From IMG/VR virus record IMGVR_UViG_3300045988_147856: a stretch of DNA of 64,000 nt, one strand, 5' to 3'. This document shows positions 1-64,000 of this stretch, piece after piece. The translations under genes and the position numbers were made by a program. The notes under the pieces were generated by a model. The model was not told the DNA's origin and searched no databases. It saw only the letters and a list, made by a program, of their open reading frames with translations. Source of the stretch: a virus. Position 1 is the stretch's first letter. Every line of letters starts with the position of its first letter.

Positions 1-403
1 TGTGTTTAGCCGCCATCAGTTGTTCAACTTTTGTCGAGATATCTGTGGGGGTATTAGAAGCTACTTCAGTAGAATCCAGCAAGCTACTTCCAATATAAGC
101 CTCTACTATTGGGGATTTAATAATGTTCTCTCCGTTGTTTCCTATAACCTGAATACCCATAACGGACTCTATTATAGGCATTAGTGTGATGTCCTGCGGA
201 ATGGCATAGTTAATTACGCCGTTACTTGCAATTACTGTGTTTGACGCGATTATCTTTCCGCAGGTACTAAACTCTATCTTGTAAGAGGTTGCGTCTTTGA
301 GATCGGGCGATAAAGCAATTATAAGCTTGGTGGCTTTATGCTCGCCAATATATCCTATGTTTACTTTAACAGGACGCTGTAAATCTATATATACTTCTCT
401 CAG
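1..403 (-). CDS. Tail/baseplate accessory protein, partial (runs off window start); paralog of 400..978
   Basis: Open minus-strand frame from 403 to the window edge, absent from the ORF track. N-terminus LREVYIDLQRP aligns with MREIYINAEYP of the upstream paralog. The only candidate initiator is CTG (403-401), overlapping the upstream TGA stop. Confidence 0.45.
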   Translation of the reverse strand, partial: MREVYIDLQRPVKVNIGYIGEHKATKLIIALSPDLKDATSYKIEFSTCGKIIASNTVIASNGVINYAIPQDITLMPIIESVMGIQVIGNNGENIIKSPIVEAYIGSSLLDSTEVASNTPTDISTKVEQLMAAKH

Positions 404-978
404 ATTAAGTCACCATCCTTACTTTTAATTATTAAAGTCAAGACGGGTGTCTTGACTACTTGTTCATTTGCAACGAGTAGAACGCTATCAGTTGCAACCC
501 ACTCCACCCCGTACTTAGCTTCTACGACATATGCTCCGTCATTAATCTTAAATTTGAGCGTCCATATATCATAATTTTCAAACTCGTCAACAGATAGAAC
601 CCTTGAGTCATTTTTCGCCAAAGTGATAGTTTGCGAGCCTACCACAAGTCTGATTTTCTCTGCTGACTTAGGGGCTTTTACTTTATACACACCCGTCGTC
701 GCCGTCTTAGGGCTAACTCCGACGACCTGTACTTTCAGTCGTCCGCCAACAGCTAAACTTTTTGTAAGCAACACAGAACACACGCCGTCGGTTGCCGTCG
801 CACCAACAGATGACTCTTTGTTGAAGGCGTCTTTAAAATGAATCGTGTAATTGAATTTCTCCCCGACCATAAAATCGGGGAGTTTTATTTTTAGGTCTGC
901 ACTATTGTTTTCGCCATCGTACCCCCACACCACTTCTTGCGTGTTGGGATATTCGGCGTTTATGTAGATTTCACGCAA
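400..978 (-). CDS. Ig-like (BppU-N-like) tail/baseplate accessory protein
   Basis: 192-aa beta-rich ORF directly downstream of the fibre gene. Its pattern (GENNSADLKIKLPDF...GRLKVQVVG) resembles upper-baseplate N-domains. Confidence 0.55.
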   Translation of the reverse strand: MREIYINAEYPNTQEVVWGYDGENNSADLKIKLPDFMVGEKFNYTIHFKDAFNKESSVGATATDGVCSVLLTKSLAVGGRLKVQVVGVSPKTATTGVYKVKAPKSAEKIRLVVGSQTITLAKNDSRVLSVDEFENYDIWTLKFKINDGAYVVEAKYGVEWVATDSVLLVANEQVVKTPVLTLIIKSKDGDLI

Positions 979-984
979 ATAGCA

Positions 985-1359
985 TCAATCCTCTTCAATA
1001 AAGTCATAGATCGCGGCTATGTCGTCGGGGGAGAGCTCAACGTTATCAAGCTCCGACAAATAAATCTTTGTGTCGGGCGTAGTAGCCTCTATCCCACTAA
1101 GCTCTTTAATAGCAGCAGCACACTCATCCGTCTTATCTTCTTGGATTTTGTAGCCGTTACCACTTATGACGGGTTCGCCATTTTCGTCTTTTTCTCCGTA
1201 CTGTTCAATTATCTGAGAGAGACGCTCTGTGTAAAAATTCGCGTCGTCCTTCAAGAAGTTAGACAGCTTTGAGATTTTGTATGCCGTTTTGGCGGGCATA
1301 GCACTATGACTTATTTTATTAAGAGCCGCACGGGCTCTGTAAGCATTTTCTATTGTCAT
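985..1359 (-). CDS. Hypothetical late-module protein (possible fibre chaperone by position)
   Basis: 124-aa acidic ORF packed between the fibre gene and the baseplate paralogs. No recognisable domain. Confidence 0.55.
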   Translation of the reverse strand: MTIENAYRARAALNKISHSAMPAKTAYKISKLSNFLKDDANFYTERLSQIIEQYGEKDENGEPVISGNGYKIQEDKTDECAAAIKELSGIEATTPDTKIYLSELDNVELSPDDIAAIYDFIEED

Positions 1360-1388
1360 TTATATAAGCTCCTTTTATTCGTGTTGGG

Positions 1389-4300
1389 TTATACACCTAT
1401 AATCTTGCGCAGAACAAACTTTTGGGGTGTAGACTGTATGCCGCCAATAGTGGCGTTGGCAGTATTTAGCGAGATTCCCAAAACCTCGTTATCCCAAACA
1501 TATATATATTTAAGTGCTACATATTTAAAGCTTGCACTTCCAGCAAGAAATACCGACACGCCATCTCCATTTCGATTTTTAACGTGTTCTTTAGGAATGA
1601 AAGTGTAATTCCAGCAATAATCTTCTGCTTTGTCTGTATACGCACTCCACACAAGAACAATCCCGTTAGGCATAGCTGAAACATTTTGGGCTAAGGAAGC
1701 TCTTTGGTCTCCGCCCATAAATGATCCAGAACTCGTCCAAAGCTCAGGGTACGAACCTATTTCTACCCCCTTAACATAAACACCCGATGTCGCTTTCAGA
1801 ACCCCCGTTTTGATAGCGGGGTTAATCTCCCACAAGGCATTAATTTTATTATAATTAATTTTTCCTGTATTGGCTGTGGTTTCGCCTTCGCAAGTTACAT
1901 TAAAACCGTTAGGGCAAGAAATTGTTACCCTTCCACCCTTTGCGGTTTTATTACTCGTAAATCCGAGAGATTGAATTACTATATTATTTGTCGCCTGTAT
2001 ACTTAAATAACCTGTACTCTGTAATAATAGATTATTAGCAAAATTACTATCGTCACTTGTTGCGCCGATTACTATTGTTTCCCCGGCTATAGCTACGCAA
2101 GTATCTCCGGAGGTATCTTCATAAAGGACAACTCTGCCATTAGTATCTGAACCATCTGTCTTGGTTAAATAAAGACCAACCTCTGTTTCTCCATCTGCCG
2201 TTTCACTCTTCAGCCACATGTCGTAGTTAGCGCCCTTAACTCTAACCGTACCCGTGAGCTGCGCGTCACCGGTATCAAGGTTAATATAAGTCTCGCCGTC
2301 TTTTGATTTAAGCAGACCCGCAGTTATTTCACCCGCAGAAGCTCTACGAACCTCAAGGTTGTTAACTGCGTACCAACCCGCAGTAACATTAGTCTTAGTA
2401 GAAGTGTCTTTGACAAATGTAGCTATGGCAATAGAGAAGTTTACCGGAGTAAGCGAAGTGCTCCCGAGACTTTTAGTGTCGATAGTGACGGTGCTGTTGA
2501 GCGTCGTATAGCCACCGTTTGAAAGCGGTACTTTATCGGAATATATGTTTTTCTTACTCTCTACGCCTTGGGCGTTACGCACGGTAACAACAAGAGCAAT
2601 CTTAACATCCAACGAATTATTGTGATACGCTCGGCTATACACGTTACCTGTAATTCTGAATGAGTCGCCAATCTTACACGGATATAATTTGCTGATGTAA
2701 GTGAAATATGGCGAAGCGGTAGGGTAGGAGATAGGGGTAAGCCAACGCTCATTTATATACGGCTTGTGAGCTGCTTCAGCGGCATACTCGGCGGCGGATT
2801 TGAATCCGTACACATCAGCAGTTTCTTCGCTGAGGTTGACATAGTTTGTGTAGTCGCCGACCGCAATAGAGTCTATAGACAAACTGCCAGTAGCTACAAT
2901 ACTGCCATCCAAATACATCTGCCCGTCTTCAACACCGAACACCTTTTTGCCATTTGGGTCTTTTATAAGGATATCGCCGTTGTTAATCGTAAGTCCTTTA
3001 TCATCTATAGTTACGCTGTAGTCTCCGTTTTCTTCAGATCCGCCAGCTATAATGAGGTTGTTACCGGCTATAATCTTACCTATAATGACATCTCCGGCTA
3101 CGCCGTACTTGTAAACATCATTGCCGCTTTTATCTTTCCCGAGATACAGTTTGCCGACAGCTGTTTTAGCCGTCTCCCACCCATCGTCAGTGAAGACTAT
3201 GCAATTGTTAACAATGCGGAGCTGTTCGCCGTCGTATATAGGATTACCCTGTGAATCCGTAAGAAAGATAGGGTTGCCGTCGGCGTCGAGAGCATCCATA
3301 CCCTGCGCGTCCTTTTGTGTTTTACGCAAGCGACCGAGATAGCCGCCGTCGTCTATGATAACTTCTTGATTTTTAGCCGAGAGAGCTTTGTCTTTTGTAA
3401 GTATCAGAGCCTCGTCAATCCACTTGGAAGCATCGCTGACCTGCTTAGACATATCTTCGACTATGCCTGTGACGTACTGCAAGGTAGCCTTTGACTTTGA
3501 TACATCGCCAAACACATCCTCAAACAACGACCTCGGGTCATACTGATTGTATTTGTTACCAAATGTTAGAGATATGGTTTTGGACTCAAAATCTATGTCT
3601 ATAGTGAGCAAGTGCAGTTGCTCAAATTGGTCGTCGTCTACTTCTGCGGTCACTATACAGCCGCTCTCAAGTTGCGAAGTAAATGAGGCAAATTGCTGCG
3701 AAAAAATAAACGAACGAGTTGTGACTTCAAACTTTCTGTTGGGTGTTGAAATTTTAGAAAGCTGAGTTTTGGCTCGTTTCATAAGCTCAACACACCAGTC
3801 AAATATCTCATCCTGAGACATAATATCCGTCTTAGTGATATTGTCGTCGGTGTAGTCGGCTTGCTTTATATAGGCAGACAACTCGCGAAGAAGCTCGTCC
3901 GTAAATATGACTTTGCCGTTGACGTCTCTTGCGGTTGTAGACAAGCTACACGTCGCCTGAATGGCATCTATCTGAGCTTTAGTTGCGTCTGCTTGTGATT
4001 TTTGAGAATTATATAGCGTCTGCTTCTGCGCCTTAGTTATAGATAATTCTGCGATTTTGGCATTAACAGTCGCGAGAGCAACGGGCACAGCATCCGTAGT
4101 CGCGTCGTCGCCAACCGCGCCACTCTTTTTGAGCTGGCTAAGCAACGATGTCTTCTTTGAACTTATCGTGCCGGAAAGAATACAATCACGACAGGTGTAA
4201 TAGATATCAATCTGAGTATTCAGCTTGTCTATATCCATCTGCGTTTCGCTCATAGCGAGATACTGGTTGTAATACTCTCTGTTGAGGGCTACATAACTTT

Positions 4301-5177
4301 CTTCCACAGAGGCAATTTTTGCTTCCCAGCGCGTAACCGCGTCCTGTAACTCAGGAGACATCCAATGTTTATGGTATGTGAAGTCGTAAATAACGGTTGT
4401 ACCGATAGGGTTAACTCGGCGAATACTCATATTCTCGTCACCGGTAACACTTAACGCCGTGTAGAGGTCGTCGTAGTCCTGCGAAATATCAAGCCCTTCA
4501 ATAATATTATTCCTTGCAAGATGAATACTTGTAAGGTGTTGGTCGGCGTAGGCAGCTCTATCATATACAGATATCTTGCGGTTAATTATGTCATAGCAGA
4601 ACACACAATCGAACTTGTCCTGCAAGTCGTTCATAAAGAACTCGTATATGCTCGTAGACTCTGCGATCTCAAAATATCTACTGCGAGCCTTAACCTTGTC
4701 GTCTATATGGTCGAGAGACCACGACGGACATTTAGCTATAGCAAGGGTTAACACGCCGTCTTTGGTATCATTAGATATCAGCGGATAAACACCCGCCTTA
4801 TAGAACGGCGCTTCAAGCTCCTCAAGCTCACGCTCAACGGACACACAGGATATCTCTTTTACTCGCCCCTCTTGGGAGAACGAGTCTTCAACACTGTCTA
4901 TTATGAAATATCCAATATCCGAGGCGTATATATATCTTCCAGTTTCGAGGTCACTATAGGTATTACGCACCTTTTCGTCGATAAGCGGAAGAGTAAAGGC
5001 TAACTCAGAGAGAGAGCCAAAATTGAGGGTAGCATCTATATCTTTGGCATACGGCAACGCGCACACCGAATTGGTGAGTAAATTATCTGAAGCCACATAA
5101 CTGCCGGGGTTGCACACCGTGAGCAGGGGAGTCTCGAAGCGTTTGAATTTGTCAAACCTTGCTATCACGTCATCCAC
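1389..5177 (-). CDS. Tail tip / tail-associated (Tal-like) protein with long fibre-like C-terminus
   Basis: 1262-aa ORF overlapping the Dit-like stop. N-terminal region resembles siphovirus tail-associated proteins, the middle is coiled-coil, and the C-terminus is Gly/Thr/Ser-rich beta sequence. Confidence 0.75.
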   Translation of the reverse strand: MDDVIARFDKFKRFETPLLTVCNPGSYVASDNLLTNSVCALPYAKDIDATLNFGSLSELAFTLPLIDEKVRNTYSDLETGRYIYASDIGYFIIDSVEDSFSQEGRVKEISCVSVERELEELEAPFYKAGVYPLISNDTKDGVLTLAIAKCPSWSLDHIDDKVKARSRYFEIAESTSIYEFFMNDLQDKFDCVFCYDIINRKISVYDRAAYADQHLTSIHLARNNIIEGLDISQDYDDLYTALSVTGDENMSIRRVNPIGTTVIYDFTYHKHWMSPELQDAVTRWEAKIASVEESYVALNREYYNQYLAMSETQMDIDKLNTQIDIYYTCRDCILSGTISSKKTSLLSQLKKSGAVGDDATTDAVPVALATVNAKIAELSITKAQKQTLYNSQKSQADATKAQIDAIQATCSLSTTARDVNGKVIFTDELLRELSAYIKQADYTDDNITKTDIMSQDEIFDWCVELMKRAKTQLSKISTPNRKFEVTTRSFIFSQQFASFTSQLESGCIVTAEVDDDQFEQLHLLTIDIDFESKTISLTFGNKYNQYDPRSLFEDVFGDVSKSKATLQYVTGIVEDMSKQVSDASKWIDEALILTKDKALSAKNQEVIIDDGGYLGRLRKTQKDAQGMDALDADGNPIFLTDSQGNPIYDGEQLRIVNNCIVFTDDGWETAKTAVGKLYLGKDKSGNDVYKYGVAGDVIIGKIIAGNNLIIAGGSEENGDYSVTIDDKGLTINNGDILIKDPNGKKVFGVEDGQMYLDGSIVATGSLSIDSIAVGDYTNYVNLSEETADVYGFKSAAEYAAEAAHKPYINERWLTPISYPTASPYFTYISKLYPCKIGDSFRITGNVYSRAYHNNSLDVKIALVVTVRNAQGVESKKNIYSDKVPLSNGGYTTLNSTVTIDTKSLGSTSLTPVNFSIAIATFVKDTSTKTNVTAGWYAVNNLEVRRASAGEITAGLLKSKDGETYINLDTGDAQLTGTVRVKGANYDMWLKSETADGETEVGLYLTKTDGSDTNGRVVLYEDTSGDTCVAIAGETIVIGATSDDSNFANNLLLQSTGYLSIQATNNIVIQSLGFTSNKTAKGGRVTISCPNGFNVTCEGETTANTGKINYNKINALWEINPAIKTGVLKATSGVYVKGVEIGSYPELWTSSGSFMGGDQRASLAQNVSAMPNGIVLVWSAYTDKAEDYCWNYTFIPKEHVKNRNGDGVSVFLAGSASFKYVALKYIYVWDNEVLGISLNTANATIGGIQSTPQKFVLRKIIGV

Positions 5178-5974
5178 CTCGCATTATTCCAAGTAAACTT
5201 TACCGACGACACACCGCCGGTAACAGAGATGATATTCTCGCCCGGAACAAGCCTCAAGAAATGCTGATTGATAAGCTTGTTGTAATACTCGGCATTGGCG
5301 TCATTCACAATCGTTCCTATAGCACAATCGGCGTACAACACAGCCTTTGCCGTTGCATCTTTAATCTGCATAGCACGGTTGTTATCGCTTTTGTTCGTTA
5401 TAGTCACATCCGCTTTTGTGTTGCCGCAGGTGATAACAAGATATGGATAGACGTAATCCTGTATGTCCGTATCAACATTAAGCGTTATATCCGAGCTGAA
5501 AGAGGTGGCTGTGACCTCCACTTTTTCCTGTATAGCCATTGTGGATGAGCACATACAAGTACAACGCCAGCCGACAGTACCCTCGGCGTATTCAATTTTC
5601 TCAGGGTTACAGAATACGCACTCAAGATATTGTCTTTTTATTGTACCGTTCACATACTCGGCTTCTTTGTCGTCCTCGGGGTCTATATAGAGCTCTTTGA
5701 AGGTAGGGGAGTTGAAGAGCCAATTCTTTATAGCTCGCTCATGTACAGAGCAATACCCCTCTTCGCCGATTATCTCGACCTCGAACTCAAGCGGAGCGCT
5801 CTCGCGGGAGACTCCTGTAATATATCTTTTATTCTGCGCAGGAAAGAACGACGACGAGTATTCCACAGAACCCTCCGCCGAAGCAAGCCCGTCTGTATCA
5901 ATTCGCAGAATTGAAAGATTATAACGCGACGAGTTAACTCCGTCATAAATGAACCTATTTCCTAACAGATAAAT
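5165..5974 (-). CDS. Distal tail protein (Dit-like)
   Basis: Sipho-tail-like sequence (FIYDGVNSSRYNLSILRIDTDGL...). Best start is the in-frame ATT (5974-5972), 9 nt after SD GAAAGGGG. The track ATG at 6130 would add ~50 implausible residues across a divergent promoter. Confidence 0.6.
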   Translation of the reverse strand: MYLLGNRFIYDGVNSSRYNLSILRIDTDGLASAEGSVEYSSSFFPAQNKRYITGVSRESAPLEFEVEIIGEEGYCSVHERAIKNWLFNSPTFKELYIDPEDDKEAEYVNGTIKRQYLECVFCNPEKIEYAEGTVGWRCTCMCSSTMAIQEKVEVTATSFSSDITLNVDTDIQDYVYPYLVITCGNTKADVTITNKSDNNRAMQIKDATAKAVLYADCAIGTIVNDANAEYYNKLINQHFLRLVPGENIISVTGGVSSVKFTWNNARWMT

Positions 5975-6044
5975 ATTGACTCGCCCCTTTCTAAAATAAT
6001 AAAATCCGCGTACAGTTTTGATTATTTGTACGCAGATTTTTGTA

Positions 6045-6072
6045 TTGAAAAATATATTTGTTGTGGTATAAT
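6045..6072 (+). promoter_or_regulatory. Sigma-70-type promoter with extended -10
   Basis: TTGAAA, 16-nt spacer, then TGgTATAAT, about 30 nt upstream of the 6105 gene. Confidence 0.6.
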
Positions 6073-6104
6073 TGTTTATGAAAAATAAAGTTGGAGGAAT
6101 AGTT

Positions 6105-6350
6105 GTGGCTAAAATATGCGGAGAGCACACTTGTTCTCAATGTGGAACTGTGATTGCTTGGGAGTATCATATTCCTAATAAATTATCAAGCGGTCAGTGT
6201 GAGATAGAAGATATTATTTTTTCTAAATACCACCCATTTAGAATTAACAGTATCTCGTCAAGCACAATCGCCCTACGAGTTACCTGCTCAAATTGCGGTC
6301 AGTCCGACGAATTTATTTGCAACTCTTACAATTCTCGCAACGCGAAATAA
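6105..6350 (+). CDS. Small CxxC zinc-ribbon protein (moron)
   Basis: GTG start 6 nt after SD TTGGAGGAA. Contains CSQCG ... CSNCG pairs. Confidence 0.5.
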   Translation: MAKICGEHTCSQCGTVIAWEYHIPNKLSSGQCEIEDIIFSKYHPFRINSISSSTIALRVTCSNCGQSDEFICNSYNSRNAK

Positions 6351-6558
6351 GTGATTTTAAGCATATCCAATCAAGCTTCTTAAGATGCTTACAGTAAAGA
6401 TCGCCTGCGTATATTTTTATTGACAACATACGGTAAGGACAGATATATAAGAAGCAATCCTCCTCCGTAATATATTTTCTATTGCATAAAAACTCTTTCT
6501 GACATTTAGTCAGCTTTTGCCTACGTTTGTTCATTCCTTTTGTTCCTTTCGTTTTCAA
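6313..6558 (-). CDS. Small basic Cys-rich protein, candidate toxin partner of the Panacea-domain gene
   Basis: 81-aa ORF whose ATG overlaps the stop of 6555..7061 (ATGA-type coupling). No recognisable domain. Its 3' end overlaps the convergent 6105 gene. Confidence 0.4.
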   Translation of the reverse strand: MKTKGTKGMNKRRQKLTKCQKEFLCNRKYITEEDCFLYICPYRMLSIKIYAGDLYCKHLKKLDWICLKSLISRCENCKSCK

Positions 6559-7061
6559 TCGGCGTCCTCAAATTCATCATAGTACATATCCCACACATAA
6601 TCGTATGGGCGAACCTTTTTCGCATCAGCTCGTATGTCGTCGAGTGATAATGGAACACCGTCGCCTTTATCGCCATCCAATCTTTTATGGGCATTTTGCC
6701 AAGACGTTTCACGATAAAGCATTTCACTTAGCTTCCATGACTCCAAAGAGCCATATTCCTGAATAACATTATTGACTACATACTTAGCTGTATCTGAAAT
6801 ACGGGCATTGCCGTCGGTCAACCCGCAGTTAGACAAAAAGCCTTGAATCTCGCAACGCGCAGCTTCGCACCAAAGATTTTCGCCGAACATGGGGAGACCG
6901 GTAATAGCAATGGATTCTCTTTGCACAAAATATAAGAGCTTTTGAAGTTTTTCGTCTTCTATGTTGTTGTGCGAAACTCTTTTGTACTCTTTATGAATAT
7001 ACCGAGCTATATCAACAACCTTCTCCATTCTATCCGTCCTTTCATCGTCTTTCGACGGCAA
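6555..7061 (-). CDS. DUF4065/Panacea-domain (SocA/GepA-like) putative antitoxin
   Basis: LQKLLYFVQRESIAITGLPMFGE matches the KLQKLLYxxQ...PLFxE signature I recall for this family. Confidence 0.6.
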   Translation of the reverse strand: MPSKDDERTDRMEKVVDIARYIHKEYKRVSHNNIEDEKLQKLLYFVQRESIAITGLPMFGENLWCEAARCEIQGFLSNCGLTDGNARISDTAKYVVNNVIQEYGSLESWKLSEMLYRETSWQNAHKRLDGDKGDGVPLSLDDIRADAKKVRPYDYVWDMYYDEFEDAD

Positions 7062-7171
7062 AAAATATTTATAAAATATCTACTTGACATTATTTTCGAG
7101 CGTGATATAATCACCATATAGAAGATTATTTTGCTTTATACAAAACATTATACTGCTTAGGAGGAGAATTA

Positions 7172-8062
7172 ATGAAAAGATGTTTATCTGTAATTTTAAC
7201 TATCGCACTAATATTCATGTTCGCAGCTTGCACTAACCATAAAAATCAGCAAGAGGGAACAACGACTTCAAGTGACGTTTCTGAAGCTGGCTCACACGAG
7301 CAAGTAGGCAGATCAGCAGCCAATAAAAACAAAAACGACCAAAAGCCTAATGCTAACAACAACAATAATAACAGTGTTAATGCTAACAACAATAACGCCA
7401 ACAATGTTAATGCTAATAATACCGCAGGGCAAAATCCGCCCGCGCAAGGCAAGCCGTCGTCTTCTGGACAGCAGTCAAACTCTTCTAACAGCAAAGAAAA
7501 AGATAAGCAATTTAGCGCCGGAAATAGCGCTTTTATCGACATAAACCAAGCTTCACAAGCCACAAGCCAGATAGCAAAAGCAATATATCAGGCTTGGTAT
7601 TTTGCAATATACGAAGCAAAGGATTATGGCGATTATTATGAAACTCTTACCCATTATTGCAGAAGAACGGGCTTAGATTCGGTTGAAGTTACAGATGCAG
7701 TTGACACCATACTTTCAGACTTGGGTTATGAACCCGGTAACAACGACGACAGGTATATGATTCTTCAAATAAAAAGCGGAGCAGTCGATGTTGTTATAGG
7801 TGTCTATACAGCGAACGGGCGGCTTGATGAGATAGGCGACCTTTTGGAGTCTGCGCAGAAGAATATCTCAACACTCTCAAAAGAATATGCCGAGTACACC
7901 GATAGGGAGACTCTACGCTTGTACTACTCCGAAGCTTGGGCGTACTACAATTTCGTTTTGTCTCCCACCGGGTCTTTTTCCACTCTGGAAAATACTATAA
8001 ACACATACGAAAATAATCTTCGTAAATACAACAATCAGCTTGCATTTACATATCTTTTCTAA
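7172..8062 (+). CDS. Secreted lipoprotein with Asn-rich low-complexity linker (superinfection-exclusion-type moron)
   Basis: Signal peptide plus lipobox (LIFMFAAC), SD AGGAGG upstream, N-rich repeats, convergent with the tape-measure stop. Confidence 0.75.
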   Translation: MKRCLSVILTIALIFMFAACTNHKNQQEGTTTSSDVSEAGSHEQVGRSAANKNKNDQKPNANNNNNNSVNANNNNANNVNANNTAGQNPPAQGKPSSSGQQSNSSNSKEKDKQFSAGNSAFIDINQASQATSQIAKAIYQAWYFAIYEAKDYGDYYETLTHYCRRTGLDSVEVTDAVDTILSDLGYEPGNNDDRYMILQIKSGAVDVVIGVYTANGRLDEIGDLLESAQKNISTLSKEYAEYTDRETLRLYYSEAWAYYNFVLSPTGSFSTLENTINTYENNLRKYNNQLAFTYLF

Positions 8063-8064
8063 AA

Positions 8065-11000
8065 TTATTTTTTCATTTTCTTAAACTCATTAAGAATATC
8101 TGTAACGATTTGCTTGTGAGCTCTACGCAGCTCGCCAACCGTCTTCTCGTCAGCCGATCCATTAATAACAACGTCGCCGACTGTAATATTACACGGAGAC
8201 GCTATAGACACGGATGACGCAGCAGACAGAGACTTAATCATTGAGCCGAGCACCTCACCGGGCTGATTAGCCCACTTGTAAAGAAACTCACTTGCCTTGG
8301 CGTTGAACACCTTGTCGCCGTCATTGAGGAACTTGTAGCGACCCTTGTCGGGGGAGCCGAGTATAAGCTCAAGACCCTTTTCGTCAATGTTGGCTATACC
8401 GCCTTTGGCATGGGGAGTACCCGTAGCGTAACCTTGAATATCAGACTTCCACACCCAACCGGTATACGCGCCGTTAACGCCTATGAGGACTTGGTTGCCC
8501 TTGACCTGATAAACGGTATACTTGCCTCCGGGGACATGAGATGCCATTTTTGCGTTGCCGCTTTGAGAAGAGAAGTGCGTTGCTGACTTCTTGATAGTCA
8601 CCTTATCACCACGGTTGGGTCCAGACTTCCGACTTGTATTAGAAGAACCGCTGGACTTGCCCGCATTTTTAGCGATGGTTTGCGCCGCATCTTTTGCACT
8701 CGTTCTCTGGGTTGCCCTCTCGCGAGCTTCACGCTCGGCGGCGGTCTCATACTTACCCTTGTTGTAGCCCGTCATATTGTCGAGCTTCATGCCGTAGTTG
8801 TCGTCGAGTAGACTATTGTAACGGTTAAGAGCCTCGTATGCGGCTTCCCATTTTTCTGTGATTGAACGATCAATTCCGTCGCCGTAAGCCCGGTTGTACT
8901 CAATCATCTCCTGATATAGTTGAGCATTACCGTTCTGCAAGTCTTCGATGGCTTGCCGACGAAGCTCATAGGCGTTGTCAAGGTAGTCCTCGATAGCTTC
9001 TATTTGCTTCTCGTAATACTGCGTCTGCATCTCTTCGAGGTCGTCGTACATCTTTTCAGCCTTGTCGAGTTCCTCATCGCGCTCAAAGTCGTTTAAGTCT
9101 TTCTTAGCGTCGGAGAGACTCTCTTCAAGTTCGAGACGGCGCTTCTGCGCTTCAACGGAGTCGTCTGCTTCGAGTTCAAGCAATTCCGCCTGTATATCTG
9201 TAACCTTCTTACGCTTCTCGCGGCGCTCTTCCTCTTTGTCTATCTGGTCGTAGTGTTCCTTGAGGAGGTCGCGCTGTTTGTCGTAGAAATCTTTTACATT
9301 ATCTTGACGCTCTTTGAGAACATCTTTCTCATTGTTCTTCTCCTGCTTAAGCATATCAATGCGAAGGTCGATAAGGTCTTCAAGGGCGTCCTGTGAGTCC
9401 TTAGCCTGTTGTTCCTCAAACTTGTGGATAGCCTCTTCATTTTCACGCCACTCTTCGGCGTACTTGGTCTTGTCGTTGAGGTATTTCTTGTAGTTCGCCG
9501 CGAGCCATGTGTAATACTCGCCCTCATCGATTTTACCCATTTCGAGCTCATGCTTCTTGAGGTCAACAGCTTCATTCCAGTCGTCGAGGCGTTTCTGCTT
9601 CTTCCACTTGTAGATTTCCTCTTCGTACTTACGCCACTCTTCAGCATACTTCTTTTGGTTGTTGAGTTGCCTTTTGTAGTTAGCTTCAAGCCAAGCGTAG
9701 TATTGCTCTTCGGTAATCTGATCCATTTCGAGCTGGTGCTTCTTAACAGCCAACATCTCGTTCCACGCTTTAAGGCGCGGGTCGCTGGAAGATGAAGAGG
9801 AAGAAGATGAGGAAGACGAGGACTTAGATTTAGAAGACCCACCGCTGTAGTAGGTGTCAAAGTCGCCGACGTTTTGAATACGTCCGACATTTGCCTTGTA
9901 TTTTTCGAGCTGACTTATCTCCGACTGAAGATTCTTTACGTTATCAGCGTATTTGTTATTATAATCGGAAGAGCTCTTGCCAGCCTGTGCCAACATTTTG
10001 TTGACCTCTGACTCAAACATATTAGAGAAGTTAATAGTAGTGAACTTACCGGCTTTGATTTGAGCGAGAGCTTGCTTAAGGACATTAAGTACGGCGGCAA
10101 ATTTAATGCTCGGTTTTATCGCGTCATCGAATATAGCCTGAGACAAAACCGCTAATGTGCCTCTGAATTTGTACATCGCTAACTGGCTTTGCTTTAAATT
10201 TATCTCTTCTTGAATACTCGTTTGAATGGCTTGGATTTGTGTCATAACCATTTTTTTGCGAGCATCAGTAGCTAAGTGTATCGCGCCAGTCTCATCAATT
10301 TCCAAAACCTCTGCATATTTAGAGTTCTTTTCAATAAGAGACAGATATGTTTGTAGCGATATTTCGCCCGTATTGTTTTGCTCTTCCATAGCCGCAGTTA
10401 AATCATCGTAAGTGGCTTTAACCGCAGTCATGGCGGTAGACAACTCTTTAGCTGAGTCTATATTGCCCGACACGCCGTCCAAACTCTTACCAAAAGAGGT
10501 TGACAAGTTATCGGCTGCTTTTGAATAGCTTTCCGAAACTCTCTCACTTTCATTAACGAACTCTTGGGCTATCTCACCAATTGAACCAAAGAACTCAAAA
10601 ATTTGAGAAGAGTCTATACCGTCAATCTGGAAAACCGAAGACAGGAAGTCCTGTACTTCATCTGAAAGACTACCAAATTTATCTTCAAACTGAGAGCGGA
10701 ACTCATCGCCCGTGAGAGATAAGAACTTATTTATAGACTCTTTTGCTTCATCGGAGGCGTCCTCCCAGTTGCCAAAAATTTTGCTGAGGTCTGCAAGGTC
10801 TTGCATCTCACTAACGGTTTGAGCGTATTCATCAGTAGCCGCCGTGGAGTTGCCAAAGCTTGCGGCAAGGGCATCTATACCACCCGCAAATTCAACAAAA
10901 GCATCGTACTCTTCTTTATCCGGGATAGCTTTATGCAAAGCTTTTTCAAAGTCTTCCATGCTCTTTGAGCTCTTGTCGTCACCCACATAGCGAGCGACTC

Positions 11001-12238
11001 GCTCAAGTTCAGATACTGCACTGTCGTTAACGGCAATACTTGAGAGCTTTGTATGAAGAGCCTCAGCCTTTTGGTCTGCATCGAGAAGCGCAAACTTCAT
11101 TTTTTCAGCAAACTCAATCGCTTCAGGATTTTGATATTTTTCGACCTTTGTAACAGATTTTGAAAGAGAGGCTTCAAGATCTGCGATTTCTTTCTCAAGA
11201 CGTGCTTTCTCCGAAGAGAGTGTCTCTAAATCATAACCTTGTTTATAGAGGTTGTTGTATTCCTCTTTTGCCTTATTGAGCTGCTTCAGGGTTGCTAAAT
11301 CTTTATCATAGCTTGACTCGCCAAAAAGGCTGTATTCAGATTTAAAATAAGTTCGCCGTGCGCTATTTTCATCTTTATAATGGGTATACCAGCCCCACGC
11401 CTTTTCGTCGTCTTTGCGCGCCTGCTCTTCTTCGATTTCTTGCTTTTTCTGATAATACTCAAGCTGAAGTGACAACTCTTGGTTTTGCTTTTTAAGCTCT
11501 TCGGTTTCAGCCTTATCCGCCAGCGACGGATTCTTTATCGCTTCAAGCTCGACGAGGCGATCTTTTACTTTCTTTAACGCCTCTTCCTGATTGTTCAACT
11601 CTTCAGTTGTTTCCTTGTATTGAGTGCGAGACGCTTCAGCTTTTTCATCAAGCTTATCCTGCATATGGATAAGATAGTCAAATCCCTCAATTAGCTTCTG
11701 TATCGCAAACTGAGCAACAACAGTGACAAGCATACCTGCGGCGGCTTTGAAGATATTAAGACCGACGGCGGCGAGTTTTGATTTAATACCCGTAGCCTCT
11801 ATTTGGGCGGCGGCGTTCTTCTGATATTTTACGAAACCATCCCATGTGGGCTCGCCGTCTTTGCAAGTGTCGATATACTCCTGAACGGATTTGCTCATTT
11901 TATCATAAACTTCAGGAGCTTGTTCGAGAGACGCTTTTTTATATTGATTGATGTCGCTCTTGTTTTTCTTTCCAGCATCAGTCTCTAAATCAACAGACTC
12001 GCTTATCATTGCAGCAAGTTCTTTTCGAGTCTCTTTAGCGCTATTTTTTACCTTACTTATCTCTTGACGCACAGCGGAACCCCAAGACGCAGCGTGAGTA
12101 ATACCACTCTTAAATGTGCCATCCCAGTTAATACCGGCTGTCAGCTCTTGGTATTTTTTCTTTATATCATCGAGTTGGGCTCCAAAAATAGCTAAATCAC
12201 CAAATGAAGTACCGCTGCCCTTAGTAGTGAATATCTTT
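8065..12238 (-). CDS. Tail tape measure protein, proposed 3' exon
   Basis: The frame stays open upstream of the track start (GTG 12072) to 12237 with no SD or start codon. Coiled coils, a poly-Ser run, two tandem W-rich ~55-aa repeats and an SH3-like C-terminal region. Confidence 0.7.
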
Positions 12239-12252
12239 CATATTATACTGCT

Positions 12253-12268
12253 TTGGGGATAAGCAAAA
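12253..12268. repeat. Right arm of the inverted repeat / closing helix bracketing the intron cargo
   Basis: Plus strand TTGGGGAT-AA-GCAAAA, complementary to 15890..15907 (TTTTGC-GCCC-ATCCCCAA). Confidence 0.7.
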
Positions 12269-12297
12269 TAATATTATAACAAAGGGAGTAGATACAA

Positions 12298-12807
12298 ATG
12301 GCAAAAGTGTTTTTTTGCCCACATTGTGGAAATGATTTAAACCTGTCAAGCAGCTCCGACCTTATACAATATAAAAATGGTGTATGCCAATATTGTGGGT
12401 TTGTGGGAAGTTTTTTGGATGTTGGACTGAACTATGATGAGTTTATCGACCAGCTCGGAGATTATTTGACAAAAATAAATCAGGACGATACCTTTGAAAA
12501 TATGTGGTACGCCCAAATAAAGATGTTCAAAATAGACCAAGATTCGCGCTTCGACAAAGAAGCGTCGCTTAAATCAATGAAGGACAAGGATAAAGAATTA
12601 CTTGAAGCACACTTGCAGTTTATAGCCAAAAGAAACGCTGAAAAGCAACGCGAAGCCGCCGCAAAACTCCACTGTCCAACCTGCGGGTCAACTAACATTA
12701 AAAAACTCGACGTCGTTGACCGCGCAGTATCTGTGGGGTTCTTCGGTATCTTTTCTAATAAGATAAACAAGAGCTTTAAGTGCAAGGACTGCGGGTGTAC
12801 TTGGTAA
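12298..12807 (+). CDS. Double zinc-ribbon protein (intron cargo, antisense to the intron)
   Basis: SD AAGGGAG upstream of the ATG. CPHCG...CQYCG at the N-terminus and CPTCG...CKDCG at the C-terminus. Confidence 0.65.
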   Translation: MAKVFFCPHCGNDLNLSSSSDLIQYKNGVCQYCGFVGSFLDVGLNYDEFIDQLGDYLTKINQDDTFENMWYAQIKMFKIDQDSRFDKEASLKSMKDKDKELLEAHLQFIAKRNAEKQREAAAKLHCPTCGSTNIKKLDVVDRAVSVGFFGIFSNKINKSFKCKDCGCTW

Positions 12808-12834
12808 TTAGCATTTGATGGCAAAAACTATAAT

Positions 12835-12889
12835 AGCCGCCAGCAATATTGACGAACTAATTAATGATACTGGCGGCTATATTTTTTTT
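12835..12889. terminator. Bidirectional hairpin between convergent genes
   Basis: AGCCGCCAG ... CTGGCGGCT, a 9-bp stem with a long 26-nt loop, followed by a T-run. Confidence 0.45.
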
Positions 12890-12891
12890 AA

Positions 12892-13431
12892 TTATGTGTT
12901 TGAGTTATATTCACGGGATTTGCTTTCAAGAAATTTGAAATCGACGCACCGACACGAAACTTTATCATTCGGGTAATTAAGCTTTAATTGATAAAGCCGA
13001 AAAGCCTTTTTCTCAATACCTAATTCGTTAATCTTAGATATCTCTTTCTTCAATAAGTCTATGTATTTTCCTTTTTCGGCAGAGGATGGAAATGTCCGAT
13101 ACTGGTCGATATCGCCATAATCTAAAGTTTTAAGCATCGTTTTTGGCAAAGGGAACATATAGTTTAAGTTAACAACAGCAATCAACCGATCCGGAGCTCC
13201 TGAAGAGCCGCCCGGGAGGTAAATTTTTTGAAAATCTAAGGCGTCGCGCATACTATGATGACGAGACTTGGGGTGAGATACCTGTGTAACATACACCAGC
13301 TCATCCATCTCAAAGAGAGTACCAAAGAACGGCTTAAATTTAGTCTCGCCATAATCTGAGTGTGGGATTCTGGGCTCAAATCCTCGAAGGTAGTTCAAAT
13401 AATCCTCGCTAATAATTACCCAATTTTGCAT
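12892..13431 (-). CDS. toxN: Type III toxin-antitoxin toxin, ToxN/AbiQ/CptN-family endoribonuclease
   Basis: Family pattern YLNYLR...KPFFG...VSHPKSRH...LDFQKIY...VVNLNYMFPLP. Preceded by a repeat array plus terminator in the canonical layout. Confidence 0.85.
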   Translation of the reverse strand: MQNWVIISEDYLNYLRGFEPRIPHSDYGETKFKPFFGTLFEMDELVYVTQVSHPKSRHHSMRDALDFQKIYLPGGSSGAPDRLIAVVNLNYMFPLPKTMLKTLDYGDIDQYRTFPSSAEKGKYIDLLKKEISKINELGIEKKAFRLYQLKLNYPNDKVSCRCVDFKFLESKSREYNSNT

Positions 13432-13441
13432 TTTCGCTCCT

Positions 13442-13471
13442 ATAAAAAATGGTCACATTTTAAATGCGACC
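13442..13471 (-). terminator. Intrinsic terminator separating the toxI repeats from toxN
   Basis: Minus strand GGTCGCAT-TTAAA-ATGTGACC followed by ATTTTTTAT. Confidence 0.8.
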
Positions 13472-13544
13472 ATTAATACGATTTTGGTAGGATTCGTAAC
13501 CTCTATTAATACGATTTTGGTAGGATTCGTAACCTCTATTAATA
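13472..13544 (-). ncRNA. toxI: ToxI-like antitoxin RNA: 2.2 tandem copies of a 33-nt repeat
   Basis: Exact direct repeats 13472-13504 and 13505-13537 plus a partial third copy. Located between a consensus promoter and a terminator upstream of toxN. Confidence 0.8.
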
Positions 13545-13572
13545 GTATACATAAAAGGATCGAAAATGTCAA
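13544..13572 (-). promoter_or_regulatory. Promoter of the toxI-toxN unit
   Basis: Minus strand TTGACA, 17-nt spacer, TATACT. Confidence 0.75.
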
Positions 13573-13609
13573 CTCAAAAAAATAATAAATTTTAGCCAGT
13601 CGCGTCCTC

Positions 13610-13807
13610 TTATTTCCCTTGATTATTATTGTCTCTTTCACAAAAGGATAAGCCACGCAGATTTGCTGTAGAAATAAGACTTCCTGAATTAGAAACATTA
13701 GCTCTAACCTTGGCGTTTGCCGATTCTATAAGATTTTTGTCCCTGTTACGAACAGGTGTAGAACGTTTTAAAACACCACCCATAAGCCTTTTCAACCTTT
13801 CAAACAA
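13610..13807 (-). CDS. Small highly basic protein (intron cargo)
   Basis: TTG start after SD GAGGTGGAG; 65 aa; no recognisable domain. Confidence 0.4.
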   Translation of the reverse strand: MFERLKRLMGGVLKRSTPVRNRDKNLIESANAKVRANVSNSGSLISTANLRGLSFCERDNNNQGK

Positions 13808-13933
13808 TTTTCTCCACCTCTATTATATAATGAAACAATGCAACAGCCAAGAATAATCGCGCCTTATACGAAATATTGTTCTCAATCTTTTATTAATCGT
13901 AGTCACATTAAACTCCTCTTTTTCCAAATAATT

Positions 13934-14212
13934 TTAGCCTACAACGACCGCCGCAAACCAGCTAATTATTATGTCTATAAGAAATATTGCCTTTGCGCTG
14001 ATTCGCACTCGGTTGCTCTTCCCGAGAGGATATCTTATTATCTCTACAAGAAGAGAGCCGCCGAATACAGCAAAGACTATTATGGAGTATATTCCCATAG
14101 GTGTAGTACCGGCAATCTTCACTGTTGCGGCTATTAAGAAGACCACCACCAGCACCACTAATATTGATGCGGCGAAGGATAGGTATATCTTATCGTAGTG
14201 AGAAGGGGTCAT
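13934..14212 (-). CDS. Small integral membrane protein (about 3 TM helices; intron cargo)
   Basis: 92-aa ORF with three long hydrophobic segments. Confidence 0.55.
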   Translation of the reverse strand: MTPSHYDKIYLSFAASILVVLVVVFLIAATVKIAGTTPMGIYSIIVFAVFGGSLLVEIIRYPLGKSNRVRISAKAIFLIDIIISWFAAVVVG

Positions 14213-14242
14213 TTCTTACATTCCTTTCGTTCTAAATAGCAA

Positions 14243-14280
14243 AACAGTGCCCTACAAAAAATAGGGCACTGTTTTATTAT
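14243..14280. terminator. Bidirectional intrinsic terminator
   Basis: Perfect 12-bp stem AACAGTGCCCTA/TAGGGCACTGTT, flanked by an A-run and a T-run. Confidence 0.7.
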
Positions 14281-14288
14281 GCCTTTTA

Positions 14289-14317
14289 TTGACTTTTGCT
14301 TTTGATAATAATATAAT
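14289..14317 (+). promoter_or_regulatory. Consensus promoter for the small hydrophobic-peptide mRNA
   Basis: TTGACT, 17-nt spacer, TATAAT. Confidence 0.75.
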
Positions 14318-14384
14318 AGATGATAGTGGATCCACCGTTGTAATTGTTTAACGGTTTCACGGTTAAAAAGACGGTTGCTGATAT

Positions 14385-14437
14385 CCCGCGAGGAGCGGAG
14401 TGCAGCAAGCATACCACCTCGTGGGGAGATCTTTTTT
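14385..14437 (+). terminator. Leader hairpin / attenuator upstream of the small peptide ORF
   Basis: CCCGCGAGG ... CCTCGTGGG, a 9-bp stem (one G.U), followed by GAGATCTTTTTT. Confidence 0.45.
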
Positions 14438-14450
14438 CTCAAGGAAGGTG

Positions 14451-14555
14451 ATGTGTATAACTTTACTCTTTAATGTGATAGGGGCAGTGGCTTCTATTAC
14501 AACAATAATTATGTTTGTGATATACGTATACGAACATCATATAGAGAAAAAGTAA
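14451..14555 (+). CDS. 34-aa hydrophobic peptide, type I toxin-like
   Basis: MCITLLFNVIGAVASITTIIMFVIYVYEHHIEKK: SD AAGGA upstream, one TM segment and a charged tail. Too short for the ORF track. Confidence 0.5.
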   Translation: MCITLLFNVIGAVASITTIIMFVIYVYEHHIEKK

Positions 14556-14681
14556 GCCGTCTATAGCGAGTAGACGACTTACTAATTCGAGAATGTAAAT
14601 TCTCACTTATAAAGTTGATACTACAGCAACCGTCTGGATGTACTACTGGGGAGATGTTTGTTCACAGCAAACGTCTCCTTA
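14543..14681 (-). ncRNA. Candidate antisense sRNA convergent with the peptide mRNA (type I antitoxin-like)
   Basis: Runs from a consensus promoter (14716-14688) to a hairpin (14582-14552) plus T-run on the minus strand. The stem mismatch becomes a G.U pair only on the minus strand. Confidence 0.5.
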
Positions 14682-14687
14682 GTTATT

Positions 14688-14716
14688 ATTATATCGATGT
14701 CTTCAAATTAAGTCAA
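14688..14716 (-). promoter_or_regulatory. Consensus promoter for the antisense sRNA
   Basis: Minus strand TTGACT, 17-nt spacer, TATAAT. Confidence 0.7.
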
Positions 14717-14785
14717 TAAGTTTAAAAAATTTTACATTTTTTGAAACAATATCTAAAAATTTTGAAGATGCACTTATCTTTTTTG

Positions 14786-15826
14786 TTAATCTTTATCTTT
14801 GTCTATCTTATGAACCACCACGGGACTTTCGTCGTCGTCAACACCAACGGCAATAGGTGATATCCATTTTAATATAAGCTTGCGAGTAGATGGTTCTTTC
14901 ATAGAACCAGTCCAGAAATTATGCCAATGCCCGCGTCTGATATGAGGGCGGGGAGAAGCATGGGTTCCGGTGGACACCGAAGACTGTTTATACTGCACTC
15001 GCTTGTATTGCCTAAAAGACGCACCAACACGAACTCCGACATCCCACTTGCGAATCTCGCTATACTTATCCTTGATGCGGCTTGGCGATCTACGGGTTAT
15101 TGTTTTCTGCTCAGGATTCTCTTCTATATCAGCATTTGACGCGCAGATATAAAGGACAACCTGTAACATCTTGCTCATAAACGAGACAAGAGTATCGGCA
15201 ATATCCATATCCAACATAAACTTTTGAGCCTTGTCGTATTGCCCCGACTCGTAAAGATATTTATATCCCTCTTGACGAGTATATTCAAGATTGTCATAAA
15301 GGTTCTCTTGATTAAGATGTATCGGAAACGCATACGGCATATTGTTCTTATTTAGACACAAGAAGCGTAGCTCTCTGTCCTGTGTGTCCGTATCATACTC
15401 CATATGCACAAAGGCTCCAATGACCTTATCGTCGCCAAAGTAAAGATTATTGAACTGTATATAGAAACATTGATAGGGGAGGTGCGACAAAACTTCGCTC
15501 GGTATATCGAGACAATCTTCTTGTGCGAATAGCACCTCTTCCATCTCGGGGTCAAGGACAAATACTTCTTTGCTGAGTCTCCACGGCGCGAGAGCGGCGA
15601 GTGTAGCCCCAATACGCACCACGTCCGACTCGTTCTTAAAGTCAGTCTCGCTCTCCACAACAGCCTTTGCCGCCGCTATAGGCACATAGCAATCACTATC
15701 CCAACGCGGCAGACCGCCTTGTCCGTTATGTGAATGAATATCGGACAGCAAGTCCCACGCTTTAGGACATAACCCAGTTGCTTGCTTTAACAAGTCTAAC
15801 GGCGGGTAGTCTTTGACCTTTCCCAT
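14786..15826 (-). CDS. 346-aa intron-proximal protein of unknown function
   Basis: SD AGAGGTG before the ATG. First ORF after the intron core. C-terminal RPHIRRGHWHNFWTG motif. No LAGLIDADG, GIY-YIG or HNH motif seen. Confidence 0.7.
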   Translation of the reverse strand: MGKVKDYPPLDLLKQATGLCPKAWDLLSDIHSHNGQGGLPRWDSDCYVPIAAAKAVVESETDFKNESDVVRIGATLAALAPWRLSKEVFVLDPEMEEVLFAQEDCLDIPSEVLSHLPYQCFYIQFNNLYFGDDKVIGAFVHMEYDTDTQDRELRFLCLNKNNMPYAFPIHLNQENLYDNLEYTRQEGYKYLYESGQYDKAQKFMLDMDIADTLVSFMSKMLQVVLYICASNADIEENPEQKTITRRSPSRIKDKYSEIRKWDVGVRVGASFRQYKRVQYKQSSVSTGTHASPRPHIRRGHWHNFWTGSMKEPSTRKLILKWISPIAVGVDDDESPVVVHKIDKDKD

Positions 15827-15879
15827 TAATTACACCTCTGCTATATTTCTTAGATATATTATAGCAGAAGCCAAGAAAT

Positions 15880-16233
15880 TTTCAATCATTTTTGCGCCCA
15901 TCCCCAACGGCAGCGCGTACCGACCTACTGCGAACAACGAACAGGTTATCCGTTGATAATATAAGGGATTGTTCGCTCATCCCCGGAGTCGAGCACACCA
16001 TATTGATCCGTAGACCAACCGACCATTGTGCTCTGTGAACATTCTCGTTGCTTTTACAACGAGCTTTGCTGCGGACTTTCCTATCTCAGCCTTATTACCG
16101 TACCGACTCGCTTTCACGGTCGCCGCCATAATATTACTACTATGGGTTGGTAGCCTTGCATACGGATTACCCCGTGCCACATTATCAAGCAGCAATGCGC
16201 TTCTTACACGCACCAGTATCAGTCGTTTTTCTT
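15880..16233 (-). ncRNA. Group I intron catalytic core (P1-P9 region)
   Basis: GTTCACAGAGCACAATGGTCGGTTGG (16040-16015) resembles the Tetrahymena P7/P3 strand. P7 is GAGCACA (16033-16027)/TGTGCTC (15997-15991); P3 is ACCAACC (16151-16145)/GGTTGGT (16020-16014). Several local hairpins. Confidence 0.7.
15890..15907. repeat. Left arm of the inverted repeat / closing helix bracketing the intron cargo
   Basis: Complementary to 12253..12268 (8 + 6 bp). Confidence 0.7.
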
Positions 16234-17876
16234 AACACTCTCTTGTCATTGTCGAGCAATGACTCGTTCAGCGTCACCGCCAGAGCGTTTCGTGGGTATA
16301 TTCCTCCGATAATTGATAAGCCCACGTTTTTGATAGATGTAACAACGCCGACTATTGCAGGAAGCAACAGTTTGCACTTGGCGAGTGCATCCGCAAATTG
16401 GAGTGCGCCGTTTGTCAACTTTACAAAAGTAACAACGGCATTACTGTTAAGAAGATTTGTAGACAAAGACTCAAAAGAAGCCCTTGCTCTTGCGATATTT
16501 GCCTCAATACCCTGTGAGTAAGCATCGTACTTCTCCATAGCCGTTCCGGCGGAATCAGCACTTATACCCGCATACTCCATAGCCTTACCATAGTTCTCCA
16601 TGAGGGTAAGGACGTTTTCTTTCTGTCTTGTAACACCAAGCGCGGTCGCAATGGCACTCTGCTCGACCTCAGTCAAAGACGACCACTTAGCCTGTACGTC
16701 ATCAAGGACATCTGTGAAGTCTCTGAATTCACCTAAGTTATCACGAAGACGTATGCCAACTCTTGTCAATATGCGCTCGTAATCGTTTAGCGACTCGCCG
16801 TCGTCATCAACAAGCTTATTAAGCTTAACATTTGAGTAACGAGCGAACATGGTCTTAAACGCATTACCGATAGACGCCATGTCTTGCTGAGTAACTTCGC
16901 CAACAGCGGCAAGGTAGCCCAGAAGCGTGTCCATTTCAACACCGGCAAGACGCGCCGAGTTTGCAGTCTTACTCATACCTTCAGCAAGACCACCAACGCT
17001 GACGGCGGCAGCCATATCGACAGCAGACAGCTTATCTGCTATAGACATCGCGTCATTGATCTCAACCTTATAGCCCTTAATCGCCGAGGTAAGATACTGA
17101 GTCGCCTCCGCCGAATCAATCAGACCTATCTTGGAAAGAACGGTACTGGTTTTTATCAGTTCGTTTGTGTCTTCAAGAGAATAACCCTGTCTAAGCCAAT
17201 CGTCGGCGGCGGCGGCTACTTCAGAAGTGACAGCACCAAGCTCCTGAGCCATTTCAGAATAACTCGCCACGAGCTCTTTAGTGCGATCACGGTTGTAACC
17301 TGTAACCATAGAAAGGTTGACAACAGCCGAGTCAAGCTTGACAACATTATCGTAGACCTCTTTAAGCTGTTGCACCGAAAAACCAGCTATAGCTGTTACT
17401 GCCTTTTGCTTAATATTTGTCTTTAATGCACTGCCAAGCTTATCAAAGACATTTGTTGTTTCGACGCCAGCCTTAATGGCATCGAGCTTTAAATCGTTGA
17501 ATGTCTCCTGAAACTCTTTTGCGGTTATATTTCCGCTGTCCAAGGCGCTTTGGAGCCCCTTGAAACCACCCATAAGACCAGATTTTTCAAGCTTATCGCC
17601 ATATTTGTCCATGTACTTGTAGAGTTGGTTATAAGCTCGTAAAAACTTGCCGGAGTCTTGGGTTATTGACTTGGTGATTTTCTTATTAGTGGACTGAACC
17701 TCTTTCTCTATACTATCTGTATCAAGTGAGAACTTGAGTTTCGTAACTCCGCTTTTATTAATCTCTTTGGCTATACTCTGGATGTCTTGCAGTATCTGTC
17801 GTCCGGATTCGCCGCTTATTTTGCCGCCACCAGATACGCCAAATTTTAACTCAATTACGTTTTTGTTATCGGACAT
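16234..17876 (-). CDS. Tail tape measure protein, proposed 5' exon (TP901-type core)
   Basis: LSAVDMAAAVSVGGLAEGMSKTANSARLAGVEMD-type tape-measure core. The track ORF continues to 16185 through intron sequence before stopping. Confidence 0.75.
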
Positions 17877-17924
17877 AAATGCCTCCCTATATAAATAGCC
17901 GCACTCAAACGAGCGCGGCTACCT

Positions 17925-18467
17925 TTACAATATTCCGCTATCCATACCGCCCCACAAGCGGGGATAGTCTACTTTTACGCCCGGATGTTGCATCTCAAAG
18001 TCATTGATTGTATCGGAAATAAATGAGTTCGGGGAACGAACCCTTTTGTTGCTGATAGGCAATCCGCTATTTCGCCCTTCCCAAACACCGACCACAGAGT
18101 GAATCTTCGGATAACCCTGAGTTATCAGCCCGAATATGTCGTATACACCACTTCCAGTAGGAACACCACCAGCCCCAGTCAGCGAATCTCGTTTTAACAA
18201 ATCACCCGGAAACGCAATGTCAACGACCCATTCACCCGAGTGTTTATCAATCTTTGATATACCGACGTGAATTTTACCTACGCCCATTTTGCGAGCATAA
18301 ACTGAGGTCGCCTGATTATACGCATTAACAATCTTGTTGCGCAGCTCCTTAGCAAGCTCGGTCAGCTGATTCTTGTAGTCGGGGTATTTTTCTTTAACTA
18401 TTTTTTCTCCGTTTTTGCTTGAGATAAACTGTTGAAGTTTTTGTATAATATATTCTTCAGAAATCAC
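17925..18467 (-). CDS. Hypothetical late protein upstream of the tape measure
   Basis: 180-aa ORF; GTG start overlaps the stop of the preceding small ORF. Confidence 0.6.
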   Translation of the reverse strand: MISEEYIIQKLQQFISSKNGEKIVKEKYPDYKNQLTELAKELRNKIVNAYNQATSVYARKMGVGKIHVGISKIDKHSGEWVVDIAFPGDLLKRDSLTGAGGVPTGSGVYDIFGLITQGYPKIHSVVGVWEGRNSGLPISNKRVRSPNSFISDTINDFEMQHPGVKVDYPRLWGGMDSGIL

Positions 18468-18562
18468 TTAGCATCACCATAAATAACACACACGGGTTCT
18501 GTTACGGCTCGTACCACTACAACAGGTTCACTGATAACTCTGATATAAACTACATCAAACAT
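18464..18562 (-). CDS. 32-aa small ORF
   Basis: SD ACGGAGG 5 nt before the ATG; fills the gap between neighbouring genes. Confidence 0.4.
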   Translation of the reverse strand: MFDVVYIRVISEPVVVVRAVTEPVCVIYGDAK

Positions 18563-18573
18563 TTCAGCCTCCG

Positions 18574-18900
18574 TTATTCGCACTTATCTGCGGAATTGAA
18601 CAATGTCGGCGAAACGCGAAGCTCGACTATGGGTGTTGCGGGGATTTTTTCGTCAGCCATAACAACTCGTGTGTCCATAAAGATAATACCTTCAGGCAGA
18701 CGACCGGACTCTTCTGCCGTCAGCTCAATTGTGTATAAATCAGACTCTTCGTCATAACCGACATTATCCGGGTACTTTCGCGTGAAGAGAGTCTGACTAT
18801 TCATATCTTTATCGAGCTTAAACAAGAAGTCTATGTGCTCGATATCAGAGTGGCTTATATTAAACTTAATAGGTATAGTGGGAGTAGTGAACCTCTTCAC
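18574..18900 (-). CDS. Hypothetical tail-module protein
   Basis: 108-aa ORF in the compact late array. Confidence 0.6.
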   Translation of the reverse strand: MKRFTTPTIPIKFNISHSDIEHIDFLFKLDKDMNSQTLFTRKYPDNVGYDEESDLYTIELTAEESGRLPEGIIFMDTRVVMADEKIPATPIVELRVSPTLFNSADKCE

Positions 18901-18919
18901 ACAACCAACTCCTTACTTA

Positions 18920-19450
18920 TTATTTCTTCTTCTCGTGGAAGTCGAGAATCCCGTCAACTATCTTGCCTTCATCTTTATTAGCGATAACCTCGCTCAGCTG
19001 CATAAGTTTTTCGAGATCAACTTTAGACAGCGAAGACTGATTGGCGTTTATGGTGTTGAGAAGTTCAGCGAGGGACTTTGCCGCAGAAGACCACGGGTCA
19101 TATGCCACTCTAAGCTTCTCGTTATATGCAGCGAAGAAAGCCTTTTTCATTGCGCTATAGTTGACATATCTAACGCTCTTAACGATAAATTCTATAATAT
19201 CATTTTCGTTAATAAGCTTCCACATCGACTCAACGCTGTTGCTGAGACCAAGTTCTTTGGCATTTGAAACCTGTAAGACAAGAAAGGTCTCAAGCACGAA
19301 CTCAGCAAAGTGAGCGATAAGACCGCCGTTGTCGTCATAGCAGAACTCAAGGGCTGTACTGATTATCGTCTCAACATCAGAATAGGTCAGTTCGTCACGG
19401 ATTTCCATCTCTATCTCTTTATTATCAACTTCAGCTTTATATTTCAGCAT
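18920..19450 (-). CDS. Tail assembly chaperone-like protein (by position)
   Basis: ATG at 19450 with SD AAAGGAGAAAAAG. Acidic and helical, located between the tail tube and the tape measure. Confidence 0.5.
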   Translation of the reverse strand: MLKYKAEVDNKEIEMEIRDELTYSDVETIISTALEFCYDDNGGLIAHFAEFVLETFLVLQVSNAKELGLSNSVESMWKLINENDIIEFIVKSVRYVNYSAMKKAFFAAYNEKLRVAYDPWSSAAKSLAELLNTINANQSSLSKVDLEKLMQLSEVIANKDEGKIVDGILDFHEKKK

Positions 19451-19947
19451 TATTTCTTTTTCTCCTTTATTTCCTCGATAACACCGCTGTCGCGCAGATA
19501 AGCAAGACCTATACAAATAGCTTCAGCGATATCATCTTTAGCGGTTATTCCATAGCATTTTGAAACATAGTCTATTGCTTGTACCTTGAGGGCTTCTCGG
19601 TTAACCTTGTTGCCCTGATTAAAGCCCAACACCTTACGCCATTGTGTCGGGGCATAGATTTTGAACGCTGTATTATGCCAATATGACATATCCATAATAG
19701 CGCCCTGAAGTCTGCTTAATGTGATTAGCGTCTTAATAGACGTCCTCAGTGAGACATCTTCAAAAATAATTATATCAGCCTTAGACTTCAAAAAGAGGAG
19801 ATGTATCTTTCGACACATCTCCTCAAATCTATCCTCTGGCGAAACGGACTTGTCAGCCGTGAGTTTACCAAAGCTAACAAGATCGCCGTCGTCGAATATG
19901 GCGTAGCCGGTAATAATACTGGCTTGGTCTAACGCCAAAATTCTCAT
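19450..19947 (-). CDS. RuvC-like Holliday junction resolvase
   Basis: MRILALDQASIITGYAIF ... IIIFEDVSL ... DIAEAICIGLAYL parallels the RuvC catalytic D/E/D segments. Confidence 0.7.
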   Translation of the reverse strand: MRILALDQASIITGYAIFDDGDLVSFGKLTADKSVSPEDRFEEMCRKIHLLFLKSKADIIIFEDVSLRTSIKTLITLSRLQGAIMDMSYWHNTAFKIYAPTQWRKVLGFNQGNKVNREALKVQAIDYVSKCYGITAKDDIAEAICIGLAYLRDSGVIEEIKEKKK

Positions 19948-20150
19948 ACGGTTACATACCCGCTTCCGTCGTACTTGATGGCGTTCGTCTGCACGAGCTC
20001 GCCCTTTGCATCAACATAGACTATGATTCCGCTATATTTATTGTAAGAAACGACCTGACACTTCCTCTTGCGGGGCAGAGCCTTTGACTTGCGCTTTGGA
20101 GTTTCCTTGTCAGCGACTTCTACAACCTCTACAACGTTTTCATTATCCAT
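19944..20150 (-). CDS. Hypothetical small protein
   Basis: 68-aa ORF with coupled start and stop. Confidence 0.5.
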   Translation of the reverse strand: MDNENVVEVVEVADKETPKRKSKALPRKRKCQVVSYNKYSGIIVYVDAKGELVQTNAIKYDGSGYVTV

Positions 20151-20155
20151 ATTGA

Positions 20156-20896
20156 TTATTCCTCCTCATCCTGCCAAATAAGGTCAAGAATGTTGTCGTC
20201 ACTGTCTGCCATAAGGTCGCAGGTGATAGTGATAGTAGCGGGGTCGCCGCTGTTAGCACACGACAGAGAGAAGTTGGTCTGGGGAGAGCACTTGTACGCA
20301 ACCATTCTGTAAGGAACAATCTCGTCGTTCTCGGTCTTCTCGTAAGTATCACCATAAACAGTGAACGCTCTCGGGAAAGTCGTGGACTTGATGTTTATCT
20401 TGCGCACCTTCTCGGTAAGCTCGGTCATGTAATAGACAATATAGCTATCGTTAGCCTTTGCATCAGTAACGGTAATCTCCTTGGTACTTGCGGTCGCCGT
20501 AGCAGTAAGCTCTGTACCGCAGTCATCGTCTGCCTTAAAGACATTGACAGTGCCGACGACAGGAGTGCCGGAAACGGTCAGCTTGCCCGCAGTTGCACAC
20601 TTAACGACTTCACGCTTAAGGAACTTAGCGGTTGTCTCAAGGCTCGCGCCAGTAATCAGAGAATAGAGCTTAGCTGTCTTCATCTGAGTCTCGAACGCTA
20701 TTGTGCCGCCGCGCTCGCCGTGGAATGTAACTCTCTTCGGGTGTCCCTTACCACCGTAGGCATAAACAGCCTCACCGCTCATCTCGGTCGTTGTCGTATT
20801 AGCAAAGTCGAGATTGAGGAAAGGCTTCCTGCTCTTATATTCAACGAATATAAGGTCACATACTTCTCTGTTAGCAAAAGTAGTATTGTTGTTCAT
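20156..20896 (-). CDS. Major tail (tube) protein, putative
   Basis: 246-aa beta-rich ORF located after the head-tail connectors and before the chaperones; strong SD. Confidence 0.55.
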   Translation of the reverse strand: MNNNTTFANREVCDLIFVEYKSRKPFLNLDFANTTTTEMSGEAVYAYGGKGHPKRVTFHGERGGTIAFETQMKTAKLYSLITGASLETTAKFLKREVVKCATAGKLTVSGTPVVGTVNVFKADDDCGTELTATATASTKEITVTDAKANDSYIVYYMTELTEKVRKINIKSTTFPRAFTVYGDTYEKTENDEIVPYRMVAYKCSPQTNFSLSCANSGDPATITITCDLMADSDDNILDLIWQDEEE

Positions 20897-20908
20897 ATTA
20901 AACCTCTC

Positions 20909-21634
20909 TTATTTATTTGTTAAATCCTTGAACCACGCCGAAAGCTCTATGGAGTCCTTTCCCCATGCAGCCCAGCGCAGTCCTTCGACCGATTCATAAG
21001 TAATGACGTTGAGACGCCTGAACTGGTCGTAAAGTTGTAATATAGTTAAATCCCAGATATTCAGTAGGTTTAAAGAGGGATGCTTTGCGCATACGGCGGA
21101 TATAATGTTCGGAAGTGTGTAGTCGTTAGACGGCTGTTCTTTTTTCTTAGCCTTATCGAACTCTTTCTTCCGCGCCTTACATCTTTCGTAAATGGCTTTA
21201 GCTTTTTTGTTTGAGAACTTTAATTCGCTCTTACTCTCTTTCTCCACACCAATTATCTGAGCAATTAAACTTTGTATATCTCCGAAATTTCCGTTGTTGA
21301 TTTCGCCGACCACTTGCTTATCCCTATAAACCTTGAAACACAAGCTTTTGTCATCAAAAACAACCTCTTCTTCAATAAAAAAAAAGAGTGCCTCAAAAAA
21401 GGTCTCTCTTAACATCGGGTAGGTTATTAAGATGTAAAAGGTTGAAAGGTCGGGTATAAGCATAGGTATTTGCCCGTCAAGCTCGCTCGGGTCGAACATG
21501 ATTACACTCACATATCCGAAGAACTTGTCGTAACCAAGCTGACGAATCTCCGACAATCGTGGCTGTCGTACATGACACACATTGCCGACGGCGATAGAAC
21601 TGCCGGTAATTGAGTCCCACTGGGTCAGCTTCAT
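20909..21634 (-). CDS. Hypothetical late protein
   Basis: 241-aa ORF in the late array. Confidence 0.6.
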   Translation of the reverse strand: MKLTQWDSITGSSIAVGNVCHVRQPRLSEIRQLGYDKFFGYVSVIMFDPSELDGQIPMLIPDLSTFYILITYPMLRETFFEALFFFIEEEVVFDDKSLCFKVYRDKQVVGEINNGNFGDIQSLIAQIIGVEKESKSELKFSNKKAKAIYERCKARKKEFDKAKKKEQPSNDYTLPNIISAVCAKHPSLNLLNIWDLTILQLYDQFRRLNVITYESVEGLRWAAWGKDSIELSAWFKDLTNK

Positions 21635-22140
21635 TTAGTTACCCTCGCTCTATCTCGTGCATAATCGGGCACAGTATATGTCAGAAGACGAGCAGTAAAG
21701 CCTTCGGGTGCAGCCGCGAGCGTCGCTGAACTAAGTTGTAACCTGCCTATTCCAAACTCTGAACTGCCGTTTATCAGCAAGTCTATTTGACGGCATATGT
21801 TATCACGCCTATTTCCCTTAACGCCCGGAAATCTATCGCTGCCGAGCTTCATAAAGGATTTGTTGCAGACGACTTCTACGAGGAGCGTCATTCTCTTTAT
21901 GCTTCCACTCGGAGCCTTAGTGACCTCTGTGTCAACAAGCACATAAGCACCAGCCTCTTGAACGCTCTCGTCTATCCAACCGTGGTCGTTAATGTGGTCT
22001 TCCCACTTTTCAGCATCGTCATCATCAGGGGCATATCTGCCGTTCGAGACGAGCTTCATAACCTCTGATGACTCCAAAATTTTGCTGATAACGAGATTGT
22101 TATAGTCTATAATTTCATCGAGGTGTGTATATCCTGCCAT
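21631..22140 (-). CDS. Tail-terminator / head-tail joining-like protein (by position)
   Basis: 169-aa ORF with coupled junctions. Confidence 0.5.
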   Translation of the reverse strand: MAGYTHLDEIIDYNNLVISKILESSEVMKLVSNGRYAPDDDDAEKWEDHINDHGWIDESVQEAGAYVLVDTEVTKAPSGSIKRMTLLVEVVCNKSFMKLGSDRFPGVKGNRRDNICRQIDLLINGSSEFGIGRLQLSSATLAAAPEGFTARLLTYTVPDYARDRARVTK

Positions 22141-23126
22141 TAGCCAGTCACCTCGACTTTCTTATAAGCGGAGCGTTCTCCGCCGTCATTCAGTTCAACA
22201 GTCAGCTTTGTGCCAATGAGAGCATCATTAGCGTCAACGGAAATAATTAATGCGCCATCTTTAACGGAATACTGTATGCCGTATGCAGCCCCAGTCACAG
22301 ACCACGACGGAACAGCCTCTTCATCAACTCCGCCTGAGTCCTTAAAGAACTGCGCAAGATATGTTCTATGCGCTCCAATTCGGAGTGTATCGCGTCCGGC
22401 AATCTTACAAAGAGTACCGGCAGTAGACGGCTCACTTGGAGCGATGTAATCACATATGCGCTCTTTAGCGTTGTCTCTCGAAGCGTCGTACTCAACACTT
22501 TCGACATTCATAATAAGAAGATGTCCGTTTTTGCCATAACTTCGGCTTATCGGGTCTTCTCCCGTATAAATGTAGCAAGTGAGAATTTCGTCGCCGTTAG
22601 CGTTGTAGTTAACACCACCGGCTATGCGCTTATCTATATAGAGCTTGGCTGTGTCTTCGTCGTATGGGAGATACACCTTGAACTGCTTGTGTAACGACTG
22701 AACCGTGTTGTTACCCTTAAGCGTTGTCGAATAAACGCCCGAATCCAAAACACCCCAACGCTCGATAATATCCGAAGTGCCGTTTTGGAATCTGAACAGA
22801 TGGTTGCACAGCCACGCCGTCCCTGTTATATGGATCTCATTTACCACTCTCGTTTCAACGACGATGAAGCGTTCATCCATAATTTCAAGGATGTCCCCGA
22901 CATAAAGATTCTCGTCGGGAAAAGAGATAACTTTTATTTTGTAAGCCACCTCAGTCCGGTCAACCAAAAAACGCTGCGGGGCTCCGTTACGAGTTGCGTT
23001 CGGCTGATATCCCGGATTACTTATAACCTTAACTTGAAAGTTGTCTTTAGCCTTTTGAATGATTCTATCTCGGTCTGATACGCCATTTATGCCGAGACGC
23101 GCATTGTAGTGAGACCAATCAAGCAT
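22140..23126 (-). CDS. Structural protein with C-terminal Ig-like domain
   Basis: Likely starts at MLDWSHYN. The C-terminal ~90 aa resemble a bacterial Ig-like fold (LTVELNDGG...VEVTG). Confidence 0.6.
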   Translation of the reverse strand: MLDWSHYNARLGINGVSDRDRIIQKAKDNFQVKVISNPGYQPNATRNGAPQRFLVDRTEVAYKIKVISFPDENLYVGDILEIMDERFIVVETRVVNEIHITGTAWLCNHLFRFQNGTSDIIERWGVLDSGVYSTTLKGNNTVQSLHKQFKVYLPYDEDTAKLYIDKRIAGGVNYNANGDEILTCYIYTGEDPISRSYGKNGHLLIMNVESVEYDASRDNAKERICDYIAPSEPSTAGTLCKIAGRDTLRIGAHRTYLAQFFKDSGGVDEEAVPSWSVTGAAYGIQYSVKDGALIISVDANDALIGTKLTVELNDGGERSAYKKVEVTG

Positions 23127-23433
23127 TGCGCCCACCACCAATCTTGTTAAGAAGAGCTAAAGCCTTGAACACCTCACGCTTGCAAACCTCTTCTGAAACC
23201 TCATTTTCGTTGAGATAATTTAAAATATTCACAACGGTAATAAAGTCCATATTATCCGCAAGTTTATCAAAAGTCGTCAAAGCTCCCGTGGCTTCTATGG
23301 TAACGCTATTTATGTATTCCGATAAATGTATGTCCTCTCCTATGCCAAGCACATCATATTCTTTTAAAGGAATAATTTTATAAACATGTCCCGTAAAACG
23401 ATTAACAAAAGTTTTAAGCTTTATAATAATCAC
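23119..23433 (-). CDS. Hypothetical head-tail module protein
   Basis: 104-aa ORF. Confidence 0.55.
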   Translation of the reverse strand: MIIIKLKTFVNRFTGHVYKIIPLKEYDVLGIGEDIHLSEYINSVTIEATGALTTFDKLADNMDFITVVNILNYLNENEVSEEVCKREVFKALALLNKIGGGRNA

Positions 23434-23868
23434 CTACGCTTTCAGTGAGGCGATATTACCAGCATAATAGGTATACTCAGTCATTTTGCGGCGATATTCC
23501 TTATAAAGGGAGTTCCTAAATTCCGTCATCTCTCTTAAGAGATTGGCAGGAGAGAAGAATGAATAATCCTTGACAGACAAGGAATTGCTTAAGTTTGTGC
23601 TATCCAGAACCTTAGAACTGACCCAGTAATATGCGATACCGAGAGCAAGAATCTCGATTACTTCGTTATCCAAGTCAACCTTGTATTCTTTATAGTCGGT
23701 ATCTATCTGAGAAAGGTCTATGCGACACATCTTCTCAAAGTCCGCTTGGGCGCTCATGAGATATTTTTCAAGTATATACTCGCGCTCGGATTCCGATAGC
23801 TTTAAGAAATCATAATCAGAGAACTTCAGAACAGCTCGTTCGTAAATCTCCGAAAACGGTGTTGCCAT
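23434..23868 (-). CDS. Head-tail connector / adaptor (gp6-like)
   Basis: 144 aa; position and helical acidic N-terminus are typical of adaptors. Confidence 0.5.
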   Translation of the reverse strand: MATPFSEIYERAVLKFSDYDFLKLSESEREYILEKYLMSAQADFEKMCRIDLSQIDTDYKEYKVDLDNEVIEILALGIAYYWVSSKVLDSTNLSNSLSVKDYSFFSPANLLREMTEFRNSLYKEYRRKMTEYTYYAGNIASLKA

Positions 23869-23872
23869 TAAA

Positions 23873-24475
23873 TCACCTCTCGGACTTCATCAGATCACAA
23901 CCGAGAGCCTCCTCGAAAGCTCTAATCTTCTTAAGAGAATCGAGAGTTCCATCCTCAATAAATGTGTTGAGCGCAACAACAAGGTTTTCTCTTGCTGTGG
24001 TGGTGAGAAGAGGGACCTTTGTTTCGATATCTTTTACGCTCCAACCACAGACCTTCTGGAAATCATCGGGATCGATAATATCCTTGTAATATCTGCCGAC
24101 CGCAAGAGCGTTATACACATCCTCGGGCGTATGCTCGCCGTCGTCAACCGAATCGACAAGTATCTTGTTCTCGGTGAAGAATATTGCCGCCGACGCCTTT
24201 ATCGAGCGAAGCAGACTCATCGAGACAGGCTGTATGTCGCCACAGAACCCCCAATCGATGGTTTCACCACTTCTTTTATCCACAAAGGTAAGACCGCCAA
24301 AGGTGTTCGACTTTACATATACGAGGGCGGAGTCATCTATTCTTGAGGATCTCTTTGGCGCAACGGGAGCAGTTTCAATCGTCTCATTTACTTTCGTCTG
24401 ATTTTCTGCATTAGTTGTTTTAGCCTTAGTAGCTCCCTTCTTAGCGCCTGTAGTTGTTTTATTCTGCTGTGCCAT
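23873..24475 (-). CDS. Hypothetical capsid-module protein with basic N-terminal tail
   Basis: 200-aa ORF immediately after the capsid gene. Confidence 0.55.
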   Translation of the reverse strand: MAQQNKTTTGAKKGATKAKTTNAENQTKVNETIETAPVAPKRSSRIDDSALVYVKSNTFGGLTFVDKRSGETIDWGFCGDIQPVSMSLLRSIKASAAIFFTENKILVDSVDDGEHTPEDVYNALAVGRYYKDIIDPDDFQKVCGWSVKDIETKVPLLTTTARENLVVALNTFIEDGTLDSLKKIRAFEEALGCDLMKSER

Positions 24476-24549
24476 TATTATCTTTTACACTCCTTTTATT
24501 CTTAGAAAGGGGAGAGCCACGCGGACTCTCCCCAAAAGTTTAAATTTGA

Positions 24550-25545
24550 TTAAGCATTGATGTCATAAACGCCAATCTTGCTGTTAAGAACAAGACCAAC
24601 GCCGACGGGCTGTATGTACACATACTCCTGAGTGAGGTCTGCGTTATCAGTAGCCTCTTTGACATTCATAATGCCAGTACCCTCGTTGACAATCTTAATC
24701 GGCTTGTCGTCGCCAGCTATGACAAACACCTTAGTGTTCGACAGAGCGAAGACATCTGTGCCGGGCTTGTGAGCCTGTTTCATGCGAAGCATCGGAGTAC
24801 CCGAATACTTGCCATAATAACCGAAGTTATAGATGTCGTTCTTAGCGTCGTCAGAGACAACAGCGTCAGCGACCTTCTTGAGAGCGCCTCTTGTGCCGCA
24901 AATCTTTGCAGATGTGCCCGAAGCCGCCTCGACATGATCGATAATCTCGTCCATGTTAGCAGTGGTAAACGAACCGCTCTTAACATACTTGTCGCTAAGA
25001 CCAGCGGTCGAAGCAGAGATATTGTTGAGGCAAGCCAGAGCATCGAGAGCGAGCTGATTTGTGAAAGCCTTACCAACCATATCGACAAACTCATTGAAGT
25101 CAACGCGACCAGACATAAGTCTAAGCACGTCCTCATAAACGCGAACAGCCTTAGCTGTAGTCTTAATAGTAACAGCCTCGCCCTCGGGGATTCTCTGACG
25201 ACGAACGCCCTGAATACCAGCCGCTGCATCAGCGACGATAAGGTCGTTCTCACCCTTAGTAGTGAACTTAGCCTCGTCACCGTCTGCGATATTGCGATAC
25301 TCGCACAGGCTCATAAGAACCGGGTCGTTCGCGATACCCTCATTGATTATTGCGGGAAGAAGAATCTCAACAAGGTCAAACACGGGCTTGCCGGGTCTGA
25401 AGTCGCGAGCGTTAAGCTTAGTGGAGCCACCGTTGAGCTCAATAAGAGCATTACGGATGGTCTCGGATGTCTCTGCGGCGGAATACTGTGCGTACTGCTT
25501 GCCCTTGATAGCGTCAAGTGCAACCTTAACTATGTTGTTATCCAT
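24550..25545 (-). CDS. Major capsid protein
   Basis: 331 aa, strong SD, located downstream of the protease/scaffold and decoration-like genes, preceded by a terminator-like intergenic region. Confidence 0.7.
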   Translation of the reverse strand: MDNNIVKVALDAIKGKQYAQYSAAETSETIRNALIELNGGSTKLNARDFRPGKPVFDLVEILLPAIINEGIANDPVLMSLCEYRNIADGDEAKFTTKGENDLIVADAAAGIQGVRRQRIPEGEAVTIKTTAKAVRVYEDVLRLMSGRVDFNEFVDMVGKAFTNQLALDALACLNNISASTAGLSDKYVKSGSFTTANMDEIIDHVEAASGTSAKICGTRGALKKVADAVVSDDAKNDIYNFGYYGKYSGTPMLRMKQAHKPGTDVFALSNTKVFVIAGDDKPIKIVNEGTGIMNVKEATDNADLTQEYVYIQPVGVGLVLNSKIGVYDINA

Positions 25546-25580
25546 TATTTTTTCACCTCTGTGTAATCTTTGATTCTTGG

Positions 25581-26066
25581 TTAAGCTATTTTGATGACGA
25601 TCCAGTCGCCCTCAATAGCCTCGACAGTGCCAACCTTAGTGGAGCCCTCAGTAAGGGTTTTGACAACATTGCCCTTAGTGCCAGCCTGAAGCTCGACGAT
25701 ATCACCGACCACTATAGCGGCAGCAGCATCAAGAGCCTCTGCGGTAACAGAGAAATAGCCTCTGACAAGCTTATAGCCACGAAGAATGTCACCAGCCTTG
25801 TTCTCGAACTCGCCAAGAGTGTTGCTGGAAACGGTCTTATCAACCTCGGGAGAAGCAATAAGAACGATGTCGGACAGAGCGGTATTTGCGGCGGGAGTGC
25901 TACCAGTATGAACCTCGCGCTCGCCGGAAATAAGTGCGCCAACCTTAACGAAGTTGCCGTTATCAATTTCAGTATCTTTGCCACTGGGCTGATACTTGAC
26001 GGAAACAAGGTCGCCGCCAAAAACAGTGCCAGTCAGATTATCAGTTCTAACTTTTGCGTGTACCAT
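25581..26066 (-). CDS. Head decoration or scaffold-like protein
   Basis: 161-aa beta-rich ORF between the protease/scaffold and the capsid gene. Confidence 0.5.
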   Translation of the reverse strand: MVHAKVRTDNLTGTVFGGDLVSVKYQPSGKDTEIDNGNFVKVGALISGEREVHTGSTPAANTALSDIVLIASPEVDKTVSSNTLGEFENKAGDILRGYKLVRGYFSVTAEALDAAAAIVVGDIVELQAGTKGNVVKTLTEGSTKVGTVEAIEGDWIVIKIA

Positions 26067-26125
26067 TGTATTAACCTCTTTCTTTTTACAAAAATAAAGC
26101 CCACCTTGTGCGGTGGGTAAATAAA

Positions 26126-27544
26126 TTATTTACGAGAATATGTTCTGAAGAAATCATCTACATAACTTGTAGACTCTTGTGTGTTGGGCAGAAGCCCAGC
26201 TTTTACCGTCTTTGCAGAGCCATACTGACCGCGAATAGCAAAGCACTCTTTGCGCAGGTCGTCTGCGGAGAACTCATAAGCCTTAGCCTTGAGGTCGCGG
26301 AACGACTCAAATCTATTCAGATCGCTGAACTCTCCAAGAACCGCGTCACACTCAGCCCTATGAGCTTTGTCTTCAACATCTCTCTTGAAGTCGCGAAGCA
26401 CAGTCACCTCAAGCTTCATAGCGTCGAGAGCCGCAACCTCTTCGTCTGTCAGCCATCTCGGCTGTATATGAACCCACTCGTCGCCGACGGTCACTTTACC
26501 GTTCGACTTGTCAAGAGTGTACGGGCACTTAAAATGGTCTTCATTACCGTCTTCATACGAATACTTTTCGATATAGACATAATTGTCATCGCAGTCCATC
26601 ACCCAATAGCTATGAGCATCATCGCCGAGAGAGCGAACCGCTTCTCGCACGGCGTCAAGCTTTTGCATATAAGTCATTGAAAACTCTTCTGTAGGCTCCT
26701 CAACCTCGACAGGTTCTTCAGTTTCCACAAGGGGTTCTTGAGCCATAGCCTCAATTTCACCTCTTGCAACAAGGTCAACCTCGACAGCGGGAGCTTCTTC
26801 GATAGTAGTCTCCTGCTCAAGCTCCATATCTTTCTTGTCTTCCATAGCGTTACCTCCTTTCTTGCGCAGAGCAAAATAATTAGCGCATTGCTCTTTAAGT
26901 TTCAGCATTACATCATCAAAGTTGCTATTATCAAGCTCAAACTCTTCAGGTTTGTACACTTTGGATGAGATAAAGCAGGGTTCGGTATGCTCTTCGGGAT
27001 TGTCTGACATACCGAGGAGGCAGAGTTTCAGGAAGTTAAAATCAAGTATTTCCTGATAATTGGAGTCCTCAGCTAAAGGTCTCGACTGCTTGACCTCTAT
27101 CTCCATACTCTCCCCGAAATATACGTCGTCGGAATATATAGCCGACATAAGTTCGGGAACGTGCTCGGTATAGAGGATGCACTTACAGACCAGATAGGTT
27201 ACTGACTCGCCGTACTCCTCTATCTCGCGGAACTCAAAACTGTCATTTACAACACAACCAACCACTTGGGTCAGCGGCTTAAAATTCCAGTTTTCATCTA
27301 TCGTATAGTCATGACCGCCAATAAACACACCTGTACCGTCGTCTCTTTCAATAAGATGGGCGACAATGGGAAGATAGTTCAGACCGTACATCTCTTTCTC
27401 GATAGTCTCGCGTGAGATATAAGAGTAGTTTCGATTTTTGCCACACCCACAAACAGTACATTCCGCAAGCGTAAAATTCTCATTCAGCTTTTGGAGCGGA
27501 GTGATTTTTGAAAAGGTGTGAATTTGAGACACTTTTCCTTCCAT
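26126..27544 (-). CDS. Prohead protease / scaffold fusion, putative
   Basis: ATG at 27544 after SD AAGGAAGGAGGAAAC. Globular N-terminal domain with an acidic helical C-terminal half. Located after the portal gene. Confidence 0.5.
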   Translation of the reverse strand: MEGKVSQIHTFSKITPLQKLNENFTLAECTVCGCGKNRNYSYISRETIEKEMYGLNYLPIVAHLIERDDGTGVFIGGHDYTIDENWNFKPLTQVVGCVVNDSFEFREIEEYGESVTYLVCKCILYTEHVPELMSAIYSDDVYFGESMEIEVKQSRPLAEDSNYQEILDFNFLKLCLLGMSDNPEEHTEPCFISSKVYKPEEFELDNSNFDDVMLKLKEQCANYFALRKKGGNAMEDKKDMELEQETTIEEAPAVEVDLVARGEIEAMAQEPLVETEEPVEVEEPTEEFSMTYMQKLDAVREAVRSLGDDAHSYWVMDCDDNYVYIEKYSYEDGNEDHFKCPYTLDKSNGKVTVGDEWVHIQPRWLTDEEVAALDAMKLEVTVLRDFKRDVEDKAHRAECDAVLGEFSDLNRFESFRDLKAKAYEFSADDLRKECFAIRGQYGSAKTVKAGLLPNTQESTSYVDDFFRTYSRK

Positions 27545-27746
27545 GTTTCCTCCTTCCTTGAAAATGTAGTTTATTGCTGTATATGAACTTTGTATCGCTG
27601 AATTTGCTATGTACAATGTCCAACAGCTCGGGTGTAGCCTCAAACATCGCTATGTCGATGTCATTGATTTTTTCCCGAATATAACTAAACCCCGCGTCAC
27701 TAAGAGCCTTAATGACTGCGGGGTCTGCTATCTTAATATAGTTCAT
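27480..27746 (-). CDS. Hypothetical small protein
   Basis: 88-aa ORF after the portal; its 3' end overlaps the next gene's start. Confidence 0.45.
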   Translation of the reverse strand: MNYIKIADPAVIKALSDAGFSYIREKINDIDIAMFEATPELLDIVHSKFSDTKFIYSNKLHFQGRRKHGRKSVSNSHLFKNHSAPKAE

Positions 27747-27764
27747 TTGTTATTCTCCTTCGGA

Positions 27765-29258
27765 CTACTGCTTATCGCGTGTCCTTGCGCCCTCATCAGA
27801 CAGGTCGCTTTCATCCTCTGCGGGACGCCCTATCTCTTCGGACGAAGTTGTGTGTGAGCTCAGGAGCGGCTTAAGCTTATCAACGCCAATAATATCGTTT
27901 TCAATGCGATTAAGCCCAGACACCATAAGAGGAGTCAAGCCGAGAGCCGCAAAATACATACTGGGAGTTACGCCATATGTAGCCGCTTCCTTATATATAC
28001 CAACGATATCCTTGCGATTGTAGATAGTAGTTGACAAGAACTGTACTTGGAACTTGATAGTTCCGCTGAGATATTTAAGATGTCTGTTGACAAGCCTCTG
28101 CGCGTTACCCAAGAATCCAAGCAACAGCTCTGAGTCGGTGGTTATAGCAAGGCTCATACCGCCCGATGTATCTGTTTTACCGCCGTGAAGAACGCTGTTT
28201 GAACCGCAGTTCTCCCAATACTGTTCGACCGAGCGGGTAACAATATCGACTGTGCTTATACCTCTGTCTTGATCGAAGTTGAAATCCTCGACCTTGAACG
28301 GGAGTACAGCCGCGCCAACCTGCGGAGGAAGCGCATTGCAGAGGTGAGTGTAATACTGCATTGCCAAATTCCAATCTATCGTCGGCGCTCCCTGACTATC
28401 AAGGTCGATTCTGCCGACAAGTACCTTATAATTAGCAAGCTCGGTAGCCGTCTCCTGCAACGCCTTATAGTTCTCTATATCCAACAGGTCGGGGAGACAA
28501 CCAACATAAGGCGGTATGAACGCACCTTGGTCGCCGTCTGCGGTGCAGAACGGGAGACACCAAGATATCTCTTCGGGGACGAACTGTCTCTTAACGCCAT
28601 CAGATTTATAGGCGTTCCACATCTTGGTAAACTCGGGTGGATAAAATCCAAGCTCGTCCTCTTTAATCTGAGACATATCAACTGTATAGAGATAAGTACC
28701 GTCAGCGATAGCCTCAACAGTGCAATAATCAGCGTTGATTTTTTGAATGAAGAACGAATCGCCAGACTCCCATGACACGCCAAAGAAGATTCCCTCGCGT
28801 ACCGCACTCACGGCAGCCTTGGAAAGCTCGTTCTTCAGATTCCAAACCTCACACTTTTTAGCCGCAGCAAGATATTGCTTCTGAAGATTATTAGCTTTCA
28901 TCTTAGACTCATCATATCCAAGAGGGTAAAGCACATAATCCCACAGCCACATATTTGCTTGATAGTTAATAAGGCGACGATACAGCGGCGAAGCATTGTA
29001 AAGATACATCGACGCATTGCGAAGACTCTTTGCGTTTGTTGACGGGTTTTTAAGCCACGTCAGAATATTTTCCTTTGTATAGGTGGAGTACGATTGACCT
29101 CGGCTCTGCTGTGAGGACGCAGGATTGCTTATATTCCTTTGAGCTATTTTCTGTGCATACAGAAGAGCTTTATGAAATTCCGCCTTTGCCGCTTCAAGAT
29201 CGACTTTCCTTTGCTCTTCAGGCGAGAGCGGCGGAGCAGTTTCTTTCTTTTTTGCCAC
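27765..29258 (-). CDS. Portal protein
   Basis: 497 aa, immediately downstream of the large terminase; size and order are typical. Confidence 0.65.
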   Translation of the reverse strand: MAKKKETAPPLSPEEQRKVDLEAAKAEFHKALLYAQKIAQRNISNPASSQQSRGQSYSTYTKENILTWLKNPSTNAKSLRNASMYLYNASPLYRRLINYQANMWLWDYVLYPLGYDESKMKANNLQKQYLAAAKKCEVWNLKNELSKAAVSAVREGIFFGVSWESGDSFFIQKINADYCTVEAIADGTYLYTVDMSQIKEDELGFYPPEFTKMWNAYKSDGVKRQFVPEEISWCLPFCTADGDQGAFIPPYVGCLPDLLDIENYKALQETATELANYKVLVGRIDLDSQGAPTIDWNLAMQYYTHLCNALPPQVGAAVLPFKVEDFNFDQDRGISTVDIVTRSVEQYWENCGSNSVLHGGKTDTSGGMSLAITTDSELLLGFLGNAQRLVNRHLKYLSGTIKFQVQFLSTTIYNRKDIVGIYKEAATYGVTPSMYFAALGLTPLMVSGLNRIENDIIGVDKLKPLLSSHTTSSEEIGRPAEDESDLSDEGARTRDKQ

Positions 29259-29273
29259 TTCGCGTCTCCTTTC

Positions 29274-31043
29274 TTATTTAATAATAGGTTTCTTGAACGC
29301 AAACACTTTACGCTCGGGTGGTTTGTTGCTGGGCTTAAGCTTTCTCTCAAGCTCTTGAACAACCCAATAGTTGTAGCCGACCGATGACACTCGGTCTTTT
29401 CTCATACCGGACTGCTCTTTGACTTTTATTAAAGTACCTGTAGGTGTGTACTTTAGGCTTATTATTTCGTTAATAAAAAGCGTTGTGTGAATATATGGAA
29501 GCAGAACTTTACGCTTTAGCTCAGCGTCGTCAAGTATGGCTTGAACAATACCTCTCGGAAGTTCGTAGAAGTCATTTTCGGAACTAAGGAGTTTAATCTT
29601 ATTCTGTTTGAAGCCGTCACGCAACGCAAGATACATATCATTATTAAACTGACTTGTAGCCTGTATTGCCCAAATAACCTTTTTAGCCTCTCTATCTGTG
29701 CAACGAGCCGCGTACACATCGTCATTACAACAACTAAGTGGCGGGTAAGTGACATTGTACTCCGGGTCATATATGTCGCGCACGAGAGCGTCGTACACGC
29801 CTATACCAAGACCCTTAACATCGAGCGCTATATCAGTACAATGGAACTGCTCGTACAACCTGCGTATGCGCAGAGCGAGGTCGTTCGTATGAAGTCCCTC
29901 GTGATTCTCCGTATATATAAGGTTGCTGATATATCTGTTCTCCGAATTGGGTATAGCCCTATTAATCCATATAGACGCGGCGTCGTTATTTTGCTTCTTA
30001 GAAGCCAACAGCGCAACGTCGGCAGAGAGAACACGACGCTCATTAAATGCAAGCGGTGGTATCTTCTGTTTATAATTAGGTATAAGAGAGCTGATATAGT
30101 CGGGATATAGGGCTTGTTTTATCTGACGAGTTTTAGCTATATCATCGTAAGAGAACAGCGAGCCGTCCGTATCTCCGAACCACAAGCACTCCATCTCCAT
30201 ACCGAACGTCGTCTCTGACTGGTCGCCCTCGGAAAGCTCGTCCGCTATCTGATTCTTGTCAAGCAGGTGCTCTTTTATCGAAAGCTGATAGGGAAGCCCG
30301 CAGGTGAAATATTTGCGTTGATCATCACTCATATTCTTCGCGTATGCCTGAAGCTTGCCGAAAGACCAATGTGACTTATACCATGCAGACGAGAGATAAA
30401 CTTCTTTGTTTCTCTCCGTTAAATGTGCATATTTGGGATTGTTAAGATATCCCGGACTTCTCGGAGCCGTCAAAAATCTTTTGAGAACCGTTTGCATAAT
30501 AGTAAGCGGTATCATGCGAAACTCATCGCAGATATTAATATTAGCTCTGTTGTGTCGAGCTTCATCGTTTGCAGTTACGACGAATATACGGGATGTGTTC
30601 CTAAACACAATCTCCGCTTTGGACTGATTTATTGTTATGCCCTTCGGCTCTATCTCTAACTGAAGATTAGCGGAGTTGGGCATAAGAATCGTTTGTATTT
30701 TCGTTAAGACCTCGACGGACTGTCCACGGGTCTTAGACGCAATACAGATACCCGTACCGGGGTACAAAATACAACGCACACAGCAGAACACGGCGACTAA
30801 GAAGGTTTTTCCCTGACCTCTTGCTGCGATGTACATTGTATGGTCGTACCAGTTCATCATATACAAGATTATCTGCTGAAAAAGCTTAAGCTTAATATTA
30901 AGATAATCCAAGCAAAAACGGTGAGGATTAGCCCTATAGAACGAACACCATGCGTCCACGCCGTTCATAATTCGTTTAGCCTTATCGTTGGCTAACTCGC
31001 GATCGCTGAGCTTATTCCGTGTCGCCATAATCTTCACCGTCAC
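29274..31043 (-). CDS. terL: Terminase large subunit
   Basis: Walker A AARGQGKT, followed by a nuclease-like C-terminal half. The true start may be the ATG at 31028 (MATRNK). Confidence 0.8.
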   Translation of the reverse strand: MTVKIMATRNKLSDRELANDKAKRIMNGVDAWCSFYRANPHRFCLDYLNIKLKLFQQIILYMMNWYDHTMYIAARGQGKTFLVAVFCCVRCILYPGTGICIASKTRGQSVEVLTKIQTILMPNSANLQLEIEPKGITINQSKAEIVFRNTSRIFVVTANDEARHNRANINICDEFRMIPLTIMQTVLKRFLTAPRSPGYLNNPKYAHLTERNKEVYLSSAWYKSHWSFGKLQAYAKNMSDDQRKYFTCGLPYQLSIKEHLLDKNQIADELSEGDQSETTFGMEMECLWFGDTDGSLFSYDDIAKTRQIKQALYPDYISSLIPNYKQKIPPLAFNERRVLSADVALLASKKQNNDAASIWINRAIPNSENRYISNLIYTENHEGLHTNDLALRIRRLYEQFHCTDIALDVKGLGIGVYDALVRDIYDPEYNVTYPPLSCCNDDVYAARCTDREAKKVIWAIQATSQFNNDMYLALRDGFKQNKIKLLSSENDFYELPRGIVQAILDDAELKRKVLLPYIHTTLFINEIISLKYTPTGTLIKVKEQSGMRKDRVSSVGYNYWVVQELERKLKPSNKPPERKVFAFKKPIIK

Positions 31044-32043
31044 TTATAATGGCGTCCAGCAGTGCGTCGTCGTCTCCTTCGTATTCAGGCATCTCAACAC
31101 GATATTTTGCCATCTCTTCCTCATAAGCCGCACTGTATTTGTTCTGTACTCCCAACATCTTGCAAAGATGTCCCAAAAAATATACCGTTATATACTTGCG
31201 AATATTATCAACATCCTGCCATTCGGGGAGCGGCTCTGAAATGGGGCGTTCGTTCTCCCATTTCTTGATAAGAGTGCCAAAGGTATTTTGCTCAACCATA
31301 GCATTTTCGTTATTCTGACTTGGCTTTAAGTTTGCTGTGCCGAGGAGGTCTTGAAATACCTTAAGTGCCTCCACAAGCTTCATAGACCCCTTGCCTTGCT
31401 GAGCTTTTAGAATATTGAGCTGAGCGATGCACAGGTTTTTGAAGACCTCTTCCTGCGATTTAGTAGAACACTCATGCCGTGAAGTCCAGTCATCGTATTG
31501 CTCCTGAAGAAACTTAAGCTCTTCGGGTTCGAATCCGCCACCGAAGAACGCCAAGGTCTTCTGCTTTATTTTGATTTCGGAACTATTGTTCTTTAGATCT
31601 TCTACGTCATTAATGACAGTTTCCTCGTCGCGTATAGTATCGTCGTAAGTTTTACCTTGATAACAACGCAAGGACATTTTAGACACATATGAGCTCATGC
31701 GGCTGAACGACGCCGAACTCTTCTCAGTTGCATCGTATATCCTTTTCGAGAAATACCAGTCGAACTTCTGACATAGACGCTTCGTCGCCTCCATCTCTGA
31801 GCCAAGTTCGTCGGTATACAATTCAAACAGCTCCTCGACGCACGAGCGACACACGGGGATAAATCCGTCGTTGCCAACATGAATAGGGGATTGCGATCTA
31901 TAAAAGTTACCAGTAAGTTTAGTATATTTTTTGCCGCACATGGTGCAGTAGAACTCGGTTCGACCGTTGGACGACGCGGGCTTTTTCTTTTTCTTAGAGG
32001 TCGATTTAGAGCGACCTATTGAGTTTTGAGCTATGTTACCCAC
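31012..32043 (-). CDS. Terminase small subunit, putative (zinc-ribbon containing)
   Basis: Called by position upstream of terL. Basic N-terminus and CTMCG...CRSC. Weak SD. Confidence 0.4.
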   Translation of the reverse strand: MGNIAQNSIGRSKSTSKKKKKPASSNGRTEFYCTMCGKKYTKLTGNFYRSQSPIHVGNDGFIPVCRSCVEELFELYTDELGSEMEATKRLCQKFDWYFSKRIYDATEKSSASFSRMSSYVSKMSLRCYQGKTYDDTIRDEETVINDVEDLKNNSSEIKIKQKTLAFFGGGFEPEELKFLQEQYDDWTSRHECSTKSQEEVFKNLCIAQLNILKAQQGKGSMKLVEALKVFQDLLGTANLKPSQNNENAMVEQNTFGTLIKKWENERPISEPLPEWQDVDNIRKYITVYFLGHLCKMLGVQNKYSAAYEEEMAKYRVEMPEYEGDDDALLDAIISDGEDYGDTE

Positions 32044-32094
32044 ATCCTTTACATATAAAAATAGCGCCCCTATACGGGACGCAAAAAGTTAAAT

Positions 32095-32168
32095 TGGCGG
32101 CGCTTGCAGGATTTGAACCTACACTATCAGAGCCAAAATCTGATGTGCTGCCCTTACACCAAAGCGCT
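32095..32168 (-). tRNA. tRNA-Gln (anticodon UUG)
   Basis: Hand-folded cloverleaf: anticodon stem TCAGA/TCTGA, loop TTTTGGC, T-arm GTAGG-TTCAAAT-CCTGC, G73-CCA. The 1:72 position is an A/C mismatch. Confidence 0.7.
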
Positions 32169-32482
32169 GTATTGCAGGACTCGGGCGGATATCGCTTGCA
32201 TAATACCCGCCCAAAGTTCTGCTTAAGGAGGAATGAAATTTTGAAGCCGCTTGCAAGCAGCCGACAAAATGGAGTTGTCTAATTGAACCGCCCATATGGG
32301 CGGTATTTGTAAAACTAAGGAAACGTCGTAACGCTTCCTATACAAAGGCGAATGAGCCTTTTGATAACCTAAGTTAAAATCCAAGTCACGTCTTTTCGTC
32401 AGCCATCGTTTTACCGTCCGCAAACTTGTGCGCCCGATTCGTCCCGGAACGCCCGATACTTAACTTCTCGCGCTTGGATTTT

Positions 32483-32557
32483 TGGAGCATCCTGCGTGAC
32501 TCGAACACGCAACCCGCTGCTTACAAGGCAGCCGCTCTACCATTGAGCCAAGGATGC
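32483..32557 (-). tRNA. tRNA-Thr (anticodon UGU)
   Basis: Perfect cloverleaf: acceptor GCATCCT/AGGATGC, D-stem GCTC/GAGC, anticodon stem GCTGC/GCAGC with loop CTTGTAA, T-arm GCGTG-TTCGAGT-CACGC, CCA end. Confidence 0.9.
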
Positions 32558-32666
32558 ATATACTCGGATTTGATATCGCTGGGACACATCATAGAGAGGT
32601 GCGGATAGTCTGACGTACCGAGCTTGTGGCGCAACCCCACACGTCCCCGCTGTACACACGGGATAT

Positions 32667-32742
32667 TGGTTGCGGAGGCGGGACTTGAACCCACGACCTT
32701 TAGGGCATGAACCTAATGAGCTACCAACTGCTCCACTCCGCT
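32667..32742 (-). tRNA. tRNA-Met-like (anticodon CAU) with initiator-type backbone
   Basis: AGCGGAG-TG-GAGC-AGTTGGTA-GCTC-A-TTAGG-TTCATGC-CCTAA-AGGTC-GTGGG-TTCAAGT-CCCGC-CTCCGCA-A-CCA. Shows a 1:72 mismatch, A11:U24 and A73. Confidence 0.8.
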
Positions 32743-32766
32743 ATATAAAACAACAGCAAGCAAACC

Positions 32767-32785
32767 GTCTAACAATTGTCTAACA
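32767..32785 (+). repeat. Integrase arm-type site pair (GTCTAACA x2)
   Basis: GTCTAACAattGTCTAACA lies left of the att core. The same motif recurs right of the core. Confidence 0.55.
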
Positions 32786-32908
32786 CCATTATTATTTAGC
32801 GATTTTTCGCACCATGCGAACCGTTTATTAATTGCGTTATATAGGTAAAATCACGGCTTTACACTGCATGGAATCGAATGACACTGTTTGATATTCGCGT
32901 CACAACCA

Positions 32909-32953
32909 CTGTTAACCGCAGGGTCGTTGGTTCGAGTCCAACAGGGGGAGCCA
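32909..32953 (+). other. attP core: 3' half of a tRNA-Asn(GUU) gene (anticodon loop to CCA)
   Basis: CTGTTAA-CCGCA-GGGTC-GTTGG-TTCGAGT-CCAAC-AGGGGGA-G-CCA with no matching 5' acceptor or D-arm upstream. Adjacent to int. Confidence 0.7.
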
Positions 32954-32961
32954 TCTCAGAA

Positions 32962-32999
32962 GCCTTGAGCCTCAACGGGTTCAGGGCTTTTTCTTTTTC
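32962..32999 (+). terminator. Intrinsic terminator after the tRNA-Asn fragment
   Basis: GCCTTGAGC/GTTCAGGGC stem (two G.U pairs) followed by TTTTTCTTTTT. Confidence 0.65.
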
Positions 33000-33023
33000 T
33001 AAAATAGCTCGAAATTCCCATGT

Positions 33024-33043
33024 GTCTAACGTTTTGTCTAACA
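33024..33043 (+). repeat. Integrase arm-type site pair (GTCTAAC x2)
   Basis: GTCTAACgttttGTCTAACA, overlapping the int stop. Confidence 0.55.
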
Positions 33044-34192
33044 CGCCTGAGCTAAAGTTTCGCGAATAATTTCAGAGGTCATCTTTTTCCTCGACAAATC
33101 AAGGTGTCCATATATATTACAAGTCATCTTTATATCGGCGTGACCCATCCAATCTTGGACGTCCTTGAGTGAACAACCTTTGGCGAGAAGAAGGCTCGCA
33201 CAACTATGTCTTAGATCGTGGAATCTTATATGCGGGAGATTATATTTTCTCAATAGGTCTCCGAATTTGTGCGATATATATGACGGGTCATACATTGCGC
33301 CATTCGCCCATTTGAAGATATAATCATTCTCCACATAGGTGTCTCCAAAGAACTCTCTGTTCTTCTGTTCCTCTTCTTTGAGCTGAAGCAGTAGCTCTCT
33401 AATTTCAGGAAACAGCGGAAACGACCGATAACTTGATTTGTTTTTGGTTTTGTCTTTCTCGACAACCTTGGTTGACATAGAGACCGTGTGGCGTATAAGG
33501 ATAGTATTTGTGTCAAAATCAATGCTTTGCCACTGTAGACCCAAAACCTCACTGCGCCGCAGTCCATACATGACTGTAGTTTGGATGAGCGGATGCAAAG
33601 GTTCGTCCTTTATGGTCTCAAGCAGAGTGTTAATTTCACTGGCGTTATACCACTCATACTCCCGTCTCTCAAGTTTTGGGAGTCTCACGAGTTCACAAGG
33701 ATTTGTACTTATCAGCCTGTGTCGCATAGCCTCCTTAAAGGCAAGCTGAAGAACATTCTTGTGCAGACGAAGGGTTTTAGGTGATAGACCGCCATTCCCA
33801 TCTTTTCTGCCGTGGGTCGCCTTATAGTCAAAATATTGCTGTATATTGTCAAGGTTGGCATCCACTAATTTTATTTTGTGTTCCTCAAAATACGGTTGAA
33901 CATGAGAATCAACTATAACCTTATAACCGTCCCAAGTTACAGTATCTATAAACGGCTTAGTCTCCGTGAGCCACTGGTCTAAGTAGTCCGAGATAAGTAT
34001 ATTGGGTTCATAAATCAGCTGAGCACTTTCATACTCGCTAATTATTGACCGCATAGCCGCCTCAGCTTTACGCAGATTATTCTTTACTTCATAACCTGTG
34101 TAAACCCACTTCTGCTTACGCTTTCCAGTGTTGTCTACGAAATTCAGAACGGCATAATATTTGCCGCGTTTTGCTTGCAAGCTTCCTGTCAA
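33038..34192 (-). CDS. int: Tyrosine integrase
   Basis: TTG start 8 nt after AAAGGAGA. HDLRHSCASLLLAKG and GHADIKMTCNIYGH catalytic boxes, plus an N-terminal SAM-like arm-binding region. Confidence 0.9.
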   Translation of the reverse strand: MTGSLQAKRGKYYAVLNFVDNTGKRKQKWVYTGYEVKNNLRKAEAAMRSIISEYESAQLIYEPNILISDYLDQWLTETKPFIDTVTWDGYKVIVDSHVQPYFEEHKIKLVDANLDNIQQYFDYKATHGRKDGNGGLSPKTLRLHKNVLQLAFKEAMRHRLISTNPCELVRLPKLERREYEWYNASEINTLLETIKDEPLHPLIQTTVMYGLRRSEVLGLQWQSIDFDTNTILIRHTVSMSTKVVEKDKTKNKSSYRSFPLFPEIRELLLQLKEEEQKNREFFGDTYVENDYIFKWANGAMYDPSYISHKFGDLLRKYNLPHIRFHDLRHSCASLLLAKGCSLKDVQDWMGHADIKMTCNIYGHLDLSRKKMTSEIIRETLAQAC

Positions 34193-34259
34193 TTAAATAA
34201 TCTCCTTTCTGTAGTCCGCTTGCTGTTGTACGGTCATTTTAGCACAACAGCGCAAAATG

Positions 34260-34436
34260 TCAACTACCGGCAGAAAGAAAATTTTCAATACTCTTTTTAG
34301 TAATTAAGTAGCTTGTACCTATACGAACAGAGGGAATAGTACCGTTATGTATAAGGTCATACGCAGCCTTTCTTCCTATTCGCAACATTGTCTGCATTTC
34401 TTTAACAGTTACCACATCAGGATAATTGTCAAACAA
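34260..34436 (-). CDS. xis: Excisionase-type helix-turn-helix protein
   Basis: VTVKEMQTMLRIGRKAAYDLIHNGTIPSVRIGTSYLITKKSIENFL matches the excisionase/MerR-like HTH pattern. TTG or GTG start; under the track size cutoff. Confidence 0.7.
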   Translation of the reverse strand: MFDNYPDVVTVKEMQTMLRIGRKAAYDLIHNGTIPSVRIGTSYLITKKSIENFLSAGS

Positions 34437-34469
34437 TCAAATCATTCCATTTCCTTTAAATTTTATCAA

Positions 34470-34619
34470 TCAATCAGTAACCACGAGCACAATAGAAGGT
34501 CCACTCGCTACAATTTCATCATCTCTATATGGCTCTACTATTGTCGCCTCCACACCCTCGCGCTTTTTAAGTTCTTCCACGAGGTCTTTTGTGGATATCT
34601 CAGTAAGAGAATAACTCAT
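34470..34619 (-). CDS. 49-aa BC1881-like small protein
   Basis: MSYSLTEISTKDLVEELKKREGVEATIVEP..., with SD AAAGGAG upstream. Confidence 0.55.
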   Translation of the reverse strand: MSYSLTEISTKDLVEELKKREGVEATIVEPYRDDEIVASGPSIVLVVTD

Positions 34620-34940
34620 TTAGCACACTCCTTTGCTTCGCACCATTTTGCCGATGTCGGCAATTTGGTTAATATAAGATTTTATCAGTGCCCTGCGGAA
34701 ACTGTCTACTCCTCATCAGTGGAGCGACTTTCTATCCGCAGGGTCTTTTAGTTCCCGCCGCGAGTTCACGGCTTTGTAAACCCTACGACTCGTCTACCGC
34801 TTATGGTGCGGCGCATCCTCGTAGAGCGTAATCAGTAACTGCATAACCGCCATTATTACAGTTTGCAAAAAGAAGTAGATTTTCCATTTAAACTCCTGCA
34901 CCCATAGTTAATGGTGAGATAGACTGTCCATCTCGCCACT

Positions 34941-35048
34941 TTAAGTCCCTACTTACGGCAAGGGATTTCCGCTTTTTTAAGTCCCAACTTACGGTATGGG
35001 ATAACCGCTTTTTTAAGTCCTGCTTTTACGGCGCAGGATCTCCGCTTA
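34941..35048 (+). repeat. Three tandem 36-nt hairpin units with compensatory stem substitutions
   Basis: U1 TTAAGTCCCTACTTACGGCAAGGGATTTCCGCTTTT; U2 TTAAGTCCCAACTTACGGTATGGGATAACCGCTTTT; U3 TTAAGTCCTGCTTTTACGGCGCAGGATCTCCGCTTAG. Confidence 0.85.
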
Positions 35049-35070
35049 GACATGGGTGACAGAAGTATCG

Positions 35071-35175
35071 TTATATCACGCCAAGGCTCGCGAGCAGCTG
35101 GATAATTGCCACAATAGCAATACCACCAGTGAGAGCAAAGACGTTTAAAAAGTTGTAGATCAATGCAATCAGCAT
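35071..35175 (-). CDS. 34-aa hydrophobic peptide
   Basis: MLIALIYNFLNVFALTGGIAIVAIIQLLASLGVI. SD AAAGGAGAG lies directly after the HU stop. Under the track cutoff. Confidence 0.45.
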   Translation of the reverse strand: MLIALIYNFLNVFALTGGIAIVAIIQLLASLGVI

Positions 35176-35187
35176 AATATCTCTCCT

Positions 35188-35478
35188 TTACAGGTCGGCG
35201 TAGTCGGGCTCAGTGCTCGGGAAGAACGCTACGCCCGGCACGAACTTAATAACATCCGACGGCTCCGGCACACACATCTCTCCCGTTACCGGGTGTCGGT
35301 AAGGCTTCGGCTTACGCCTAACCTTCTGAAATGTACCAAAACCATATATTGACAGCTTATCTCCGTCGTTAACGACCTTGGAGATAGCGTTGCACACTGC
35401 ATTAATGCAGAACTCTGAATCACCGAGGGTGAGAGAGTTATCTTTCGCCACAAGTCTTATAAGTTCCTTGCGATTCAA
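35188..35478 (-). CDS. HU/IHF-family DNA-binding protein
   Basis: TTG start after GAAAGGAAG. GFGTFQKVRRKPKPYRHPVTGE matches the HU beta-arm pattern. The track start at 35604 overlaps the upstream gene. Confidence 0.8.
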   Translation of the reverse strand: MNRKELIRLVAKDNSLTLGDSEFCINAVCNAISKVVNDGDKLSIYGFGTFQKVRRKPKPYRHPVTGEMCVPEPSDVIKFVPGVAFFPSTEPDYADL

Positions 35479-35497
35479 ATTATCTTCCTTTCTTTCC

Positions 35498-36481
35498 TCA
35501 AAAGGCGACAAGCTTCGTCGCCGACTCAATGTTATAACCATCTTTATCGAGACACACATAAATACAACCCTGCTGCTGAGAGTTAACCAACGCGCCGTCA
35601 CCATATCTCATTTTCTGTGTCTCACACGCCGCACCCTGCTCATACATAGTGGTGTTTCCGATTTTATACGAACCGAGTCTGTGCGTATGCGCCATTACAA
35701 GGCAGTTGAAATCATACCCTTCATTGCGGAACCACAGCACAGCTTTCTCCGCCGTCTTCATAGGTGAACTGCTAAAAGCCTTCGGGTGAACAAACATTAC
35801 ATGACCTATCTGCGAAAACCACTCGCCAGTATAAACGACTTCGATATCATCGAATGTCTCACGAAGCGGCTCAAACCACGTCTTAATATGATTGCGACGG
35901 TCGTAATGATAGAAGCCATCAACGAAGATGTAGTCCAGTGCCGTCTCGGGCATAAGCTCCTGAAGGTCTGAATCGAGGTGGTTGGCGAGATATGCTCCGA
36001 GGCGAAGCTCATGGTTGCCGTAGTTTGCGATGACCTTCTTCGGTTTTATGTAGTCAATAAGGTCTATAATGTACTGCCGACCCTCAACCAGTTCCTCGAT
36101 ACACGGTATGCGATACGACTTCGAGAATTTGGATATCGACTGACAATCAAATATATCTCCGTTGAGCTGTAGGATGTCTACACGCCCGACATACTTTGAA
36201 AATGTCTCTATAGGCTTTGCGAACGGGAAGTGCAGGTCTGATATAGACAGAACCCTCGTCGCCACGCCGCGCTCAGCTATCTCACGTTCATAGTTGCGAC
36301 CGCGATTGAAAGCGGCAAATTCTTTTCGATAAGCGCTCTCGCCGAGCGTCTGACCGCTTTCTGTATTGAGCAACTCGGCTATCTGGTCGCAAGTGAGACC
36401 ATAAATTTTCTTGTTATCGAAGAGCCGAACGAAGTAGTCAACATAGGACTCTCCGCTCTGCTTCTTAGCGAAGTCTTCCAT
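35498..36481 (-). CDS. Calcineurin-like metallophosphoesterase (Mre11/SbcD-like fold)
   Basis: Motifs SDLHFP, NGDIFD, GNHE and MAHTHRLG occur in the canonical order. Confidence 0.8.
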   Translation of the reverse strand: MEDFAKKQSGESYVDYFVRLFDNKKIYGLTCDQIAELLNTESGQTLGESAYRKEFAAFNRGRNYEREIAERGVATRVLSISDLHFPFAKPIETFSKYVGRVDILQLNGDIFDCQSISKFSKSYRIPCIEELVEGRQYIIDLIDYIKPKKVIANYGNHELRLGAYLANHLDSDLQELMPETALDYIFVDGFYHYDRRNHIKTWFEPLRETFDDIEVVYTGEWFSQIGHVMFVHPKAFSSSPMKTAEKAVLWFRNEGYDFNCLVMAHTHRLGSYKIGNTTMYEQGAACETQKMRYGDGALVNSQQQGCIYVCLDKDGYNIESATKLVAF

Positions 36482-36488
36482 CAGCGGC

Positions 36489-36668
36489 TCACCTCCACGG
36501 TTCGTGGCGAAGCTTCTTTAGGTAGCGCATCACCTTAAAGCCCTCGGTGCAGTAGTATGTTTTCTTTCGACTGGGAGCGTAGCGGTTCGTTACCGTTATA
36601 TGCGTTCCGGGAAACTTCTTTCTAATCTTAAAAGCTTCCTCCTGCGAGATTTTAACTATATAAACCAT
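36489..36668 (-). CDS. 59-aa basic protein
   Basis: ATG after AAAAGGAA; its stop overlaps the next start. Under the track cutoff. Confidence 0.5.
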   Translation of the reverse strand: MVYIVKISQEEAFKIRKKFPGTHITVTNRYAPSRKKTYYCTEGFKVMRYLKKLRHEPWR

Positions 36669-36835
36669 TCCTTTTTATCAATTTGGAGCGAGTTTTCTTA
36701 CCCCTCTCCTATTGTAACCGCACGGGACACCCCTAAAATTTGTCGCATAATACGGCTATTTTAAGGGGTCGTTTATCCCGTTTGGGTCGGATTTTAGCCT
36801 ATTTTTTGTAAATTTTTGCGTGATTTGTTGTCAAT

Positions 36836-39517
36836 TTACGCGAAATATTTATATCGAGTGTATCTCTTTCCATATAGCTCAACATCACCCTCGTCGTCTT
36901 CTGCGAGCAGTCCGATAGGTTCTGCACCCGCTTCGAGAACCTCGTAGAACGAGGTGTTGGGGTAGCCAAAGAGTATGTTAAATATCTTACGCTGAATCTG
37001 AGAATAACGAGATTCTTCTATCTGGCGCAGGAGGTAGACCATATCGCTCTTGGTGAACGACATATTGCCCACATATTCTACGCACTCCTGCCTAATATCG
37101 CAACACTGCATCTGTTTTACGGAAGATTCTATGTCCGAGGCATATACACTCTTTATCTCATTTGTCATGTCTGTTACGGCATTGATGACGCGGGTGACTT
37201 TCTCGTACTGTCTACGATGAACATCTATGCCATTACCCACAAGAGCGGAGAAGGGGAGGTACTCCTGCTTCTTTCCTATCTCTTCTCTCTGAGCCCTGTA
37301 CGAATTAATACAAGTCTGCACATGATCCATGGTCGTCAAATGCTTCTTGTAATTCTTTCGCTTGCGGTCATAGTAACCTTTGCCGATATCCTTCGCCTTG
37401 AAGAAGTTGGGTTTAATGGCTCTTCCGTCATCGCCCTCAATCTTATATTTATCACGCAGTCGGCGAAGCTCCTTAGCATTATTGATATTGAACTCTTTCT
37501 TTGCTTTGTCGATTTCAATGCCGCTCATAATATTCAAGATACATACATCTTTATATATTTCCTTAATATCACTATAACTGCCACCACGATTGAGGACATC
37601 CCATATGCGGGTATTGAGCTCCTGACTGAGGTTGATGATATCGCCTATAAGATTGTTGCTCGTTTTAACATCAAGGTCAACCTGCTCGTCGTGAGTGTAT
37701 CTGCGTTTTTTCTTAACGGACGAGACATCCGGAACCGCTATCAAAAACTTACCTTCGTTCTTAAGTGCAGCATTGATAAGGTGAAGATTATCCGTAACAA
37801 GCGAGGTATCTGAATCAAAATCGCAACCCGATAATTCGTTTAAGACATTTTCACCAATACTGTTTATACAGACTATCTCGTTCGTCAGATTAAAGTAGCG
37901 GTCGATCTCGCTACACTCCACATTCGTCGGAACCCACACATTGCTCATTGAGATATGGGGGCTGCGCGAACCTACGAGCCTCTGCCCGTACCCGAACCTC
38001 TTCGTATGTATGTTGCCAACACCCAGCACCGACACGCCGTCGAACTTGCCGATGCTCGCCTGTAACATCTCGATTGGATTGCCAAACAAGGTTTCGTAAT
38101 TGCCCTCGACAAGCACATGACCGAGCCTAAGATTTTTTGTAAAAGACTTAAGAATATCTATCTTGAAGTCATGATAAAGCTTCGTCTGCGCAAATCTGTC
38201 ATTGAGACCGAGAAGCTTGTATACAACATCATTCTTCGACTCAGCAGGGGAGATGTCGAATTCGTCTTCTATCGGATATTTGATATGGTAGCGCAGAACT
38301 GCGGGGTCTGTTCTGATAGCTGTCATATAGTCAAATGTCTCCTTGAGGAACGCCGCCGTCTCAGCCTTGTCCATCTGCAAGCTGTTGAGAAGCTGATAGT
38401 GCGTCTGCACCATACGCCCGTCAAAAAAGTGAGTCGGCTTATCATACTTAACAACGCCAAAAGTATTGTCGATGTGCTTCATCCAATCGTTTATCGTCCC
38501 GAACTTCAGATACTTGATGCTGCTCGGCGTGGTTACTATCTTTATATCTTCCACACGCTTCGCTTTAGTGTAGCCCTTTAGCTGGCTCACCTCTGTTATG
38601 CCGTGGTCGGCAAACCACTGCTGCAAGTTTGTATTGAAGCAACAGCATTTAAAGAAGAGGTTGCGGAGTAGTATCATGCCCTTATCGCTGTATTTGCCCA
38701 TAGCTGATATATCTATAAGCCCCTGTCCGTCCCAGATAGAGTTGGTTATCTGCTCGTCTTTTTCTTCGGCGATTAGGTGGTCGCCATCTTCGCTGACAGA
38801 CATAACCCTATCGAAGAATTTGCTCTCGTAGTCGTCTATCACGAGAATGTTCTCGGGGTTTATTTCCAGTATATCAATAATAGAGCTTGACGGCAGAGAG
38901 ATATATGACTCAAGCGCAGCAAGGTCTACCTCTTCACCCTCGGCGACTTTCAGTCCACACATCTCCCACTTGTGCATACGAGCATACAGCTTCTCGTCAA
39001 TAAAGAGACACTTGCCAACGCGAGAACTGCCGCTTGACCTCTTCCACCTGACATACCTTACTCCATTACACACAAAGCCGTCATTATACAGTGTCCTGCG
39101 CAGCTCCGCTGTGCTCTTCAGCGTCTTAGGTGTTTTGATAAGCGTGTATACGCCACCTTCAAAACCGAAGTATTTACCGAGCACCTCGTCAGATACCGGA
39201 TATTCCACAGGCTGTCCAAGTATTATTCCCACCAGCTCGCCGTCTTTTATAGCCACGCAGTCATTGAAGTTAAGGTCTGAGTCTTTATATCCAAAGCGAA
39301 TATACCTATTTCTACCGGCTTTATTAAACTCCGCCACCGAGTATTTAAAGGTTACATTTATTACACGCGAGGTATACTCTTTCTTTCTTCCGTAAAAGCT
39401 GAAGTTAGTGCGGCGGTACACTTTCTCATAAACCTCGCGCAGTTTTATCTGATCTAAACTGTAATCGAGTGTGTTGGCATATCGTCTATAATTGACCTTG
39501 CCGTCTTTATCCACCAA
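36836..39517 (-). CDS. YonO / RdRP-like single-subunit two-barrel RNA polymerase
   Basis: GSRSPHISMSNV followed ~45 aa later by LSGCDFDSD parallels the (K/R)xPxxH...SGxDxDGD catalytic arrangement of YonO and eukaryotic RdRPs. The frame is open to a possible ATA start at 39601. Confidence 0.6.
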   Translation of the reverse strand: MVDKDGKVNYRRYANTLDYSLDQIKLREVYEKVYRRTNFSFYGRKKEYTSRVINVTFKYSVAEFNKAGRNRYIRFGYKDSDLNFNDCVAIKDGELVGIILGQPVEYPVSDEVLGKYFGFEGGVYTLIKTPKTLKSTAELRRTLYNDGFVCNGVRYVRWKRSSGSSRVGKCLFIDEKLYARMHKWEMCGLKVAEGEEVDLAALESYISLPSSSIIDILEINPENILVIDDYESKFFDRVMSVSEDGDHLIAEEKDEQITNSIWDGQGLIDISAMGKYSDKGMILLRNLFFKCCCFNTNLQQWFADHGITEVSQLKGYTKAKRVEDIKIVTTPSSIKYLKFGTINDWMKHIDNTFGVVKYDKPTHFFDGRMVQTHYQLLNSLQMDKAETAAFLKETFDYMTAIRTDPAVLRYHIKYPIEDEFDISPAESKNDVVYKLLGLNDRFAQTKLYHDFKIDILKSFTKNLRLGHVLVEGNYETLFGNPIEMLQASIGKFDGVSVLGVGNIHTKRFGYGQRLVGSRSPHISMSNVWVPTNVECSEIDRYFNLTNEIVCINSIGENVLNELSGCDFDSDTSLVTDNLHLINAALKNEGKFLIAVPDVSSVKKKRRYTHDEQVDLDVKTSNNLIGDIINLSQELNTRIWDVLNRGGSYSDIKEIYKDVCILNIMSGIEIDKAKKEFNINNAKELRRLRDKYKIEGDDGRAIKPNFFKAKDIGKGYYDRKRKNYKKHLTTMDHVQTCINSYRAQREEIGKKQEYLPFSALVGNGIDVHRRQYEKVTRVINAVTDMTNEIKSVYASDIESSVKQMQCCDIRQECVEYVGNMSFTKSDMVYLLRQIEESRYSQIQRKIFNILFGYPNTSFYEVLEAGAEPIGLLAEDDEGDVELYGKRYTRYKYFA

Positions 39518-39603
39518 CGAATAACCTGCGTCGGGGTATAGCTCATTTGTTATGTATATATCCTTAGCGTCGATACCCGGTATATATATTGTATTACCTA
39601 TAG

Positions 39604-39753
39604 TTAATTCTCCTCATCCATATCCGTATTTATGGCTTGATTTCCATAGTCTATGTAATCGACTTCACCCCAGCTACCGTGGCAGGGGTAGTCGTTGTCG
39701 TCGTTGCCGCAGCGGTTAATCCACGGGCAACCCTCACAAAATCCTCTGTTCAA
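39604..39753 (-). CDS. 49-aa Cys-rich small ORF
   Basis: FCEGCPWINRCG...PCHGSW. Weak SD and TTG start. Its stop is embedded in the SD of the RNAP gene. Confidence 0.3.
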   Translation of the reverse strand: MNRGFCEGCPWINRCGNDDNDYPCHGSWGEVDYIDYGNQAINTDMDEEN

Positions 39754-39917
39754 CTTCTTTGTTTAATCCTTTCTTTAAAATGCCGTTCACACCTTTCCTT
39801 ATATCAGCCATACTCATTTTCGTTCGAGTTTTGCTGTCTATATATTACAAACTTCGGTTTAAAGTGTCCCGGTAGGGTAGTTTATGCCCCGAGTTTCAAT
39901 GTTTTATTTTTATGTAT

Positions 39918-40214
39918 TTAGCTTAGCCTTCTCCACTCTTCTCCATGATGAATGGTGCAGGTCTTTCCGCAAGTCGGACAATCGTCAGCAATTACAACAT
40001 GGTCGTCCTTAGACCACACCGCAACCCTCTTGCGTGAAGATATCCATTCTGTGTGGCAAGCGGAACACACGAAGCGCTCTTTATCGTTTACCATATCACT
40101 CTTCTTGGTTATGCGTCTGTGAGTGTAAGGCAGAGTTACTTCTAAAATAGAACCCACGATTGTACAAGACAGCAAAATAAAAAAGACCAACATTGCTACC
40201 ATCCCGTCTGTCAT
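39918..40214 (-). CDS. Membrane-anchored zinc-ribbon protein
   Basis: N-terminal TM segment, with CSAC...CPTCG. Confidence 0.55.
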   Translation of the reverse strand: MTDGMVAMLVFFILLSCTIVGSILEVTLPYTHRRITKKSDMVNDKERFVCSACHTEWISSRKRVAVWSKDDHVVIADDCPTCGKTCTIHHGEEWRRLS

Positions 40215-40429
40215 TATTTGTTGACCTCCTTATTAATAATACCATCTATCGTCTGCGCGACCTTAACGAAGTCTTCTTCCTTATAGCCCTTCGAGTATTT
40301 ATTGGTTAAGCACGAACCAACCGCCTTTAGAACATTGTCACTAACAAAGCTCTCTAAAGCGATGAGTTCTATATTGTGGGCTTGTCTTTCTTCTTCATCT
40401 CTTATGTACTTAAATACTTTTGATCCCAT
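40214..40429 (-). CDS. Hypothetical small protein
   Basis: 71-aa ORF with coupled junctions. Confidence 0.5.
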   Translation of the reverse strand: MGSKVFKYIRDEEERQAHNIELIALESFVSDNVLKAVGSCLTNKYSKGYKEEDFVKVAQTIDGIINKEVNK

Positions 40430-40447
40430 TCACTTAACCGCCTTTAT

Positions 40448-40786
40448 TTATTTTGTACTGTTTGATTTTCTTTCTTTTAACTTGCAATAATTTGGTGTGT
40501 CTTTAAGCATGTTAACCATATTTTCTTTACTAATTTCACACGGCTGTGGAAACGGCATCCAGTGTGTTACACAAATAGGCTGTCCTTCATCCCAATCATT
40601 TAAAGTATCAAAACCATATTCTCCATTTGCAGCTGGAATATAACCACCGCACCCTACAAGCCCTTCACATACTTTGACACGCAGATCCGTCATTTTACCA
40701 TGACTTTCATCTTCAAGTACCATAATCAAACAACTATCATTCGGAAATTCTGGCTTTTCATCAAATACACTAATCCATTTATCCAT
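40448..40786 (-). CDS. DUF551-like protein
   Basis: MDKWISVFDEKPE ... VTHWMPFPQP matches the WI..D.LP...THWMPLP pattern. Confidence 0.55.
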   Translation of the reverse strand: MDKWISVFDEKPEFPNDSCLIMVLEDESHGKMTDLRVKVCEGLVGCGGYIPAANGEYGFDTLNDWDEGQPICVTHWMPFPQPCEISKENMVNMLKDTPNYCKLKERKSNSTK

Positions 40787-40799
40787 TAGTTCACCTCCC

Positions 40800-41195
40800 T
40801 CACGCGCATACCATAGGTGCGCCGATAAACCCCTTTTCTATAAGCTTCTTGTGGAAGAACTGCTTGCCCTGCGGTGTAAAGAGCACCCTTACCGATACGA
40901 TATCCGACTTAGTGTACCAATCTTTTGTCTCGAACAAGCCCTCGTTGCTCTTCTTTGCGTAAGGACGAAGCTGTTTGGCTGGAGTGCGGTACAGGTACTT
41001 TTCATCTATCAGAAAGTTAACGAACTTACGCTCAGAGATACCAAGTTCTTTGGCGGTGTCTCGAAGCCCTGTACATTTATTAGGGCTAACAAACGTGTCA
41101 TAGAAGTCCGCCTTCGGCTGAGCGACATCGAGCTTTGATTCCAACGCGTTCGTTTTGTCGCGCAGTTTAAGAAGCTCTTCTGCAAACGCAAACAT
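40800..41195 (-). CDS. KilAC-domain antirepressor C-terminal part (in frame with the upstream Bro-N ORF across one TAG)
   Basis: PKADFYDTFVSPNKCTGLRDTAKELGISERKFVNFLIDEKYLYR is a KilAC-type sequence, in the same frame as 41211..41588. Confidence 0.6.
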   Translation of the reverse strand: MFAFAEELLKLRDKTNALESKLDVAQPKADFYDTFVSPNKCTGLRDTAKELGISERKFVNFLIDEKYLYRTPAKQLRPYAKKSNEGLFETKDWYTKSDIVSVRVLFTPQGKQFFHKKLIEKGFIGAPMVCA

Positions 41196-41210
41196 AACAT
41201 TGGGGTCTTT

Positions 41211-41588
41211 CTAGCATTTAGCAAGAAGCTCATCGGTCATGTAACCGCCTGTTTTACGAATGGCGGGAAGGATGTCCGCCGTAACCCAGCGTTTAAAAGC
41301 TTTAGCATTAGGGAGCTTGCTCGAAATGATGAGACTGTAAAGACCTGATTCATTGATAATTGCTGTTTTCGTCTGTCCTATAGGCACATTCCCGTTTTGG
41401 GAATCTGCTATATCCATCATCAAAAAGGTTTTATCCTCACTGTCTACATGGGTTAAGATTGCCTTACTCGAATTACTGTACCCCAGCACATCAGCCACAT
41501 CTTTTCCCACAAACCACGGTTCGCCGTCAATAGTTATGGTGCGGATTTCTCCAAATTCCTCATTGTTAAATACTGTCAGTTCATTCAT
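41211..41588 (-). CDS. Bro-N domain antirepressor N-terminal part
   Basis: FNNEEFGEIRTITIDGEPWFVGKDVADVLGYSN is a Bro-N signature. Ends at TAG (41213-41211). Confidence 0.75.
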   Translation of the reverse strand: MNELTVFNNEEFGEIRTITIDGEPWFVGKDVADVLGYSNSSKAILTHVDSEDKTFLMMDIADSQNGNVPIGQTKTAIINESGLYSLIISSKLPNAKAFKRWVTADILPAIRKTGGYMTDELLAKC

Positions 41589-41699
41589 TTCATTTTCTCC
41601 TTTGTTTATAATGTTAAAATTTGCAAATGGGGGTAACTTTTCGTTACACCACCTCTATCATTACGAGACTATCGGACATTTTTGTCCAATAGGTCTGCC

Positions 41700-42002
41700 T
41701 CACTTCTCTGCTCTGTACTTCGCTAACGCCGCCACTGCTTTTTCTCTTTGTTCCTCAGAGACGCTTCGAGCGGCGTTCTTTCTTATAGTAACTGCGGAAG
41801 GGATAGCCTTTAGAATCATCCCGCACACAGTGCCGTCGTCATAAACCGTCTGCTCTACAGGCGTCCAACCCTTACGCAGCGCGGCATTGAAGTCTTTCGG
41901 AACGGTGCTGTCCATCACCCAGCCGTCACCACTTCTATATATGTGCGTCTCTCGCTCACTCACAGATATCTTACTCGTAATCGTCTTCGTCTTTATCGCC
42001 AT
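41700..42002 (-). CDS. Hypothetical protein
   Basis: 100-aa ORF overlapping the helicase-like gene's end. Confidence 0.5.
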   Translation of the reverse strand: MAIKTKTITSKISVSERETHIYRSGDGWVMDSTVPKDFNAALRKGWTPVEQTVYDDGTVCGMILKAIPSAVTIRKNAARSVSEEQREKAVAALAKYRAEK

Positions 42003-43233
42003 TCTGAATCCTCTCCATCCAATCTTTTAAAAGTGTCCTCATTCTTCTACTCGGCACATACAGCCATATCTCTTCCCCGCGTCTTATAGCTGATCTCCAT
42101 ATCCACTGCAACATAGTTGAAAGAGCGTACATATCTTGGTCTACCTCTACACCAAATTTCTCATACACACGCCTCTCCGCGACATTCATAAACAGGTTAA
42201 CGGCGTAGGCGAGATACCTCTTGTTGATATATGAGTTAGTAGCCCTCTCGTTGAAGACGACGTAACTCTTGGTGTAGCCTTTGCCCTTAACCTTGTTACA
42301 GGCGCTCTTATAGGTTCCCCACATACGCTCGTCCGCGGGTGAGTTCTTCCATATATGCTTGTAGCAGTTGGCTATATGATTCTTAACAGCCTTGAGCTCG
42401 CCATCCTCACCAGCCTTGCGTCTCTGATACCAATTCATAGACAGCGCATGGGGCGGGTCGCCTATACGGTTGAGCTTTGGCGACTCTATTATATGTATAA
42501 GGTCTTTGATGTGTTTGGTGTACTCCGGCACATAATCGGTATTATCCGAAAAGCGGTAGACCCCGTCCTTTAGCGACACACCTATATATGTATAGGGAAT
42601 TTTATTGGCTTTCACAAAATAGCAAAGGCTCTGCCCGCCGAACAGATAGGTCAGTATAAACACCTCATCAAACGAAGTAAGCAGTTCGGGTGACAGCGCC
42701 CAATAATAAAGCTTCTCCTTTGACCCATTGTTGAGGCTTATAATGCTATGAGAGCGAAGCATCTTCATTTCTTCGGAGAACTTGCCTTCGTCATACCATT
42801 TACCCGTCGGCAGATATACACCATTGTCATTCGTCAAAAATCCTGTAGCCTTGAGCATTTTTACGTCAATAGGCTTCAATTGGCTTTCAACAAGAACCTC
42901 TAAGCTCTCATCTATGATGAGGGTATACCCGAGTTCCTTTATCTTAGCCAAGGTCTCTCGGGAGTAGCTCTTGAAAGCCACATGAGTAGTGGTAATATTG
43001 CGCCCCTTTTCAACGAGAGCCGCCGTGTGCTCAGTTTTTCTAAAATGGTATTCCCCCAGCTTGTTGCTCGGTTCAACGAAGTGCAGCTCTGGGCACCCCT
43101 CTTTGATACGATTGCTCTCCGCCAGATACGGCGTTACATAAATAAATTTCTTTTCCTTGTGTTCGTTCATATAGGTAATGGCAGCTTCAGTTTTACCAGC
43201 ACCCATAATCGCGTCGCATACTTTAATACTAAT
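41971..43233 (-). CDS. P-loop ATPase / SF2 helicase-like protein
   Basis: Walker A AIMGAGKT straddles the track ATG, so the start must lie upstream. An in-frame ATT (43233-43231) sits 8 nt after AAAGGAGG. DESL Walker B. Confidence 0.7.
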   Translation of the reverse strand: MSIKVCDAIMGAGKTEAAITYMNEHKEKKFIYVTPYLAESNRIKEGCPELHFVEPSNKLGEYHFRKTEHTAALVEKGRNITTTHVAFKSYSRETLAKIKELGYTLIIDESLEVLVESQLKPIDVKMLKATGFLTNDNGVYLPTGKWYDEGKFSEEMKMLRSHSIISLNNGSKEKLYYWALSPELLTSFDEVFILTYLFGGQSLCYFVKANKIPYTYIGVSLKDGVYRFSDNTDYVPEYTKHIKDLIHIIESPKLNRIGDPPHALSMNWYQRRKAGEDGELKAVKNHIANCYKHIWKNSPADERMWGTYKSACNKVKGKGYTKSYVVFNERATNSYINKRYLAYAVNLFMNVAERRVYEKFGVEVDQDMYALSTMLQWIWRSAIRRGEEIWLYVPSRRMRTLLKDWMERIQNGDKDEDDYE

Positions 43234-43812
43234 AGTGTTTTCCTCCTTTGAGTTTTGTCGTTTTCTTTAATTGGAAACCAAAAGGTTCCGAGCTATCTCA
43301 CACCCCTTGTGTATCAAGGCATCTGAGCACCCCCTTGTTATAAAAACAATATATGTTATGTGAAGGTCACAAGTCCACTAACGTGTCCTTGCTCGCCACA
43401 TAATTCCGTCTACGGAGTAGGCGGGAGGCTACGCTATACCACCTCGGGAGAAGTTCTCTTCGCAAGCTTCGCTAACTTCTCTTCGGAGATACCGCTGACG
43501 CCTCCCTCAAACATCTCCGTAGGCGGGTGGAAGGCTTCGCCTTATTTCTAAAGGAAGACTGCATCCTCGGTTCGCTCCATCTTGAGGCGAACTCAGCAAG
43601 CCTTTAACTGCGCTGCGCTCCGTTTCCGTTCGCCTTATTAGTGTCGCTCACCTCGGATTTGCCTTGAAACGGCTTACGCCGTAGCCTGTACCACCATGTT
43701 ATGTATATACCTTACACCCGAGGTTAGCTGATTTACCAAAATCTGAAGGTTAAATTTATGAATAAATTATTAACAGAAGTAGAGGGTAGAAGCTTGGCGC
43801 GTAGCGATAAAC

Positions 43813-43841
43813 ATAAATAAAAAAACGCGCCCTTCGGCGCG
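43813..43841 (-). terminator. Intrinsic terminator (minus strand) inside the ORF-free region
   Basis: CGCGCC-GAAG-GGCGCG followed by TTTTTTTATTT on the minus strand. Confidence 0.65.
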
Positions 43842-44330
43842 TAAGACGATCGTACATATATAGAACTTGTAGAAGCTTTCTTCGAAGACGTCAGCCTGTA
43901 CATACCAACCCTGATGAGTCTATAGGCTTATACCACGGACGAAAGACCGCTCGTAAGGTAGACTTTAGGGATTTTAGCCTGTACCACATCTTTATCTCGG
44001 ATGCTCGTAGGGGTAACTTTGTGCGTAGAGCGGGCTTTTACCAGTTTTTTTAAAATTTTAAAAAGCACCAATCTACCTGACCCGTAGAAGATACCCTCCA
44101 CTATGGGCGGGATTTGTGTAGTTCTGAGGGTCTATTTTGACGACGTGTGAGTGGGGTTGATTGACTAAGCGGTTTTTCGCGATTATTTTTCTACTATAGG
44201 TTTAAAATAGCCCCCTTGCGGGGGATAATCCATAAAGGCATATTTTATGGATTATTATACCTATATAGTCGAGGTATACAAGCTATGATATTTTAGTGTT
44301 ATATAAGCATTATTTTTTGTTGTATTTACA

Positions 44331-44391
44331 ACGACAACGCCGTCTACACGTCAACGTCAACACTGCATAATATCACCGTCAACACGTCAAT
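44331..44391. repeat. Cluster of ACG(T/A)CAAC-type short direct repeats (iteron/operator-like)
   Basis: ACGACAAC, ACGTCAAC, CGTCAACA, CCGTCAACACGTCAAT all occur within 60 nt next to an AT-rich stretch. Confidence 0.55.
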
Positions 44392-44404
44392 TATGTCTAT
44401 AAAG

Positions 44405-44459
44405 CAAAATAAAAAAATACCTATACACCAAAAGATAAATTCCGATGTGTATAGGTATT
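44405..44459 (-). terminator. Intrinsic terminator of the XRE repressor gene
   Basis: 13-bp perfect stem AATACCTATACAC/GTGTATAGGTATT followed by TTTTTTTATTTT on the minus strand. Confidence 0.7.
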
Positions 44460-44587
44460 ATATTATATATTATATAGGTAGGTATATATGCCTATAATGC
44501 GCGTACCGTCTCACCGTCGGCGGGAGCGTCGCACGGCGTAGCCGTGCCCCGAAGACTTGCGCAAGCGTTATATGCTATTATAGAATA

Positions 44588-44941
44588 TTATATATCGTTG
44601 TCGGTACTGCTGCCGTTCGGCGGCAAGCGTAGAACGCCGCGTACATAGTCGGCGGATATCCCACGGGCGCGGGCTATGCACTCAACGGCGGCGTTAATGT
44701 CGGCGGCGGCGTTAGGCGGCGCGGGGCGGTTGAGCAGAGTATCTATAGATATATTTAAATAATCGCATATACGGGCGAGCGTGATATAGGACGGCGCGCC
44801 GCCGTGCGTCATTTTAGTTAAAGCGGCGTGATTGATGTTTAATTCTTGCAACATAGTTTTCACCGTGATATTTTGTCTCGTGCATTCTTTTTTAATCTTT
44901 TCTGCAATAATAGTGGGGTCATAATTGTTAGTATTGCACAA
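44588..44941 (-). CDS. XRE-family HTH repressor (CI-like)
   Basis: NITVKTMLQELNINHAALTKMTHGGAPSYITLARICDYLNISIDTLL is an XRE HTH. TTG start 9 nt after GGAG. Confidence 0.8.
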   Translation of the reverse strand: MCNTNNYDPTIIAEKIKKECTRQNITVKTMLQELNINHAALTKMTHGGAPSYITLARICDYLNISIDTLLNRPAPPNAAADINAAVECIARARGISADYVRGVLRLPPNGSSTDNDI

Positions 44942-45856
44942 GTTAATCAGCTCCGTTGCGTAGATTTATTGTGTATATGTTACAAAGATGTGTAAAATCT
45001 CTAAAAAGTTCATTATTTTTCTTTTTCGAGTATAACAATGCACTTTTTGGTGCTATACTATGGGCGTACTCGAGAGAGACCCACGGACAAGCCGCCGACG
45101 ATGAGCCGCTGAGCCACGCGGACAAGGCGCGCGGGGTATCTTGTAAAGTACAGTCATCCGAATATACACCATTATATAATAGGGGGGGGTAAAAGTCAAG
45201 CGCGGTCAATCGGCTTATTTTATAGGCGGAATGATACGCGACAAACGGAATACATAAATATTATTGTATGCCCTTGCAATACTTTGATGTTGCTATCACG
45301 CTATGACGGCTTTATAGCTATCAGCCCGGGGCGGCGCGTGCCGTGACGCGCTTATCGTATGCGATAATATTGTAAAATATCGGTAACGGCGGCGGGACAC
45401 TCTCAACCGTTACCATGCCGCATAGGGGCGCTATGCGGGGCGAATAAAGGCATTTTATCACAAGTCCGTAAAAGGTCAAAGAAATAACTGCCATTTAAGC
45501 GGGTGCATTATCTGTTTAAATACTTTGATTTTGTTGTGCTAAGGTGGAGAGTCCGGGGACGGTTGAAAGCCGTCCGAACCTTTTGAGTTCCTTTTGCCGT
45601 TGGTGTTTGATATATACGCGATAAGTATATCGGCAATAAGAAAAAAATAAACCGTGCATTAATGCTATATTGATATTTTAGCTTTACACCGCCCGCGCTA
45701 TTTCTCAGGAAATACGAACAACGGACGGTAATTTTTATTCTTAGGAATAAATATTTATTGTAAAGCGGGGATATTAATGTTTCATTATTGGAAAATGCAC
45801 GGCGACGGGCAACAATTGATACGTTGGTACAATAGGACATTTTAACACATTTCGAG

Positions 45857-45888
45857 CGCGTGAGCTGTTATATGTTCACGCGTTTTTT
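45857..45888 (+). terminator. Intrinsic terminator (plus strand) ending the ORF-poor segment
   Basis: CGCGTGA-12 nt-TCACGCG followed by TTTTTT. Confidence 0.65.
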
Positions 45889-45892
45889 AATA

Positions 45893-45901
45893 TGCTAAAA
45901 T
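45893..45901 (+). promoter_or_regulatory. Extended -10 element of the rightward early promoter
   Basis: TGcTAAAAT, 36 nt upstream of the 45938 ATG. No good -35 element. Confidence 0.5.
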
Positions 45902-45937
45902 GCATATAAAAATTTTAAATAAGGACGGTAAAAAATC

Positions 45938-46840
45938 ATGAAAAAGACAACAGAAAAGAAAGCATTACGGAATATTGCGGATATCAGAGCAGATCTTGAA
46001 ACACGCGCCAACGCCTACAACGCGGCAATAAATGCCGATGATACAAAGGCGGCAGAGCTCGAAAAGCTCGACAATGAAACATCAGAGCTTGAAAAAGAGT
46101 ACACCCGCGCCGCGTTTCATGCAACGGCTCTTGAACTGCTCGATAGCCCCGCGCCCATGCTTGCGGCGGCAACAGCTCTAACTTTCGAGACGCTGAAACA
46201 CAAAGACAAAGAGGATGAAAACGGCATAAAGTCGCGCGAACTCGTCACGGCTGAACGCCCGCTTGACTTTGTCGCGCTTGAATCATTCTTTGTCGAGCGC
46301 GGAAAGAAATTCGGCGCGGAATCTGCGTGGATTTACAAAGTCGCGGCTTTTAATCGTTTGCTCTGCATGAGAACGGCGCAAAGTATCGGCGCGGATGTGA
46401 AAACAGTCGCGGAGAAGTTCGCTACACCTACACAAGCCCGCGATATCAATCTCGGCAAAACGCCGACAAGCAACACGCAACTGCTCAAGCAGTTACAGAT
46501 GATAATTGACTCTATGCTTTATGTAGAGGGCGAAAAGGGCAATGTCTATAAAGCAAATTCGCACGATGTCGGTTATCTGTTGTCCCTCTACGCAAAGAAA
46601 GGGCACGGCGTTCTGAGTGTTGCGGCGGCTCGCCCGAAGTATCTTGAAAAGCTTATCGCTGAAATACTTCACCGCATAGTTACCGAAAAGTCCTATAATA
46701 TCGAGTTCAAGGAAAAGAAAGACCGCGCAAGCGGCAAGATAGATCCTAAACCCGCCGGGGCTGTTGAATCCGCGAGAAAATCCGCGAAAAAATCGAGTGC
46801 AAAGGCTCAGACAAAGGCAAAGGCAACAAAAGCGGCATAA
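45938..46840 (+). CDS. Ala-rich protein with Lys/Ala-rich histone-like C-terminal tail
   Basis: 300-aa ORF with SD AAGGACGG. Visibly higher GC than its neighbours. Tail KKSSAKAQTKAKATKAA. Confidence 0.7.
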   Translation: MKKTTEKKALRNIADIRADLETRANAYNAAINADDTKAAELEKLDNETSELEKEYTRAAFHATALELLDSPAPMLAAATALTFETLKHKDKEDENGIKSRELVTAERPLDFVALESFFVERGKKFGAESAWIYKVAAFNRLLCMRTAQSIGADVKTVAEKFATPTQARDINLGKTPTSNTQLLKQLQMIIDSMLYVEGEKGNVYKANSHDVGYLLSLYAKKGHGVLSVAAARPKYLEKLIAEILHRIVTEKSYNIEFKEKKDRASGKIDPKPAGAVESARKSAKKSSAKAQTKAKATKAA

Positions 46841-46906
46841 AAAAATTTACGCTCAAAAGTGAAATTAAATCAAAACTAAAAATCTAAATTAGAAGGGAAA
46901 TTTAAA

Positions 46907-47122
46907 ATGAAAACTAAAACAAAAATATATGCAATAATCGCAACCATCATGACCGCTTGTTATGCCGTACTGATTGCCCTGAGCGCGTGGAATCTCGGCG
47001 TACAGATGAAAATCAATGCGCTCAAAAGCGACGGCAGGAATGTTATGTACACCGACGCCGCCGCCTTCGCGGAGGTTTGCGATGAAATCGACCATCTAAA
47101 AACTCTAAAAGCGTGGAATTAA
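46907..47122 (+). CDS. Small membrane protein
   Basis: One TM segment; SD AGAAGGGAAA. Confidence 0.55.
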   Translation: MKTKTKIYAIIATIMTACYAVLIALSAWNLGVQMKINALKSDGRNVMYTDAAAFAEVCDEIDHLKTLKAWN

Positions 47123-47149
47123 ATCTAAAACAGAAAGGAATTGAAAATC

Positions 47150-47602
47150 ATGGTAAACACTATACAGAATGATTATGACATGCAGGCAAATGAGTTTTCA
47201 GAACGAAACGGAATTGAAATCAAAATCACTTTTAAGGAGCGAAATTCAAATCCGATGTGGGAGGAAAATTATTTGCGAAACTGCTATTCGGTTTATATCC
47301 GAAACACAAACAGCGGAGCGGTTATGCGCGTGACATTTTGGGATTCCATATATAACACAATACACAACATCACGCCGACTTGCTACGACATTCTCGCGTG
47401 TTTGACGAAGTATGACCCCGGTGACTATGAGGATTTTTGTTCGGAATTTGGGTATGAAACCGAAACCGAAAACGAATTCGGCAGACTAACACAAAATCCG
47501 AACGCTTATAAGATTTGGAAGGCGTGTTGTCACGAATGGGAAGGAGTAAAGCGCGTATTCGGAGAAGATGAAATACTCGAAGAATTGCGCGAAATAAACT
47601 AA
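47150..47602 (+). CDS. Hypothetical early protein
   Basis: ATG after AGAAAGGAA. The YDILACLTKYDPGDYEDFCSEFGYE motif is one I recall from phage/plasmid accessory regions. Confidence 0.6.
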   Translation: MVNTIQNDYDMQANEFSERNGIEIKITFKERNSNPMWEENYLRNCYSVYIRNTNSGAVMRVTFWDSIYNTIHNITPTCYDILACLTKYDPGDYEDFCSEFGYETETENEFGRLTQNPNAYKIWKACCHEWEGVKRVFGEDEILEELREIN

Positions 47603-47718
47603 AGAAAATCACTTCGGAAATTGGTAATGAAATTATATTCCCGAAGTGTTTCTATTCTCAAAACATACTCTAAATACTACAAAATCGAAACGAAAATGAA
47701 AGGAGCGAACATTTTACT

Positions 47719-47925
47719 ATGTCATACGAAAAGTTTGTAAAGGGAGTGATATGGAAAGTCGGATTTGAAACGAAAATCCGTTTTGAAAACGACGGCGAAA
47801 AGTATACGGCATACATAACGGGCGGAATTATTATCTACGGAAATAGCATATCCGCTCTTGTATTGGTGCGCTGGGGCGACGGTCATTCGGCGCGAATAAA
47901 ATTAGAGGAGAAAAGGAAATCATGA
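47719..47925 (+). CDS. Hypothetical small early protein
   Basis: SD AAAGGAG, in a compact co-directional array. Confidence 0.55.
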   Translation: MSYEKFVKGVIWKVGFETKIRFENDGEKYTAYITGGIIIYGNSISALVLVRWGDGHSARIKLEEKRKS

Positions 47926-48101
47926 GCTATAGTACCTATGGGGTCGAAGTCGAAAAGAAAAACGGTTTGGTAATCGGAAAGCATTTCGACAATCTCGATG
48001 ATGCTATGTGTGTAGCCGAACGGGCTGTGTATGAGCGCGGCTGCGTGTGGTCGTGCGTATATATGCCTAACGGCGATATCTATGTTGAGTATGAGATGTA
48101 A
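47922..48101 (+). CDS. Hypothetical small early protein (59 aa)
   Basis: ATGA overlap with the upstream stop. Under the track cutoff. Confidence 0.5.
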   Translation: MSYSTYGVEVEKKNGLVIGKHFDNLDDAMCVAERAVYERGCVWSCVYMPNGDIYVEYEM

Positions 48102-48272
48102 ATCGAATACAGCGTTAGCTAATATGAAGTATAGCTTTAGCTAATACGAAAAATGTAGCGTAAAATTTTAAAAGATTTTGGTAAATAATCGAGGTCGTGA
48201 TATAAGATAGAGCCGCCGTGAAAGGGAAACCAAACTCGGCAACTAAATTTAAAATCAGAAAGGAAATGAATT

Positions 48273-48479
48273 ATGAAAATTGAGAATAGAGTTGAAGACC
48301 ATATAAATTTTGACGAGATTCGCTGTGGCGATATGTTTCGTGGCGATGACGGTTGTTATTATATGAAACTACTTGGTACAAGTTGCTATGCCGCTGTTAA
48401 TCTTGCTACTGGGATAGTATCAAAATTTGATGATGCCGAACTCGTAACCCCGGTGCCTAACGCAAAAATAGTAATTTAA
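48273..48479 (+). CDS. Hypothetical small early protein
   Basis: Preceded by the junction motif AAATTTAAAATCAGAAAGGAAAT. Confidence 0.6.
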   Translation: MKIENRVEDHINFDEIRCGDMFRGDDGCYYMKLLGTSCYAAVNLATGIVSKFDDAELVTPVPNAKIVI

Positions 48480-48500
48480 AATCAGAAAGGAAATGAAAAA

Positions 48501-48722
48501 ATGACGAATGGCAGGGCGTATGCCGTTATTGCAAAGCACACATTTGTAGCGTATAGGAAATATGAGGGCGATAGACAGATAATTGTTTTTGCTACAAATA
48601 TCGACGAGGCAGAGTACATAGCAAAAAAGGTGTTTGATACAAGCTCTGTATTTGTTAAGCGAATAAGTCCAACAGCAAATCCGCAAGCGTTTACAGCAAA
48701 TCCGCAGATGTTTGAAATATAG
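48501..48722 (+). CDS. Hypothetical small early protein
   Basis: Preceded by the junction motif TAATTTAAAATCAGAAAGGAAAT. Confidence 0.6.
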   Translation: MTNGRAYAVIAKHTFVAYRKYEGDRQIIVFATNIDEAEYIAKKVFDTSSVFVKRISPTANPQAFTANPQMFEI

Positions 48723-48752
48723 TGATAATTTAAAATCAGAAAGGAGATCAAA

Positions 48753-48947
48753 ATGAAAATCGAAATCAAAACCGGGAACGCTGCTTTTCATGACTGTGAC
48801 GCGGAAAATGAATATGCCGACTACTACACCACGGCGGCTGAGCTTGACCGAATTTTCGGGCAAATAAGCAGAGCTGTAGCCGAAGGGCGAACAGACGGCA
48901 AGGTGATAGACAGCAACGGAAACATATGCGGAGAGTGGAAGATTTGA
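48753..48947 (+). CDS. Hypothetical small early protein
   Basis: Preceded by the junction motif TAATTTAAAATCAGAAAGGAGAT. Confidence 0.6.
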   Translation: MKIEIKTGNAAFHDCDAENEYADYYTTAAELDRIFGQISRAVAEGRTDGKVIDSNGNICGEWKI

Positions 48948-48948
48948 A

Positions 48949-49158
48949 ATGAAAATGATTTTTGTTGTGGTTGTCACTGCCGAAAACGGAAAGTATTTCG
49001 CCTTCGCCGACACGATAGCGACGGGTAATAACTTAATCGCCATACTTAAAAGATACAACGCTGATATATGCCATTTATGCGAAAGCCGTATAGAGGCGGA
49101 GAAACTGGCGCGAAAATGGAATGAGGCGTATAGACAAAACGGTACAAACTTATTTTAA
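48949..49158 (+). CDS. Hypothetical small early protein
   Basis: Start is coupled to the upstream stop. Confidence 0.55.
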   Translation: MKMIFVVVVTAENGKYFAFADTIATGNNLIAILKRYNADICHLCESRIEAEKLARKWNEAYRQNGTNLF

Positions 49159-49176
49159 ATCAGAAAGGGAATCAAA

Positions 49177-49380
49177 ATGGAATTGAGATTTGCAATCACA
49201 ACTGTAATTGAAATTGCCTTCGTCGTCGCGTTTTTGTATGCGCTGTGGCACGAGGGTAAAATTATAGCTTTCGAGGAACGGATGGAAGATGCCGTAGCTC
49301 GATGGCTTGCAAAGAAAATCATAAACAGAAGGAGGAGGGCTGCGGTTGACAGAAGAAGACAGAATGAAAAGGTTCGTTAA
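49177..49380 (+). CDS. Small membrane-anchored basic protein
   Basis: Preceded by the junction motif. TM segment followed by an Arg-rich tail. Confidence 0.55.
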   Translation: MELRFAITTVIEIAFVVAFLYALWHEGKIIAFEERMEDAVARWLAKKIINRRRRAAVDRRRQNEKVR

Positions 49381-49510
49381 GCACAAAATCAAAGTCCTAA
49401 AGGAATTGGGCGTGAGTTTGACAACCGAAGATGAAAAGCGTTTGGCGACGGCTTCCAGTTATATCGCTGTAGATAATATGGCGAGAACGATGATTCAGAA
49501 ATTAAATTGA
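49346..49510 (+). CDS. 54-aa small ORF
   Basis: TTG after AGGAGGAGGG (or ATG at 49364). Contains a 23-nt segment repeated exactly at 62210. Confidence 0.4.
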   Translation: MTEEDRMKRFVKHKIKVLKELGVSLTTEDEKRLATASSYIAVDNMARTMIQKLN

Positions 49511-49529
49511 AATTCAGGAGGAAAATGAA

Positions 49530-50276
49530 ATGAGATTTCAGGTTGGAGATCGAGTAAGAGCTATCCGAAATATATATGGTTTTGAGATTAAATTCCTTCG
49601 CGGAACGATAGCCACAATATCCGGAAACAATATAGGGGTGGCTTTTGATTCTTATGTACCGGGCGCACATAGTCTTGACGGACTATGTGAATATGGTTTG
49701 GGTTTGTGGGTTGGTGAAGATGATTTGGAGCTTATTGGTAAATCAACACCCGAACCGACGCTCAAGAAATGCAACGAGCGAGAAACATTAACTTTTGCGA
49801 CGCCGGAGCAGATTGTTGAGATTGTGAGCAAAACGGAAACTGGTTCTACTTTTACAATCAATGGGCTTAAGGCAGTTGTTATTGAACGGAACAATGGATT
49901 GGCTTGGTGTATTTCGGAGCCGATTCGGTGGAATAATGAATCGTTTGACTCGTTCTTGGCACAGTATCATTCTATCATGGTGGACTATGATTGGAGTATG
50001 GAGGATTTTGGAGATGATAAGGAATATCTTTCGCAAAGAGGAAAAGCGTTTCCGATATCTCTTGATGATTGGCGAAAACATTGGGACAAGATGGGTAGTT
50101 TCAAGATAGTGAATTCTATTTATAATCCTATTCGTCTCTCGACTGGATTAAAAAATACGCCATTTGTTGTGCGAGATATTCATTCGCGTCGAGTCGACGC
50201 GGGCTTGTTTAGCGGTAATCTTAATGTATGGAATGACACAACTTGCGTTAAGTTTGCTATCAAGAAGGAAATCTAA
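49530..50276 (+). CDS. Protein with N-terminal SH3/KOW-like module (paralogous to the next gene's domain)
   Basis: FQVGDRVRAIRNIYG...IGVAFD...GLWVGEDDLELI resembles 50277..50531. Confidence 0.6.
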   Translation: MRFQVGDRVRAIRNIYGFEIKFLRGTIATISGNNIGVAFDSYVPGAHSLDGLCEYGLGLWVGEDDLELIGKSTPEPTLKKCNERETLTFATPEQIVEIVSKTETGSTFTINGLKAVVIERNNGLAWCISEPIRWNNESFDSFLAQYHSIMVDYDWSMEDFGDDKEYLSQRGKAFPISLDDWRKHWDKMGSFKIVNSIYNPIRLSTGLKNTPFVVRDIHSRRVDAGLFSGNLNVWNDTTCVKFAIKKEI

Positions 50277-50531
50277 ATGGAAAACAGTTTCAAGGTTGGC
50301 GATAGAGTTAGGTGTATAAAGGACGTTGAAAATTATCCATCGGGAGGAAAGCTTGGAACGATCTGTAATGTGTGTAGTTCGTATATAGGCGTGGCTTTCG
50401 ATGAAGAGATTTCAGGACATACTTGTAACGGGATTTGCGCAGACGGACATGGTCTTTGGTGTTTTGCAAGCGAGCTTATCCCCGCAGTCTTCAAGAAAGC
50501 GTCAGAAAGAGAATACATAACAGAAATATAA
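50277..50531 (+). CDS. Stand-alone SH3/KOW-like small protein
   Basis: FKVGDRVRCIKDVEN...IGVAFDEEISGH...GLWCFASELI. Confidence 0.6.
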   Translation: MENSFKVGDRVRCIKDVENYPSGGKLGTICNVCSSYIGVAFDEEISGHTCNGICADGHGLWCFASELIPAVFKKASEREYITEI

Positions 50532-50555
50532 TTTAAAAATCAGGAGGAATTTAAA

Positions 50556-52139
50556 ATGTATTTTGAAAATGAAAATAAAAAGTTTATGGAAGAACATAAT
50601 AGCTTTACGGCAGAGGTTGATTATTACACAAAGCAGGTCAAGAAGATTTTCGATACTATCGGTATAGACCATGATTACACGATAAGCGGGATAAGAACCA
50701 ATGTTAGCGCGTGGCTCAATGAGAAGGAACCGGTATTTGAACTTCTGCGGAAGCATCCTATGTGGAATGAAAAAGCAAAAGCGATTGTGTTTCTTAGAGA
50801 TGAAATACGCTCGGCAGACATGGGTAAATTCAGATATGACCTTGAAGAACTTGAGTCATACATCGATAAAAAGATAAGCGAACATGGCATTAATCATAGC
50901 TCTATAGTAACCTCTGCTCTTCTCGCAATTTCAGAAAATGTAACGAAAGAGATTAGCGAAGAAGAGGCTGAAAAGATAAACAAGATCGGTTACTACAAGG
51001 AAATTCGTTCCGGAATGAAACGAAGCCGTGTTATCAATAACATATTTAAAGAATACCCCGTTGGCGACGATTACAAATTCGACGCAACGGGGCTTGTTGA
51101 CCCTCACGAAAACGGTGACAGAAATTATGACAGCTACAACAAGAGATTTGCTGTTGTTGCCGATGACACGAATCCGCTCAAGATTAAGCGCATAACAGTT
51201 TTAAGTGCGAATATTTGTGATTTCCTTCTGATGTCAAACGGAAATTCGTGGAGCAGTTGTCACTTTATTAACAGCAACGGTGCATATCAGGGATGTTATA
51301 AGGCGGGAACGCTGAGTTATGCTAACGACGGCACGAGTATGATTTTCTATACACTCCCCGAATCTTATACGGGCGACGAGTGGTTTATGGAAGAGAAAAT
51401 TACTCGCCAGCTCTTCTTTTACCAGAACGGTCTACTTCTACAGTCCCGTCTGTACCCGAAGGGCGGAGATTCAACCAGCGAAAATTATCGCGATTATAGG
51501 GCTGTTGTTCAGGATATTATGTCAACTTGTCTTGAAGTACCGAATCTGTGGAAGAAAGTAGATTGCGATTGGGATGAGCTTATAACAACCCACGACAATA
51601 GTTTTCACTACCGTGATTATTATGAGTTTCCCGATGAATGTGTTTTTACATACAATAAGGAAATGGAATCGAAAATCAATTCAGGTTTGTATATCGGTGG
51701 AGATTCCTATTGTGTCGATTGCGGCGACTTGATGAACACTTATGATGACAAAGAAAGTGAGTTACAGTGTATTGACTGTTGCGAGGGAAATCATTGTTAT
51801 CGCTGTGGTTGCTCAGTGGGCGATGAAGACAATCTGCACGAAATAGACGGAGAACTCTATTGTGAGGACTGTTGCTTCTGGTGTGAGGTTCATGAGCAGT
51901 GGGAGATCAGGTATGGCTATAGGAGCGACGACTTCGAGCGAGATGTTTATATAGATGGGGAGTCTTACACGATGTGCGACGATGCTTTTGATGATAATGT
52001 GGTGTATTGCGAGAGGTGCGGCGAGTATGAGTGGAAAGACGAAGCTCATTTTGTGGATGACACTTGTATGTGTAGAAACTGCTATGAAGAATATATGAAA
52101 GAGAAAAACGAGGAGGAAAACGAAAATGAAGTTGCTTAA
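50556..52139 (+). CDS. 527-aa protein with multi-CxxC zinc-ribbon C-terminus
   Basis: Preceded by the junction motif. The C-terminal 150 aa contain at least 8 CxxC pairs. Confidence 0.7.
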   Translation: MYFENENKKFMEEHNSFTAEVDYYTKQVKKIFDTIGIDHDYTISGIRTNVSAWLNEKEPVFELLRKHPMWNEKAKAIVFLRDEIRSADMGKFRYDLEELESYIDKKISEHGINHSSIVTSALLAISENVTKEISEEEAEKINKIGYYKEIRSGMKRSRVINNIFKEYPVGDDYKFDATGLVDPHENGDRNYDSYNKRFAVVADDTNPLKIKRITVLSANICDFLLMSNGNSWSSCHFINSNGAYQGCYKAGTLSYANDGTSMIFYTLPESYTGDEWFMEEKITRQLFFYQNGLLLQSRLYPKGGDSTSENYRDYRAVVQDIMSTCLEVPNLWKKVDCDWDELITTHDNSFHYRDYYEFPDECVFTYNKEMESKINSGLYIGGDSYCVDCGDLMNTYDDKESELQCIDCCEGNHCYRCGCSVGDEDNLHEIDGELYCEDCCFWCEVHEQWEIRYGYRSDDFERDVYIDGESYTMCDDAFDDNVVYCERCGEYEWKDEAHFVDDTCMCRNCYEEYMKEKNEEENENEVA

Positions 52140-53145
52140 CATATTTAAGTTCCCGCAGGACAAGCTCAAGGCGGCGTTGGTTTGTCATCTTAGGGACAAG
52201 GGGTATTCGCCGATAGTGAGAGACGGGTTCGTGTACGCCGAGGGTGAAATCCCAGTTCTGCTTGTTGCTCATATGGACACGGTACATAAGCATACACCGG
52301 ATATCATTTGTATGTCCGATGATAAAAGCATAATGATGTCTCCGTTCGGAATAGGTGGAGACGACAGATGCGGAGTTACGATGATTCTTGAGGTTATCAA
52401 AGAACTGCGGTGTCATGTGCTCTTTACGGAGGATGAGGAAATCGGCGGCGTGGGTGCGGGAAAGTTTTGCGCGAGTGGAATAAAACCAAAAATCAATTTC
52501 ATAATCGAATTTGACCGAGCGCATGAAAGGGACGCGGTTTATTATGAGCTTGATAACGAGGTGTTTGCTGAAACGGTAGAAAAATACGGATTTAAGCGAG
52601 ACTACGGTTCTTATTCGGACATAGTGGATATAGCGCCGGTACTCGGGTGTGCCGCCGTTAATTTGTCGTGTGGATATTATAACGCTCACACTCAGCACGA
52701 ATTTGTTTCTATCCCGCAAATGTACGCACAGGTTGAGAGAGCAAAGAAGCTTATAGCAAATGAGTGTAACAATTTCTTCGAATGGAAGGAGCTCGTATAC
52801 GATAGAAGTTGGGATAGCGGAAATTGGTGCTACGGCGGATGGTACGATAATTATGACTACTATGACAGCAAAAACAAATCCAAATCTAAGAGTAAAGCCA
52901 AGCCTGTGTCCAAGGAAGTGTCACTTATACCAGACGACGCATACCTTCAATCGTCAGACGGTGACTGGATTGATGTCGGAGAGGAGATAGATGATTTCTT
53001 CGTGGATGATTCGGGAACGGTATATGTATACGACTCCGAATACTTAATGGTAATTCCATTATTTGAATATGTGGCGATAAGCGCAAATGGAGTGCCTTGT
53101 AAAATGGATCCGGACAACAGTTTTGTGGTTGAGGTTGAAGGATAA
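52126..53145 (+). CDS. M20/M28/M42-type metallopeptidase-like protein
   Basis: LLVAHMDTVH ... GGDDRCG ... FTEDEEIGGVGA gives the metal-ligand order H/D, D, EE. Confidence 0.65.
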   Translation: MKLLNIFKFPQDKLKAALVCHLRDKGYSPIVRDGFVYAEGEIPVLLVAHMDTVHKHTPDIICMSDDKSIMMSPFGIGGDDRCGVTMILEVIKELRCHVLFTEDEEIGGVGAGKFCASGIKPKINFIIEFDRAHERDAVYYELDNEVFAETVEKYGFKRDYGSYSDIVDIAPVLGCAAVNLSCGYYNAHTQHEFVSIPQMYAQVERAKKLIANECNNFFEWKELVYDRSWDSGNWCYGGWYDNYDYYDSKNKSKSKSKAKPVSKEVSLIPDDAYLQSSDGDWIDVGEEIDDFFVDDSGTVYVYDSEYLMVIPLFEYVAISANGVPCKMDPDNSFVVEVEG

Positions 53146-53163
53146 AAGGAAAGGAGAGTTAAA

Positions 53164-53820
53164 ATGAATAACGGTTTAACAATCAAAGATGCGACTGAAC
53201 GCTGGGTTCACGAAATGAACGCTATACCTACCGGCATGATTGAAAAGATGATGGAAGCAGATATAGATGATTGGAGAGAAGTTACATTGCCGAGCGTCGG
53301 CGATCAGGTATATGCAAATAGCTATGGGTTGGGCGAGGTCGCAGAAGTAACATCAACTGAAGACGGTGTTGTGCTTGTGGTTGATTTAGATGTGCCACGG
53401 AGTGAACAGGTGGAAATTCCTGCGGATGAGGTTGAGATTGAGCGTCTCGAATTACTCCCGATGTGGGGTACAATGTGGTCGTTTGGCGACTCCGCAGATG
53501 ATTGGTGGCTTGAAGAGGACGACGGAATCGAAATCATGTCGGAGTGCGGGTTTAGAATTTACGAATCTGACGAGTTCGGATATTTCTTTGGCATAGACGG
53601 AGCGGGTTACAGTTTCTACGATGCACACTGGATTCCGCTCTATAAGGCAAGAGGGCTTCAATGGCACGACCCAGTAGCGGAGCAGGAATACCAAATGTTA
53701 AGCAAAGGGTATAAGAAAGAAAAATTGGGCGCGAATACATACTGGATGGACAAAAATAATAATGTAATTGAAGAAGTAATCAAAGACTATTTTAACTTTT
53801 CTTACAAGGAGGAATTTTAA
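53164..53820 (+). CDS. Hypothetical early protein
   Basis: SD AAAGGAGAG. Conserved-looking motif FGIDGAGYSFYDAHWIPLYKARGLQWHD. Confidence 0.6.
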   Translation: MNNGLTIKDATERWVHEMNAIPTGMIEKMMEADIDDWREVTLPSVGDQVYANSYGLGEVAEVTSTEDGVVLVVDLDVPRSEQVEIPADEVEIERLELLPMWGTMWSFGDSADDWWLEEDDGIEIMSECGFRIYESDEFGYFFGIDGAGYSFYDAHWIPLYKARGLQWHDPVAEQEYQMLSKGYKKEKLGANTYWMDKNNNVIEEVIKDYFNFSYKEEF

Positions 53821-53821
53821 A

Positions 53822-54418
53822 ATGGGATGGACAAGTTATCATGCGTCGTTCTATAAGAACGGCAAAATAGATAGAAAAGCAGAGTGCGACAGCATAATGA
53901 ATTGCGATATGGTAGGTAACAAGGGGAGATATGAAGTGCTCAAATCTGCTATGGTGGGCTCTACTTACTATGCCGCTGTAAAGAAAACCATTTTCAAAAC
54001 GGGAACTAAGCCCGAAAAGGAAAGCGTTTTTGGAGTGGTAATGCTCACGTCCGTTAACAACAAAGACTATTATAACTTTTCTTACAAGGATATAGATGAG
54101 AGCGCTGGTCCCGGTTACTATGATTGTCCGAAAGGAATACTTGATTTGCTTACCCCTACGGAGTATGAGTGGGCAGAGAAATGGCGAGAGCGCTGCTATG
54201 AGAATATAAAAAGAAAAAAGAGTCCAGACGCACTCAGCAATCTGCCAATCGGAAGTGAAATCAAATTTACTCTGTGGGACGGTACTGAAAAACGGTTGGT
54301 AAAGCATCCGGCTGCGTATCAGTTTAGTCGTCCGTTTTGGATGAACTTAAATGAATATACATATGTGTCGGTAAACAGAATCCCTAAGAACTACGAAGTA
54401 ATAAGAAGAGGCGCGTAA
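53822..54418 (+). CDS. Hypothetical early protein
   Basis: SD GGAGGAA; 198 aa. Confidence 0.6.
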   Translation: MGWTSYHASFYKNGKIDRKAECDSIMNCDMVGNKGRYEVLKSAMVGSTYYAAVKKTIFKTGTKPEKESVFGVVMLTSVNNKDYYNFSYKDIDESAGPGYYDCPKGILDLLTPTEYEWAEKWRERCYENIKRKKSPDALSNLPIGSEIKFTLWDGTEKRLVKHPAAYQFSRPFWMNLNEYTYVSVNRIPKNYEVIRRGA

Positions 54419-54463
54419 CCATGTTTGATTATCGATAATATTAATTCAAAAAGGAGAATTAAA

Positions 54464-55036
54464 ATGCCAAATTGGGTAACAAATCGAATTGTGTTTCACG
54501 GAGATCAGGAGAATATAGACAGGGTTCTTCAGTACATAAAAGGAAATGGGTCTAAAATCGACTTCAACAAAATTATTCCAATGCCCGACAACATTTATCG
54601 CGGTGATTTAGGCAAGAGGGAGAGGGAGCTGTACGGCTCAAATAATTGGTATGATTGGAGTGTGGCGAATTGGGGCACGAAATGGAACGCGCAACACTCC
54701 TTGCTCAACAACAAGAATACACTGTGGTTTGATACGGCGTGGACCTGCCCTATACCCGTACTCAATAAGCTTGCAGAGATTTGCTGTGTAAACGATGTTA
54801 GGTTTGAAGGGGAATGGGCTGATGAGGATTGCGGTTGTAATGTTGGTGTGTTTTGGAGCGACAACTGTGTAGACGAAAACTGTGATTTTTATTATAAACC
54901 CATAGACGACGAGACAGACGAAGCATATGACATATATACCAAACTTAAAGGCGAAAACTATTGCTTGGATAAGGATGAACGCGGGCACTGGATTAAGTAT
55001 AGCTGCGACGACTGCCCTAATAGTGACAAATGTTAA
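54464..55036 (+). CDS. DUF1281 / Api92-like protein
   Basis: MPNWVTNRIVFHGD...FNKIIPMPD...ANWGTKWNA matches the family pattern I recall. ATG after AAAAGGAGAA. Confidence 0.6.
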   Translation: MPNWVTNRIVFHGDQENIDRVLQYIKGNGSKIDFNKIIPMPDNIYRGDLGKRERELYGSNNWYDWSVANWGTKWNAQHSLLNNKNTLWFDTAWTCPIPVLNKLAEICCVNDVRFEGEWADEDCGCNVGVFWSDNCVDENCDFYYKPIDDETDEAYDIYTKLKGENYCLDKDERGHWIKYSCDDCPNSDKC

Positions 55037-55066
55037 ATACATAACAGAAAGGAATTGAATTTGAAA

Positions 55067-55747
55067 ATGAAAACATATAAAGGATTCGACAAGGATTTAA
55101 AGTGCAGAGGTTTCCAATACGAAATAGGAAAAGAGTACGAAGAGGAAGAGGCAAAAGCTTGTGAAAAAGGATTTCACGCTTGCAAAAATCCTTTAGAAGT
55201 ATTCAGCTATTATCCGCCGTGCGATGGAAATCGATACTGCGAGGTGGAACAGGACGGAGAGCTTTCCGAACATAACGCTGACTCCAAAGTTGCCTCGACC
55301 AAAATAAAAATCGGCGTCGAACTTGGACTCAAGGGACTTATACAAGCAGGAGTATCATTTATTCTCGACCGTGTAAATTGGAAAGATGACGCGGCAACGA
55401 ATACGGGCAACTATTCAGCGGCAACGAATACGGGCGACCAGTCAGCGGCAACGAATACGGGCTTCCAGTCAGCGGCAACGAATACGGGCAACTATTCAGC
55501 GGCAACGAATACGGGCAACTATTCAGCGGCTGAAGTCTCAAACGGCGATTCTGTCGCAATAGCAACGGGTTATCAGTCTAAGGCAAAGGCAGGATTCGGC
55601 TCTGCTATCGTCATTGCGGAGCGCGGCGGTTGGAACGGCGAGACATATCCGCTAATTAGCATTAAGGCGGCAATGGTGGACGGAGAAAAAATTAAAGCTG
55701 ATACTTGGTACACCCTTGAAAACGGCGAGTTTGTCGAATGTGATTAA
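55067..55747 (+). CDS. Protein with five 9-aa AATNTG(N/D/F)(Y/Q)S repeats
   Basis: ORF with an in-frame 27-nt x5 tandem repeat. Start is either ATG 55067 or TTG 55055. Confidence 0.6.
   Translation: MKTYKGFDKDLKCRGFQYEIGKEYEEEEAKACEKGFHACKNPLEVFSYYPPCDGNRYCEVEQDGELSEHNADSKVASTKIKIGVELGLKGLIQAGVSFILDRVNWKDDAATNTGNYSAATNTGDQSAATNTGFQSAATNTGNYSAATNTGNYSAAEVSNGDSVAIATGYQSKAKAGFGSAIVIAERGGWNGETYPLISIKAAMVDGEKIKADTWYTLENGEFVECD
55391..55525 (+). repeat. 27-nt x 5 in-frame tandem repeat
   Basis: GCGGCAACGAATACGGGC(AACTAT/GACCAG/TTCCAG)TCA units. Confidence 0.9.
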
Positions 55748-55768
55748 CAGAGAGGAATTGAATTTGGA

Positions 55769-56056
55769 ATGGAATTGAAATTTGATTTAGGAATGCAGGT
55801 CATGACGCAGGGTATAGCAAATATACTCGGTGACGGTAAAATTTGCGAGGAATTGCTCGACGCTTTCGGACGATACACAAAGTGCGATTGGGGTGATATC
55901 CCCGAAGAGGACAAGGCTTTAAACGACGAGGCGGTTCGGGTAGGCGATGGACGGACGCTCGCCGCATATAACACAAGTAAGGGCGAGATTTGGATAATCA
56001 CAGACTTCGGCGACGAGGGTAATGTGACGACCATGCTGTTGCCGGAGGAGTATTGA
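55769..56056 (+). CDS. Small acidic protein of a family common in plasmid/ICE accessory regions
   Basis: CDWGDIPEEDKALNDEAV...IWIITDFGDEGNVTTMLLPEEY. Confidence 0.55.
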   Translation: MELKFDLGMQVMTQGIANILGDGKICEELLDAFGRYTKCDWGDIPEEDKALNDEAVRVGDGRTLAAYNTSKGEIWIITDFGDEGNVTTMLLPEEY

Positions 56057-56143
56057 AATGATATTAGACACACTGAGGTGCTCTGATGTGGTTATGGGTG
56101 ACAGTATGCTCATAGTAGATTTTATTTAAGAAAGGAAAACGAA

Positions 56144-56368
56144 ATGGAATATCTTGTGAGATTCAACTATTCAGGACGAGTTACCTATGAGATTGAAGCA
56201 GACGACGAAGAGACGGCGAAGAGAGAAGCTGCTAATAGGTGGTTGGTTTGGGTATCGGCAGACGCGGTGGGGCACGATCCCGAGGTTGCGTGTGCGGGTA
56301 TTGAGGATGACACTATGACGGTTGAACGGCTAATAGACGGTGATGTAGCGGAGGTAAATGAAAAATGA
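56144..56368 (+). CDS. Hypothetical small acidic protein
   Basis: SD AGAAAGGAAA. Confidence 0.55.
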   Translation: MEYLVRFNYSGRVTYEIEADDEETAKREAANRWLVWVSADAVGHDPEVACAGIEDDTMTVERLIDGDVAEVNEK

Positions 56369-57003
56369 GTAATGAAACAAAGGCTTTACTCATAGATGGC
56401 GATACCGTAAATAAGGCATTAAAATCAATAGGGGTTGCTGCGGCTAACGCTGCTAATACAAATCGTACCCTTGCCGATATACTTAAAGATGTCAATCATC
56501 GTTTCGAAGAGCAATTTAATATTGATATAGAAACAAGAAAAGAAAAAGAGAAAGAGCTTGATGAGATGAGAGCTTCGGGCAAGTTTGTTTCTGTTATGGT
56601 TTTTGACCAGACAAATAAGCAGAGAAATTATCAGTATGTCGGTGAAACTTACTCGGGAGAGACGGTAGTTGGCAGTATCGTTTATGATGAGGGGACTTAC
56701 ATTTATGACCCCAAATATTATATCTATACTTTAGCCCACCTTAATACTTCTACGGGCGGCGAAGTAGACGACCATAATATGCGTAGAGTTGAGGTGCGCC
56801 CTGATTCTATTCGTCCGCACACACAGATTGAAAAAATTAAGGAAGAGCTGCGAAGGGGTCACTGTGTAGAGCTTGTTCGGAACCTCTCGGATAGCTTTTC
56901 TGATAAGTCAATATGTACTATTGCGAGTGAAAAAGAAATTCCTTATAAGCTTTGGTTTAGAAAGAAAACTAAAATGAAGAGATTTGGAGGCAAACGAAAA
57001 TGA
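56365..57003 (+). CDS. Hypothetical early protein
   Basis: ATGA overlap with the upstream gene; 212 aa. Confidence 0.6.
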   Translation: MSNETKALLIDGDTVNKALKSIGVAAANAANTNRTLADILKDVNHRFEEQFNIDIETRKEKEKELDEMRASGKFVSVMVFDQTNKQRNYQYVGETYSGETVVGSIVYDEGTYIYDPKYYIYTLAHLNTSTGGEVDDHNMRRVEVRPDSIRPHTQIEKIKEELRRGHCVELVRNLSDSFSDKSICTIASEKEIPYKLWFRKKTKMKRFGGKRK

Positions 57004-57164
57004 ATGACGTAGCGGGAAATTATATTAGGCTCATAGACACGGCTGATTCTGTTGATAAGATTTCAGAGATTACAAATCGAGCCGCGTGGGATGTTAGCAT
57101 TACCAATCAAGAGTATTGCGAAATATATGATTATGCGGTTAATAAAGTTAGAGATTGGAGGTAA
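57000..57164 (+). CDS. 54-aa small ORF
   Basis: ATG overlaps the upstream stop. Under the track cutoff. Confidence 0.45.
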   Translation: MNDVAGNYIRLIDTADSVDKISEITNRAAWDVSITNQEYCEIYDYAVNKVRDWR

Positions 57165-57169
57165 ATGAA

Positions 57170-57352
57170 ATGAATTTTGAAACATATGAAAAATGTAGAA
57201 CCATAGAAGCAATAGATAGAGTGTTAGACTTTATGGAAACAGATGAGTTCCGAAAAGCCAGAGAAGCCACCGAGAACTGGTATGGTGATGTGTACGAGTG
57301 TAAGGCGACGCTTGATGATATAAAAACGCTTCTTAAGGATGAGATAGAATAA
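57170..57352 (+). CDS. Hypothetical small protein
   Basis: ATG after GGAGGTAAATGAA. Confidence 0.5.
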   Translation: MNFETYEKCRTIEAIDRVLDFMETDEFRKAREATENWYGDVYECKATLDDIKTLLKDEIE

Positions 57353-57367
57353 GAAAGGAAAACAAAA

Positions 57368-57700
57368 ATGTATAAACTTGACTTTTACACAGCAATATCT
57401 GACAGAAACGACCCTAAGACCCTTAATCACTTTGAGCGGGTCAGCGGTTATGGACAGGTAGTAAGAACTCCACGAGGAAGAGAAATCGAATTTGGTTTTG
57501 ATAAGCGGAGTGACGGATGGTATGTAACCGATGTTGCTTCCGGTATGAGGATTCCTAAAAAATATGACACAAGGATGAAAGCGCTCGCCGCTCTTAACGC
57601 AGAGCTGCTTAGTAAGGTTGATAAGGCAGTAGAGAGTAATACATACAAAGCTGTAGTGAAAGCTCTTAGCAAATTTAAAACAAATTCGGAGGTAGCGTGA
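57368..57700 (+). CDS. Hypothetical protein
   Basis: SD AGAAAGGAAA; 110 aa. Confidence 0.6.
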   Translation: MYKLDFYTAISDRNDPKTLNHFERVSGYGQVVRTPRGREIEFGFDKRSDGWYVTDVASGMRIPKKYDTRMKALAALNAELLSKVDKAVESNTYKAVVKALSKFKTNSEVA

Positions 57701-57701
57701 T

Positions 57702-57839
57702 ATGACGGTGTATGAAGTGTTGAAAACATATTGCAAAAACTGCGTACACAACGGTAATTGTTGGAAGCCGTGTGCGGCGGCGACATCGGCGGTAATGAGC
57801 GACGAAAAGGTGAAAGCAAAGACGGTGGTGAGTTTATGA
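57702..57839 (+). CDS. 45-aa Cys-containing small ORF
   Basis: Coupled junctions; CKNC...C...C. Confidence 0.4.
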   Translation: MTVYEVLKTYCKNCVHNGNCWKPCAAATSAVMSDEKVKAKTVVSL

Positions 57840-58024
57840 TACTGAACACGACATATTGCAGACGAGCTTTTACTGGCGTGTATTGTGAACATATGGACGG
57901 AAATGTGTGTGTTAGACAATCCGGCGAGTGTGAGTTTCAGTACGGAGCGGGTAGACGACGAGAAAATGAAGTCCAGAAGGAATTGGATTCTGATTTAAAA
58001 AACGAAAACAAAAGGAGAATGTAA
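57836..58024 (+). CDS. 62-aa Cys-rich small protein
   Basis: ATGA overlap with the upstream ORF; in frame with the track ORF 57758..58024. Confidence 0.45.
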   Translation: MILNTTYCRRAFTGVYCEHMDGNVCVRQSGECEFQYGAGRRRENEVQKELDSDLKNENKRRM

Positions 58025-58189
58025 ATGAATATCAAAGTAAAAATCTGTGATAAAGCTATCGAGCTTATTGACCTGCTGGCTAATATGCCGCTCGCTGATG
58101 ATGAATTTGTTGATGAGATAATAGACGGTATTCGGTACAACGAGCCGTACCGAATAGAAGTAATTAGAGATGAGGTACAGAATGGCTGA
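58025..58189 (+). CDS. 54-aa acidic small protein
   Basis: SD AAAGGAGAA; under the track cutoff. Confidence 0.45.
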   Translation: MNIKVKICDKAIELIDLLANMPLADDEFVDEIIDGIRYNEPYRIEVIRDEVQNG

Positions 58190-58249
58190 AGAAATATAGG
58201 ATATCCGCAATTAGAGGTTAAAAATTAAAAACAAAAGGAGGTATGAGCC

Positions 58250-59389
58250 ATGAAAATTATAAAAGCATTAAAAATGCGAATCTATCCAAACAAAGAACAG
58301 GCTTTAAAAATTGACAAAACCATTGGCTCATGCCGATATGTTTACAACCACATGCTTGCTCGTAATAATAAGATATATGCACGTCGTAATGAACACTTAT
58401 CGTATTATGACATGCAGAACCTTTTACCGCACATGAAGGAATATCTTCCGTGGCTGAAGGAGTCGGATTCACAGGCTTTGAAGTATGCCTGCCGTCAGGT
58501 CAATAAAGCCTTTGATGGGTTCTTTAAGAAGAGAACCAATTTTCCAAAGTTCCACAGCAAACGAACAAGCAGACAGTCCTACACGACTACAAATAAAGCC
58601 TATATTGACTACAATCCTGATGAAAGAAAGGTAAGACTGCCATTCCTTGGATGGATGTGCTGCTCAGACAATCGTATTCTAAAAGACTGCACTTTCAAGC
58701 AGGCTACGGTATCAAAAAAGAATGGCAGGTATTATGTTTCTATTACGTACAGCATTGAAAAAAATGTAGTTCCTGTGCCTGTGAGTGAAAACCAAGCTCT
58801 AGGTCTGGACTACAAATCAGATGGACTGTATGTAGATAGCGAAAGTAATGCACCTGATACGCCGCACTGGTTTCGACTGGCTCAAAGCAAGCTGAAGAAA
58901 GAGCAGCGAAAGCTTAGAAACAAAGTTGGCTCTAAAAAGGGAGAGCCAAAGTCTCATAACTATTCAAAGCAGCTTCAAAAGGTTCAAAACCTTTATGAAC
59001 ATATTGCCAATCAACGTTTGGACTATCTTCATAAAGAGAGTACAAGACTAGCAGATCAGTATGATGCTATTCTGATTGAAGACTTGAACATGAAGGCTAT
59101 TGCCAACAAAGGCTTCGGCAACGGCAAAGCCACTCTTGATAACGGATGGGGCATGTTTGTAACCATGCTTGACTATAAGCTGAAAGAACGTGGCAAATGC
59201 CTACAAAAAGTAGACAAATGGTATCCATCCTCACAGACCTGCAGTGTCTGTGGATGTATGAATGAAGATGTAAAAGATTTGAGTATTCGAAAATGGATAT
59301 GTCCACACTGTGGTGCAGAGCATGATCGAGATATCAATGCTGCTATCAATATCAAGCAGGAAGGCCTGCGGTTACTAGAAGTAATTTAA
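58250..59389 (+). CDS. tnpB: TnpB (IS200/IS605-family OrfB, RNA-guided nuclease)
   Basis: N-terminal LKMRIYPNKEQ signature, a RuvC-like core, and a C-terminal zinc finger CSVCGC...CPHCG. Confidence 0.9.
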   Translation: MKIIKALKMRIYPNKEQALKIDKTIGSCRYVYNHMLARNNKIYARRNEHLSYYDMQNLLPHMKEYLPWLKESDSQALKYACRQVNKAFDGFFKKRTNFPKFHSKRTSRQSYTTTNKAYIDYNPDERKVRLPFLGWMCCSDNRILKDCTFKQATVSKKNGRYYVSITYSIEKNVVPVPVSENQALGLDYKSDGLYVDSESNAPDTPHWFRLAQSKLKKEQRKLRNKVGSKKGEPKSHNYSKQLQKVQNLYEHIANQRLDYLHKESTRLADQYDAILIEDLNMKAIANKGFGNGKATLDNGWGMFVTMLDYKLKERGKCLQKVDKWYPSSQTCSVCGCMNEDVKDLSIRKWICPHCGAEHDRDINAAINIKQEGLRLLEVI

Positions 59390-59645
59390 GAAATGTAGTA
59401 AAAATAAATGTACTGTACGGTGAGGCACATCGGAACAGGCGAAAGCCGAACGCATGTGGAGACAGGAACTTCGGGCATACAGCTTTTATAGTGTATGCAG
59501 ATGTCTGTCGAGGAAGCATGAACCACAGGACAAGGTTGAAAATCAGTTCTAGCTGGCACTGGTGAAAGCAGTGTTTTCAACCTCAGATTGCGGATAGCCG
59601 AAATCGTTGAGGTGTATGATAGCATCTGAGCTATCGTAAGTAAAA
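59390..59645 (+). ncRNA. Candidate omega-RNA (reRNA) / right-end region of the TnpB element
   Basis: ORF-free and hairpin-dense directly 3' of tnpB: GGTTGAAAA...TTTTCAACC, CCTCA...TGAGG, TATGATAGC-ATCTGA-GCTATCGTA. Exact ends unknown. Confidence 0.5.
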
Positions 59646-59673
59646 AATAATATGGGAGAGGAAGATTAAAATA

Positions 59674-60006
59674 ATTAAGAGAGGAGAAATCTACTTGGTT
59701 TCGCTGGACGGAGTGGGGTCTGAACAACGGAACACAAGACCTGCGATTATAGTGCAAAACGATGTGGGAAATGCCCACTCGCCGACGACGGTTATCGTAC
59801 CTTTATCGACAAAAATAAAACCGTCTATGGCGACGACGCACGTCAAAATAACAAGTGAGCAGGGCGTAAGAGATGAATCAGAAGCGTTATGTGAACAACT
59901 GAGAGTGGTAGACAAATCGAGATTAGGAAGGAGAGTGGGTAAAATCACCGACGAATCAGTTATGACGGATATAACAAGAAAAATAAAAGTAGTGTGCGGC
60001 TGTTAA
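59674..60006 (+). CDS. mazF: MazF/PemK-family endoribonuclease toxin
   Basis: (I)IKRGEIYLVSLDGVGSEQRNTRPAIIVQND aligns with EndoA [33 protein letters not shown]. The conserved N-terminus is reachable only from ATA (59671) or ATT (59674). Confidence 0.8.
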   Translation: MKRGEIYLVSLDGVGSEQRNTRPAIIVQNDVGNAHSPTTVIVPLSTKIKPSMATTHVKITSEQGVRDESEALCEQLRVVDKSRLGRRVGKITDESVMTDITRKIKVVCGC

Positions 60007-60018
60007 TTGGAGGGAAAA

Positions 60019-60273
60019 ATGGAACATCAAACAGTAGTGGCAAAAACGAAAAATGGAAATGAGTTTGTGGCTTGTTCCGGTATCGGAAGCAAGCTCTGCT
60101 CAATACATAGCTGCGAGTCGTGTCCTAAGATGAAATCAATTCGGGACAGCGCAAATAAGCTTGGATATGCTGGAAAAGGAAATGACTTTGCAGAGCTATT
60201 AAATTATCTATTCGATAAGGAGTGTGAACAGTTTGGAAATTATGCTGTTGTGGAGGTGTGTATGTCAGATTGA
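60019..60273 (+). CDS. Cys-containing small protein upstream of hicA (possible non-HicB antitoxin)
   Basis: ATG after GGAGGGAAAA; its stop overlaps the hicA start. Confidence 0.5.
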   Translation: MEHQTVVAKTKNGNEFVACSGIGSKLCSIHSCESCPKMKSIRDSANKLGYAGKGNDFAELLNYLFDKECEQFGNYAVVEVCMSD

Positions 60274-60455
60274 CTCAATTCAAAGTAAAAGAGTTCAAGA
60301 GAATTTTACGGGATAACGGCTATAAGGAGGTGAGGTGTTGCGGTAGCCATCAAACTTGGAGCAATGGTGCAAGCAAAATTACTTTGCCGACGGTTAAGCT
60401 GAGTCCTGTTATAGCGGCTCGACTCATAAAGGAAAATGATTTGAGTGTCCGATAA
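60270..60455 (+). CDS. hicA: HicA-family mRNA interferase toxin
   Basis: KVKEFKRILRDNGYKEVRCCGSHQTW matches the HicA pattern (KE..K.L...G....R..GSH). About 61 aa from a TTG that overlaps the upstream TGA. Confidence 0.7.
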   Translation: MTQFKVKEFKRILRDNGYKEVRCCGSHQTWSNGASKITLPTVKLSPVIAARLIKENDLSVR

Positions 60456-60488
60456 AAGTGACAACTTACAACTGGAAAAAATTCCCTG

Positions 60489-60517
60489 TTGACAAGAGAA
60501 TTTTTTAGGACTATAAT
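60489..60517 (+). promoter_or_regulatory. Consensus sigma-70-type promoter
   Basis: TTGACA, 17-nt spacer, TATAAT. Confidence 0.75.
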
Positions 60518-60530
60518 AAAAAATGTAAAC

Positions 60531-60544
60531 GGAACAAATGTTCG
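60531..60544. promoter_or_regulatory. Cheo-type LexA (SOS) box
   Basis: GGAACAAATGTTCG against the consensus CGAAC-N4-GTTCG (one mismatch), 14 nt downstream of the -10. Confidence 0.6.
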
Positions 60545-60580
60545 ACTAAAGTTCGATTAATGAAAGGAGAAATTTGTAAA

Positions 60581-60955
60581 ATGGGATTTTTGGGTTCATT
60601 TCTTGGTCTGATTGGTGCTTCGGCGGTGTTTGTTGGAGCCGATGTTAAAGAGCGTTGGGACGAAATAGATAGAGAGCGGCAGCGCATTGCGGCAAATCCC
60701 GCACCGCCTCCGGAGATGAGGGGAAATTTAAGAGATAAATATGAATCTGAATGGCACAGAGGCGATAACACTCATTTCCCGGAAGAATATCTTCCTGCTC
60801 TTGAGAGCGATCCAGAGGTACTTTACTGGTGGATTGAGCTTCTTGCAGAGCGTGAGATAAGGCGTCAGGGTTATCGCGGTTATCCTATCAGTATTCAGGG
60901 CAATTTCAATCGAGTGTATAATGCTTGGAAGGAGCGTCAGAATTGGGTCAGATAA
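60581..60955 (+). CDS. Membrane-anchored protein
   Basis: ATG after GAAAGGAGAA; N-terminal TM segment GFLGSFLGLIGASAVFVGA. Confidence 0.55.
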   Translation: MGFLGSFLGLIGASAVFVGADVKERWDEIDRERQRIAANPAPPPEMRGNLRDKYESEWHRGDNTHFPEEYLPALESDPEVLYWWIELLAEREIRRQGYRGYPISIQGNFNRVYNAWKERQNWVR

Positions 60956-61896
60956 CCAGTGTCGATGTTAATAAAGACATACTTATTGATAGTCTGAAAG
61001 CCCAGAACGCAAGACTAAAAAAGCTCCTCCGCGAAACAGCAGAAGAGCGAGACAGATATAAATCCTTGTGGGAAACAAATCGGATTCAAAATGAATTTTC
61101 AGAAAAGGAGCGAAAAGCAAATCGGCGATTAGAACAAGAGAAAAAGCAAGAGCGGCTGTTGTCCGGTGTAAAATCGGATGGCGTTCCGGTAGCTCATGCG
61201 GCGGATTCGATTCGTTCCTATGATGAAATGTGTGTTGTACTGGATAAGCTCAAAAACACAGGACGAATGGGAATACGAAACTGGGCTATGTTCCGTTGCG
61301 GCATTTGCTTCGGTCTTAGAGCAAGCGACCTCGTTAAATTAAAATGGGGTTGGATCATGGACGACGACGGCGAGTTCAGAGACCGTATACCCGTAGTCGA
61401 GAGCAAGACATCTAAAATCAATCGGTGTTTCATTTCAGATGCGATAAAGGAAACGCTTACAGAATATCGCAAGTGGCTCGGCGGACGCAACTGTTCTCCC
61501 GATGATTACATCTTCTCGAAGAACAACGGCGGGAGACTACAGGAGCAAAGCTATTCACGATATCTCAAAAGCGCGGGAAAGGAAGCGGGGTTGCCGATAC
61601 ACATCTCGTCTCACACCATGAGGAAATCATTTGCCAATATAGTGCTGTGTTGTCATGACGGCGGTGCGAATGATTATGCTATGAGAGACTTACAGGGTAT
61701 GCTCGGACATTCAGATGTAAGAATTACGATGAGCTACCTCAAAGACACAATCCTCAGATACGACGAAGCGAGAAAGGCGGTGTCAGATTTCGTCCTCGGA
61801 AAGACAGATATAAACGAGCTGGTTACTTCAAAACAGGTCTCCAATAATGAAATTTACGAGCTTTGCAAAGAAATGTTTGAAAAACAAGTTGCGTAA
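60943..61896 (+). CDS. Second tyrosine recombinase
   Basis: TTG after GGAAGGAG. HTMRKSFANIVL and LGHSDVRITMSYLK catalytic boxes. Confidence 0.8.
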   Translation: MGQITSVDVNKDILIDSLKAQNARLKKLLRETAEERDRYKSLWETNRIQNEFSEKERKANRRLEQEKKQERLLSGVKSDGVPVAHAADSIRSYDEMCVVLDKLKNTGRMGIRNWAMFRCGICFGLRASDLVKLKWGWIMDDDGEFRDRIPVVESKTSKINRCFISDAIKETLTEYRKWLGGRNCSPDDYIFSKNNGGRLQEQSYSRYLKSAGKEAGLPIHISSHTMRKSFANIVLCCHDGGANDYAMRDLQGMLGHSDVRITMSYLKDTILRYDEARKAVSDFVLGKTDINELVTSKQVSNNEIYELCKEMFEKQVA

Positions 61897-61942
61897 ATTA
61901 TTTTCATAGTTTTTGGTAAATCAACAAAGTGAGGTGATATAC

Positions 61943-62182
61943 TTGACTCGTAAGAACAAGAGAGCACTCGCGAGAGCTGCTCGATACATAAACGATAGGG
62001 TCGAATTTGCAAACGACATCTTAGATGACGAAGAGGATCGACTCGATGGTTGGGCGGAGAATCTGAAAGGTTCTCAAAAACACATGGACGCAGAAGACTT
62101 TGTTGAAGATATCCGTGAACAGTTTGATATAATAACTGATGCGGTAGAAGAAATACGGTCTTTGTGCGGAATAGAAGACTAA
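61943..62182 (+). CDS. Hypothetical acidic protein
   Basis: TTG after GAGGTGATATAC. Confidence 0.5.
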   Translation: MTRKNKRALARAARYINDRVEFANDILDDEEDRLDGWAENLKGSQKHMDAEDFVEDIREQFDIITDAVEEIRSLCGIED

Positions 62183-62368
62183 AAAAAAGAAGACTCCCCA
62201 CGAAAGGGTAAAAGCGTTTGGCGACGGCTTCCCAATTCGATGAGGAGGAACGACATTCGTATGCTCTTATACTAAACACTGGCGTGTTTTTATAGGGGCA
62301 TAGTCCTGCCATTGTCATTATAACACAAGGGCGGTTGAATGTCAACGAGAAAATAGGAGGAACTTATT

Positions 62369-62641
62369 GTGCAGAAACCTAAAATTGTTTACATTGCCGT
62401 TGACGACGACGATTATGAGCTTCCGTTTGCTATGGGCGACACAATGCGAGAGCTCGCCGAAGAGATTGGCGTCTCTACTTGGGATATATGGAACTGCGTC
62501 AAGAATCGGGGACGCAGTACAGCGCCTTTTAATCATACATATCGTGTCGAGAAAGTTAGACTTGCCTCTGATATAGAGGACATACTCGACTTTGGCACGG
62601 ACAGAGACATTTACAACATAACAATTAATGCCTATGTATAA
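62369..62641 (+). CDS. Small HTH (sigma region-4-like) protein
   Basis: GTG after AGGAGGAAC. TMRELAEEIGVSTWDIWNCV is an HTH-like segment. Confidence 0.5.
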   Translation: MQKPKIVYIAVDDDDYELPFAMGDTMRELAEEIGVSTWDIWNCVKNRGRSTAPFNHTYRVEKVRLASDIEDILDFGTDRDIYNITINAYV

Positions 62642-63251
62642 GTCAAATTCAAAAATAATAAAAGGTCTTTCGTTTGCTCTGGTGCTGAGCATAGGAGCGT
62701 TTCTTATGGTCGGTAATGCCTTGCCGGTAGAAGCTCCGAGCGCAGAGGTAGTTGAAATCGAAACTGAAAACGAATCGGTTTTGGATTTGAAAACGGAAAT
62801 TGAATCCGAAACAGAAATCGCCTCTACCACAGAGCAACAAAGACCCGCCGATTCAAAGACAAAATACGACGAAATAATTGCTGAGATTGCCGAGAAGTAC
62901 GGTGTCTCGGCGGCTCTTATCAAAGCAGTTATCAAAACGGAAAGCAATTTCAATCCGACTTTGATTAGCGCAACCAACGACTACGGTTTGATGCAAATCA
63001 ACGCTTGTAATGTATCGTGGCTTACAGACGAGTTAGGTGTCACAGATTTATTCGATCCAGCACAGAACATCGAAAGCGGCGTGTACATCCTTAGCGGGTA
63101 TCTGAAGCGCTATTCACTTGCAGATGCGCTGATGGCTTACAACTGCGGCGAGGGTGGAGCAAAACGCCTATGGAAACAGGGTATTCACTCTACTCACTAC
63201 ACGAAAAGGGTATTGAAAAACTTGGATGAATTTGGAGGACTTTATGAATAG
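62628..63251 (+). CDS. Membrane-anchored lytic transglycosylase (SLT domain)
   Basis: TM segment, acidic linker, then KTESNFNPTLISATNDYGLMQIN, a catalytic Glu plus GLMQI motif. Confidence 0.8.
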   Translation: MPMYKSNSKIIKGLSFALVLSIGAFLMVGNALPVEAPSAEVVEIETENESVLDLKTEIESETEIASTTEQQRPADSKTKYDEIIAEIAEKYGVSAALIKAVIKTESNFNPTLISATNDYGLMQINACNVSWLTDELGVTDLFDPAQNIESGVYILSGYLKRYSLADALMAYNCGEGGAKRLWKQGIHSTHYTKRVLKNLDEFGGLYE

Positions 63252-63480
63252 ACATAAATGTTTTGCAGACAGAGGAAGCTGCTGCGCTGTGCTTACAGAA
63301 AAGCTGTGCGAATATGGTGGGTGTCGGTTCTACAAGACCGAACAGCAACTCTACAACGAAAGGCAGTTTGTAGACAGATACATACAGAAAAAATACGGAG
63401 TTAGCCGTAGGGAATATGTGAGAAGCAAATATGGCAGTGAGCTTTTAAGGTATAGGAGGAGAAGAAATGAGGAAGTCTAA
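63244..63480 (+). CDS. Cysteine-rich (Cys_rich_VLP-like) small protein
   Basis: CFADRGSCCAVLTEKLCEYGGCRFYKT; ATG after TTGGAGGAC. Confidence 0.55.
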   Translation: MNRHKCFADRGSCCAVLTEKLCEYGGCRFYKTEQQLYNERQFVDRYIQKKYGVSRREYVRSKYGSELLRYRRRRNEEV

Positions 63481-63703
63481 GCTTCTCACTCTAATAGCTC
63501 ACGAGGTTGTGCCTCGGAAATGTGTAAACAACATGGAGTTTGTCGGCTATGTTGCTCGGTGCAGTCAGTGTGGCGAACCAATAGCAATCTACTATAAACT
63601 CGACGACGAGCTGAGGGTTTCGATTTTGCCGAGATTCAAAAGATATAAGGAACAGATAGAAAACAAATTAAGGAAAGGAAATGATTTATCGAGTGGAAAA
63701 TAA
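63467..63703 (+). CDS. Small zinc-ribbon-like protein
   Basis: 78-aa ORF overlapping the upstream stop; CSQCG. Confidence 0.5.
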   Translation: MRKSKLLTLIAHEVVPRKCVNNMEFVGYVARCSQCGEPIAIYYKLDDELRVSILPRFKRYKEQIENKLRKGNDLSSGK

Positions 63704-63704
63704 A

Positions 63705-64000
63705 ATGACATTATTTACGAACGAAGAGCTTGGAAATGTTAGGGCTTTGGAGATCGACGGCGAGCCGTATTTCGTCGGCAAGGATGTCGCCGAGATACTC
63801 GGATATAGTAATCCGCGAAAAGCAATCGGCGACCACGTAGACGATGAAGATAAAACCGATGGGGTAACGATTCGTGACTCCATCGGTAGGGAGCAAAAAC
63901 CCATAATCATCAACGAGTCAGGTCTTTACAGCCTTATCCTCTCAAGCAAACTCCCGAAAGCCAAAGAGTTCAAGCGCTGGGTAACGGCGGAAGTGCTTCC
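63705..64000 (+). CDS. Bro-N domain protein, partial (runs off window end); paralog of 41211..41588
   Basis: MTLFTNEELGNVRALEIDGEPYFVGKDVAEILGYSNPRKAI... Not in the track because it has no stop within the window. Confidence 0.75.
   Translation, partial: MTLFTNEELGNVRALEIDGEPYFVGKDVAEILGYSNPRKAIGDHVDDEDKTDGVTIRDSIGREQKPIIINESGLYSLILSSKLPKAKEFKRWVTAEVL

Follow-up and report, generated by a model that had tools for sequence, protein, structure and literature searches.

Three short tandem repeats on the minus strand of a large temperate phage are, judging from their homologues, almost certainly an orphan antitoxin array of the ToxI type (type III) that stands without its toxin. We further favour, with moderate confidence, the view that this array may act as an RNA decoy against the ToxN-mediated abortive infection of a rival prophage, much as the pseudo-ToxI of phage ΦTE does. 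The repeats lie in a 64,000-nucleotide stretch of viral DNA (IMG/VR record IMGVR_UViG_3300045988_147856), the whole of which is referred to here as the window. Type III toxin–antitoxin (TA) loci are typically laid out as a promoter, tandem repeats of ~36 nt that make up the RNA antitoxin, a terminator and the toxin gene (PMC5086642). Because the toxin gene that belongs with these repeats is missing in the window, they do not constitute a TA system here.

The repeat units

Three tandem units, of 36, 36 and 37 nt, begin at 34941, 34977 and 35013, and TRF assigns the array a period of 36 with 3.0 copies (score 109–127). All three have in common the flanks TTAAGTCC and GGAT..CCGC and the loop core TTACGG; the combined pattern, TTAAGTCC-N4-TTACGG-N4-GGAT-N2-CCGCTT, occurs at a single site in the 64-kb window and in none of 100 shuffles, and no further copies of the units were found elsewhere in the window. 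The hairpin repeats to which the initial annotation, made from the letters alone, had drawn attention are thus real, while the exact 36-nt phasing that it gave them holds for the unit starts only, since the third unit (35013) has one extra loop base. The stems vary by paired changes (TCCCT/AGGGA, TCCCA/TGGGA and TCCTGC/GCAGGA), as had been claimed, and a related locus, L031, adds a fourth variant, TCCTC/GAGGA.

Rfam searches at E ≤ 10 over positions 30000–40000 and 12800–13700 returned only tRNAs and noise, with no ToxI, CRISPR-DR or ribozyme family among the matches. Megablast and blastn of the region against GenBank phages gave no informative match; the phage lineage is known from metagenomes only.

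Homologous arrays upstream of intact toxN genes

When IMG/VR was scanned with the unit pattern, units outside this phage lineage appeared in two kinds of locus only, the L022 and L035 contigs on the one hand and L031 on the other. In L022-type loci the palindrome and the units sit directly upstream (in the minus sense) of an ORF starting MENLHIYKVSDHYIRYL. The ORFs downstream of the units, 169 aa long in L022 and 165 aa in L031, match Pfam ToxN_toxin (E 2.5e-50 and 7e-49, respectively) and are called AbiQ by PADLOC, and the solved structure closest to the L022-type toxin is ToxN of B. thuringiensis (PDB 4ATO, E 8e-22). By this homology, the predicted cognate toxin of the array is a ToxN/AbiQ endoribonuclease. 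L022-type toxIN is found at the lysis-gene end of a ~40 kb prophage with several chromosomal insertion sites. Its toxN is often split in prophages into fragments of 68 and 94 aa, which indicates that the toxIN family does decay.

Homologues of toxN were then drawn from species-representative genomes (7 loci, all Clostridia MAGs) and from IMG/VR (80 viral loci), and the regions upstream of them yielded 52 distinct arrays and 66 distinct units. One layout runs through ~50 distinct toxN loci: promoter, leader, about three 36-nt units, hairpin, ribosome-binding site and toxN. Because the homologous arrays in L022, L031 and these ~50 loci precede toxN, the window array is a member of the antitoxin family by descent, though orphaned in this phage. 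An antitoxin-like array serving the adjacent 34-aa hydrophobic peptide had been among the earlier suggestions; this was right as to the kind of element (type III, ToxI-like) but wrong as to the partner, which is ToxN/AbiQ.

The likeness to well-studied members of the class is close. ToxI of ToxIN (P. atrosepticum pECA1039; B. thuringiensis pAW63, PDB 4ATO) and antiQ of AbiQ (L. lactis) likewise consist of tandem repeats of ~34–36 nt that precede a ToxN_toxin gene; one promoter serves the locus and a hairpin separates antitoxin from toxin, an arrangement seen here in the intact homologous loci, and the array's cognate toxin, as represented by L022, belongs to the same ToxN family, closest to ToxN(Bt). 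The repeat sequence, on the other hand, is unrelated to the described ToxI RNAs and matches no Rfam family, the lineage of the array is that of gut Clostridia (Oscillospirales) and their prophages, and in this subfamily no U-tract follows the intergenic hairpin.

Pseudoknot fold and functional strand

Read in the sense of toxN, the unit is AAA GCGG AAA UCCCU UG CCGU AAGU AGGGA CUUAAA. The CCGC flank and the TTACGG loop core then become the two strands of a second helix, GCGG:CCGU, which interleaves with a hairpin of 4–5 bp to form an H-type pseudoknot; the linkers are A-rich, with runs of A5–6 separating the units. Both stems are intact in all three complete units of the window array (in repeat 1, 35013..35049, the minus strand pairs 4/4 in the pseudoknot stem and 5/5 in the hairpin stem).

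Comparison across the family argues for both helices. At fixed offsets and with no fitting, pair 2 of GCGG:CCGU is C-G in 58–59 of the 66 units and A-U in 7, with no mismatches, and 96.5% of the cells in this helix are paired, as against 27–76% when the partners are slid. For the two helices together, in the 40 ungapped units, the corresponding figures are 92.2% and 27–49%. In the same 40 units, hairpin pair 5 is found as all four Watson-Crick types, and both-sided changes occur in 71 cells as compared with 22 ± 3 in shuffles, none of 500 shuffles reaching so high a count. The covariation supports each unit folding as an H-type pseudoknot, and it bears out, in both stems, the earlier argument for an RNA structure under selection and against a site bound by protein.

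The monomers of ToxI and antiQ are also H-type pseudoknots with single-stranded A-rich tails, where the toxin cuts (PMC5086642). Enzymes of the ToxN family cleave in A-rich sequence, ToxN(Bt) at A/AAAA and AbiQ at A/AAA (PMC5086642); the A5–6 linkers of the present array fit such sites, and cleavage is predicted here.

The strand on which this fold resides follows from the second helix. Read on the plus strand, most units have an A.C mismatch in it and variants have still more, so the functional strand is the minus strand. The initial annotation had described the hairpins on the plus strand, pointing to a G.U pair at the stem base that only that strand possesses. The pair is indeed present, but other members of the family do not conserve it; every pair is kept on the minus strand, where alone GCGG:CCGU pairs fully.

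A captured piece of a toxIN operon

The features of the region are collected in Table 1. The block that contains the repeats is identical to locus L044 at 186 of 195 nt (95.4%), and the same region stands upstream of intact toxN in L022, L044, L047 and L035. Its alignment to L044 proceeds through 15 nt of pre-repeat sequence, the three repeats, the hairpin, AGGAG, and ATG with 16 nt of toxN. Homology to L044 stops 19 nt into toxN, beyond which the sequence is that of the resident phage; at the position of this remnant, L022 reads on into its 169-aa ToxN. The block is the sole DNA common to the window and the toxIN-bearing loci (L022, L044, L047 and L035), and a tblastn search of the window for L022-type toxN found none at the array site. 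The toxin gene proper either was never captured or was deleted later in this prophage. Nor does the captured block include the promoter and leader native to the operon, as defined by comparing the homologous loci with the L044 alignment.

Table 1. Positions of the orphan array, its captured surroundings and neighbouring features in the window
Feature	Position	Strand	Description
Captured toxI block	34869..35061	-	Closing-helix 5' strand, then three repeats, hairpin, ribosome-binding site and first toxN codons
toxN remnant	34869..34897	-	AGGAG 34897-34893; ATG 34887-34885; ~6 codons (MENL...), fused to resident phage sequence
7-nt direct repeat AGAAGTA, left copy	34871..34877		Flanks 190-nt indel; filled and empty alleles compared
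Enclosing helix, 3' strand	34899..34905	-	Sense AUGGGUG; pairs with 35052-35058 in RNAfold MFE
Intergenic hairpin	34913..34937	-	Sense GGCGAGAUGGACAGUCUAUCUCACC; at usual type III antitoxin/toxin terminator position; same hairpin in L044
Repeat 3	34941..34976	-	36 nt: GCGG AAA UCCCU UG CCGU AAGU AGGGA CUUAAAG
Repeat 2	34977..35012	-	36 nt: GCGG UUA UCCCA UA CCGU AAGU UGGGA CUUAAAAAA
Repeat 1 (sense order; unit 3 of the initial annotation)	35013..35049	-	37 nt: GCGG AGA UCCUG CG CCGU AAAAG CAGGA CUUAAAAAA
Enclosing helix, 5' strand	35052..35058	-	Sense CACCCAU; pairs with 34899-34905 in RNAfold MFE
7-nt direct repeat AGAAGTA, right copy	35061..35067		Filled and empty alleles compared
34-aa hydrophobic ORF (context only)	35071..35175	-	Stop codon 10 nt upstream (sense) of block
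Complete type III system of the phage itself	12892-13590	-	Differs from the toxIN of the 36-nt array

Two further structural elements accompany the repeats. The intergenic hairpin (34913-34937) is GC-rich and, in this subfamily, has no U-tract, whereas most homologues have a GC hairpin followed by a T-run at this place. Locus L133 shows a compensatory change in it (GACGAG/CUCGUC); the window's copy contains one C.A mismatch, and the centre is inverted in most orphan haplotypes. In the fold predicted by RNAfold for the minus-strand RNA (z = -4.3), a CACCCAU/AUGGGUG helix encloses the whole array. Equivalents of this helix in homologues include GCCCAU/AUGGGC, UGCCCAUGA/UCAUGGGCA and GCUCGUG/CACGGGC, and a search for it over all homologues had a clear outcome for some subfamilies only.

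Three other identities were considered for this region and set aside. A MITE- or REP-like mobile hairpin, suggested by the 7-nt flanking repeats and the variable position, was dropped once the block turned out to be one continuous stretch of a toxIN operon, with no second copy in the window; attP arm sites were dropped because relatives with the same integrase lack the block. The motifs of a hammerhead ribozyme (CUGAUGA, GAAA, GUC) in a neighbouring long hairpin fall off the helix junctions and are not conserved in L013, L125 and L131, and Rfam is silent there.

Variation among related prophages and the possibility of a relic

Through the metallophosphoesterase gene of the phage, 21 related loci were gathered and their intergenic region aligned. 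A block of 190 nt, comprising the three units, the palindrome and ~40 nt more, is present in about half of these near-identical phages and precisely absent from the rest. Among closely related prophages, including ten more copies on long bacterial contigs, the array site holds 0, 1 (a hybrid unit), 2 or 3 units. In L017 and L020 the usual site is empty, and bare units are found ~130 nt away, three identical ones in L017 and two in L020, with no toxN remnant. The site in L003, although empty, still has the 7-mer in its toxN-derived form, ATATGTA, from which it follows that at least some empty sites are secondary losses; this secondary loss, together with the absence of the block from about half of the relatives, indicates that the block is dispensable.

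Where the array is retained, its pairing is retained as well. Across 12 distinct three-unit orphan haplotypes there are five stem substitutions, namely G to A in a G.U pair (twice), C to U in the pseudoknot stem, and C to U and A to G in the hairpin stem. Each of the five leaves an A-U or G.U pair on the minus strand and would be a mismatch on the plus strand, and every unit in all 12 haplotypes keeps its 4/4 and 5/5 pairs on the sense strand. Recombination may have brought some of these variants into orphan arrays from intact loci, where they would have arisen. Variable columns number 7/107 in the units and 16/73 in the hairpin, ribosome-binding site and toxN remnant (Fisher p=0.003); in the resident non-coding flank they number 12/130, and by this comparison the units are no less variable (p=0.48).

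These patterns bear on the most serious alternative to a working decoy, which is that the array is a neutral relic: toxIN would once have been carried or partly captured, toxN lost, and the array left to decay, its copy number drifting by replication slippage. TA modules are expected to decay by losing the toxin while the antitoxin stays, so an array left alone in this way may be neutral. The toxN remnant and ribosome-binding site are still joined to the array, the native promoter is missing, and the block, which is absent in about half of the relatives, was lost through recombination between the 7-nt flanking repeats. The variability of the units equals that of neighbouring non-coding DNA, and the frequent splitting of L022-type toxN into its 68-aa and 94-aa pieces shows the family itself to be decaying. 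Against this stand the intact pairing in 12/12 haplotypes with five out of five stem substitutions pair-preserving, and a variability in the units three times lower than in the toxN-proximal remnant. Bare units at a second site with no toxN remnant, three of them identical in L017, are moreover what escape of the ΦTE type predicts and decay does not. On balance we judge a neutral relic unlikely, though far from negligible.

Phage context and the phage's own toxIN

The window derives from a large temperate phage, all of whose genes from position 1 to about 44000 lie on the minus strand. Its large terminase is ~47% identical to those of SPbeta-like Bacillus phages, and neighbouring genes carry YonJ and YonG Pfam domains; TerL and the integrase also attest to its phage nature. 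Along the minus strand, an 893-aa protein, a metallophosphoesterase, an HU-like protein (35188-35604) and the 34-aa ORF are followed by ~450 nt of non-coding DNA that contains the array, and then by a 49-aa protein, an HTH_17 (excisionase-like) protein, a tyrosine integrase (33038-34192) and three tRNA genes. The identical metallophosphoesterase protein is indexed in 9014 blocks of a public collection, some of them on bacterial contigs >2 Mb, which marks the phage, a resident of the human gut, as a very common prophage; on those contigs the phage integrase adjoins bacterial genes.

The 34-aa hydrophobic ORF (35175-35071, minus) of the initial annotation exists. Its copies in L017 and L020 differ by 9–10 nt, all synonymous, and it is kept in relatives with or without the array; it is, on this comparative evidence, a real gene under purifying selection and independent of the array. 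Array and flanking genes share one orientation, and between the ORF and the array no sigma-70-like promoter and no terminator is predicted on the minus strand. The transcript of the 34-aa ORF probably reads on into the array. With the operon's own promoter left behind and no sigma-70-like promoter predicted just upstream, transcription of the array would rest on such read-through.

A complete type III system of the phage's own lies some distance away in the window. It has a promoter (TTGACA-17-TATACT), 2.2 identical 33-nt repeats (13472-13544) and a hairpin with a U-run, and its ToxN (12892-13431) is a 179-aa protein. One could therefore suppose that the 36-nt array is the antitoxin for a toxin of the phage itself, whether this ToxN, which is a clear family member (Pfam E 2.5e-40), or the 34-aa hydrophobic peptide, whose gene ends 10 nt from the block. 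We consider this very unlikely. The phage's ToxN has its canonical antitoxin directly upstream, made up of the 2.2 unrelated 33-nt repeats with promoter and terminator, and is only ~25% identical to the L022-type toxin, while the peptide gene is kept in relatives that lack the array. Type III antitoxins are, furthermore, selective for their own toxins, and the Pectobacterium and Bacillus systems show no cross-talk (PMC5086642), so that the 36-nt array is not needed for the phage's own ToxN.

Plus-strand and CRISPR-like readings

If the plus strand were the relevant one, the repeats might be three tandem intrinsic terminators or an int-xis insulator, a DNA cruciform or a protein-binding repeat, and TTTCCGCTTTTTT does follow each plus-strand hairpin. 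These T-runs, however, are the complement of the A-rich linkers kept in every intact toxIN locus; a terminator scan makes no call at the units, whose loops are 9–10 nt; most units would have to tolerate the A.C mismatch in the second stem described above, and variants still more; and no plus-strand gene lies upstream. Many relatives with the same int and xis genes lack the block, which makes the insulator proposed in the initial annotation unlikely, and we regard plus-strand function of any of these kinds as highly improbable.

RNA anti-CRISPRs (Racrs) are solitary CRISPR-repeat units found in phages, which supply the RNA part of a defence system without its protein and so act as decoys. The array shares with them the concept of an RNA "guide or antidote" without a protein, and differs in that its units lack spacers, match no CRISPR-DR family and do not conserve a handle. 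That it should be such a solitary repeat mimicking a host type I repeat is extremely improbable, for although GGGATAACCGC at the plus-strand end of unit 2 presumably resembles the 3' handle of type I-E repeats, the likeness is confined to one unit, where the supposed handle ATAACCGC falls within loop L1, a segment variable across the family (AAA, AGA, ATA, TTA), Rfam CRISPR-DR families give no match at E ≤ 10 (nor, as had been stated from the outset, is this a CRISPR array), the functional strand is the opposite one, and the homologous arrays always stand ahead of toxN genes.

A proposed decoy against a rival prophage's ToxIN

For the array to act as a decoy, the phage must meet the cognate toxin, and the two prophages appear, from the proximity of accession numbers, to share one host species. 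Identical host flank proteins of both fall in the same NCBI accession series, MBS5014551 for the window-type prophage and MBS5015103 and MBS5015105 for the L022-type; in a second series, MBD9212316 belongs to a window-type flank and MBD9211995 and MBD9211153 to L022-type flanks. The source names of these proteins are Acutalibacteraceae, Oscillospiraceae and Ruminococcus sp. Metagenome 3300029713 contains both elements, and among the contigs looked up no single contig with both prophages was found.

The SPbeta-like prophage captured a 195-nt toxIN segment from another prophage of what appears to be the same host species. In the sequence of events that we envisage, the array would then be co-transcribed with the genes ahead of it, which encode the HU-like protein and the 34-aa ORF. 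When the phage finds itself in a cell with the cognate ToxN, that toxin would cut the precursor at the A-rich linkers into monomers of ~36 nt, each an H-type pseudoknot (GCGG:CCGU plus UCCCU:AGGGA) that would bind ToxN with its active site occluded, as in ToxIN(Pa) and ToxIN(Bt). The toxin would then no longer be set free when the ToxI of the host decays in the course of infection, and abortive infection would fail. Array RNA made by the prophage could also neutralise a co-resident toxIN prophage or, as it were, "un-addict" the cell from it.

There is a close precedent for such a device. Pectobacterium phage ΦTE escapes ToxIN either by expansion of its pseudo-ToxI repeats or by capture of toxI through recombination (Blower et al., 2012; PMC3475682), and in the literature searched this phage, under laboratory selection, is the only case of RNA-based escape from type III TA/Abi systems (PMC3475682). 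In both ΦTE and the present phage, a ToxI-like array without toxN is borne by the phage; in both, copy number changes by expansion and repeats are acquired when the phage recombines with a toxIN locus (as in ΦTE-F); and in both, the array is proposed to be an RNA mimic that suppresses ToxN-mediated abortive infection, a proposal made here from sequence. There are differences as well. The ΦTE variants were selected in the laboratory from a locus of 1.5 repeats, whereas here one sees a natural, population-wide polymorphism (0–3 units at two sites) in a temperate, SPbeta-like gut Firmicute prophage. The present array, unlike that of ΦTE, retains the ribosome-binding site and start of toxN at 95% identity to its donor, and the donor is another prophage and not a plasmid. 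Counter-defence aimed at ToxIN is also known from T4-like phages, whose TifA is a protein that binds ToxN together with RNA (PMC10853763); in our proposal the inhibitor would instead be the cognate antitoxin RNA itself.

Taking the decoy together with its population setting, we see roughly even chances for a fuller account in which a gut prophage uses a stolen antitoxin array against the ToxIN of a competing prophage, the alleles of 0–3 units at two sites record an ongoing arms race, the phage's own toxIN does not cross-react, and the whole is the first natural, population-scale case of escape of the ΦTE type.

Implications

Independently of what the orphan array does, the ~50 related toxIN loci constitute a well-supported pseudoknot family, absent from Rfam, of gut Clostridia. 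Where Firmicute prophages have short hairpin repeats close to int-xis, these are worth comparing with type III antitoxins, on both strands. If the array is a working decoy, then human-gut phages capture antitoxin RNAs from rival prophages in nature; the alleles with 0, 1, 2 and 3 units and those at the second site would form a natural series in which to weigh the cost and benefit of such an array, and a single prophage that carries its own toxIN along with a decoy against another would illustrate the conflict of prophage against prophage.

Genes neighbouring the antitoxin array

The initial annotation had placed a 34-aa hydrophobic ORF (35071-35175, minus strand) beside the array of ToxI-like units, and comparison with relatives of this prophage bears it out as a real gene. 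In L017 and L020, the two relatives with bare units at an alternative, second site, the ORF differs from that of the window by 9-10 nt each, every change being synonymous, and it is retained in relatives both with and without the array. It probably encodes a small membrane protein and shares an operon with the HU-like gene. A nearby block carrying a 49-aa phrog_5765 gene (~34445-34680) is itself polymorphic for presence or absence among relatives, independently of array state, with all four combinations being seen.

Hairpins and the second site

In the hairpin that follows the array, the middle 15 nt (34919-34933) are reverse-complemented between haplotypes, GATGGACAGTCTATC vs GATAGACTGTCCATC; the top of the hairpin has been inverted. 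The hairpin is also found in L026, L027, L033, L128 and other loci.

The resident DNA at the second site (34746-34790; sense GCCGUGAACUCGCGGCGGGAACUAAAAG) is similar to a unit in its 3' half, GCCGU...GGGAACUAAAA. Speculatively, this stretch may be what is left of an ancient, incomplete pseudo-unit from which expansion is seeded, in the manner of the Pectobacterium phage ΦTE, which escapes ToxIN by expanding pseudo-ToxI repeats. The unit arrays at the second site in L017 and L020 adjoin the 5' base of a long, conserved hairpin of ~55 nt (34692-34745; sense strand minus), which lies 5' of xis/int and recurs in L013, L125 and L131. Its outer stem pairs CCCUGCGG with CCGCAGGG and its inner stem CUCC with GGAG; the outer stem covaries, being CUUACGA/UCGUAAG in a second copy in L125, and the L131 version differs in its interior. 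A search of 30000-40000 against Rfam (E ≤ 10) returned no match to this hairpin, and a hammerhead reading was rejected, though CUGAUGA is present.

Other features of the prophage

The IMG/VR contigs of this phage stop around 32800-33400 in many cases, and in L014 int and part of xis are replaced by tRNA-like sequence; tRNA genes also lie beyond the integrase in the window (see table). The 893-aa phrog_8308 gene (36836-39517, minus) is split in L125, L126 and L130 into ORFs of 567 and 330 aa, between which sits an inserted 233-aa NUMOD4/HNH_3 ORF, in what looks like a homing-endonuclease (intron-like) insertion. A 27-nt tandem repeat (5.2 copies, 92% matches; 55391-55530) falls within an ORF at 55055-55747 and therefore encodes a 9-aa repeat.

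Coordinates and strands of tRNA genes and of the phage's own type III toxin-antitoxin (TA) locus
Feature	Position	Strand	Remark
tRNA genes (three): Gln-TTG, Thr-TGT, Met-CAT	32095-32742	minus	immediately beyond integrase
Type III TA locus	12892-13590	minus	complete
Promoter TTGACA-17-TATACT	within locus	minus	
Repeats	13472-13544	minus	2.2 identical copies of 33 nt
Hairpin with U-run, and ribosome-binding site	within locus	minus	
ToxN_toxin protein	12892-13431	minus	179 aa

Type III toxin-antitoxin loci

The phage has a second type III TA locus, one of its own (see table). Its ToxN shares only ~25% identity with the L022-type ToxN, the toxin cognate to the array units and carried by another prophage, and its repeats matched no Rfam family (12800-13700, E ≤ 10). 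In many loci of the toxIN family to which the array units belong (L040, L043, L053, L055 and others), the leader preceding the array has a CCUCC-like sequence that could pair with GGAGG, the ribosome-binding site of toxN. Such complementarity suggests long-range occlusion, with translation of toxN blocked up to the point of array processing. Breaks in the L022-type toxN are common, leaving pieces of 68 and 94 aa (toxIN prophage loci L138, L141 and L142, the first piece being 81 aa in L142), and the toxin gene is therefore frequently pseudogenised in natural prophages.

What the first reader, a model, noticed from the sequence alone, without database searches (positions are those of the whole stretch)
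43260..43812. ~550-nt ORF-free segment with nested long-range helices upstream of the early-left operon
In a genome that is otherwise tightly packed, this segment has no credible ORF. It folds into nested helices by hand: CTACGGAG (43410-17)/CTCCGTAG (43515-22) encloses GGGAGGC (43423-29)/GCCTCCC (43500-06). That in turn encloses a 10-bp stem, GGGAGAAGTT/AACTTCTCTT, whose two G.U pairs exist only on the plus strand. Further 3' lie mutually exclusive pairings of GGCGAAC (43585-91) with either GGTTCGC (43570-76) or GTTCGCC (43628-34), plus small hairpins (AAGGC/GCCTT, ACGGC-TTAC-GCCGT). This looks like a large structured RNA or a switch-like leader. Known large phage RNAs (ROOL, GOLLD) should be excluded first.
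Basis: partly seen in the sequence, partly recalled or inferred. Interest (0 to 1): 0.65.

Follow-up and report, generated by a model that had tools for sequence, protein, structure and literature searches.

The report
Conserved structured RNA before phage early operon
A roughly 310-base non-coding stretch in a gut prophage folds into three long hairpins that evolution has kept paired, most likely as an RNA read towards the phage's early replication and transcription genes; it matches no described RNA family and its function is unknown.

Summary
No ORF in window 43234-44587 (1.35 kb) is conserved, under the standard code or with a stop codon reassigned.

They are the middle one of three long imperfect hairpins:
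- D1: 43665-43555
- D2: 43526-43406
- D3: 43403-43356
- a small invariant hairpin: 43543-43531

Across 4-5 diverged lineages of the same ~93-kb SPbeta-like gut Firmicutes phage, 13 of 86 pairs carry changes on both sides. Partner shuffles give 6.5±1.5 (0/500 reach 13) and slid partners give 1-2. 98.9% of cells stay paired.

The folded strand is most likely the minus strand, the sense of the downstream YonV-like ATPase operon, not the plus strand. The consensus fold is -111 kcal/mol on minus (column-shuffle z about -9) against -81 on plus (z about -3). Three pairs cycle between G·U, A-U and G-C on minus only.

The proposed "switch" pairing is broken in three lineages. Rfam has no match, including ROOL, GOLLD and the intron models. 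The element is confined to a narrow phage clade.

My working reading is a cis-acting structured leader or ncRNA.

The parts
43555..43665 (-). D1: long imperfect hairpin (about 30 pairs in several helices). The apical sequence GCGAACGGAAACGRAGCG is conserved in all lineages.
   Evidence: Consensus fold. Changes on both sides at 43657/43564, 43643/43578 and 43642/43579. G.U, A-U and G-C all occur at 43662/43558 and at 43634/43585. A tandem G.A/A.G in the window becomes two A-U pairs in L106 and L109.
43531..43543 (-). Small hairpin AAGGC-GAA-GCCUU between D1 and D2.
   Evidence: Five pairs, invariant in all 33 and all 16 sequences. It therefore gives no covariation information.
43406..43526 (-). 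D2: long imperfect hairpin of about 35 pairs.
   Evidence: Pair 43502/43427 is G-C, A-U or U-A in three lineages. Pair 43501/43428 changes G-C to A-U in L010, L011, L187 and L156. Pairs 43489/43439, 43488/43440 and 43467/43462 are compensated. The apical 8-bp stem 43481-43474/43455-43448 never varies.
43356..43403 (-). D3: hairpin with an 8-bp outer stem and an 8-bp inner stem, loop GUUA.
   Evidence: The inner stem exists as two alleles, CAAGGACAC..GUGGACUUG and CGGCACUGC..GCGGUGUCG, differing at 13 of 22 positions. Three pairs are compensated. Two A.C mismatches that would arise on plus are G.U on minus.
43812..43842 (-). Intrinsic terminator (ACGCGCC-GAAG-GGCGCGU followed by U7) that closes the upstream non-coding unit and marks the 5' side of the finding.
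   Evidence: Found by the scan. It is present at the same place with altered but still paired stems in L109, L156 and L189.
43707..43719 (-). Conserved motif GGGTGTAAGGTAT, containing a TAWGRT hexameric -10-like core, about 40 nt upstream of D1. Candidate promoter or binding site.
   Evidence: Seen by eye in the alignments. It is kept in the window, L156, L106/L109, L189 and also L108, which lacks D1-D3. No matching -35 element was found, so its function is inferred only.
43321..43377 (-). Two overlapping sigma-70-like candidates for a promoter next to the ATPase gene: TGGACT-18-TATATT (43377-43348) and TTGTTT-17-TCAGAT (43349-43321).
   Evidence: The first comes from the scan. The second I read; the block ATTGTTTTT...GGGGTGC is conserved, also in L108. 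Both are weak consensus matches.
43231..43249 (-). Shine-Dalgarno sequence AAAGGAGG (43249-43242) and probable ATT start (43233-43231) of the YonV-like ATPase. This is the true 3' limit of the non-coding region.
Evidence: Homologues start with xVKVCDAIMGxGK, upstream of the first ATG. Sequence read.

Best explanation
Window 43665 to 43356, read on the minus strand, encodes a conserved RNA element of about 310 nt. It consists of three long imperfect hairpins (D1, D2, D3) and one small hairpin.

Its position:
- Upstream (5') lies a conserved intrinsic terminator that insulates it from the repressor gene and from a neighbouring non-coding unit.
- Downstream (3') lie the ribosome-binding site and start of the early-left operon. 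That operon runs from the YonV-like ATPase through Bro/KilAC antirepressor genes to a distant YonO-like protein.

Shown: the base-paired architecture is under selection, and the minus strand fits much better than the plus strand.

Inferred: the element is transcribed towards the operon, either from a non-consensus promoter near 43707-43719 or by read-through of the terminator. It then acts in cis as a structured leader that sets the stability, processing or translation of the early transcript. The repeated GCGNAG motifs may be protein-binding sites.
For: - Covariation: 11 of 91 pairs have changes on both sides against 2.6±1.4 in shuffles (0/500) and 0-1 with slid partners. With two more sequences added (L189, a new lineage, and L187), 13 of 86 against 6.5±1.5 (0/500) and 1-2 slid, with 98.9% of cells paired.
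- Consensus fold energy on minus is -111.3 kcal/mol against -67.9±4.6 for column shuffles. On plus it is -80.7 against -61.4±6.0.
- Single-sequence fold: minus -116.5 (z -3.3), plus -98.2 (z -1.6).
- Three pairs pass through G.U, A-U and G-C on minus. Twelve pairs move between Watson-Crick and G.U on minus; five move to A.C (counted; G.U and A.C tallies).
- No frame is conserved, because indel lengths are not multiples of three.
- A conserved terminator lies upstream on the same strand. The Shine-Dalgarno sequence and start lie about 105-125 nt downstream of D3.
- In L108 the same slot, between the same conserved flanking motifs, holds a different but also strongly folded segment (z -4.3).
Against:
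- No sigma-70 consensus promoter lies between the terminator and D1 in any lineage.
- Promoter-like sites overlap or follow D3 (43377-43321). The main operon transcript could therefore start downstream of the element.
- No intrinsic terminator of note lies inside the operon, so processive antitermination has no obvious target.
- The element has no significant complementarity to the downstream transcript: the longest Watson-Crick run is 10, and the null gives 10.4.
- Most distant relatives of the ATPase gene have no long upstream gap and no match to the model. The element is therefore not required by that gene family.
- The covariation rests on only 4-5 lineages, and one D3 allele is shared between lineages by recombination.
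- G.T wobbles also form in single-stranded DNA.
Confidence: 0.5

Rival explanations
1. A stand-alone non-coding RNA on the minus strand that acts in trans. It would have its own start near 43700 and an end at or after D3. Possible targets are host or phage RNA polymerase, an RNA-binding protein, or another RNA.
For: - The block behaves as a module. In L189 the non-coding region up to the inner stem of D3 (homology is lost within its outer stem) abuts host genes, including a T-box leader before pheS, instead of the ATPase gene.
- In L108 the block is swapped as a cassette.
- Promoter-like sites for the operon lie downstream of D3.
- GCGNAG occurs 6 times within 185 nt, against about 1 per kb on that strand of the window.
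Against: - No canonical terminator follows D3. The U-run begins about 10-12 nt after the stem.
- No promoter is defined.
- No complementarity was found to the downstream transcript; the rest of the window was not searched.
- L189 is a single 7-kb contig from a co-assembled MAG and could be a remnant or a chimera.
Confidence: 0.2
2. A replication element: either single-stranded DNA hairpins (a single-strand initiation or primosome-assembly signal) or a structured pre-primer RNA like ColE1 RNA II. It would serve an origin formed together with the AT-rich and iteron block at 44231-44587.
For: - It stands beside a helicase-like P-loop ATPase gene. About 0.6-1 kb away are an AT-rich stretch (GC 0.30-0.35) and repeated TTGACG motifs (note e1-3479570).
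- Strand-specific hairpins with G.T wobbles are also expected for single-stranded DNA signals.
- Short direct repeats (CTTCGC, GTACAGGCT three times, GTAGAAGCTT) are typical of phage origins.
Against: - Nothing ties the ATPase to origin binding. Its family (YonV_C) has no known function.
- Known single-strand initiation signals are much shorter than 110-120-nt hairpins (own knowledge).
- The location between a terminator and a ribosome-binding site fits a transcript better.
Confidence: 0.12
3. One reading: a plus-strand structured RNA or riboswitch-like switch, antisense to the operon.
For: - The plus strand also folds better than shuffles at alignment level (z about -3).
- It has two plus-only G.U pairs at the base of the 10-bp stem.
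- A weak plus-strand terminator-like site lies at 43521-43542.
Against: - The minus strand is 30 kcal/mol more stable in the consensus fold.
- The G.U pairs that vary are minus-specific.
- The alternative "switch" pairing is broken in three lineages.
- The only plus-strand promoter-like sites lie at 44161 and beyond and point away from the element.
Confidence: 0.06
4. No dedicated structural function: a regulatory DNA region of operators and promoters, whose inverted repeats fold by accident.
For: - Many short repeats and conserved motifs.
- No Rfam family matches.
- The clade is narrow and sequence diversity is small.
Against: - Thirteen compensated pairs, against 1-2 in slid controls.
- A D3 inner stem rewritten at 13 of 22 positions while staying fully paired. 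Neither is expected without selection on pairing.
Confidence: 0.07

Closest known systems
Structured leaders of phage early-left operons: the lambda PL-N leader with nutL and its RNase III hairpin, and HK022 putL/putR RNA (PMC9378689)
   Same: Non-coding, folded RNA placed between the early regulatory region and the first early gene, in the sense of the operon, and acting in cis.
   Different: - No sequence or Rfam similarity.
- put is about 70 nt with two stem-loops; this element is about 310 nt with three hairpins of about 50-120 nt.
- No downstream terminators to override were found.
- The host is a Firmicute, and the promoter is undefined.
Leader-encoded immunity RNAs: P1/P7 c4 upstream of icd-ant, and P4 CI RNA (own knowledge)
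   Same: A structured RNA in the leader of an operon that contains an antirepressor. Here Bro-N and KilAC genes lie at 41588-40800.
   Different: Those RNAs are 70-80 nt and pair with sites in their own transcript. No such complementarity was found here.
Large phage-associated ncRNAs ROOL and GOLLD (Rfam)
   Same: Long, highly structured RNA in prophages of Firmicutes, with unknown function.
   Different: No match even at E=10. Those RNAs are 550-800 nt with complex multi-stem junctions. This one is about 310 nt of serial hairpins.
The unannotated non-coding RNA downstream of the YonO promoter in SPbeta (PMC5467207)
   Same: An SPbeta-like phage module (YonV homologue at 38.7% identity; distant YonO-like protein) with an uncharacterised ncRNA at the head of an operon.
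   Different: In SPbeta the ncRNA heads the late operon (yonK...), not the yonV operon. The phi3T yonV upstream region is organised differently. No sequence comparison with the SPbeta ncRNA was possible.
ColE1 RNA II/RNA I, and single-strand origins (sso, ssi) of plasmids and phages (own knowledge)
   Same: Several strand-specific stem-loops in a non-coding region close to replication functions.
   Different: There is no evidence of an origin here, no antisense promoter, and the hairpins are much longer.

Membership tests
Any Rfam 15 family (including ROOL, GOLLD, HEARO, OLE, group I/II introns, 6S, phage pRNA, T-box, EAR) | Covariance-model score at or above the family's gathering threshold | tested here: not met
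   The whole window at gathering thresholds gives only three tRNAs. Scanning 43000-46100 at E up to 10 gives only noise; the best is PhotoRC-I at 19.1 bits against a threshold of 45. Homologues L189, L108 and L109 at E up to 1 give only the host T-box.
Structured RNA in general | Base pairs kept through compensatory substitutions, beyond what controls give | tested here: met
   11 against 2.6±1.4 and 13 against 6.5±1.5. No shuffle out of 500 reaches the observed value. Slid controls give 0-2.
Structured RNA in general | The region is transcribed on the proposed strand | not testable with these tools
The strand is inferred from fold energy and G.U asymmetry.
Riboswitch or RNA switch | Conserved mutually exclusive pairings | tested here: not met
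   The alternative pairing 43571-76 with 43586-91 is broken by two uncompensated changes in L106, L109 and L189.
put-like processive antitermination element | Lies downstream of an early promoter, with terminators further downstream in the same operon | tested here: inconclusive
   No promoter is defined upstream. There is no credible minus-strand terminator between 43206 and 35000, apart from a weak site inside an ORF.
Leader antisense immunity RNA (c4 or CI type) | Complementarity between the RNA and sites in its own transcript | tested here: not met
   The longest Watson-Crick run is 10 nt. Shuffled elements give a mean of 10.4 and a maximum of 13.
   ORFs are 63 aa or shorter. Recoding TAG or TGA does not rescue a frame; TAA=Q opens frames up to 209 aa, each needing 4-5 read-through stops. 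Indels of 1, 2, 5, 8 and 10 nt occur in L106, L109, L156 and L189.

The most novel reading that the evidence does not exclude
D1-D3 is a stand-alone large ncRNA of a new family, specific to SPbeta-like gut phages that may carry a YonO-type single-subunit RNA polymerase. It would work in trans, or as a replication pre-primer in the manner of ColE1 RNA II. One trans-acting possibility is a 6S-like decoy made of long bubbled hairpins that diverts host RNA polymerase while the phage enzyme takes over. Non-homologous but equally structured cassettes occupying the same slot in L108 would then represent alternative specificities.
Probability: 0.1. Interest if true: 0.7.

Novelty: new member of a known kind. 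Interest (0 to 1): 0.42.

Why it matters
Phage-encoded structured RNAs are under-catalogued. This one has real covariation support, matches no Rfam family, and sits at the head of the early operon that carries a distant YonO-like protein, a candidate phage RNA polymerase.

If it controls that operon, it would be a new cis-regulatory RNA type in temperate phages of gut Clostridia, which are otherwise barely studied at the RNA level.

Its value is limited by three things: the clade is narrow (one phage species group), it is absent from more distant YonV-encoding phages, and there is no transcript evidence at all.

Tried and rejected
1. Ultraconservation. 43300-44160 is about 99% identical in 24 IMG/VR relatives while the flanks are 78-90%. 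Rejected as a signal: genome-wide identity to G001 is 97-98%, and it is the flanks that are mosaic.
2. Alternative genetic codes. TAG or TGA as sense give no convincing ORF; TAA=Q opens longer frames that each need 4-5 read-through stops.
3. Remote homologues.
   - nhmmer and covariance model R1 find nothing upstream of 56 YonV-like genes at 45-55% identity.
   - 301 genomes of the order of G002 give only G002 itself.
   - A further IMG/VR pattern scan returned only the near group.
4. GenBank phages by DNA similarity: no match.
6. Structure in 43660-44200: the count of pairs changed on both sides does not exceed column shuffles on either strand.
7. Antisense pairing of the element with the start regions of operon genes or with the whole downstream transcript: nothing beyond chance. 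One duplexfold outlier near 36500 was not backed by any contiguous complementarity.
8. GTACAGGCT as a genome-wide promoter motif: it is only a local triplet.
9. attP at D3, suggested by the L189 host junction. In G002/L187 the phage is collinear across this point. The close relatives' contigs end beside the tyrosine integrase near 33 kb.

Full report
**Context.** The window is part of a phage or prophage of about 93 kb.
- Genes run leftwards (minus strand) up to 43206 and rightwards from 45938.
- The nearest held record, G001, is 93,258 bp and 97-98% identical over most of the window.
- Relatives come from human-gut metagenomes. One sits in a 303-kb contig of a bacterial MAG, so the phage is temperate.
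- The strong Shine-Dalgarno sequences, a Lachnospiraceae-labelled ATPase homologue and a Clostridium-labelled MAG contig point to a Clostridia host.
- The gene just left of the finding (41971-43206, minus) is a P-loop ATPase of the YonV_C family, 38.7% identical to yonV of SPbeta and phi3T.
- The same operon carries Bro-N and KilAC antirepressor genes. It also carries an 893-aa protein with weak similarity to the phi3T YonO homologue: 26% over 135 aa, pairwise E = 6e-7 (lead).
- To the right lie a Cro/CI-type HTH gene (44588-44941, minus) and a further 1 kb of non-coding DNA.

**The observation.**
- 43260-43812 has no ORF longer than 63 aa. Reading TAG or TGA as sense does not help; TAA=Q opens longer frames, each needing 4-5 read-through stops.
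- The ORF-free stretch really runs from the ATPase start to 44587. That start is probably ATT at 43233-43231, behind AAAGGAGG.
They appear in the minimum-free-energy folds.
- Rfam gives nothing. At gathering thresholds it finds only three tRNAs elsewhere in the window. At E up to 10 over 43000-46100 it finds only noise. Homologous loci give nothing either. ROOL, GOLLD and the intron families are therefore excluded.

**A false lead.** In 24 IMG/VR relatives, 43300-44160 is about 99% identical while the neighbouring ATPase DNA is only 78-90%. A genome-wide profile shows that 97-99% is the baseline. The 5' half of the ATPase gene and 44200-45900 are the mosaic, diverged patches. The block is therefore not ultraconserved. 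These near-identical relatives carry little covariation information.

**Diverged homologues.**
- Protein look-ups and pattern scans yielded four further lineages: L106 and L109 (ATPase 80% and 78% identical), L156, and L189.
- The first three share 71-77% DNA identity with the window over 43300-44200. L189 matches at 68-78%.
- L187 is a prophage copy in a bacterial MAG.
- L108 (ATPase 71%) keeps the flanks. It replaces window 43360-44025 with about 300 nt of different sequence that also folds strongly (z -4.3).
- Relatives with about 50% ATPase identity mostly have another gene 17-130 nt upstream. They show no similarity by nhmmer or by a covariance model of D2+D3.
- 301 genomes of the order of the MAG that carries L187 contain no other copy.
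- The element therefore belongs to a narrow phage clade.

**Structure and covariation.** The RNAalifold consensus for the minus strand of 43345-43665 has four parts:

| Part | Coordinates |
|---|---|
| D1 | 43665-43555 |
| small hairpin | 43543-43531 |
| D3 | 43403-43356 |

Counts on this structure:

| Alignment | Pairs changed on both sides | Partner shuffles | Slid partners | Cells paired |
|---|---|---|---|---|
| 33 distinct sequences | 11 of 91 | 2.6±1.4 (0/500 reach 11) | 0-1 | 99.3% |
| 16 representatives including L189 and L187 | 13 of 86 | 6.5±1.5 (0/500 reach 13) | 1-2 | 98.9% |

- Striking cases: pair 43502/43427 is G-C, A-U or U-A in three lineages. The inner stem of D3 exists as two alleles that differ at 13 of 22 positions, yet both are fully paired.
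- Indels in the diverged lineages are 1, 2, 5, 8 and 10 nt long, so no reading frame is conserved.
- The rest of the non-coding region (43660-44200) shows no covariation above column shuffles.

**Which strand folds.**

| Measure | Minus strand | Plus strand |
|---|---|---|
| Consensus fold energy (kcal/mol) | -111.3 | -80.7 |
| Column-shuffle null (kcal/mol) | -67.9±4.6 (z about -9) | -61.4±6.0 (z about -3) |
| Single-sequence fold (kcal/mol) | -116.5 (z -3.3) | -98.2 (z -1.6) |

- Three pairs (43662/43558, 43634/43585, 43392/43369) occur as G.U, A-U and G-C on minus. On plus, the majority state would be an A.C mismatch.
- The two A.C mismatches that the alternative D3 allele would have on plus are G.U on minus.
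- Twelve pairs move between Watson-Crick and G.U on minus, against five that move to A.C (counted; G.U and A.C tallies).
- I conclude, at about 0.7, that the folded strand is minus, the sense of the ATPase operon. Single-stranded DNA of that strand would fit the same data.

**The proposed switch.** GGCGAAC (43585-91) with GTTCGCC (43628-34) is kept in all lineages. The alternative partner at 43570-76 carries two uncompensated changes in L106, L109 and L189. It belongs instead to a D1 helix that is itself compensated. The ACGGC-TTAC-GCCGT hairpin is absent from three lineages.

**Surroundings on the minus strand.**
- Two hairpins followed by a U-run (44255-44205) follow the HTH gene.
- Next comes a conserved unit (about 44200-43812). 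It has a promoter-like GGGTCA-17-TAAAAT near 44083-44050, kept in L109 and L189. It ends at a strong terminator, 43842-43825 plus U7. That terminator is present with altered but still paired stems in L109, L156 and L189.
- Between this terminator and D1 there is no sigma-70 consensus promoter in any lineage. The motif GGGTGTAWGRTAT (43719-43707) is kept in every lineage, including L108.
- Two weak promoter-like sites lie at or after D3 (43377-43321).
- So I cannot say whether D1-D3 is part of the operon's messenger, a read-through product, or a separate RNA.

**Mechanism tests.**
- No credible intrinsic terminator lies inside the operon. A put-like antiterminator therefore has no obvious target.
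- The element has no complementarity to the downstream transcript beyond chance. This argues against a c4- or CI-type leader antisense RNA.
- GCGNAG occurs six times within 185 nt of the element, against about one per kb on that strand of the window. This could mark protein-binding sites.

**An unexplained relative.** In L189 the whole non-coding region, up to the inner stem of D3, is followed by host genes, including a T-box leader and pheS, instead of the ATPase gene. In G002/L187 the phage is collinear across this point. The close relatives' contigs end next to a tyrosine integrase near 33 kb. L189 may therefore be a remnant, a different integration arrangement or a chimera. Like the L108 cassette swap, it suggests that the block behaves as a module.

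**Verdict.** A real, conserved, highly structured non-coding element of about 310 nt. It is most likely an RNA of the minus strand at the head of the early-left operon.
- Best reading: a cis-acting structured leader (0.5).
- Rivals: a stand-alone ncRNA (0.2), a replication signal or pre-primer (0.12), a plus-strand RNA (0.06), no structural function (0.07).

It is a new candidate RNA family of a familiar general kind.

Noticed in passing
window 43812-44200 (minus strand): A second conserved non-coding unit. It has a promoter-like GGGTCA-17-TAAAAT near 44083-44050, kept in L109 and L189. It ends at the strong terminator 43842-43812, which would give an sRNA of about 230 nt. Invariant complementary blocks ACCGCTC (43945-51) and GAGCGGG (44027-33) are present. 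Covariation is not above shuffles.
   Followed up: partly
L189:1-1300 and 1600-6970: A Clostridium-labelled MAG contig carries the phage non-coding region up to D3, then host genes: an ADP-ribosylglycohydrolase-like gene, a histidine phosphatase, a TtcA-like gene, and a T-box leader before pheS. It could be a prophage junction, a remnant or a chimera.
   Followed up: partly
L108:290-680: In the lineage with 71% ATPase identity, D1-D3 is replaced between conserved flanking motifs by a different segment of about 300 nt. That segment folds with z -4.3 and shares only short motifs (AGCGAAG, GCGTAG, GTACAGG).
   Followed up: partly
window 43336-43353: A small hypervariable patch with three or four distinct alleles among otherwise 98-99% identical relatives. 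It lies right after D3 and overlaps the candidate -10 and -35 elements of a proximal promoter.
   Followed up: no
window 42000-43200 and 44200-45900: These are mosaic patches. The 5' half of the ATPase gene and the repressor/switch region are 75-90% identical to G001, or not alignable, while the rest of the genome is 97-99%.
   Followed up: partly
window 44331-44391: Four or five copies of (G)TTGACG on the minus strand, next to an AT-rich block (GC about 0.30). This is an operator or origin candidate beside the HTH gene.
   Followed up: no
window 43231-43249: The YonV-like ATPase must start upstream of its first ATG, because its Walker A motif straddles that ATG. The only candidate is ATT at 43233-43231, 8 nt after AAAGGAGG.
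   Followed up: partly
window 36836-39517 (minus strand): The 893-aa protein has only weak pairwise similarity to the phi3T YonO homologue (26% over 135 aa, E = 6e-7). It has no Pfam hit. Its PHROG family (8308) has no assigned function.
   Followed up: partly
window 58250-59389, 33038-34192 and 60925-61896: A TnpB/IS605 OrfB-like gene (Cas12f1-like TNB domain) and two tyrosine recombinase genes. The one at 33038-34192 lies next to three tRNA genes, where the relatives' contigs end.
   Followed up: no
window 32238-32908 compared with G001: The window carries about 670 nt, including tRNA-Thr and tRNA-Met, that G001 lacks at its contig ends.
   Followed up: no
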